Assembly: GCF_963678635.1 (NCBI RefSeq)
Contig: NC_087064.1
Span: 32,745,028 to 32,809,027 of the forward strand
Origin: Symsagittifera roscoffensis
Taxonomy: Eukaryota
Reading direction: 5' to 3'
Length of the DNA: 64,000 bases
Shown here: positions 1 to 64,000 of the stretch, one piece after another
Position numbering within the stretch: the first letter of the stretch is position 1
How the letters are laid out: every line of letters begins with the position of its first letter
Position numbers and translations under genes: made by a program
The notes under the pieces: model-generated
The model's input: the letters and a program-made list of their open reading frames with translations, nothing else
Databases searched by the model: none
What the model was told of the DNA's origin: nothing

Positions 1-13699: not shown

Positions 13700-13890
13700 A
13701 TATAAATATGCTTCGGAATCAGAACAAACTGTTATACTGAGTAAACAAGGATTTTATCTAATCAGACATATACTTCATTTTTGCTTCAAATATTTGACAG
13801 CTTAAAAATGACAGCACAAGAGTTTGCTCTGATTCCGAAGCATATTTATGTCTGATTAGATAAAATCCTTGTTTACTCAGTATAACAGCT
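13700..13890. repeat. Rearranged inverted repeat. Blocks X (aaatatgcttcggaatcagaacaaact) and Y (gttatactgagtaaacaaggattttatctaatcagacata) are followed about 45 bp later by their reverse complements in the order X' Y'.
   Basis: A direct read of 13700-13775 versus 13815-13890 shows this. Confidence 0.6.
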
Positions 13891-14061
13891 GATTTTTTTG
13901 TCGAGATTCGTTTTTGGATTGAGGAGAATCCTATATATTTCTTCGAAATTATTAAGATTTGGAGTACTAACAGGCACATTACCGTTGACTACATTGAGCA
14001 AGCATTCGCAAACGACTGATATAACTTGAGTATTTGATGATTATCTAGTAAAGCTCGGTAT

Positions 14062-14812
14062 TTAACTTGGATTCAATTGTACCATGTGTTGCAGAATGGA
14101 TGATTTTTCGCGTTCATTTGTGATGGGTGATGCCTTATCTAATGGTAAATAGAAAATTGACGGACCAGGTGTTATTATGTTTGAACAGTATCTCAGACAG
14201 TCTGATGTTCGGGGATCTAAGTCTATTAATAGATGTCCAAAGCTGTTTTTGGTAGCCAGTTCATACGATTGTCGTAAAAATTTAGGTGCATTAAGTTGTC
14301 TTCCGAGGTGATCAAGTTGCTGAATATCACGAGATGATTTGAATAAAATTATGTGAGATGTGTTCAAATCAATAGTTCGTGACCATCGACTTTGTTGGAA
14401 TGAATTATGTTTGACATAAATAACATCTAAGCCTTTGTGTCTTCCTGCTGTTGCTAGTTTAACGAATTCTTCATCATTGTATATTTCTTCGCATGAGTCA
14501 TCAAACACTAACAGAATGTTTTCAATGTTTCTCAAACGATCGAATCCATCAAATTTGACAAATTCGATTTGAATTCTGCCAGCGTTCCTCGTCCCTAAGT
14601 ATAGGTTGAATATCTTTGTAAAAAAATAATACTCTTCCAAATTTTGGATAAAAAGTTCTCACTTTCAATAATTTGAAAATTAATTCTGTTTTTCCTGATC
14701 CCGAAGGTCCTACAACTGCCATAAACAGTCTTGTCGACATATCAATAATTCTATTTGTATCCTTGGGTTTGGTAACTCGTACCCAACTAAACCAGACAAT
14801 ATGGAAAACCAA
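14062..14812 (-). pseudogene. FtsK/HerA-superfamily (A32/IVa2-like) DNA-packaging ATPase, with a frameshift between the Walker A and Walker B parts.
   Basis: ORF 14549..14812 has the Walker A motif AVVGPSGSGKTELIFKLL. ORF 14062..14640 has the Walker B-like motif NILLVFDDSCEE and continues to KHNSF..SR. Confidence 0.55.
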
Positions 14813-16347
14813 ACTGATGTTTCTTCACAGCTTAGTTGCATCAAAGAAAGTTTATAGATACAAAAGCATAGTAAAATTAAAATTATAATAATTTGATACA
14901 TAAAAACTACTTCTGATCTGGGAACAGTGGCATCAAAACAAAATTTCCAAGATTTTTGTTCGGTGTTATTTCGATCATAAACAAAATCAGTAACTATATT
15001 TGCATCAGGCTCATCATCTGCTATTTCAGACATTCACGTTTTCAATTTTTTTTCTCTCTCTCTCTGACTATCTATCTATATCAACCGTTTCTTATTGAGG
15101 AAGAAAAATGTGTGGTTATGAAATTTATTATTTGATTTTCTGAACAGTAAAAAATCTCGTATCGATTATAACCAGTGTAAACATTAGTAGTATCATTTTC
15201 ATTGTCATACATTTCCACTACATAATTGGCTGGGACATTCTTAGTTTTCACATGATATATGATTTTCTTCACTGAGTTTTCTTGTACTAATTTCTGAACT
15301 TCCTCAGGTTAATCACTGCTGCTGAGGTCCATTTGAACTCCGGGCTGACATTTGGGTACTAAGACTAGCTTGGGAACTTAAACTCCTCGTTTACTGGCTA
15401 ACATTTTGAATAAACTTGAATCGTTGAAAGTAGATAAATTGGTCAATCACCGGGAAAAACCTTCTCAAAATAGTTAATTCCTCTTCATATGAAGTGATTT
15501 GTTCTTTTCGCTGCACCACTTGACCTCGGCAATCGATTCGTTCTGCTCTTGTTAATGATATTTTGATGTCACTCTCTGGATTCATCCAAGCACATAACAC
15601 TGAATTTGGAGATAGGGTCGTCTCCAGCTTCGCTAGTCTCTCGCTGTTGCTCATTTTTCAGCCAATAAAAAAACGCCTTGCTTTTCTTCAGGGCGCAGTG
15701 ATTCATGGAGTGGTTATGATGTGAAATAAATCTCACAGTCAAATTAATCTCGTGAATGATTTCCAAGTCCGTTGAAGTAACTCTACCTTTTTTCCAATTT
15801 CATTTTTATTTTTTTTCCAACACCTCGCGGACCTGCTGAATTTCAAGCCAGTGGAAGTGAAAGTGACCTTGCAGATACCACTTACTCAGTCCTATATCTC
15901 GGTGGTAGATATTTAGATAGATCACTGGAAGTTTTTGATATTTTGAAAATTTATCAAAACAAAGTCGAATCATTCGCTCCACCCCTTTCTCAATCATCAT
16001 AGAGTCAAAATCGAATGAGTAATTAAATCGGTTTTCATATGTAGCAATGATTACATCAATAGCCCTACCATTTTTCTGTTTTGTATAAACGCACCACGTT
16101 ATTTGTAAGAGCTCATTCAAATAAAACAGAGCTGTTTACAACTCTGCTAATATACTTCTGGTGCTTTATCTGCTATTTTTTTCCACCGTGATATGAAAAC
16201 TATATAACGGTCGTTAATACAACTGTTTTTTGATCGGGTACCAGTTGAGAAGACAGAGAAACTTAAATGCTCACTATCAATATCTTCAGTATGCCAATCT
16301 CGAATTAAAATCATTTTGCTCAATTCGTTATTCCATAATTTCAGCAT
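14710..16347 (-). other. Run of short co-oriented ORF fragments (14710..15033, 15081..15272, 15391..15654, 15569..15766, 15806..16120, 16147..16347) with no recognisable domains. They are probably further decayed genes of the same element.
   Basis: All lie on the minus strand and are contiguous with the ATPase. No motif was identified. Confidence 0.2.
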
Positions 16348-16682
16348 TATTTTTATTGTTCATTTATGTCATGACACCGGACTGTCAGCCGCTCTTCAAA
16401 CTTCGTGAGTGTTTCAGATTGCTAAGCGTTGGTTCAACAATAAAAGATGCATACGGAAAAGAAATGGTTTACAGCTACCAACGGTTTAAATATTTTTGGC
16501 TATAACTTTTACGTTAACTTTAATTCCACTCAAATATGAACGTTATAGTCTTGATCGAACGTTAACGCATGAAAATGCAGTCCCCAGACATACTTTTTTT
16601 ATTATATATCACAACAGCAGTGACTTATTATAATATAGTCATTTCATAGCACTTAGAATACAATACATGTAGTTTTATTTTC

Positions 16683-16860
16683 CTATTTGGAGTGCCCCTG
16701 TGGTTTGAAAAGTTTGTTTGGAGCCCCTATGTGGTTTTGGAATTAGGGTCTTGAGCACCGAGAAATTTTGTCTGGAGCGCCTATGTGGTTTTGGGATAAG
16801 GCTCTGGAGCACCCCTGTGTAGGTTTCCCCCTGCTAAACCCCCCCCCCCCCTGTTGGAGC
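16683..16860. repeat. Minisatellite of about four degenerate 45-bp units (tggagcgcctatgtggttttgggataaggctc-like), ending in a poly-C tract.
   Basis: ggagtgcccctgtggtttg, ggagcccctatgtggttttgg, ggagcgcctatgtggttttggg and ggagcacccctgtgtaggttt, then cccccccccccc at 16840. Confidence 0.7.
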
Positions 16861-17516
16861 GCCGGCGAATTACCTTACTACTACAAATTCTAAAAACAAT
16901 GAAAAATTTTTTTTCCTGATAGTGAAAGAAGCATGCATAGCCAGAGTAGGCGTTTGTGGGCTATATGGCCCCGTTGTCTATCCTCTCCGAGTCTCATTTT
17001 GATACTTACTAATAACGATGAATTGCTAAATTTATGTAATAAATGACCGGAGAAATTTGTTCTTTCTTTCTTTCCCGAACCTTAAGAGCTTTCAAGCGCA
17101 AATTGCAGTATTGCTTCTGTATCAAACTGTCTGTTAGCTATGTTCTCTTGTTGAGTAGATTTAACTAATAAAGGGCCAATCATTGAAATTTATTGAAGCT
17201 TGATAAATTTTTAATTGATATAATTTGAGTTCGTAAACAAAGAAAAAGGTAAATCGTATAATATTTGAAAAGCGGTTCAGTAATATTTTTAACGACTTCG
17301 TTTCTTTGTTTCAGCTTCAATTTCAGAAGAATTGCCGATGTTTGTATTGAAACTACGGGATTTACCGCGTTCTCCGCAATCCGCTGGGTCGCTGCTTGGA
17401 TTCAAAGACCTTTCCTCTGCTCGTAGAGGTATGTTTAGACAATCCGAGGTTAATTTAGATTTTGAACCAACTTCATCACTTAAGACAATTTGGACAGCCG
17501 CAAGTAGCAACAAACT

Positions 17517-18900
17517 ATGTCTGAAGCTACAGGACTTGTGGGTTATTGCAAGGGTTCATTGTTTTCAGGTTTTGGTGGAAGTCTTTTTGATGCCCCCTCA
17601 GAATCATCATCTAGAGAGCCGCTACGTGGTAGGTATCAGCCACTTTCTGGATGTCGTGTTGCTACGGGTGAACCACCATTAATGGGAACATCTATGGCAC
17701 CGCCACAGCCACCAATTTATGAAGGAGGTCCTTTTGGTGCCCCCTCACAACCTTCCTCTGGAGCACCGCTATTTGGGGGACCTCCGCCACCTCCTGGAGG
17801 CGGTCTTTTTGGTGCCCCCTCACAACCATCTTCTAGCGCGCGCCTATTTGGGGGACCTCCGCCACCTCCACCTCCTGGTGGAGGTCTTTTTGGTGCTTCC
17901 TCACAACCATCCTCTGGCGCGCGGCTATTTGGGGGACCTCCGACACCTCCTGGAGGAGGTCTTTTTGGTGCCCCCTCACAACCATCCTCTGGCGCGCGGC
18001 TATTTGGGGGACCTCCGCAACCTCCTGGAGGAAGTCTTTTTGGTGCCCCCTCACAACCATCCTCTGGCGCGCGGCTATTTGGGGGACCTCCGCCACCTCC
18101 TGGAGGAGGTCTTTTTGGTGCCCCCTCACAACCATCATCTAGCGCTCGGCTATTTGGGGGACCTCCGCCACCTCCTGGTGGAGGTCTTTTTGGTGCCCCC
18201 TCACAACCAGCCTCTGGAGCGCCGCTAATTGGGGGACATCTGCCACCTCCTGGAGGAAGTCTTTTTGGTGCCCCCGCACAACCATCATCTAGCGCTCGGC
18301 TATTTGGGGGACCTCCGCCACCTCCTGGAGGAGGTATTTTTGGTGCCCCCTCACAACCATCTTCTAGCGCGCGCCTATTTGGGGGACCTCCGCCACCTCC
18401 ACCTCCTGGTGGAGGTCTTTTTGGTGCCCCCTCACAACCATCCTCTGGCGCGCGGCTATTTGGGGGACCTCCGCCACCTCCTGGAGGAGGTCTTTTTGGT
18501 GCCCCCTCACAACCATCTTCTAGCGCGCGCCTATTTGGGGGACCTCCGCCACCTCCACCTCCTGGTGGAGGTCTTTTTGGTGCTTCCTCACAACCATCCT
18601 CTGGCGCGCGGCTATTTGGGGGACCTCCGCCACCTCCTGGAGGAGGTCTTTTTGGTGCCCCCTCACAACCATCCTCTGGCGCGCGGCTATTTGGGGGACC
18701 CCCGCAACCTCCTGGAGAAGGTCTTTTTAGTGCCCCCTCACAACCAGCCTCTGGAGCGCCGCTATTTGGGGGACCTCGGCCACCTCCTGCTGGAGGTATT
18801 TTCGGTTCTGCTCCTCGGCCGCCATCTCTGTTGTTAATGCCCATATCTCCGCCACTTTCCCCCTCTTCTCCTATTCTATTTGACGACTGTTGTTTTTCAG
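17517..18900 (+). CDS. Putative first coding exon of a host gene. It encodes an N-terminal FG-containing segment, then about 14 copies of a 25-aa GLFG/Pro-rich repeat (GGPPPPPGGGLFGAPSQPSSGARLF).
   Basis: A 468-aa ORF starts at ATG 17517. Degenerate in-frame repeat copies occur at both ends. Candidate acceptors tttctttgtttcag/tttcag lie at 17301-17326. A cag|gtattt donor at 18900/18901 leaves phase 1. That phase is exactly completed by the next exon at 19303. Caveat: the repeat unit is stop-free in all six frames, so ORF length alone is not evidence. Confidence 0.45.
17745..18800. repeat. 75-bp GC-rich tandem repeat, about 14 units.
   Basis: Periodic cctccgccacctcctggaggaggtctttttggtgccccctcacaaccatcctctggcgcgcggctatttgggggac. 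ORFs are open on both strands in several frames. Confidence 0.9.
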
Positions 18901-19302
18901 GTATTTTAAGATCTGAATTTTGAAATGATCCATAAAAAATAATACGAAATATTAAAATTTACTGGGAATACTACTGCTTGTTTCAGATGAAAAAGAAAAT
19001 ATTTTGTTAAATATGGTCGCTGAAAGTTTCATATGTTTGAGAAAAATTTAAAAATTTCGTTAAACATGCTCGTAAAATTAATCACACTGTTGGAGGAAGT
19101 AAGTATTTCAAAAACCTGATTTTTTCCATTCCGAAATTTCAGTGTACCATATGCATTTTCTCATAGTTGTAAGTCTAAATCACGATTCTAGAGTGTCACG
19201 ATGCTGAGCAGGCTTTCTAACGAGGTCTAAATGGGCAATGCCAATAAAATGTTTTTTTTTTAAATATGATTGTTGTGTTTTACTCAGACAAATGTTTTTC
19301 AG

Positions 19303-19740
19303 CGTTTGCACACAGCAGAATAGAGCAAGAGAAATCGGATCTTTTGCCGATGCCGCTAAGTTCTGATTCCGCCCTTCTGCTAAAGCCTGAATCGTATAAA
19401 GCGAAAGTTTCTGCAAAAAAACATGTCCTAAATAGTTCGAAGCAACAGTCAACGCAAGATTTAGTATGTATGTCAAGTGAGGAAGAACAAGCGTATTCTG
19501 CTCCAATCTTGCGCCAATCTAAAGGACTTGTGAAGTCTTCAGATGACGCTGCTGATAGTTTTTATACAATGCTAAATACATCTGTTCGAAGTGAATTAAT
19601 CGAAAGAAAAAGAGGAAAAGGAAATCGAATTGCTACTACATTAGAAAAACCTCCTTTGCCTGAAGATGGGGATTCTTTTACTAATATATCTACATATGAA
19701 CCTGAAGAGATGCAAGATGAAATGTTCTCGACTCAATATG
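19303..19740 (+). CDS. Internal coding exon (146 codons) encoding a Ser/Glu-rich acidic segment (…SSEEEQAYSAPILRQSKGLVKSSDDAADSFY…EPEEMQDEMFSTQY).
   Basis: Acceptor aatgtttttcag at 19291-19302. Consensus donor g|gtgagt at 19741. The open frame spans the whole interval. It enters in phase 1 and leaves in phase 1. Confidence 0.5.
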
Positions 19741-20349
19741 GTGAGTTGGGTCAATATTTATCTTAATCAGCAGCGAAAAAAAAACAACTGATCACTGGTT
19801 GTCAACATTTTTGCTTGAAGTCAATTTGTTCCTCGCGACATGGTATCGAACCATACTTATTGCATGGGATCAATTTTTTTCTCTGGCATAACATTATTTC
19901 CAGGGGAATATCTACAGTTTTCTCGGGTGATTCTCTAGAAAACGTGAAAAAGTTTTTCATTCAAGTTTTGTCGACCTTTAAAACAAATCAATTAAGAAAT
20001 CGGATATATTTGATTAACTTCGCAAAAAAATGTATTGTTTTACCATGCAAGCCAAAACACAAAAGATCAGCGACAGAGCATGATCTGCGTTGTTTTTTTT
20101 AAATGTTTTCATTAGATGAAAGAAAAAAGATGATACAAAAAATTGTTGAAAATACTGTCAAAATAGATTCAAAATATTACCCAATTTAAGATTTTTATTA
20201 GAATATATACTATATTTTTAGTCTGGAAAGTAACAAGTAATTCGGCATAAAATGCGTACTGACTTCTCTTGTGAAAAGCACATGGATTTTGCAAGGGGTT
20301 GCGTTAAATTTTGTCAATTTTTCATAAAGCCCATTTGTTTTTGTTTCAG

Positions 20350-20417
20350 ATTTAATTTATTCAGAAAAGATGACAGAGAGGAGCTGTGTGCCAATGATGG
20401 ATTCGTCAATGATGAAA
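20350..20417 (+). CDS. Small 68-bp exon (…DLIYSEKMTERSCVPMMDSSMMK) that converts phase 1 to phase 0.
   Basis: Acceptor ttgtttcag at 20341-20349 and donor aaa|gttagt at 20418. With the 1-nt overhang from the previous exon the frame is open. It ends in phase 0, as the downstream cassette exons require. Confidence 0.35.
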
Positions 20418-20853
20418 GTTAGTGGATGTTTTTAAAATCTATGCCATGAATGACTCAAAAGTTATCTGGTGTTCTCATTCCCATTGGACGCTTAAATGTA
20501 AATTTTCTTTTCAACCTTCTTTTATCCCATAGAAAGCATCCGATTTTCTGAAACATGTCTGAGTAATTAAATGTGAATGACTAATGCTGCTCCGATTTTT
20601 CTAAACTTGGTCATTAATAATCTATGAATTTCTTTACCGTTAAATAGTTACCTATCTTTGGCATGCAACAACATACACTATCAGCATATTATCAGCGGCG
20701 TCAAAACCCTTGAATTTTTCCTGAATATTTTGTTTTTCGCAATAACTTTAGAACCAGTGAAACATGTTATTAAATCAATCGTATATACCTCGACAATGTT
20801 AAATTATCATAATACGAACTAGAACTAGGTGGAACGCCGAGTTTTGTTTCCAG

Positions 20854-20970
20854 GCTGAAACTGGAGATGAATCGGAATCGGACGATGACAACGGTTTCGG
20901 TCTGTTTGACAATGGCGATCGTATGCAAGAAAATAGAAAAGAGGCGACACTGCGAAAGGCGACGTCTGAT
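20854..20970 (+). CDS. Cassette exon copy 1 (117 bp, 39 codons): AETGDESESDDDNGFGLFDNGDRMQENRKEATLRKATSD.
   Basis: Acceptor ttttgtttccag and donor gat|gtgagt. The frame is open, phase 0 to phase 0. Confidence 0.5.
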
Positions 20971-21049
20971 GTGAGTTTTAATGTCACTTTTCGCGTCAAG
21001 TTTGTTCAGATTTGATGAATGTAGTTAAGATTTTTATAGAGGTCATTGT

Positions 21050-21440
21050 AGTTTTTTTTTTCAGGAAAAGTATTAATATTGTTCAGGCTCAAATTAACGT
21101 TTTTGTGGTTTGACTTTGGATTTATTTTAAGTTTCGTTCCTTTCTTTTGTTTAAAGCAGGCAAACTCTGCAAACGAATAGCAAAAGTGTAAAGGATACGG
21201 AAACCTGATCGACTTATTTTCCCGAAAATGAGTTTTAGTTAACACATTTTCCAGAAAAATAAAAATAATAATGCATTGAGTCGTTTTCTAAAATTGGGTT
21301 AGTTTTAATCAAAAAGTATCAATCATAAATTCGAAAAGCTTTCAGGTCATCTTTTTTCTCTGAAACTTGAAAGTTGACGTGTTTTCGAAAAGCCAGTCAG
21401 TATTTTTTCCTTGTGTTCATTGACTCTTTGGCATGCAACA
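21050..21440 (+). repeat. Copy of the 400-bp repeat family inside the duplicated exon-intron unit.
   Basis: ttcaggaaaagtattaatattgttcaggctcaaattaacg ... aaagttgacgtgttttcgaaaagccagtcagtattttttccttgtgttcattgactctttggcatgcaacaactg. Confidence 0.55.
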
Positions 21441-21661
21441 ACTGATGCATTATTAGCGGCGCTAAAACCCTGATTTTCTCTTGAATGTTTTGTTTGCCGG
21501 AATAATCATTCAGACAGTTTTCAAGGCTTGACGAAGGCTTGACAGAAAGTCGTTAAAACTAATGAATTATTTTCTTCATTCAACAATCGTATTTACTGCG
21601 ACAATGCTACCTTATCGCGATACGAACTAGAGGTAGGTGGAACATCTAGTTTTGTTTTCAG

Positions 21662-21778
21662 GATGAAAGTGAAGATGAATCGGAATCGGACGATGAAACA
21701 TGTTTCGGTTCAATTGACAGTGGCGATCGCATGCAAGAAAAAAGTAAAGAGGTGACACTGCGAAAGGCGTCGCCTACA
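21662..21778 (+). CDS. Cassette exon copy 2 (117 bp): DESEDESESDDETCFGSIDSGDRMQEKSKEVTLRKASPT.
   Basis: Acceptor tttgttttcag and donor aca|gtgagt. Open frame, phase 0 to phase 0. It is a paralogue of 20854-20970, with mostly conservative substitutions. Confidence 0.5.
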
Positions 21779-21839
21779 GTGAGTTGAAATGTCTCTTTTC
21801 ACGTCAAGTTTGTTCAGAGTCAATGAACGTAGTTGAGAA

Positions 21840-22150
21840 TTTTATATAGGTCTGGATAGTTTTTTCAGGAACGTGATCCACCTATTTTTGCGAAAATGAG
21901 TTTTAATAAACAGATTTCCCAGCGAAAAAAAATAATGTTTTGATCCGTATTCTCAATTTGGGTAGTTTTAAACCAAAAAAGTATCAAATTTAAATTGTTT
22001 AAGAAAATTAAAAAGCTTATCTGTTATCTCTAAGAAGTTATCTATTTTTCCTCTAAAACTCAAAAGTTGAGGTTTTTCAAAAATCCCTCAGTTTTTTTTT
22101 TCATTTCGTTCACTGGCTCTTCTCGAACTAGCTGTTGCCTGTGTATACTT
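21840..22150 (+). repeat. Copy of the 400-bp repeat family (5'-truncated). Its 3' half is included in the left arm of hairpin 1.
   Basis: ggaacgtgatccacctatttttgcgaaaatgagttttaataaacagatttcccagcgaaaaaaaataatg ... ttcactggctcttctcgaactagctgttg. Confidence 0.5.
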
Positions 22151-22920
22151 AAAAAATTAAAATTAAATTTTAATGAGAACATCCAATGCCTTCTTACCCT
22201 GTGCTTAACTAGGGTGTTACTCCAGAGTGCTAGTTTTTTTTTCGAAGTAAACAAGTTTTGGCGTAGCAACGACCCGGAGACTCCAAATTAATTCAGCTCA
22301 ACGGGTAGATTAGTAAACTAGTTGAAGATTTCAAAAGATCGAAATGGATAATGTTTCTAGAAAGGTTCGACCAACAAGAGGCAACAAGTAAACTCCGGTC
22401 AACTGTGAAAGGACTATCGAACACAATGGGTGTGTTTCTGAGTTTTGGCGTTTGTGTTCGATAGTCCTTTCACATTTGACCAGAGTTTACTTGTTGCCTC
22501 TCGTTGACCGAAACTTTCTAGAAACATTATCCATTTCGATCTTTTGAAATCATCAACTAGTTTTTTAATCTTCACGTTGAGCTCAATTATTTTGGAGTCT
22601 CCGGGTTTTTGCTATGCCAAAACTTGTTCACGTCGAAAAAAGACTAACACTCTGGAGCAACACCCTTGTTAAGCACAGGGGAAGAAGGCATTGGATGTTC
22701 TCATTAAATTTTATTTTTAACTTTCTAAGTATACACAGGCAAGAGCTAGTTCGAAAAGAGCCGGTGAACGAAACGAAAAAAAAAACTGACTGGTTTTTTA
22801 AAAAACCTCAACTTTTGAGTTTAAGAGGAAAAAGAGATAACTTTTTAGAGATAACAGATAAGCTTTTTAACTTTCTTAAACAATTTAAAATTGATACTTT
22901 TTCGATTTAAAACTACCCAA
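21950..22920. repeat. Long hairpin (inverted repeat 1). Arms of about 490 bp (21950-22438 and 22452-22920) at about 90-95% identity flank a 25-nt loop tgggtgtgtttctgagttttggcgt.
   Basis: The reverse complement of 22452-22920 aligns to 21950-22438. Mirror ORFs 22060..22269(-) and 22614..22910(+) encode near-identical peptides. Confidence 0.85.
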
Positions 22921-22924
22921 ATTG

Positions 22925-23345
22925 ACTACATATTGGACTTGATTGCATCTTCGAAGAATTTCAATAAAGCATTTCAATTGTTTCAATTCCAAGTTGTTTG
23001 ATCTTGCGTATAACTTCCTTCTTTCTTTTTTCGATGTTGCTATGGTGTGTAGTGAACTGTTGGTTGCATTTGTCGCAGATCTTTTGTGTGTCATGTAGGA
23101 GTTCATTGTCAAAGATAATGGTTGTGTTTCTGAGTTTTGGCGTTTATCTTTGACAATGAACTCCTACATGACACACAAAAGATCTGCGACAAATGCAACC
23201 AACAGTTCACTACACACCATAGCAACATCAAAAAAGAAAAGAAGGAAGTTATACGCAAGATCAAACAACTTGTAATTGAAAGAATCGAATTGTTTTATTG
23301 AAATTCTTCGAAGATGCAACAAGTCCAATATGTAGAACAAATGGA
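22925..23345. repeat. Hairpin (inverted repeat 2). Arms of about 190-210 bp (22925-23117 and 23133-23345), unrelated to hairpin 1, flank the loop tggttgtgtttctgagttttggcgt.
   Basis: gttcattgtcaaagataa|tggttgtgtttctgagttttggcgt|ttatctttgacaatgaac. The outer arms are ttgattgcatcttcgaagaatttcaataaa ... and ... ttattgaaattcttcgaagatgcaacaagtcc. Confidence 0.85.
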
Positions 23346-23937
23346 TTGGTCCTGACAACTTGCATCAATCCATTTACATTTTTTTTTAGTAAATACGCAG
23401 TCAAGTACTTCAGCCAACTGACAAGCCTCTCACTTAGTAATGCATTAATAGTTGGAAGGGTTATTTTCCTAGCTATTTTCCTTGTATTACTCTCTCCAGT
23501 AGCAAAACTTGTCGAGCGTTTGTTAGCACCGGATATTTTTTGCAACATAAACCTTCCAAGAATGCCAATGGCTTGAAAGAAAGATTAACCACTGCCCTGA
23601 ACTGCATTTTTTTTTAAATTGGTCTGAACCAGGCTAAACCATGTCAGAGAACACTAGTGGTCGCCCTAGACTTGACAACTGGTACACTGTGATCTCATTA
23701 TCAGCGGCGTCAAAACCCTGAATTTTTCTTGATTGTTTTGTTTTTTGGAATAACAATTCATAAGACTTTCATGGCTCGACCATGTAAGAAATTTAATCAT
23801 GATGCACAGTATTTTCTCCGACAGAAAACCTTTAGAACCAATGAAACATGTTATTAAATCAATCGTATATACCTCGACAATGTTAAGTTATCATAATACG
23901 AACTAGAACTAGGTGGAACGCCGAGTTTTGTTTCCAG

Positions 23938-24054
23938 GGTGAAAGTGGAGATGAATCGGAATCGGATGATGACGACGGTTTCGGTCTGTTTGACAATGGC
24001 GATCGTATGCAAGAAATTAGAAAAGAGGTGACAGTGCTAAAGGCGACGTTTGAA
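23938..24054 (+). CDS. Cassette exon copy 3 (117 bp): GESGDESESDDDDGFGLFDNGDRMQEIRKEVTVLKATFE.
   Basis: Acceptor ttttgtttccag and donor gaa|gtgagt. Open frame, phase 0 to phase 0. Confidence 0.5.
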
Positions 24055-24129
24055 GTGAGTTTTAATCTCGCTCTTCACGTCAAGTTTGTTCAGAGTCGAT
24101 GAACGTAGTTAGGATTTTTATGTAAGTTA

Positions 24130-24520
24130 TGATAGTTTTTTAGGAGAAGCAATAAATTTTGTTCAGGCTCAAATTTACGTTTTCGTGTTTTGACTTTGGA
24201 ATTAATTTAACTTCGGTTCCTTTCTTTTGTTAAAAGGAAGGCATACTCTGCAAGCGAATAGCCAAAGTGAAAGGTTACGAAAACATGATAAACCTATTTT
24301 TCCGAAAATGATTTTTAGTTATCAGATTTCCCAGCAAAAAATAACGTATGGAGTCGTTTTCTGAAATTGGATTAGTGTTAATCAAAATGCATCAATCATA
24401 AGGTGTTAAAGAACTTCAGAAAGTTTTCAGGTCACCTTTTTTCTCTGACACTTAAAAGTTGACGTGTTTTCAAAAAGCCAGTCAGTATTTTTTTACTTGC
24501 GTTCATTGACACTTTGGCAT
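24130..24520 (+). repeat. Copy of the 400-bp repeat family (third exon-intron unit).
   Basis: taggagaagcaataaattttgttcaggctcaaatttacg ... ccagtcagtatttttttacttgcgttcattgacactttggcatgcaacaactg. Confidence 0.55.
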
Positions 24521-25764
24521 GCAACAACTGATGCACTATCAGCACATTATCAACGGCGCTAAAAACCCTGATTTTCTCTTGAAAGTTTTGCTTGCCGGAC
24601 AATGTTTACTAATATTTTATTAGTATTTACGCAAGTGAGCTTGCGAGCATTGTGTTATAATGCGAGTCAACTTTCGCTGCATAATTTTGGCAGTCCAATA
24701 GAATTAGTTTTCCGCTTTATCAGTGGCTAGTGTATCTATTTTTATTTATATTGGGTCATGTATCACAGTTGTGTAGCTTGTCGACTTGGATGATCCAGGC
24801 TTGTGGTGCAACTCCTGTAGAGAGCACTGATTCAGTTTTTAAATCTTTTTTGAGCTATTTCTCTGCGTTTTGTTGATTTCTTGCTTGCCTTTTTTGAGCT
24901 ATTTCTTGGCTCCGCCTCTGTGTTTTTTGCTAGTGTATCTTGCTCGGGATTTCTGAGCTGGAATCTCGTTGCCTCAGAAGTTTTATATTGTGAAATTGAT
25001 GTGGTATTTTTTAAATTACTTGCGAATCCTTTTTCCCCGTTTTTGGAGCTAGTTTTTTCCGAGTAGGCTTTGTTACTGCTTTGTAAGTTTTAGTATGTTG
25101 TTAATTTATCATTAAATTGTTTGACTTTACTTTTTGCTCAATGTGATTTTTTCTCAATCCAATTCGAGACAAACATATAAAAATTTTGCTAGATAAGTTT
25201 CTTGACATAATTTCAAAAAATATTCGACTTAGCGGCTTACGTCTTATCTTCTGTCGGCTAGTTTGCCGTGCTAATTTTATGTTGTATCGCAAACATAAAA
25301 AATAGCACGGCAAACTATTTCTATGTTGTATCTGTAAAAATCCAGCTCTCATGCTTGAAATGTCGAATGATATGTTTCTTGAATTATTGAGATATTGAAT
25401 TTGGTAATATAATTGATTATGCTATATGATATTTTTGCTAATCAGAAGCGGGACTATTATTGACTTTCTACCTAGGATTTTCAACAAGTAAAACGTTTGT
25501 TGGTCTTGTCTGCTTTAAATGAAATTTGAATCTGGATTGATTACCATAAGTCAATTTGGTTCATATAAAACGTGAGGATCTTTTTATGCAACCTTGTTAA
25601 ACCCTTGTTTACAGCGTGAAATGTTAAGTGCGGGGAGATACGAAGAAAAATGAGCCAAAAGTGTTAGAACAAGAGCTGTAGAACTTTTTCGGTGATTCAA
25701 TCATTTCTGCTACTCTCATATGAACATTGCTATTTGTTGCCGGAACATTAAGTTCTGTTTTCAG

Positions 25765-25959
25765 TCTGACAGTGTGGAAGAATCAGTTGTGAGGAAAGAT
25801 TTCACCCCCTACTCAGACCCACGCTGCCAATATGACCTCGACTTTGATCTGTTTGGGGACCTGGAAGCTGAATGTGCCCTCGAAGCTCTCCCTAGTCGAA
25901 AGAAAGTTTACTGTCGTAAAAACAAATTAAAAACAAATTGTATTGTTATCCAACGTTAG
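25765..25959 (+). CDS. Putative terminal coding exon: SDSVEESVVRKDFTPYSDPRCQYDLDFDLFGDLEAECALEALPSRKKVYCRKNKLKTNCIVIQR, then a stop.
   Basis: Acceptor gttctgttttcag at 25753-25764 gives a phase-0 start, compatible with the cassette exons. It ends at an in-frame stop. It contains another D-F-D-L-F-G acidic motif. Confidence 0.4.
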   Translation, partial: SDSVEESVVRKDFTPYSDPRCQYDLDFDLFGDLEAECALEALPSRKKVYCRKNKLKTNCIVIQR

Positions 25960-26749
25960 TCTATATTTGCCCCAAAACCGCCATCCATACCTAAACTGCG
26001 CAAAACTGATTAACAACTAGATTAAAAATACAATTAAGAAAAATTTTACAGCGAAAGCTAGATCAAATCTTCTGATCAGCCGTAGAAATCGATTTAGGGG
26101 GATATAATACCGGTTTTTCAGAATTTAACTTAGAAGGTAAAATAGAGTCTTTTCTATTATACGACCCAAACTTCATTGTTTTGATATAATGAAAACTGGA
26201 TCATAATGCTTTATTATGATTGGATGAAATTAACAAATACGAAGGAAATCTGAACCTTAATTTCAAATACATTAGCTCAATTTACGTTTTTGTGATATTG
26301 GGCCACACAACAGGAAAGACGCGCAAAATAAGATGATCTAATAAATAAAATTTAAAAAAATCGAAACAGAATTATGAATAAAATGGGGCCTAGGAAATAG
26401 CTATTCCATGTGAAAGTTTTTATGAAGCACTATTTTTTGCGCGCTTGTTTGAAATGATTATTTTATGCGTAATCTTTTTTCAAAATTATTACAACGCAAA
26501 GGGGAAATAACTCTTAGGAGGCAAAGATAACACTTAGGAGGAGAGATACAAATTATCAACAAGCTGTTTTTCATAAAATGAGTAATTTTTCTATAATTTT
26601 TTCTTATTTGTTTCAGATCCCAAGAGTATGGATGGGCTGAATTTGAGGCCGAAGAAGAATCCGAATACCAGGCTACAAAAACATTGACGAAGTTCGTTTG
26701 ATTTCTAAATGTTAATTTTTAATTTATCTTTCATTTAGGTCAGGTGTTT

Positions 26750-27163
26750 TTTTCCAGAGTTTTGTTCATGCTGATTTTTGAGTCTTCGCGGTCCCTTCTG
26801 ATTTCTCTTCAAGTTCAGTGATATTGTTTTGCTAATTGGAGGGAAAAGTACACACTTCAATTACGAAAAAGCAAAAGGCGCGAGAAATGTGTTTCACTTG
26901 TAAGCTCGAAGTTCGGACTTTAGTTTTGAGGTTTCCCAGCGGATTAAGAAATTAGTTATCGATCCAGTTTTCCGAAGTTGTGTTGAGAAAAGGAAAAAAG
27001 TTCAATCATAAGAGAGTGTTGAATACAAATGATCTTTATTTTATTACATATTTTTGCTCCGAAATTTGAAAAAAATTAACAAAGTCCATTTTTTGGTTTC
27101 CTTGTTAATTAACACTTTTCCAATTATCTTACGGCTATGTTTTTCAACTATCTGACGGCTATA
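26750..27163 (+). repeat. Copy of the 400-bp repeat family. Its tail abuts the poly-T end of the LINE.
   Basis: ttttccagagttttgttcatgctgatttttgagtcttcgcggtcccttctgatttc ... aacaaagtccattttttggtttccttgttaattaacacttttccaattatcttacggctatgttttt caactatctgacggctata. Confidence 0.55.
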
Positions 27164-27270
27164 TTTTTTTTAGTTGCACTTGATGCAGCATTTGAAAAGT
27201 CTCTAATGAACTTCCACTTGTGGATCCAGTGGCAACCGCCTTGTTGTTGTTGTTGTTGCCCTTCTGAGAT

Positions 27271-30200
27271 CTATTCGTCGCTCGTTGTTGGGTCCAGGGT
27301 TGTGGGGAGTTTCAGGAATATTGTTGTCTTCTTCGGTTGCTTCCAGAGATCGGCTGGGGTTAAGTTCGTAGGATTTGCGATGCAGTCGAACAGGTGTATA
27401 GTTGTGTGGCTTGTTTGCTGGCAGTCCGGGCAAAGTTCGCTTACTGTCGGGTCAATTCTGTTCATGTACGAGTTCAGGAACTTTGAGTAGCCGGATCTGA
27501 GCTGTGCCAGTGTTCTTCTCGTTGTTCTTGGTAATTCGGTTTCTTCTTTGGCAATTTTTGGTGGATTGTGTCCGAGGACTGCTGGGTGTTCGTAGGTTTG
27601 TAAGGCGTCGCGTACCTCATTTGTGTGGATCGTTTTTAGCAGGTTTCTGTACTTCTTTTCGGTTAGAGGTCTATTGCTGTCGAGTAGAGGTTCAATGTAT
27701 CTTTCTTCATATCGTGTTTGGAGGGTTTCTTTCATGAGTCTTGGTGGGTTCTTGGGTTCTTTCGTGAGTTGGTTTCCTGGGTGATCTGGCAAGTGGTTGG
27801 CGAGATGATGTTGTATCGTTCGCATTCTGAGGTGTCGTCTAACTGGTAGAACGGATGTTTCTTGGTGAAGGTGGTCTATGTGAGTCATGGCGTGGCATCC
27901 GGTGATTGTTCTCAGGGCGCTGTTTTGGACCTTCTGTAGTTTCTCGATGTTGCTTTCGGAGAGTGTGGGCGTTATCACAGCGGCGCCGTACTCAAGTTTA
28001 GTGCGAACAACCGCTTTGTAGGTCATGAGGAGTGTTTCCTTGTCGCTTCCCCAGTCAGTGCCGGCAAGCGCTTTCAGGGCGTTGTTGCGTTGAGAGCATT
28101 TCTTCGCAGTGTCTCTGCAATGGGCCCCGAAAGTGTGCATGGTGTCGAAAGTGATGCCGAGGATCTTCGCTTGGTTGTTCATTCTTATTTGTTCATTGTT
28201 TATCTTCACTTCAGGAACGGTTTTGTATTGGGCTGTCTGTGGTGTCATCAGCGTGACAAAACTCTTGTCAATGGAGATCTGGAGGTTTCGCTCTTCGAAG
28301 AAGTTCACTAGTTCTGCGAGGTACTCCGTTTGTTTTCCTGCCATTGCTGGTATGTCGGTGCCGAGAATGAGGGACGTGAAGTCGTCTGCGTAGGACTTGA
28401 TCTTGATTTCGTCCGGAGGGCTAGGTGCGTCTGCGACGTAGTAGTTGAAAAGGAGTGGCGACAAAACTGATCCTTGTGGCACTCCAAACCGAACTATCCG
28501 TGCTTTTGAGAGAGAGTCGCGAAACAGTGTTCTTGCTTGTCGTCCTTGTAGGAAGTTCGCGAGCCATCTTTTCAGAGCACTGGGCAGACTGGTCTTGTTG
28601 ATGAGGTCGAGGAGCTTGGAATGCTTAACCGTGTCGAAGGCTTTCGACAGGTCAATCGCGACAAGCAGAGTCCTGTCGGCTGGTTTCTTTCTGTTGAAGC
28701 CGTTGGAGATGGCTGTCGTGATGTCACAAAGAGCGGTGACCGTTGAGTGCTTGGACCGGAAGCCGTGTTGGTGACTGGCGAAGTGGAGGTGTTCGGTGAT
28801 GAGAGGTTGGATGCACTTCTCCAGGATCTTCGAGGCTGGGCAAAGCAAGGAGACGGGTCTGTACGAGTTGCTGAGGCCTGCGTCTTTGCCTGGTTTCAGC
28901 AGCGGAATAATGACTGACGACTTCCAAATTGCTGGGATCTGGCATTTGCTGAGCGACAGGTTGAAGATCTTCGTGAGGTAGTTGATAGCATTTGGTCCGA
29001 GGTGTTTCATGTGAGTGGTCGAGATGTTGTCTGGGCCGAATGCTTTGGAGTTCTTCGCGTTCTGTATGGCAGTTTTTACTTGTTTGGAGGTAATGACTGG
29101 GGCGTCGTTGAGAGGTTGTTTCTTTATGTTTCTGTTTATTTTCCTGTTGTCTTTCTCGGTCTTGTGGTTCATTGGTCTTGCGTATTGTATATTGAAAGCG
29201 TTGCTCATACTGCTGGCGTCTTTAATCTGTTTTTCGTTGAATTTTATTCCTTGATTTGGAGGGGCACTTTGTTTCTTTCCTGTGATCGCGCCGATTGTCT
29301 TCCAGAGTTTGGTCACATTGGTTTTTCTGTCGAATGTTGCCACATGCTCTTTCCATTTCTCCATTCTTTGCTTGGAAATGAGGAAGTCTATCCTGGCGTT
29401 CAAGGTCGGAATGTCTTTGGAGTGAGGGTTGTTTCTTCTTGTTTCGTCTCTTTGCTTGATCAGGCGGGAGGCTGCTGGCGGAATGTTGGGCTTGGCTTTG
29501 GGAATGCGTCCGGAGGGAATGTTGTGAGCAGAAGCAGTGTTCAGAATCTTCCTGAAGACTTTCTCTCCGCTGTGGGTGTCAGATGGTTCTTCTTCGCTCA
29601 GAAAGAGTTCTTCTGTTTCCTGTTTGAAGGTATCCCAGTCGGCTCTGCTGAGGTTCACGAAGGTGCGCTTGGGTGCTCTGACTTCTGTGTCCCTCTTCAG
29701 TTCGATCTTCATGGGAAGGTGATCTGAGCCCAGGGTGATCTCTGTTTTCCAGGAGAGGTCGAGAAGCAGGTCGGAGGAGGCCATGCTGATGTCCGGCGAG
29801 GATGGCTGATCTCCTCGTGGGAGGCGAGTTGGGTGGTCCGTGTTGAGGACGCCGAAGGAGGAGTCTTCAATTTCTTCTGCCAGTTCGGAGCCACGGGTGT
29901 CTTCTTGGTTGCTGGAATGCCACAAGGAACTGTGTGCGTTCGCGTCTCCTACCAGGATTGTCTTGCTGCTGGAGAGGAGGTCTTGCAGGGACGCCTTGTA
30001 ACCTTGAGGACAGCTGCTGGAGGGAGGGATGTAGTAGTTGATGATGTTCAATTCAACTTCGTTCATCTTGATGTTGACTCCCTGGACTTCTCTCGTGCCG
30101 TCGTTCTGCTGATCTATGTCCATGGTGTTGAAGTCGACAGTTTCGTGAATGAGGGTCATGAGTCCGCCACCTCCTTGACCACGATCACGTCGGATGGCAG

Positions 30201-30744
30201 TATAGCCAGGGAACTTCGGCGTCTTGTTCCGTTCTTGTAGTTTGGTCTCTTGAAGGGCGGCAACTGTGATCTTCCTTTCTTGTAGGTAGTTGCTGAGCTC
30301 TTTTGCTTTATTCTGTATGCCATTGCAGTTCAGTTGTAGTAGCTTGAACTTCACTTTCTGGGTTTGTCGGGGGGTCTCTGCAGTGCAGGGGGGGCATCTC
30401 CAGTCTGGCTGAGAGAGGTACTCGGCTGTCTTGCGCATGCCGCTGCATTTCAGGTGCATCCATTCTTTGCATTGGTGGCATCTGATTGTCTGTGTTTTCA
30501 TCTGTCGGGAGCAGACTTTGCAGTTGACTTTTTGTGCCGGACCGGGGTTGGGTTCAATACCAGCCATCAGTAGTTGGAGCAGGAGAAGAGAGGCTGGCGT
30601 TGTCTTCTCCACTACCAAAAACCCGGGTTGAGTGACGAATAGGGTCCCTTTCTGGGAAGTCTGTCGCTGTTGCGGCAGGATTGGCACCATTTGCTCCAGT
30701 TGGAGACGAATCCACCACGAGTAGCCGGTTGCCACTGGATCCAC
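27271..30744 (-). CDS. LINE ORF encoding an EN-RT polyprotein. Order: 2A-like motif, a C4HC3 PHD-like finger (CKVCSRQ..CHQCKEWMHLKC..CPPC) and an APE/EEP endonuclease (LQLNCNGIQNK…LQETKL). Then RT (FGPDNIS…LLVAIDLSKAFDTV…FGVPQGSVLSPLLFNYYVAD…YADDFT), a C-terminal KLQKVQNSALRTITG block and a CPDC…H…C motif.
   Basis: Motifs read directly from the translated ORF. The first codon in the ORF track is GTG, so the real start is uncertain. Confidence 0.85.
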   Translation of the reverse strand: MDPVATGYSWWIRLQLEQMVPILPQQRQTSQKGTLFVTQPGFLVVEKTTPASLLLLQLLMAGIEPNPGPAQKVNCKVCSRQMKTQTIRCHQCKEWMHLKCSGMRKTAEYLSQPDWRCPPCTAETPRQTQKVKFKLLQLNCNGIQNKAKELSNYLQERKITVAALQETKLQERNKTPKFPGYTAIRRDRGQGGGGLMTLIHETVDFNTMDIDQQNDGTREVQGVNIKMNEVELNIINYYIPPSSSCPQGYKASLQDLLSSSKTILVGDANAHSSLWHSSNQEDTRGSELAEEIEDSSFGVLNTDHPTRLPRGDQPSSPDISMASSDLLLDLSWKTEITLGSDHLPMKIELKRDTEVRAPKRTFVNLSRADWDTFKQETEELFLSEEEPSDTHSGEKVFRKILNTASAHNIPSGRIPKAKPNIPPAASRLIKQRDETRRNNPHSKDIPTLNARIDFLISKQRMEKWKEHVATFDRKTNVTKLWKTIGAITGKKQSAPPNQGIKFNEKQIKDASSMSNAFNIQYARPMNHKTEKDNRKINRNIKKQPLNDAPVITSKQVKTAIQNAKNSKAFGPDNISTTHMKHLGPNAINYLTKIFNLSLSKCQIPAIWKSSVIIPLLKPGKDAGLSNSYRPVSLLCPASKILEKCIQPLITEHLHFASHQHGFRSKHSTVTALCDITTAISNGFNRKKPADRTLLVAIDLSKAFDTVKHSKLLDLINKTSLPSALKRWLANFLQGRQARTLFRDSLSKARIVRFGVPQGSVLSPLLFNYYVADAPSPPDEIKIKSYADDFTSLILGTDIPAMAGKQTEYLAELVNFFEERNLQISIDKSFVTLMTPQTAQYKTVPEVKINNEQIRMNNQAKILGITFDTMHTFGAHCRDTAKKCSQRNNALKALAGTDWGSDKETLLMTYKAVVRTKLEYGAAVITPTLSESNIEKLQKVQNSALRTITGCHAMTHIDHLHQETSVLPVRRHLRMRTIQHHLANHLPDHPGNQLTKEPKNPPRLMKETLQTRYEERYIEPLLDSNRPLTEKKYRNLLKTIHTNEVRDALQTYEHPAVLGHNPPKIAKEETELPRTTRRTLAQLRSGYSKFLNSYMNRIDPTVSELCPDCQQTSHTTIHLFDCIANPTNLTPADLWKQPKKTTIFLKLPTTLDPTTSDE
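30538..30591 (-). other. 2A-like ribosome-skipping motif, LLLLQLLMAGIEPNPGP, at residues about 53-69 of the LINE ORF.
   Basis: The reverse complement of 30541-30582 reads ctg ctc caa cta ctg atg gct ggt att gaa ccc aac ccc ggt. This fits D(V/I)ExNPGP with D changed to G, and is preceded by a hydrophobic helix-like stretch. Confidence 0.5.
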
Positions 30745-30861
30745 AAGTGGAAGTTCATTAGAGACTTTTCAAATGCTGCATCAAGTGCAACTAAAAAAAA
30801 AAAAAAAAAAATATAGCCGTCAGATAGTTGAAAAACATAGCCGTAAGATAATTGGAAAAGT

Positions 30862-30960
30862 GTTAATTTTTTTTTTTTTTTTTTTTTTGGTTTCCTTGTT
30901 AATGAACAAAGTCCATTTTTTTTTTTTTTTTTTTTTGGTTTCCTTGTTAATGAACTTCCA
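30862..30960. repeat. Two tandem units of T20+ggtttccttgttaatgaac(aaagtccat), related to the 400-bp repeat tail.
   Basis: tttttttttttttttttttttggtttccttgttaatgaacaaagtccat tttttttttttttttttttttggtttccttgttaatgaacttccacttcaatg. Confidence 0.7.
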
Positions 30961-31954
30961 CTTCAATGAATTCTTCGCTCTTACGGTCAAAATTTTTTTG
31001 TGATGGGTAGGTAAACTCAATCAAATTAGAGCTGAGCCCAAAAATACGTCAGTCATGTGAATCAACCTATTATCATTTAAAAATGGTATTGCGATTTTCT
31101 GAGAATCGAAAATTATGCATTGCGATGTATCTGCGTTCTTGCTAATTTTCATTTAGCGATGTGAAGGTACTCAATTAGGTCTTGTCGTTTTTTAGATAAA
31201 ATTTCTAGTGTACGCTTGAATATATTCTTTTGCGGTTCGACTTCATATTTTTTCAAGTACACTTCAAATTCAGTTGCCAAATTGTATGCAATATTCGCTT
31301 TCCAACAACTTACGGGATCACTTAAGTGTCAAGCACTGAAATTTTTTTTTAAATAAAGATGAAAAGATGAGATTTATTTTTTCTGCAATGTGATTTATTT
31401 TTTTGATTGAATTTCGAAAGTTGAATAAATCAATAAAAGTCCTTTTTCCATTTTTTTTCACCTCATTGACAATTTTCCAACTGTTGGCTATGTTGTGTCC
31501 TTTCGGAAATTCGCATGATTCAGGAATGTAAATCTTGCAAAAAGCCGAAAAGCATCATGGAGATTTAGACTACTCTCCAGGTTTGCGTTTTTCTAATTCA
31601 AGTCTCTTGAGTTGAAATATCAATTTAATGTAGTATTTAAAAGATTTGTCATTCATTTAAAATATTTTTTGTTGATTGACTGAAAACTCTAGTTTCATGT
31701 TAACTTAAGGTCAAATTTAACTTAAATTTCTTTGCCCTAGCCCGCTATGAGTGGAACGACGTTAATCTAGTCGCCCTTATGGGCGTGTTTTAGCTTGTAT
31801 ATGTAGATTGACAAAAACATTAGATATATCTTTTCTAATTTTCTGCCTTCGTAAATGCTAGTTATAAAATCATTGTTATGTTTTTAAGATGCCTTTTTCT
31901 TAGCGAAATTTTCAATGCTACGCAAACAGCACTAGGGTACTGAGAAAAATAGTA

Positions 31955-32095
31955 TTCGTAAAGGTTTACTAAAGGATTCGTAAATTTTGAGTGATGATTT
32001 TTTAACACTTGCGATCGTAATGTTTTCGTAAAGGTTTAGTAAAGGATTCGTAAAGTTTGAGTGATGATTTCTTTTTACACTTGCGATCAGCGTTT
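31955..32095. repeat. Tandem duplication of a unit of about 70 bp (ttcgtaaaggtttactaaaggattcgtaaattttgagtgatgatttt..acacttgcgatc).
   Basis: Two adjacent near-identical copies. Confidence 0.8.
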
Positions 32096-32214
32096 TGTAT
32101 TACAACGAACCTTTTTTCTATCCTAAATCGCAAATAAATTGTTCACTGAAATTATTCATCTATATGGAGATTTCACTGAAGCATTAGAAATTTCTTAGCG
32201 TGTCCTCTGCTTTA

Positions 32215-32450
32215 TTTTGGCTAGTGTTTGTCATCAATTAAGCGTCCGTGGCTGTGTCGTTAGTGCGTCATATTTATTATCTCTCGGTCGCAGTAGGCCG
32301 TAGGTTTGAATCCGAGACCTAGCCGAATTTTTACTAATTTGAGGCTGGTTTCTGCTTATTCTTATTGCACTTTATAGAGCTGCTTTTTGTCGTGTTCTAG
32401 CTAGTGTTTGCGAAGCACAGCTTCGCCTCTGTGTGAATTCGCCATTCAAA
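32215..32450 (+). repeat. tRNA-derived SINE-like element (possibly Feilai-like), plus the start of a second copy.
   Basis: gctagtgtttg … tggctgtgtcgttagtgcg (A-box-like) … ggtttgaatccgagacc (B-box-like, GGTTCGANTCC with one mismatch). The start motif gctagtgtttgcgaagc..cgcctctgtg recurs at 32395 and 34465. Confidence 0.35.
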
Positions 32451-34699
32451 AATATTTTCAAAGTGGAACCTAAATTACGCTTTCTGATTGTCGAATATGT
32501 TGTTCTGTTTGAGTCATTCTGTTTTCTGTTTCAGTCGCACGGAATATTGCAGCATGCAAAGCCAAATTCGCCAACGTATCGACATTCCTGAAAAAGAAAA
32601 TCAAACCAAGTCTGCTAGCTTTTTCTGTCCACGTCATCTTGCAGAAGTGCCTTTCGTTCTTAAGGTTTGTTTTTTTTCGAACATTAATTCCAACCTCGCT
32701 TAATTTTCAATATTTTTCCACGTTTTAAAGCTTTTCGTTGTGTTTTAGATGTCTTCAGACATAGGTAGGTTTAACTTTTTGTGAATTCAAACTCTAAATA
32801 GTTAATACTGCTTCTGCTTGAAGGCTCAGATCGCTAAAAATCACTGAAAATGTCATGATTTGATTCATTCTTCAATATAGCTCTATTTACACAACCGAAG
32901 CGTGGTGTATTATTACGAAGTTTTTTTCAAACCTAAGTCGCAAACAAAAGCGCTCATTGGTGGCACTTTTGGTATTTTTCAATTTAATTTTTTTAAGCGT
33001 AGGCAATTTAATAGCATATGTTGAGGCTAGTGCAAGGTCTTGTCGAAATCAATAGGTATTATGAAAATGTATGGGATGTGATGTTTTTTGCGAGGCTCTG
33101 GAAAATTATTATTTTTTTTCGCAATTTTTTTTTCCCAAAAACAACTAACCCGATTTTCAAAAAAAAATGGTACCAATGAACAAACTGGCGGCTTTTTTTA
33201 TGTGCCTGCATATTTTTCTAGTCCATATTTATTTTACTCCACGTTCTACGGCCTTCGATGGGACGGGCCTTCGACTTCTAAAATTTGGGACAGGTGTTTT
33301 TGACCTATTTGTTTTTTTTTGTTTTTGTGAAACATTAAATGCGCAAATATACGATGAACGTTTCAATCAAAATAACAAATCATAGAGATCCCCCTTCTTA
33401 GGCGGCTATTCCCTAATTTCGGTAGACAGAAAGTTATGGCCACAAACATACCCTTTTTTGACATTTTTAATTTGTTTTTAAATTTTGAGACTTTTCTCAA
33501 AAACTACCCTACCAAATCGGAGATTTAGGTTTGAATCGAATGAAAAAAAAATGTGAATCTTACCTGAGCGGCTATGCCTTATATTTTCAAAAAATTATGG
33601 CCTTAGAAAATGTCCAATTTTTTTTTGAAATTTTGCCAGTTTTCTTGGAAACTTATTCTGTTTTTTTAAACTCACCCGCTGATTCCGAGGTTGTTTCTTC
33701 GTTAATATCTTTCATCCTATTTTTAGAAAATCCGATAAGGTTATCGCAAAAATCCATTTTTGAAATTTTTACTGTTTTTTTTTCATGAAAGTTACCAGCT
33801 ACATCTGATATTAAGGGTTCAATCTCAAAATCAGGGTGTGAAAGTCTTCTTGCATAAGATGCTATTCGCATGCTTTATTAGAAAAGTTAATGGATTTAGG
33901 AACAGTCAATTTTTACTATAAGATTCCAAGAAACGATCAAATATTGTAAAAAATGACTGTTCCTAAATCCATTCTTTCATTTTTTGGACAAATACCCAGA
34001 CAAATCTGAGATAAAGAATTCAGTTGAAAGTTCGAATAGACGGCTACTCCACTACTTAAGAAACTACTCCACAAAAATTTTGAAACTTTGGAAATTACTC
34101 ATTTCGTTATCAGTACAATCGAAGATTGAAATATTAAAACAGGTGCATCCAGCGTTAGCTGGGCCACTAGTTTACCTCCAACCGACCGTGGCGCAAATGT
34201 GAGGACGTGAAACTCCTAATCAACAGGTGGGAGATTCAAATCGGGAAGATTGAAATAATTTTTTTGGTCGAATTTTTGTTGCATAGCGTTGGCAATTTGA
34301 TAAGATCCTGCAGCTGCTTTATTGATGGCTAGTGTAAGTAAAGTGGAGCAGATGTGAGAAGGTGTTACTCCTCATCTCAGCAAAAAAATTTCCGTAGGTG
34401 TATTTTTAATTTTTTCGTTTTCCTGATCTCGTTTTGTTTTGCCTGTTCAGAGCTCTTTTTTGAATTTTCCTGGCTTGTGTTTGCGAAGCGCTGCTCCGCC
34501 TCTGTTCAAATTGCATTTCTATTTTGTTACTCGGACCGACATGGATAGTTATAATAAATAACCTAAAGACCAAGTTGTAAAAAAATAGGCATGTTGAAAC
34601 TTTGCTTGCCGGTTTTTTGTAACTACAGACACCAACGGAAAGTTTTGTGTTCAGTTTTGTTTTTTAAAAGAATCGATGAACGTAGTTCAGACTCTTTTA

Positions 34700-64000: not shown

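Follow-up and report, generated by a model that had tools for sequence, protein, structure and literature searches.

Human PARP4 contains a disordered region of more than 300 amino acids between its vWA and MVP-binding domains, which the gene's largest exon encodes and which has undergone recurrent positive selection (PMC4038475; PMC10450202). From these two papers we take the PARP4-defining feature used below, a disordered post-vWA region in a very large exon. Other described systems resemble parts of the locus. FG nucleoporins (Nup98/Nup100/Nup116 and Nup54/Nup58) share with it dense LFG and GLFG motifs separated by uncharged Ser/Pro/Gln/Gly spacers. The tail of the ribosomal stalk proteins P0, P1 and P2 has the consensus SD[D/E]DMGFGLFD (PMC3280276; PMC2632931), and its binding determinants, DDD and GFGLFD/LF, contact trichosanthin and ricin A (PMC5086656).

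A 64-kb stretch of Symsagittifera roscoffensis DNA (the window, to which all coordinates refer) had been proposed, in a sequence-only reading, to encode a novel stand-alone protein from exons between 17517 and 25959. We instead place these exons in a PARP4-like protein, and estimate at roughly 0.6 the probability that they are genuine coding exons of the S. roscoffensis PARP4-like (vault PARP) gene and encode a disordered linker. One PARP4 linker would then bring together GLFG repeats of the nuclear-pore type and copies of the tail motif of the ribosomal stalk, an unusual pairing.

The host protein is PARP4-like

The raw ORF of the exon at 19303-19740 falls in the same cluster, at 90% identity or more, as XP_063713774.1, a PARP4-like protein of S. 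roscoffensis with 2725 residues. This RefSeq model contains all six proposed junctions verbatim, in agreement with the multi-exon plus-strand coding structure proposed earlier. Its exons map onto the window with GT-AG introns between them, one donor excepted. The flagged exons encode its residues ~1729-2504, after the PARP4 catalytic, VIT and vWA part and before a helical C-terminal tail.

XP_063713774.1 is homologous to PARP4. Its residues 312-1306 align with residues 273-1214 of human PARP4 among PDB sequences (E=1.9e-171), and PARP4 catalytic fragments in the PDB match it at E=8.4e-40. The PARP4 hallmarks of N-terminal BRCT, PARP1-like regulatory and ART catalytic domains are recovered by Pfam as BRCT (2-89), PARP_reg (306-393) and PARP (437-592), encoded outside the window, and are joined by VIT (660-773, E=2.8e-33) and VWA_3 (935-1107). 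A further hallmark, the long and rapidly evolving post-vWA stretch, is found in the flagged region, which its composition predicts to be disordered. Since the flagged exons lie within a PARP4-like protein after the vWA domain, we read them as the counterpart of PARP4's disordered, rapidly evolving region.

The mammalian region (exon 30 in human) belongs to the same protein family and shares several features with the linker: both sit after VIT-vWA, largely in one very large exon (1332 nt here), and both are predicted to be disordered and are fast-evolving with small conserved islands. The S. roscoffensis linker is longer, at about 800-1100 residues versus ~350, and unlike mammalian PARP4 it has been assembled from tandem repeats and copies of a cassette exon and is preceded by a ubiquitin fold and then a 60-residue actin fragment. 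Its GLFG repeats and P-stalk-tail-like motifs are unreported for mammalian PARP4 in PMC4038475 and PMC10450202.

Exon structure and probable continuity with PARP4

The exons of the non-cassette part of the linker, and those preceding it, are as follows.

Left of the window, earlier exons encoding residues 1-1606 (PARP4 catalytic, VIT, vWA, ubiquitin and actin-fragment parts)
3287-3539, + strand, upstream RefSeq exon, Pro-rich (residues ~1607-1691), donor GTAGGC; found by tblastn on the window, exact GT..AG junction from 3539 to 17315
17315-17428, + strand, RefSeq exon TSISEELPMFVLKLRDLPRSPQSAGSLLGFKDLSSARR; the second haplotype has a 27-nt insertion that preserves the frame
17569-18900, + strand, large exon with the GLFG/Pro-rich array (Pfam), equal to the first exon of the earlier model minus its first 52 nt
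19303-19740, + strand, exon whose 146 codons are open in a single frame; non-repetitive and rich in Ser, Lys and Glu
20350-20417, + strand, 68-nt exon, donor GTTAGT
25765-25901, + strand, exon encoding DLDFDLFGDLE, an acidic-aromatic motif, at 25834-25866

The earlier model announced six exons but listed seven segments, and all seven have polypyrimidine-AG acceptors and GT donors with phases that chain as described, totalling 2436 nt and giving an 811-codon frame without an internal stop. Such chaining had been called very unlikely by chance. The three cassette exons, however, descend from a single ~770-bp duplication unit and therefore do not count as independent evidence; among independent exons we put the chance of phase compatibility at roughly 1/30-1/40, a figure that lends support without being overwhelming. 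Between 17000 and 26500, a plus-strand open exon flanked by both TTYYCAG as acceptor and GTRAGT as donor occurs just four times, at 19303-19740, 20854-20970, 21662-21778 and 23938-24054. Across the locus, strong splice consensus is about ten-fold commoner on the plus than on the minus strand (15 versus 2 acceptors, 8 versus 1 donors).

Start and stop of the earlier model depart from the annotation. RefSeq enters the repeat exon not at the proposed start, ATG 17517, but at the acceptor 17568/17569 (gttttcag/G); the ATG lies inside the preceding 140-nt RefSeq intron. At the other end, the DLDFDLFGDLE motif is present in the proposed terminal exon, but RefSeq leaves that exon at donor 25901 and continues through seven more exons, so that translation arrives at the proposed stop, 25957-25959, only if the annotated donor is read through. 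This donor, GAAAGT, is non-canonical and sits at an AAAG-AAAG duplication. A canonical GT at 25906, if spliced to 26617, shifts the frame and gives a premature stop after 8 codons in both sequenced haplotypes, which makes read-through to 25957-25959 a plausible alternative ending.

It is very unlikely that these exons form an orphan gene of their own, running from ATG 17517 to the stop at 25957-25959 and encoding an 811-residue disordered protein, possibly as an isoform from an internal promoter. In its favour, the ATG shares the frame of the downstream exon, no stop interrupts the model and the read-through ending would serve it. Against this, a perfect acceptor that RefSeq uses follows the ATG after 52 nt, and the exact 811-residue product is absent from a collection of 15 billion proteins in which the 2725-residue model is present.

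If the exons instead belong to the PARP4-like gene, they are probably continuous in the transcript with the PARP4 catalytic exons, as the predicted XP_ model has them. We consider it improbable, though less so than an orphan gene, that RefSeq annotation produced a chimera here, in which real exons of a separate, lineage-specific downstream gene were fused to PARP4 by read-through or mis-chained introns and the GLFG/stalk-motif protein is unrelated to PARP4 or vaults. The ubiquitin domain, with an intact RLRGG end, and the 60-residue N-terminal actin fragment look like unrelated pieces joined together; between 3287-3539 and 17315 lies an intron of 13.8 kb packed with ORFs of mobile elements, and the non-canonical donor also fits a chimera. 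On the other hand, the junctions 3539/17315 and 17428/17569 use canonical sites and keep the frame, a TAG stop (17505-17507) stands four codons upstream of the sole ATG candidate, itself intronic in the annotation, and a plus-strand excess of splice consensus extends over the entire 64-kb window, which fits one long plus-strand gene. The order of parts (catalytic, then VIT-vWA, then a long disordered stretch carried by a very large exon, then the helical C terminus) is also that of mammalian PARP4.

The C-terminal tail

RefSeq exons downstream of 25901 include the following.

26617-26691, + strand, RefSeq exon SQEYGWAEFEAEEESEYQATKTLT
32535-32664, + strand, RefSeq exon, with an antisense LINE in the preceding intron
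32749-32764, + strand, 16-nt micro-exon ATGTCTTCAGACATAG (MSSDI+G), between ttttag and gtaggt
45263-45448, + strand, exon of the helical C-terminal tail
45755-45884, + strand, exon of the helical C-terminal tail
54211-54340, + strand, annotated last exon with the stop

The micro-exon has canonical splice sites, and a 16-nt exon of this kind is not one that ab initio prediction would propose. Together with the non-consensus junction, it suggests that transcript-based evidence lies behind the RefSeq model.

Two properties of this end of the protein favour the chimera. The last exon sits in a repeat that flanks a BEL/Pao element and occurs again at 61092-61221; the exon is therefore probably LTR-derived. 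In addition, a phmmer search of the 221-residue tail against PDB sequences, including full-length human PARP4, gave no PARP4 match at E<=10, and similarity between the tail and the human MINT/MVPID was undetected by phmmer sequence search. The single-sequence AlphaFold model of the tail is all-helical, with 7 helices; its pLDDT of 40 makes it too poor for a fold search or comparison.

A nucleoporin-like repeat array

17723-18806, + strand, 75-bp tandem repeat, 14.2 copies, 87% matches (Tandem Repeats Finder)

The large exon contains the proposed GLFG array, which also shows a higher-order 231-bp period. The unit, LFGAPSQPSS(G/S)ARLFGGPPPPPGGG, has two LFG motifs, and the 14 units account for about 28 LFG motifs in the linker. 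Units vary in length only by +6 nt (PP), and all length changes are multiples of 3. An open frame within the repeat is no evidence by itself: two other plus-strand frames and a 375-residue antisense frame are open as well.

The FG-nucleoporin-like character noted earlier is borne out by Pfam Nucleoporin_FG, which matches the array in 7 stretches (E=3.4e-37), and Nup98-Nup96 is the best PDB sequence match beyond PARP4, ubiquitin and actin (E=1.5e-23). Database matches to the array are FG regions of Nup54, Nup58 and Nup98. These proteins bear PF13874, PF21121 or PF04096, which the query lacks; no pore-anchoring domain (Nup98 autoproteolytic, Nup54/Nsp1/Nup58 coiled coil) was found by Pfam in either the 811-residue or the 2725-residue protein. 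The likeness is compositional, not orthologous, and unlike in FG nucleoporins, the S. roscoffensis spacers contain poly-Pro tracts (GGPPPPPGG) along with a single Arg in each unit.

Cassette exons and the stalk-tail motif

20658-24600, + strand, array of ~770-bp duplication units with one cassette exon each
~20658-21424, + strand, unit A
20854-20970, + strand, cassette exon A, phase 0-0, 39 codons, motif SDDDNGFGLFD at 20878-20910
~21425-22130, + strand, unit B, after which palindromes interrupt
21662-21778, + strand, cassette exon B, degenerate motif SDDETCFGSID at 21686-21718
~23690-24513, + strand, unit C
23938-24054, + strand, cassette exon C, motif SDDDDGFGLFD at 23962-23994
~24514-24600, + strand, truncated fourth unit without an exon

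Three paralogous 39-codon exons are present as proposed, each of 117 bp; in all three the splice sites are retained and the frame stays open without indels. Per pair, the flanks show 4-7 indel events, and zero indels in 117 bp would arise by chance with a probability of 0.12-0.23 per pair. The motif is not intact in triplicate: GFGLFD occurs only in A and C; copy B reads ESESDDETCFGSIDSGD.

The resemblance to the P-stalk tail is as close as had been claimed. Ten of the 11 residues are identical in A and C, with only Met replaced, by Asn or Asp; the residues contacting trichosanthin and ricin A are all present, and an acidic Ser cluster (ESES) precedes the motif, as it does in P0/P1/P2. Given the composition of the region, the chance expectation for S-D-D-D-x-G-F-G-L-F-D is about 1e-9. 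Unlike the ribosomal motif, which forms a free C terminus, the linker motif is internal, continuing NGDRMQE... for 20 further codons of its own exon before more exons follow; it is embedded in a PARP protein, and one of its three copies is degenerate. On the 811-residue model, Pfam Ribosomal_60s stays at 11 bits (E=0.67) where the cut-off is 28.1 and covers no more than positions 72-88 of the 88 in the profile, and neither the P1/P2 N-terminal dimerisation domain nor the P0 body (full Ribosomal_60s or L10 profile) was found by Pfam in the flagged protein.

Selection on the linker

A dN/dS below 1 between exon copies had been suggested as a check. The whole exon fails it, with values of 1.1-2.5, yet the motif core shows selective conservation when A and C are compared, with 20/21 identical residues against 10/18 in the rest of the exon (p=0.006) and nucleotide divergence of 3% against 13% in the flanking intron (13-15% over rest and flanks). 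All four exonic haplotype events change the protein and keep the frame, and polymorphism is not less dense in exons than in introns (p=0.52); cassette dN/dS and polymorphism density reveal no overall purifying selection on the region. Among 1.84 billion representatives, homology searching recovered no relative for the region other than its own locus.

These values bear on whether the region, although translated within the PARP4-like protein, is inert filler of effectively neutral sequence, in which only length, disorder and an open frame matter. The stalk-like motif would then be a relic of a captured P1/P2/P0 last exon copied by segmental duplication, and the GLFG array a product of replication slippage. 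We think this unlikely, if somewhat less so than an annotation chimera. The cassette dN/dS, the all-nonsynonymous exonic polymorphism, the loss of the motif from copy B and the missing homologues are in its favour, as is the even spread of repeat-unit differences over codon positions (112/101/134), and identity to the P-tail over 11 residues arises more easily by descent than by convergence. Neutrality is opposed by the conserved A/C core, by the intact splice sites and frames of the cassettes and by the two Phe positions of the repeat unit, conserved in 10-11 of 11 units, and the equivalent mammalian region is under positive selection, not neutral (PMC4038475).

Our preferred reading is that the linker is the acoel counterpart of the mammalian PARP4 disordered region, which two rounds of tandem amplification built up and expanded in this lineage. 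In one, a 75-bp unit within a single large exon was multiplied about 14-fold, producing a cohesive GLFG/Pro-rich array; in the other, a ~770-bp genomic unit was amplified 3-4 times, each copy adding one symmetric 117-bp exon. The most likely function of the linker would be that of a flexible multivalent tether with short linear motifs: about 28 nucleoporin-type LFG motifs, two intact copies of the acidic Ser cluster with SDDDxGFGLFD and one DLDFDLFGDLE. Through these motifs, candidate partners could dock to the ADP-ribosyltransferase and, should the tail bind MVP, would be carried into the vault.

The flagged exons are annotated as part of a PARP4-like gene

The sequence-only reading had joined seven segments between 17517 and 25959 into one gene model. 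When spliced, they give 2,436 nt and an uninterrupted frame of 811 codons, with an AG acceptor and a GT donor at each. In an unbiased scan of 17000-26500, strong acceptors numbered 15 on the plus strand and 2 on the minus strand, strong donors 8 and 1, and the only open exons combining a strong acceptor with a strong donor were the four internal exons of that reading. Over all 64 kb, strong splice-consensus sites are about twice as common on the plus strand (51 acceptors and 44 donors) as on the minus strand (24 and 16), GC skew is persistently positive and AT skew persistently negative, which is consistent with the entire window lying within one plus-strand transcription unit. Base composition is AT-rich (about 35-38% GC) and eukaryotic, with TTTYCAG-type acceptors and many retroelements.

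In a cluster look-up, the raw ORF of the second exon fell into a 90% cluster that also holds the NCBI entry XP_063713774.1, 'protein mono-ADP-ribosyltransferase PARP4-like' of the acoel Symsagittifera roscoffensis (2725 aa), in which all six proposed junctions are present verbatim. Residues 1-1606 of this protein are coded to the left of the window; the remainder maps onto it as follows.

Exons of XP_063713774.1, from mapping of the protein onto the window
3287-3539, 17315-17428, 17569-18900, 19303-19740, 20350-20417; plus strand; first part of the chain
20854-20970, 21662-21778, 23938-24054, 25765-25901, 26617-26691; plus strand; middle of the chain
32535-32664, 32749-32764, 45263-45448, 45755-45884, 54211-54340; plus strand; end of the chain

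The proposed start ATG at 17517 falls inside the 140-nt intron preceding the acceptor at 17569, and the proposed stop at 25957-25959 is reached only by read-through past the annotated donor. The claim of a novel gene falls, as the gene model is already in RefSeq; it was an artefact that arose because only part of a giant, transposon-riddled gene was visible. The 811-aa product could still exist as a stand-alone isoform, although we found nothing in its support. Exact look-ups found neither the 811-aa product nor a 468-aa product in the protein collection.

Two contigs in ENA assemblies match the locus by exact ORF look-ups: a 34-kb contig that is identical, and an 840-kb contig that is 99.5-99.9% identical and is a second haplotype or individual. 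The prokaryote-style gene calls of these assemblies annotate an antisense ORF of 375 aa (17717-18844, minus strand) and miss the coding plus frame. Because the antisense ORF was called, the true product of the repeat exon is absent from ORF-based protein collections. A minus-strand gene corresponding to this ORF was ruled out, as only the plus frame extends past the repeat on both sides and the splice signals lie on the plus strand.

Introns of the RefSeq chain are GT-AG throughout except at 25901|26617. Splicing there takes a GAAAGT donor, and hence a GA-AG intron, at a tandem AAAG-AAAG duplication that both haplotypes carry. Use of the canonical GT at 25906 would shift the frame and lead to a stop after 8 codons, again in both haplotypes. 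Three possibilities arise: splicing from a non-canonical donor, annotation transcripts from an allele without the 4 nt, or truncation of the protein in this haplotype. Rebuilding the RefSeq protein also requires a 16-nt micro-exon, ATGTCTTCAGACATAG (32749-32764), with perfect ttttag| and |gtaggt sites. From this micro-exon and the non-consensus junction we infer that the RefSeq model is based on transcript alignments.

Domain architecture would place the region in the PARP4 linker

Pfam features of XP_063713774.1
Residues 2-89; BRCT
Residues 306-592; PARP regulatory and catalytic domains
Residues 660-773; VIT
Residues 935-1107; VWA_3
Residues 1448-1517; Ubiquitin
Residues 1530-1582; actin fragment, weak
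Residues ~1790-2150; FG region

Residues 312-1306 align with residues 273-1214 of human PARP4 (E=1.9e-171, PDB search). A 'bait' model has been put forward for the fast-evolving disordered region of PARP4, in which we know of no ligand-type motifs; it has been suggested that the region serves as a host-pathogen interface (PMC4038475). In human PARP4 a long disordered segment is followed by a helical end that interacts with the major vault protein MVP (MINT/MVPID, residues 1562/1570-1724; PMC12280208, PMC10450202). The flagged exons occupy the position equivalent to that disordered segment, and the acoel region is likewise dominated by one very large exon. What is new here is not the gene model, already known from RefSeq, but the GLFG repeats and stalk-tail motifs in the disordered region of a PARP4, of which we found no description in the literature.

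The large exon encodes nucleoporin-like GLFG repeats

Tandem Repeats Finder resolves the large exon into 14.2 copies of a 75-bp unit at 17723-18806, with a higher-order period of 231 bp, and the product matches Pfam Nucleoporin_FG (E=3.4e-37). Its ~28 LFG motifs, set in uncharged Ser/Pro/Gly spacers, resemble the cohesive type of nucleoporin GLFG domain, and outside PARP the best match in the structural database is Nup98. A homology search with the repeat exon returned only compositional matches to FG nucleoporins from fungi and protists, with neither an orthologue nor a PARP-containing protein among them. Differences between units are evenly distributed over codon positions; length variants are confined to +6 nt, and both Phe positions are nearly invariant.

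Two of three cassette exons carry a ribosomal stalk-like motif

Downstream lie three 117-bp cassette exons, A (20854-20970), B (21662-21778) and C (23938-24054), for which a triplicated stalk-like motif had been proposed. The exons are indeed paralogous, and A and C encode ESESDDD(N/D)GFGLFDNGDRMQE, whereas B reads ESESDDETCFGSIDSGDRMQE. They lie within ~770-bp tandemly duplicated genomic units, with a truncated fourth unit after them.

As a sequence resemblance, the likeness to the ribosomal stalk tail (consensus SD[D/E]DMGFGLFD) is real, because the string S-D-D-D-x-G-F-G-L-F-D has a chance expectation of about 1e-9 given the local composition. Pfam Ribosomal_60s scores only 11 bits on this very short stretch. 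Among the literature matches listed for GFGLFD, all dealt with ribosomal P proteins or unrelated phosphoproteome lists. Elongation factors, GCN2 and ribosome-inactivating toxins dock on the ribosomal tail; the acoel copies are near-exact but internal. In the ribosomal tail, the acidic DDD touches basic residues of trichosanthin, and hydrophobic pockets in both this toxin and ricin A take up GFGLFD/LF (PMC5086656). The ESES cluster preceding the acoel motif parallels the phosphorylated serines of P proteins (PMC11624264). Descent from a ribosomal P gene would be the most economical explanation of the 11-residue identity.

Selection is weak outside the motif core

A dN/dS below 1 between exon copies had been suggested as a check; we found 2.5 (A-C), 1.4 (A-B) and 1.1 (B-C). 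Between A and C, residues differ at 1 of 21 positions in the motif core vs 8 of 18 in the remainder (Fisher p=0.006), and at the nucleotide level the core diverges at 2/63 sites, the rest of the exon at 8/54 and flanking intron by 13%. Splice sites and an indel-free open frame are retained in all three cassettes, while the flanks show 4-7 indel events per pair. A rival reading would make the region functionally inert filler and the motif the relic of a captured last exon of a ribosomal P gene, but the selective retention of the core between A and C runs counter to complete neutrality.

The two haplotypes differ by 27 variant events across the gene span, 4 of them exonic, with an exonic density not below the intronic one (p=0.52). 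None of the four is synonymous: they comprise a G->S change in a GLFG, LPE->FSF, A->V and an in-frame 27-nt insertion in exon 17315-17428. This pattern typifies a disordered region whose frame matters along with a handful of short motifs, while the bulk of the sequence does not; selection is weak beyond the motif core. The flagged region is known from one species and rests on a predicted transcript. For the non-repetitive C-terminal half, a word-indexed homology search gave 0 homologues, and an exhaustive HMMER search of 1.84 billion representatives matched only the locus's own raw ORFs. If the motifs are non-functional, the locus offers a clean case of disordered linkers lengthening as repeats are amplified within an exon and symmetric exons are duplicated in tandem.

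The C-terminal end and the integrity of the model

A phmmer search of the PDB with the acoel C-terminal tail, taken as a candidate MINT homologue, gave no PARP4 match, and the tail's AlphaFold single-sequence model is all-helical, with a pLDDT of 40 that is too poor for a fold search. The last coding exon (54211-54340) lies within a repeat, 54199-54447, with a second copy 6881 bp downstream at 61080-61328. As the two copies flank a minus-strand BEL/Pao element, the repeat is probably the LTR of that element, in which case the final ~43 residues of the protein and its stop codon would be transposon-derived. Each copy contains a 76-bp x 2 tandem repeat.

Residues 1446-1584, coded to the left of the window, comprise a ubiquitin fold with an intact ...LRLRGG-G followed directly by ~60 N-terminal actin residues; the Pro-rich exon of the window comes after the actin fragment. 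If this piece is real, a deubiquitinase could cut after the di-glycine and set the GLFG/stalk-motif half free as a polypeptide of its own; otherwise the piece is the sign of a gene model joined in error.

The RefSeq model may be a chimera in which PARP4 is fused to a lineage-specific gene lying downstream. This would fit the ubiquitin-actin piece, a last exon embedded in an LTR-like repeat, the GA donor and a tail that shows no similarity to MINT, but the junctions into 17315 and 17569 are canonical and in frame and the domain order is PARP4-like.

A possible docking platform at the vault

Taken as a continuous protein, XP_063713774.1 would carry the flagged region as a flexible tether of about 800-1100 residues on an ADP-ribosyltransferase. 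By analogy with nucleoporins, the roughly 28 LFG motifs could self-associate or bind nuclear transport receptors. The two intact cassette motifs retain the stalk-tail binding determinants, which would make them candidate docking sites for stalk-binding proteins. Should the tail bind MVP, such contacts would be made inside or at the vault. Vaults have recently been reported to enclose 80S ribosomes in fixed orientation (PMC13100048) and, earlier, to occur at nuclear pores (Chugani et al. 1993, as related in PMC13100048). Our literature search found nothing that joins MVP, the nuclear pore complex and FG repeats.

The PARP4 linker might be a vault-tethered decoy or docking platform, a reading to which we give a probability of roughly one in ten. 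Phosphorylatable stalk-tail copies beside a nucleoporin-like GLFG phase would capture stalk-docking proteins and perhaps have them ADP-ribosylated by PARP4 inside or at the vault; as another option, the motifs could hold encapsulated ribosomes in place or connect vaults with nuclear pores. Captured proteins may include translational GTPases, GCN2 and ribosome-inactivating toxins of pathogens or symbionts. Such a platform would be an instance of the 'bait' model and would give a molecular handle on ribosome encapsulation and nuclear-pore association, both old vault puzzles. In this distant bilaterian lineage the disordered region of PARP4 is filled with two motif classes, nucleoporin-type GLFG and near-exact P-stalk tails; if they are functional, this natural variant points to directly testable partners of a vault component.

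Mobile elements and palindromes in the introns

Mobile elements in the window
~10000-14700; minus strand; cluster of ORFs of 110-190 aa within the 13.8-kb intron 3540-17314, no Pfam/PHROG match
27271-30744; minus strand; intact LINE ORF of 1157 aa with PHD-like finger, endonuclease and RT
~41300-43600; plus strand; third BEL-like copy, more degraded
47167-59928; minus strand; two tandem near-identical BEL/Pao-type LTR retrotransposons with gag DUF1759, RT and integrase

The ~10000-14700 cluster is an unclassified mobile element or virus-like insertion. One adjoining ORF (about 12346-12669) has a precomputed match to the rve integrase, and the ORF at 14062-14640 (minus strand) resembles what we take, on impression, to be a packaging-ATPase-type P-loop protein. 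We considered whether a Polinton/Maverick-like element (10-14.6 kb) carries the gene as cargo and rejected this: there are no terminal inverted repeats around the gene, the ORFs lack Pfam/PHROG matches save the one rve, and the element is simply intronic.

The nearest relatives of the LINE, at 40-46% identity, all lie on ~4-kb metagenome contigs, and the matches with a species name are from arthropods, at 22-25% identity. The element (27107-30868) is flanked by inverted repeats, 27107-27250 vs 30714-30868, that are 94-100% complementary, which is unusual in a non-LTR element. All three BEL copies sit in introns of the PARP4-like gene. A Gln/Pro-rich N-terminal region is common to the two ORFs of the tandem pair (1237 aa and 946+ aa), as is a 24-bp x 3 repeat (51947-52018 and 58858-58929).

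Rfam gave no matches in the whole window. The only ARAGORN calls, 'tRNA-SeC' at 54199-54284 and 61080-61165, were judged spurious, lying inside the duplicated LTR-like repeat and overlapping the last coding exon.

The intron between cassettes B and C holds two adjoining palindromes (21953-23335), both found in both haplotypes: 21953-22925, with ~474-nt arms of ~90% identity, and ~22926-23335, with 176-nt arms of 95% identity. In the first palindrome, the left arm consists in its outer part of ordinary intron sequence from the locus, so the right arm is a host-derived inverted copy. The arms of the two palindromes are unrelated, yet they share an identical and identically oriented 22-nt central loop, TGTGTTTCTGAGTTTTGGCGTT (22431-22452 and 23123-23144; chance expectation 0.01). 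Their organisation resembles that of hairpin or foldback loci whose loop is constant and whose arms vary.

Follow-up and report, generated by a model that had tools for sequence, protein, structure and literature searches.

Introduction

Inverted duplications with a short non-palindromic spacer are known as products of break repair. At HO breaks in yeast, fold-back inversions of 2 to about 150 bp, mostly under 35 nt, have been described, and these involve a 10-bp imperfect inverted microhomology and a 41-nt loop, NHEJ completing the repair with homology of 0-5 bp (PMC11724301). SD-MMEJ and the extension of stem-loops by Pol theta constitute a comparable break-repair fold-back system (PMC5728401, PMC11292364), and Pol theta can extend stem-loops from just 2 terminal base pairs (PMC11292364). 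Breaks made by the L1 ORF2p endonuclease also yield inverted duplications at their ends, with 2-bp homology, a duplication between the two breakpoints and fold-backs that can lack any retroelement insert, the 3' overhang self-annealing through about 2 bp of homology (bioRxiv 10.1101/2024.12.14.628481). Breakage-replication/fusion of staggered ends is a related system (PMC12807874).

Here, two abutting hairpins with a common loop are described from an intron in a 64-kb stretch of DNA, the whole of which was analysed and is referred to as the window. The hairpins are probably an old, neutrally decaying scar of one break, each end of which copied its own flank backwards before the two were rejoined.

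Results

Two hairpins equivalent to one insertion

The overall layout of the locus is a-L-rc(a)|b-L-rc(b), where rc denotes the reverse complement (Table 1). The arms of hairpin 1 are 474 nt long and differ by 41 substitutions and 2 gap columns (about 91% identity), which refines the ~490 bp and ~92% given for this hairpin in the initial annotation; its figure of about 200 bp for the arms of hairpin 2 agrees with the 193 nt measured, at 95.3% identity. The two had correctly been called adjacent, and the distance of up to 5 bp between them is now reduced to 0 nt, arm 1 ending at 22925 and arm 2 starting at 22926. This junction contains neither filler nor microhomology, is the same in both haplotypes examined and matches the signature of end joining, i.e. 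0 to a few bp of homology and no long homology. The loops are identical at 24 of 25 positions, as first reported, and have the same orientation in the window. The stems are indeed unrelated, except that the claim that they share no sequence fails for the 10 nt beside each loop, where 7 of 10 positions are alike (TCGAACACAA vs TCAAAGATAA, P about 0.006). Furthermore, AA...TT immediately borders L in both hairpins.

Table 1. Features of the double hairpin and the exons that bound its host intron (window coordinates).
Feature	Position	Strand	Basis or remark
Cassette-exon copy 2	21662-21778	+	117 nt, AG...GT flanked; upstream boundary of host intron
a, hairpin 1 left arm, original copy	21953-22426	+	aligns with 22452-22925 as well as with the repeat copies at 21292-21428 and 24437-24514
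Last 10 nt of a, TCGAACACAA	22417-22426	+	imperfect inverted repeat with TTATCTTTGA (23144-23153)
Loop L1, TGGGTGTGTTTCTGAGTTTTGGCGT	22427-22451	+	25 nt; non-palindromic, no structure by itself; same in diverged haplotype
rc(a), hairpin 1 right arm, inverted copy of a	22452-22925	+	only a truncated repeat tail, hence derived copy
Blunt junction between distal ends of both inverted copies	22925-22926	.	direct sequence reading
b, hairpin 2 left arm, inverted copy of d	22926-23118	+	presumed derived copy
Loop L2, TGGTTGTGTTTCTGAGTTTTGGCGT	23119-23143	+	25 nt; G-to-T relative to L1
d = rc(b), hairpin 2 right arm	23144-23335	+	putative original, continuous with 23336 onward
Cassette-exon copy 3	23938-24054	+	117 nt, open (translation); downstream boundary of host intron

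Taken together, the two hairpins amount to one contiguous insertion of 692 nt, rc(a)+b+L, flanked by a 25-nt direct repeat, into a presumed a-L-d sequence. Because the hairpins abut exactly and sum to one insertion with 25 nt directly duplicated, both loops are explained by a single event at a single site. The view that a conserved loop with independent stems points to a templated event is upheld, whereas the small element or recombination signal that had been offered as its cause is unnecessary, since one insertion event suffices and the motif did not recur in the DNA searched.

The left arm is local DNA

The structure lies where it was first placed, between cassette-exon copies 2 and 3 of a + strand FG-nucleoporin-like gene with GT-AG introns; on translation, copies 1 and 3 share a reading frame in which copy 2 is disrupted by a frameshift and a stop. 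A repeat of ~400 bp is present at 21000-21428, 21808-22121 and 24084-24514, and part of it had been recognised within the left arm. The first ~170 nt of arm a (21953-22121) are the 3' tail of the copy at 21808-22121, in register with the upstream sequence, and the remainder (22122-22426) is unique sequence. Arm a thus continues the local repeat in register while rc(a) has only the truncated tail, which identifies a as the original, duplicated on the spot rather than imported.

A Pfam search of nine ORFs in and around the arms returned nothing at the curated cut-off, and no coding homology was found in the arms. A 54-aa ORF in arm d is coding-like, yet it is interrupted by a stop in the other haplotype, and a 95-aa ORF across the boundary of arm d and its flank has only allelic matches among 5.8 billion proteins, the organism's own contigs included. 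The surrounding region is rich in transposons; a polyprotein with DUF1759 and RT was seen together with an integrase, the domains resembling those of a BEL/Pao-type element. Along with the FG-nucleoporin-like gene and its GT-AG introns, these proteins point to an animal.

One or two foldback or MITE-type transposons with a family-specific central motif would have long terminal inverted repeats around a short centre much like those seen here, and would be at home in such a region. The continuity of the left arm with the upstream repeat copy nevertheless marks it as local DNA, no target-site duplication flanks the hairpins, neither arm has another copy within the 64-kb window and the 95-aa ORF has no match beyond its own alleles, which makes a transposon origin scarcely credible. 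Nor is the loop part of a known foldback-element consensus that includes both stems, as the initial annotation had allowed it might be.

The structure is older than the haplotype split

The same structure is present in four contigs from at least two assemblies, three of these being further contigs from two other assemblies. L001/L003 are 99.7% identical to the window overall and 100% identical in the hairpins, L002 is 100% identical to the window, and L010 is a haplotype about 5.6% diverged that has the same junction and 15 of the same arm-specific variants. One sign of difficulty is that contig L010 stops 23 nt before hairpin 1, hence the region is hard to assemble. However, a fold-back produced by a chimeric read would be near-perfect, whereas these arms are 4-9% diverged, and the recurrence of junction and variants in a diverged haplotype leaves an artefact of assembly or chimeric reads with virtually no chance of being the explanation. 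All four contigs carry both hairpins, and no pre-event a-L-d allele was found among them by exact-protein look-ups.

Of the 474 positions in hairpin 1, 15 (3.2%) carry arm-specific variants that the two haplotypes have in common, and in the outer, unhomogenised part of hairpin 2 the same holds for 3 of 107 (2.8%); the arms themselves have diverged by 8.7% and 7.5%, respectively. Both hairpins look the same age, and the structure has a single origin and is older than the haplotype split.

The inner 86 nt of hairpin 2 are identical between its arms, i.e. homogenised, in comparison to the outer 107 nt that carry the 7.5% divergence. The G-to-T change in L2 is a derived SNP of the window's haplotype, and in L010 loop 2 is the exact reverse complement of L1, which indicates that the arms recombine. 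Inter-arm recombination in hairpin 2 has homogenised the inner half and flipped the loop in one haplotype. Because loop orientation flips, the common orientation of the loops in the window is not firm evidence. Furthermore, the loop is no better conserved than expected under neutrality, with three of four loop copies identical where 1-2 differences are expected.

The arms decay neutrally

As parts of an intron in a + strand gene, both hairpins would be transcribed, and the predicted RNA fold of the structure is a near-continuous duplex of -964 kcal/mol. These properties, together with 3 sites in hairpin 2 that changed on both arms between the haplotypes, would suit a selected hairpin-RNA locus (endo-siRNA or hpRNA) whose dsRNA gives rise to small RNAs or controls cassette-exon splicing. 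However, hairpin 1 has 62 single-arm changes between the two haplotypes and 0 paired changes, and the paired changes of hairpin 2 are accounted for by recombination between its arms, a process to which the loop flip testifies. On the transcribed sense strand of hairpin 1, one haplotype has 6 G:U and 15 A:C pairs and the other 13 and 11 (sum 19 vs 26), and over both hairpins the counts are 23 vs 29, so G:U is not favoured. Thus, neither the compensatory-change test nor the G:U vs A:C test gave any sign of selection for pairing in the two haplotypes. Moreover, the arms are devoid of coding homology, their one plausible ORF is stop-broken in the other haplotype, no homologue of an arm that could act as a target was found within the window and loop orientation is not fixed, being flipped in the second haplotype. 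Selection as a hairpin-RNA locus is therefore very doubtful, and the earlier suggestion of such a locus built around a common spacer finds no support in the 62 vs 0 changes, the lack of preference for G:U and a loop that is both neutral and flipped. Inter-arm recombination in hairpin 2 aside, the arms decay neutrally.

Rfam miRNA precursor models were also considered. MIR5998, MIR1882, MIR1883 and others all scored below their gathering thresholds (77 vs 180, 75 vs 107 and 73 vs 128 bits for the three named), and these plant MIR models match both strands equally, indicating a generic response to any long hairpin.

The loop motif has no further copies in the DNA searched

The loop motif (GTGTTTCTGAGTTTTGGCGT) was searched as a 20-mer core, and the unit formed by L with 10 nt on each side is 45 nt long. 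The core occurs just twice in the 64 kb even with 3 mismatches allowed, a number of matches reached by 0/100 shuffles. Apart from these two, the window contains no instance of the motif, and neither ~40 kb of additional DNA from the same organism nor a further LINE locus (L011) contributed one. When JGI metagenome contigs were scanned for exact 20-mer matches, 6 were obtained in 3 unrelated contexts (three near-identical contigs, two identical contigs and a single one), none of the 6 with inverted flanks. By a rough calculation, 6 matches are near the number expected for a 20-mer by chance, and they are treated as such.

These results bear on the proposal of a recurrent small element or recombination signal, either L itself or the 45-nt unit, that seeded two independent inverted duplications of adjoining DNA. 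Near-identical loops within different stems, the likeness of the innermost 10 nt of the stems (7/10) and the inverted loops of L010, which fit the addition of the same sequence to both 3' ends, are all in keeping with such an element. Yet the motif has no other copies in the window or at the other loci examined, the metagenome matches lack inverted flanks and are about as many as chance would give, exact abutment and equal age would be a coincidence if the events were independent and there is no known mechanism, so that this origin, including its exogenous-template variant, is very unlikely. There is an even slimmer chance that L is not native to the locus and that, before fold-back, both 3' ends were extended on an exogenous template of 25 nt, which might have been a small RNA, the end of a retroelement or a mobile mini-element; if so, the inverted loops of L010 would be ancestral, and the locus would represent a new hairpin-seeding process that should recur in the genome.

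A neighbouring LINE is accompanied by a fold-back of its flank

A polymorphic LINE (27220-30745) lies 4 kb away, and the sequence after it is its own target flank in reverse complement together with a target-site duplication of 16 nt. At 27220-30947 this LINE shows the mark of a TPRT-associated inverted duplication, namely a retroelement-derived insert or tail, or a recognisable endonuclease site, at the junction. Members of the local LINE family begin with GTGGATCCAG... at the 5' end and finish with (CAA)n at the 3' end. The hairpins themselves show no such mark: nothing LINE-like lies between the arms and L is unlike the (CAA)n tail of this family.

Discussion

The data allow the construction of a model in which both hairpins would stem from a double fold-back at a single break. 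The ancestor would have been a-L-d, with 21953-22451 joined directly to 23144 onward. A staggered break would have left both 3' ends bearing the 25-nt L; the same starting point would have been reached through a pair of neighbouring nicks, through hairpin capping of both ends or through a transient synapsis with L copied by each end. The top-strand end, ...a-L, would then have folded back and copied 474 nt of its own flank to give a-L-rc(a), while the bottom-strand end would have done likewise over 193 nt to give b-L-d on the top strand, and the two extended ends would have been joined bluntly at 22925|22926. On this model L would be a duplicated overlap, akin to a target-site duplication, and not a signal. 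The fold-back beside the nearby LINE is a precedent for such copying from within the window itself.

Candidate priming sites of the sort that both fold-backs would require are present on either side of L, namely AA...TT and the 10-nt imperfect inverted repeat (P about 0.006), the latter not being the predicted minimum-energy pairing. In the presumed a-L-d ancestor, TCGAACACAA and TTATCTTTGA could pair around L through 7 Watson-Crick pairs and 1 G:T pair, but the predicted ssDNA fold of the reconstructed tail prefers a 6-bp AACACA/TGTGTT mini-hairpin; since folding does not favour the 10-nt inverted repeat, a strong pre-existing stem-loop is not claimed. The weakness of that repeat counts against a double fold-back, as do the presence of the finished structure in all four contigs and the length of the 474- and 193-nt tracts, which exceeds most experimental examples of fold-back. 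In addition, an end overlap of 25 nt or longer would require a staggered break, sister-chromatid ends or a dissociated synapsis. Were the inverted loop arrangement ancestral, a third-party template for L would be needed. Furthermore, an 11-nt stretch of L matches arm a directly and 6 nt are complementary to the end of that arm, and on these matches L may itself be templated filler rather than plain native sequence.

The same product could have been reached by a replicative route that involves no two-ended break. In serial template switching of the FoSTeS/MMBIR type, a nascent strand would extend through a-L, switch to the opposite strand to synthesise rc(a), jump ~0.7 kb to b and return at L into d. 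The resulting topology is the same as that observed, two of the three switches would fall at the borders of L, the site of the short inverted repeat, and the nearby LINE insertion is itself a mosaic of repeated template jumps. Set against this, three switches are required, including a long-range one that would lack microhomology at 22925|22926, and blunt junctions arise more typically through end joining (PMC11724301). Template switching is therefore regarded as unlikely, although sequence alone does not distinguish a two-ended break from a replicative origin.

If repair of a single break by double fold-back is the right reading, the locus illustrates cleanly, and in a naturally fixed form, what two-sided fold-back repair produces, and a-L-rc(a)|b-L-rc(b) provides a simple recognition rule for such scars in genomes. 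It also cautions against reading loops shared between hairpins as signals or designed spacers. Hundreds of bp of intronic dsRNA-forming sequence can arise in a single step, as raw material for hairpin-RNA genes, and within one species recombination inverts short loops enclosed by 193-nt arms. Together with the fold-back beside the LINE, the hairpins hint that retroelement-type staggered breaks are perhaps a regular source of inverted duplication in this organism.

The locus is not a new biological system. ODIRA, or an inverted triplication, was rejected on structure, there being two copies per arm and not three in direct-inverted-direct order. ODIRA and DUP-TRP/INV-DUP structures resemble the locus in having junctions at short inverted repeats and a spacer that becomes a loop; unlike ODIRA, with three copies that share arms and two spacers, the locus has two copies of each of two different arms and one spacer. 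A P-nucleotide or hAT excision footprint was likewise rejected on structure. In such footprints both sides of a break gain a palindromic copy of their own end before being joined, as here, but they comprise a few nt, are loopless and have their axis at the very end, whereas here a non-palindromic loop of 25 nt separates arms of hundreds of nt. Drosophila-type hpRNA and long inverted-repeat siRNA loci, which are sometimes tandem, share with the locus long transcribed inverted repeats and a short loop; unlike these, it has no target homology in the window and no compensatory evolution, and its arms are decaying.

Products of ORF2p and of staggered ends, in the available parts of their accounts, are closer in showing a short duplication between reciprocal breakpoints and an inverted duplication of the flank, and the LINE 4 kb away shows a flank fold-back of the ORF2p type as those parts describe it. 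In contrast to the ORF2p products described there, neither retroelement sequence nor a poly-A or (CAA)n tail separates the hairpins and no endonuclease target motif is definable; the same parts of the ORF2p and breakage-fusion accounts describe no simultaneous fold-back of two ends, whereas both ends are folded here. The likeness to snap-back break repair extends to the inverted copy of break-adjacent DNA, the non-palindromic spacer that serves as loop (41 nt in yeast, 25 nt here), a candidate primer site in the form of a roughly 10-nt imperfect inverted repeat or just 2 nt, and the distal junction with 0-5 bp of homology. In contrast to the yeast fold-backs, both ends of one site are folded, the spacer is duplicated and the two hairpins abut, with tracts of 474 and 193 nt from an event that is ancient and fixed in the germline.

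Structure and genomic context of the paired hairpins

Direct reading and a repeat scan confirmed that two hairpins with a shared 25-nt loop (L) and unrelated stems lie side by side, as the initial annotation had proposed; the stems resemble each other only in the 10 nt beside the loops (7/10 identity, P about 0.006). With a and d as the outer arms and rc as the reverse complement, the + strand order is a-L-rc(a)-rc(d)-L-d, and the hairpins meet at 22925|22926 without gap, filler or shared base.

Positions of the hairpins and related features in the window, except where L010 (the diverged haplotype) is indicated
Feature	Position	Strand	Detail
Hairpin 1 left arm (= a)	21953-22426	+	direct reading and repeat scan
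Hairpin 1 loop	22427-22451		TGGGTGTGTTTCTGAGTTTTGGCGT
Hairpin 1 right arm (= rc(a))	22452-22925		
Hairpin 1 arms			474 nt; 41 substitutions, 2 gap columns
Hairpin 2 left arm (= rc(d))	22926-23118		
Hairpin 2 loop	23119-23143		TGGTTGTGTTTCTGAGTTTTGGCGT
Hairpin 2 right arm (= d)	23144-23335		
Hairpin 2 arms			193 nt; 95.3% identity
Cassette-exon copy 1	20854-20970		
Cassette-exon copy 2	21662-21778		
Cassette-exon copy 3	23938-24054		
~400-bp repeat family copies	760-953, 2395-2785, 5100-5400, 21000-21428, 21808-22121, 24084-24514, 34862-34947		
Polymorphic non-LTR (LINE) insertion	27220-30745	minus	1157-aa ORF with 2A-like GIEPNPGP motif
rc of LINE left target flank, after LINE 5' end	30746 to about 30867		expanded A/T runs
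LINE target-site duplication	27204-27219 = 30932-30947		16 nt
LINE empty site in L010	about 5284-5299		reverse-complement coordinates

The hairpins fall between cassette-exon copies 2 and 3 of a + strand gene whose Nucleoporin_FG region precedes a tandem series of units, each made up of a ~400-bp repeat and a 117-nt cassette exon flanked by AG/GT. Units 1/2 and 3/4 adjoin directly, units 2 and 3 are ~1.55 kb apart (22122 to about 23672), and the hairpins make up most of this spacing. The Nucleoporin_FG match (E = 5e-51) lies in a 468-aa open exon of GLFG/PPPP repeats (17517-18923), which is made of 75-nt and 231-nt tandem units and is open on the opposite strand for 375 aa. Cassette-exon copy 2, 117 nt long like copies 1 and 3, carries a frameshift and a stop in their frame (…DDETMFRFN*) and may be a decayed pseudo-exon. 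The ~400-bp repeat also recurs at other places in the window as a dispersed family, which is probably a small non-autonomous transposon.

The window is eukaryotic DNA rich in transposons. It includes a non-LTR element encoding PHD, endonuclease and RT domains, along with an integrase and a DUF1759 and RT polyprotein that resemble a BEL/Pao-type LTR element. Two adjacent, near-identical gag-pol copies (about 48700-53100 and 56500-59600), read as a BEL/Pao-type LTR retrotransposon, have a 6.9-kb period and identical 24-nt and 76-nt tandem repeats in common; the upstream copy encodes the polyprotein with DUF1759 and RT, and the integrase ORF is nearby (47167-48204). An inverted repeat of two perfectly matching 42-nt arms around a 76-nt spacer (13729-13770 / 13847-13888) sits just downstream of a 192-aa minus-strand ORF (14062-14640) with zero Pfam matches, and an adjacent, overlapping ORF (14549-14812) contains a GPSGSGKT P-loop motif and is a possible Polinton-like packaging ATPase.

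Age and allelic variation

The same locus was recovered from two ENA assemblies by exact-protein look-ups. Across 20.5 kb, an 840-kb contig matches the window at 99.7% identity, with zero differences over 20945-24371, and another contig is 100% identical. L010 represents a second haplotype (94.4% identity over 21930-27219, 99% over 30948-37308) that has both hairpins and the same blunt junction. Haplotype divergence is 5.6% in the hairpin-bearing intron versus about 1% just downstream, and the L010 contig stops 23 nt short of hairpin 1, where the assembly seems to have broken at the palindrome.

Left and right arms were compared four ways across the two haplotypes. In hairpin 1, 15 sites set the left arms apart from the right arms in both haplotypes, therefore the duplication is older than the haplotype split; a further 62 changes are limited to one arm of one haplotype. 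A fold-back assembly artefact is excluded by the 4-9% arm divergence and by the presence of the arms in diverged haplotypes. By appearance the two hairpins are equally old: hairpin 1 and the outer 107 nt of its neighbour, hairpin 2, are similar both in shared arm-specific sites (3.2% vs 2.8%) and in arm divergence (8.7% vs 7.5%). Over its inner 86 nt hairpin 2 has identical arms in the window, and at three positions in that stretch the haplotypes differ on both arms, which together indicate inter-arm gene conversion.

Loop 1 of L010 equals that of the window, but its loop 2 (ACGCCAAAACTCAGAAACACACCCA; 1177-1201 of the reverse-complemented contig, versus window 23119-23143) is the exact reverse complement of loop 1. 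The G-to-T difference in window loop 2 is therefore a derived SNP and the loops began as 25/25 identical, a level compatible with neutrality (1-2 differences expected at 4-9% divergence). Spacer inversion by arm recombination is the classic flip-flop of inverted repeats, and the polymorphic orientation of this 25-nt spacer, flanked by 193-nt arms, means that the arms of hairpin 2 recombine together and invert it. Loop orientation alone thus cannot fix the ancestral arrangement.

Tests for function

The hairpins give no sign of function. In the four-way comparison zero sites in hairpin 1 changed on both arms, and its transition mismatches show no preference for G:U, the type that sense RNA tolerates, over A:C (window 6 vs 15, L010 13 vs 11). 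ORFs in the arms matched zero Pfam families above cut-off and the most coding-like is interrupted in L010; on both strands the only Rfam hits were generic long-hairpin models scoring below threshold. As RNA the region is predicted to fold into two near-continuous duplexes (-964 kcal/mol), and incidental dsRNA from the intron is plausible on that model.

The core of L occurs at only two sites in 64 kb, allowing up to three mismatches (two matches in 0/100 shuffles). Half-loop searches returned nothing above chance, and six matches to the core in a JGI metagenome pattern scan were judged chance. The last 11 nt of L (AGTTTTGGCGT; 22441-22451) recur in direct orientation in arm a at 22253-22263, a match equalled by only 1.6% of random window 25-mers, so L may itself be patchwork filler templated in an earlier or the same step at the site. 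Nucleotides 5-10 of the loop are complementary to the final bases of arm a.

A probable two-sided fold-back origin

Arm a runs on in register from the repeat copy at 21808-22121 and rc(a) has only the last ~170 nt of that repeat, therefore a is the original and its copy was made from local DNA. This points to a putative ancestor a-L-d (21953-22451 joined directly to 23144 onward) in which the novelty is a single contiguous 692-nt block, rc(a)+rc(d)+L, or equivalently an insert between 25-nt direct duplications of L that consists of both flanks copied backwards. The earlier view that a shared loop with unrelated stems marks a templated event is borne out, whereas a loop acting as signal or designed spacer is not supported, given that one event would explain both loops, that the arms decay neutrally and that the L core has just two occurrences in 64 kb.

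In the proposed mechanism a single L lay between a and d, both ends of one lesion would have carried L, each would have folded back at the L border and copied its own strand, and the two extended ends would then have been ligated; the end overlap of at least 25 nt could have come from staggered nicks, hairpin-capped ends, sister ends or dissociated synapsis. On either side of L, the inferred ancestor would have AA...TT together with TCGAACACAA / TTATCTTTGA (7 Watson-Crick pairs and one G:T), and the predicted fold of the reconstructed tails prefers a 6-bp AACACA/TGTGTT stem over the 10-nt inverted repeat. The direct loop arrangement is treated here as the ancestral one, since a break at a single L would produce it, as would one end taking its copy of L from the other; inverted loops would call for a template from a third party. 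On balance, the hairpins probably record a single ancient two-sided fold-back rearrangement, the shared loop being the duplicated overlap, followed by neutral decay and, in the shorter hairpin, recombination between the arms. The same structure would also result from three successive template switches in a purely replicative process, and with this variant counted in the reading becomes distinctly more likely.

Comparison with known fold-backs

In yeast, the fold-back inversions that arise at HO breaks span 2 to about 150 bp. Priming there occurs at an imperfect inverted microhomology of 10 bp whose loop is 41 nt, Pol delta carries out the synthesis, and NHEJ captures the product using 0-5 bp of homology (PMC11724301). 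For Pol theta, two terminal base pairs are enough to extend a stem-loop (PMC11292364). One study describes inverted duplications at L1 ORF2p-induced breaks with 2-bp homology and duplication between reciprocal breakpoints, as well as fold-backs without any L1 insert (bioRxiv 10.1101/2024.12.14.628481), and another accounts for adjacent and overlapping breakpoints and fold-backs by staggered ends (PMC12807874).

The window has a fold-back precedent of its own in the LINE insertion (27220-30947) absent from L010, in which the inverted flank is followed by mosaic direct pieces of the left target flank and then the target-site duplication. A further 21 nt at its 3' junction (27220-27240) repeat the LINE's own 5' end in inverted form. 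Another copy of the family, at locus L011, has plain ends; its target-site duplication is 11 nt long, and it lacks the flank fold-back, the mosaic pieces and the 21-nt extra. On the favoured reading, the paired hairpins are a variant within a class of repair scar that is already known.

Follow-up and report, generated by a model that had tools for sequence, protein, structure and literature searches.

An inverted repeat around a LINE of Symsagittifera roscoffensis is mostly host DNA, probably copied backwards during one abnormal integration

The 64,000-nucleotide window of Symsagittifera roscoffensis DNA analysed here (NC_087064.1, positions 32,745,028 to 32,809,027) contains a full-length LINE between the arms of a real inverted repeat, most of which is host DNA that was probably copied backwards during the abnormal integration of this one LINE copy. 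The inverted repeat is best read as the scar of one integration event, and is neither a functional terminus nor a property of the element, which is otherwise an ordinary acoel-worm LINE.

The left arm (window positions 27107-27238, 132 nt) is the exact reverse complement of the right arm (30726-30868, 143 nt), and the sole difference between them is one homopolymer, which is T8 (27164-27171) on the left and A19 (30793-30811) on the right. Comparison of the arms gave a BLAST E-value of 4e-58 while shuffled sequence gave no matches, which bears out the exact inverted arms described in an earlier sequence-only reading of this DNA. Each arm consists of 57 nt from the tail of a host repeat (R), the T-run of R, a further 49 nt of host DNA and, as the whole of the LINE's share, LINE nt 1-18. 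R is a dispersed repeat, and the copy at this locus (~480 bp, 26687-27171, plus strand) aligns across the arm boundary with the R copy at 2351-2831. The outer portion of the left arm consists of the tail of this copy (27107-27163) and of R's T-rich end, the T8 run; the R consensus, from 13 aligned copies, ends in ...TTGGCTATGTTT(T)n, and the T-runs of R copies elsewhere are short. The identification of the outer 57-nt block as the tail of a repeat was therefore correct, and the R family to which it belongs is ~480 bp long.

As the left arm is contiguous with the R body, it represents the original copy, in plus orientation, and its sequence is identical in the allelic contig L005 and in contig L007. 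Inward from T8 it continues with unique host DNA (27172-27203), the left copy of a target-site duplication (TSD), an extra G and LINE nt 1-18 in sense. The right arm, in minus orientation, is the copy, because the R body is missing there and templated filler follows; a search beyond this arm found no R body in inverted orientation. From the LINE outwards, it comprises the LINE's own nt 1-18 (30726-30743), a single C (30744), the inverted TSD (30745-30760), the inverted unique host DNA (30761-30792), A19 and the inverted R tail (30812-30868). The segment 30744-30868 is the reverse complement of 27107-27220 and lies directly beside the priming site, as at a snap-back or foldback junction. About 126 nt of host DNA is present twice, the second time in inverted orientation, and the outer limit of this inverted duplication is the centre of a 10-nt perfect palindrome inside R (GTTAATTAAC, 27104-27113).

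The ends of the LINE had been read, in sense, as (T)nAGTTGCAC at the start and ...GCAACT(A)n at the finish, but four other full-length copies (L001-L004, 98.8-99.6% identical) set different ends. These copies define a 3,503-bp element that starts with TGGATCCAG... and finishes in a (CAA)4-6 tail; the family 5' end is (T/G)GGATCCAG(C/T)GGCAACCGCC and the 3' end is GGG(CAA)4-6. In the window, the full-length LINE (3,503 bp) occupies 27241-30743 on the minus strand, with a (CAA)6 tail at 27241-27258 on the same strand, and shares 98.8-100% identity from end to end with L001-L004 and the L007 copy. The A/T runs proposed as retrotransposition tails are not tails, since T8 is the T-rich end of R itself and the family tail is (CAA)n. 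An inverted terminus was found in none of the four other full-length copies, all of which have conventional ends and ordinary direct TSDs of 10-13 bp, and this comparison refutes the idea that inverted duplications are a genuine terminal feature of the family. Sequences X and Y, looked for as inverted termini, are absent from the non-orthologous loci. Smaller template-switch scars do exist at 5' junctions of the same family, which was sampled in six independent copies only: that of L003 carries a 13-nt filler duplicating CAACCGC, while L008, a copy 5'-truncated at nt 1648 and bearing a TSD, has LINE nt 2616-2768 placed ahead of it and also a 31-nt filler that duplicates bits of the TSD and the LINE.

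Between a 5' UTR of 53 nt and a 3' UTR of ~30 nt, the LINE carries a single intact ORF of 1,139 aa on the minus strand (27271-30690, from the ATG at 30690). The arm had been thought to reach the first codons of the ORF; it stops 53 nt upstream of this ATG and overlaps only a GTG-defined ORF start. The ORF product combines a 2A-like motif (encoded at 30538-30588) with a PHD finger, an APE endonuclease and a reverse transcriptase (RT), and has Pfam matches to RVT_1 (1.2e-30), Exo_endo_phos_2 (5.6e-18), Exo_endo_phos (6.7e-8) and PHD (2e-6). L1 ORF2p is the closest solved structure in the PDB (2e-26), and an RNase H domain was not found in the ORF; its homologues in sequence databases are unnamed. 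In the 1157-aa GTG-start version, LLLLQLLMAGIEPNPGP is located at aa 53-69 and the PHD finger at aa 75-120. An RT and an N-terminal APE-like endonuclease within one ORF mark an APE-type non-LTR retrotransposon, as do the 3' simple-repeat tail, the variable direct TSDs and the 5'-truncated copy L008. The single ORF, in which an N-terminal 2A-like NPGP motif precedes a PHD finger, is a feature of CR1/Crack elements with a 2A-PHD-APE-RT organisation. The tail of CR1/Crack-type LINEs is a short simple repeat, not poly(A). The LINE is a young, single-ORF, APE-type, (CAA)n-tailed element.

The entire composite is enclosed by a 16-bp direct duplication (TAATGAACTTCCACTT), with the left copy at 27204-27219 and an exact right copy at 30948-30963, both in plus orientation, after which the undisturbed right flank begins. 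This 16-nt sequence has exact direct copies at 27204 and 30948 and one inverted copy at 30745 within the right arm, and shuffles gave no matches. A 17-nt match reported at 30935-30955 had been read as a hint of tail sharing between LINE and SINE; a 16-nt match exists, exactly at 30948-30963, but tail sharing is not needed to account for it, since it is the TSD around the composite. The left TSD copy is followed by a sense stub (27220-27240, plus strand) made up of the extra G and LINE nt 1-20 (TGGATCCAGTGGCAACCGCC), which matches the family 5' end; apart from it, there is no further LINE fragment within 20-40 kb. The stub resembles a canonical 5' junction, yet what it adjoins is the LINE body's tail in antisense, (TTG)6: the (CAA)6 tail of the minus-oriented body is joined to stub nt 20 with 1 nt of microhomology. 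Nucleotide 19 is C in the stub, as in the consensus, whereas it is G in the LINE body. Beyond the real 5' end of the LINE lie the inverted G, the inverted TSD and 110 nt of left-flank DNA, as far as the palindrome. A templated filler of ~80 nt (30869-30947, plus strand) then reads T20, GGTTTCCTTGTTAAT, GAAC, AAAGTCCA, T21 and GGTTTCCTTGT. It holds two direct copies of an R segment (27078/27089-27109), and its joints show microhomologies of 3-4 nt (ATT, TAAT, AAC and TAAT); every junction of the composite has 1-4 nt of microhomology. The T6 run is lengthened to 21-22 in the filler (T22 and T21), so that all three homopolymers are longer, and in the copied segments only (T8 to A19, T6 to T22 and T21).

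[quoted passage not shown] Aberrant TPRT with cDNA snap-back and serial template switching best explains the locus, and we lean towards it as the probable origin. One full-length LINE copy would have been integrating at a 16-bp staggered break just downstream of the R repeat, and the element's polymerase, prone to slippage and strand switching, would have resolved the integration abnormally. Initially, 21 nt of sense LINE sequence may have been added to the plus-strand 3'-OH at the break, either by second-strand initiation on the 3' end of antisense cDNA, or on copy-back-extended RNA, or from the remnant of an earlier copy. Re-initiation on the (CAA)n end of the LINE RNA would then have yielded a full-length cDNA, whose 3' end, being complementary to the 18-20-nt stub, could snap back and be extended on its own strand through the flank, generating the right arm. 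Three or four further microhomology-mediated switches would account for the filler, before the right-hand TSD captured the end. TPRT is favoured because the breakpoints fall exactly at the RNA-defined (CAA)6 end and at the TSD edge, where a random DNA break would be a coincidence, and homopolymers expanded only in copied segments argue for a stuttering polymerase rather than high-fidelity fill-in. Breakpoint positions and homopolymer expansion are the two observations that point to the element's RT as the enzyme that may have carried out the synthesis. The snap-back reading is further supported by the TSD around the composite, the 1-4-nt microhomologies, the scars in other copies and the precedent of R2 and L1. 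It is weakened by the sense stub, for which one has to assume either another cDNA or template of which nothing else is left or the precise removal of an older copy, and by the nt-19 mismatch between stub and body, which requires an error or a later mutation if one RNA gave rise to both. Similar microhomology and filler could also result from Pol-theta-type end joining or replication-based switching.

In a rather unlikely alternative, the locus would have arisen at the DNA level in two steps, namely a normal plus-oriented insertion with its TSD and its later inversion during host repair or replication, either by fill-in of staggered breaks or by fork-stalling template switching. LINE nt 21-3503 would have been inverted, a 146-bp block between staggered nicks duplicated in inverted orientation, and filler left at the right junction, so that one rearrangement would cover both the left-hand 5' junction of canonical form and the inversion of the body, together with the inverted duplication and the TSD copies that were kept. 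Such repair typically leaves microhomology and templated filler, and further local palindromes lie nearby (21953-22925 and 22943-23319). However, this requires one break placed precisely between (CAA)6 and the TSD and a right-hand join placed precisely on the TSD's first base, and ordinary fill-in synthesis would not be expected to lengthen all three copied homopolymers by 11-16 nt. Neither was an uninverted allele seen at the locus, and the left junction is the same in the two further contigs in which it could be examined. The absence of a lost cDNA is the attraction of another, improbable scenario, in which an incoming LINE RNP made its nick at nt 20 of an older plus-oriented copy, the full-length cDNA snapped back on the 5' end of that copy, and its other 3.48 kb was deleted in joining. 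This would explain the sense stub and fits the nt-19 difference between stub and body, and both snap-back and insertion-associated deletions are already known, but the deletion must have stopped precisely at the 3' end of the old copy, of which no remnant is present.

The sequence-only reading had offered a full-length LINE placed head-to-head with an extremely 5'-truncated copy at a palindromic target. In such a model, the inverted copy would bear its own poly(A) tail and would result from twin or dual priming with an inverted tail. Beyond a superficial likeness to L1 loci with 5' poly(T) (PMC2837659), this has next to nothing in its favour: the consensus ends from the four other copies already refute it, the family tail is (CAA)n and not poly(A), and T8 is the end of R. 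The inverted piece of LINE is the element's first 18-20 nt, hence its 5' end and not its 3' end, and lacks a (CAA)n tail, while the target is not palindromic and has no inverted R body on the right. An assembly chimera, also raised earlier, or a missed-adapter palindrome has a very small probability. The data are contigs throughout rather than reads, homopolymer length varies between assemblies (A22 versus A25), and the two ENA assemblies may share technology, and possibly reads, with the assembly of the window and are perhaps not fully independent of it. Against this, the complete structure is present in a second assembly, in the separately assembled contig L007, and the left junction recurs in L005, a divergent allelic contig that differs from the window at four sites over the aligned 26600-29767, all within the LINE (three SNPs and a 1-nt deletion). 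The 3.5-kb unique loop, the TSD and the filler also set the structure apart from a simple read palindrome.

What looks like a LINE with inverted termini can thus be host DNA duplicated at integration, and element ends need to be set from several copies before such structures are interpreted. The locus provides a fully sequence-resolved, germline-transmitted LINE 5' junction that was probably shaped by snap-back and serial template switching, events of a type so far undescribed for acoel hosts or for 2A-PHD-APE-RT LINEs with a (CAA)n tail, and complements experimental R2 and L1 data on failures in the second half of integration. The event type is already documented for R2 and L1, and the locus reveals no new kind of element or mechanism of transposition. 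It is conceivable, though doubtful, that the locus is the fossil of an in vivo integration intermediate, in which the stub records second-strand synthesis by the LINE RT at the upstream target 3'-OH, followed by a jump to the RNA 3' end and then cDNA snap-back. If so, the germline activities of an APE-type LINE RT would include second-strand initiation, end-to-end template jumping and DNA-templated snap-back; a by-product would be a LINE, intact and potentially active, between 130-140-nt inverted repeats, from which read-through transcripts could give hairpin RNA.

Staggered breaks at Drosophila inversion breakpoints produce inversions flanked by inverted duplications. The present locus likewise has an inverted segment between inverted copies of sequence that would once have lain between staggered nicks, but one of its breakpoints is an RNA-defined LINE 3' end and its copied homopolymers are grossly expanded. 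In its organisation, the LINE resembles CR1/Crack-type LINEs, in which an N-terminal 2A-like motif, PHD finger, APE and RT are encoded in one ORF and ORF1 is lacking (Odon et al. 2013, PMC3708506); this likeness of 2A-PHD-APE-RT architecture makes it a candidate member of the clade, but the 2A-like motif here (AGIEPNPGP) has G in place of the canonical D, and the host is an acoel. Twin-primed or 5'-inverted L1 insertions, including poly(T)-5' variants (PMC2837659; PMC11702581), share with this locus a TSD, LINE segments in opposite orientation and microhomology at the internal junction. Twin priming, however, inverts the 5' part of the element, keeps the tail beside the TSD and does not duplicate host flank, whereas at this locus the entire body lies inverted with respect to a 20-nt sense stub, the tail adjoins this stub instead of the TSD and 126 nt of host DNA is duplicated, which does not fit a twin-priming 5'-inverted insertion.

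[quoted passage not shown] Those cases are experimental and somatic and involve a site-specific LINE with a restriction-like endonuclease, while the present one is germline, allele-shared and of an APE-type LINE, with a snap-back that appears to have been seeded by an 18-20-nt sense stub and to have finished in a multi-step filler. L1 foldback junctions with full-length reverse-transcribed inserts are reported to arise by self-annealing of cDNA (PMC11702581) and are comparable in that a TPRT-extended DNA end self-anneals via the cDNA 3' end, leaving inverted flank copies around a full-length insert. L1 foldbacks are chromosome-scale events with copy-number change, whereas copying here would have extended ~126 nt into the flank before the same break was rejoined with its TSD preserved.

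The minus-strand LINE was delimited by comparison with four other full-length genomic copies of its family (L001, L002, L003 and L004), drawn from two ENA assemblies, which are 98.8-99.6% identical to it across 3,497-3,502 nt. These copies start with (T/G)GGATCCAG(C/T)GGCAACCGCCTACTCG and end with GGG(CAA)4-6, and all four are bounded by ordinary direct target-site duplications (TSDs): ACTGATTCCGTCG, CCAA(A)TTTAAAGG, CCTCTCCGACATC and GAGTACGTCA(G). Because these copies set the ends, the window element occupies 27241-30743, of which 27241-27258 form the (CAA)6 tail. The termini proposed in the sequence-only reading, ...GCAACT(A)n and (T)nAGTTGCAC, both lie outside the element, and its suggestion that terminal inverted repeats are a feature of the family is contradicted by the conventional ends and direct TSDs of the four other copies. 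The minus-strand ORF (27271-30744) encodes PHD, APE-endonuclease and RT domains, has L1 ORF2p as its nearest solved structure, and retrieved a cluster at 99% identity in a protein search. It is intact in the allele shared by the window and L007, a contig of the orthologous locus in another assembly (1,139 aa from ATG; 1,157 aa from the called GTG start). A 2A-like motif with putative 'ribosome-skipping' activity, LLLLQLLMAGIEPNPGP, lies just upstream of the PHD finger (30538-30588, minus strand), with the canonical D replaced by G. A single-ORF 2A-like/PHD/APE/RT plan has been reported in Crack/CR1-clade LINEs (PMC3708506), and the window element agrees with these in domain layout. Searching the JGI metagenome collection with the 5' end of the LINE gave no matches.

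The inverted repeat around this element is real. The left arm (27107-27238) and right arm (30726-30868) are reverse complements save for one homopolymer, which is T8 in the left arm (27164-27171) and A19 in the right (30793-30811), and a chance match is excluded by a BLAST E-value of 4e-58 and by dinucleotide shuffles, in which neither the 57-nt nor the 49-nt block of the arms found a match. The repeat had therefore been correctly recognized from sequence alone, but the element boundaries and the supposed tails had been misread. The outer 57 nt of both arms are the tail of R, a dispersed host repeat of ~480 bp with at least 12 diverged copies in the window, and the R copy at 26687-27171 can be aligned to others right across the arm boundary. 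The consensus of R terminates in ...TTGGCTATGTTT(T)n, which makes T8 the T-rich end of R itself and no retrotransposition tail. Inward of the R tail and T8, the left arm continues with 32 nt of unique host DNA, the 16-nt sequence TAATGAACTTCCACTT, a G and LINE nt 1-18; these first 18 nt are the entire LINE share of the inverted repeat. As the left arm runs on from the R body without a break, it is the original. The opposite assignment, with the right arm as original and the left as copy, was rejected because the R body is contiguous on the left only, and a palindromic target was rejected because the R body is absent in inverted orientation beyond the right arm. The right arm breaks off midway through a 10-nt palindrome, which reads GTTAATTAAC in the left copy. 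Rfam analysis of 26000-31600 identified no families, and a tRNA scan found nothing near the locus, which gives no support to R being a tRNA-derived SINE.

To the right of the right arm lies a filler of ~80 nt (T20, GGTTTCCTTGTTAAT, GAAC, AAAGTCCA, T21, GGTTTCCTTGT), which is made up of R segment 27078/27089-27109 copied twice in direct orientation, with the pieces joined at the microhomologies ATT, TAAT, AAC and TAAT. It is followed by a second direct copy of TAATGAACTTCCACTT at 30948-30963, beyond which the flank is unrelated. This 16-nt match, earlier taken as a hint of tail sharing between LINE and SINE, is therefore a TSD that brackets the whole composite. No paralogue was found across the reconstructed empty site (...AAAAGTCTC TAATGAACTTCCACTT CAATGAATTC...). 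In all three homopolymer runs the originals are short (T6, T8) and the copies long (T22, T21, A19), and runs in R copies elsewhere are short. Between the left TSD copy and the antisense (TTG)6 tail there is a stub (27220-27240) comprising a G and sense LINE nt 1-20. This arrangement resembles the canonical 5' junction of a plus-oriented insertion, but the LINE body is minus-oriented instead. At LINE nt 19 the stub carries the family consensus C, and the body carries a G that is private to the window locus; no other LINE fragments were found within 20-40 kb. The stub could stem from second-strand synthesis that was aborted on an initial, subsequently discarded cDNA, from an RNA template that had copied back on its own 5' end and so gained an extended 3' end, or from the leftover of an earlier plus-oriented copy.

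The published S. roscoffensis genome is described as highly heterozygous and rich in repeats (PMC9911081), and the orthologous locus was recovered twice in other assemblies. L005 (ERZ25071366), a divergent allele, aligns collinearly to window 9307-29767 (99.69% identity), and its left arm and stub/(TTG)6 junction are identical to those of the window. Within the aligned 26600-29767 it differs at four sites, all in the LINE, including a 1-nt deletion (window 28122, L005 18856) that breaks the ORF. L007 (ERZ25878734) encodes an identical 1157-aa product and holds the full structure, with both arms, the filler and both TSD copies, differing from the window in the length of one homopolymer (A25 against A22). 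The left junction of L005 and the complete structure of L007 make an assembly chimera unlikely, as judged from contigs rather than reads and with the right arm confirmed in one other contig only, L007. The expanded homopolymer adjoining the right arm measures 22 nt in the window (30867-30888) and 25 nt in L007 (9853-9877), and such runs are therefore either polymorphic or poorly resolved in sequencing.

Several other features of the window were recorded. Two adjoining near-perfect palindromes have unrelated arms and a shared central spacer of ~25-28 nt, ATGG(G/T)TGTGTTTCTGAGTTTTGGCGTTT: one (21953-22925) has arms of ~470 nt that are ~90% complementary over three collinear segments and include an R tail, and the other (22943-23319) has 176-nt arms at 95%. 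In the window the spacer occurs only in this pair, and L005, L006 and L007 have it at the orthologous positions; the pair may represent a foldback element or a locus for hairpin RNA. A tandem array of ~15 units of 75/81 nt (17517-18923), encoding GGLFGAPSQPSSGARLFGGPPPPP repeats, lies just upstream of an exon at 19266-19766. The ORF of this exon belongs to a 90%-identity protein cluster that also includes an S. roscoffensis entry with a PARP4-like annotation, so the host is that acoel species or one very closely related to it. A perfect 42-nt inverted repeat (13729-13770 and 13847-13888, 76-nt spacer) adjoins ORFs at 10041-14640 that by eye look like Polinton/Maverick-type or other mobile-element genes. 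At 46387-62000 lies a tandem duplication (99-100% identity) of a ~6.9-kb unit whose long retrotransposon-type ORFs reach 1,237 aa; we take the unit, by eye, to be a BEL/Pao-like LTR element. Each unit contains one tRNA-SeC-like sequence called by ARAGORN (54199 and 61080).

Followed in the 5'-to-3' direction, plus-strand positions 27241-30963 form a single continuous chain of four parts. First comes the antisense LINE, starting at the 3' end defined by its RNA and finishing at its 5' end; next, the complement of the strand bearing its own primer (G, TSD, unique DNA, T-run and R tail); then the R-tail filler; and last the right TSD. This anatomy, its left-to-right copying polarity and its microhomologies are directly visible at the locus. 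The simplest reading is that cDNA was primed from a plus-strand end already bearing the 21-nt sense stub and then snapped back. Because the cDNA 3' end is complementary to the stub, it could have folded onto it and been extended on its own strand up to the palindrome, and three to four further microhomology-mediated switches would then have allowed the opposite side of the break to capture the end. Among the explanations offered in the sequence-only reading, the snap-back or template-switch option holds and the remainder are refuted.

We infer the order of these steps and the identity of the enzyme, and three observations argue for the machinery of the LINE rather than generic DNA repair: the breakpoints fall exactly at the (CAA)6 end and the TSD edge, each copied homopolymer is grossly expanded, and smaller template-switch scars occur in other copies of the family. 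The 5' junction of L003 (9930-9950) contains a 13-nt filler, ACATGACAACCGC, that duplicates CAACCGC. At L008 (3856-4053, 5900-5925), a 153-nt LINE segment (nt 2616-2768) sits ahead of a copy that is truncated at nt 1648, along with a 31-nt filler of duplicated bits of TSD and LINE. Both complex junctions are template-switching signatures. A purely DNA-level inversion of a normal insertion via staggered breaks is a serious rival to snap-back of the cDNA. A 5' transduction from a read-through transcript was rejected, as it leaves the missing upstream target and the filler unexplained, and tandem or head-to-tail template jumping was rejected for its wrong orientation.

Snap-back 5' junctions are an explicit category among insertions mediated by the R2 protein, where synthesis is primed by the 3' end of the cDNA, with cDNA or target DNA close by as template, in many cases once the cDNA is full-length (PMC11371274), and L1 is known to form foldback junctions that contain full-length reverse-transcribed inserts and arise via cDNA self-annealing (PMC11702581). 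The L1 loci with a 5' poly(T) attributed to twin or dual priming (PMC2837659), which match the earlier picture of this LINE, are inapplicable here. What the window locus preserves is the scar of a one-off integration event; its general kind is already known, but the host and the LINE type are new for it.
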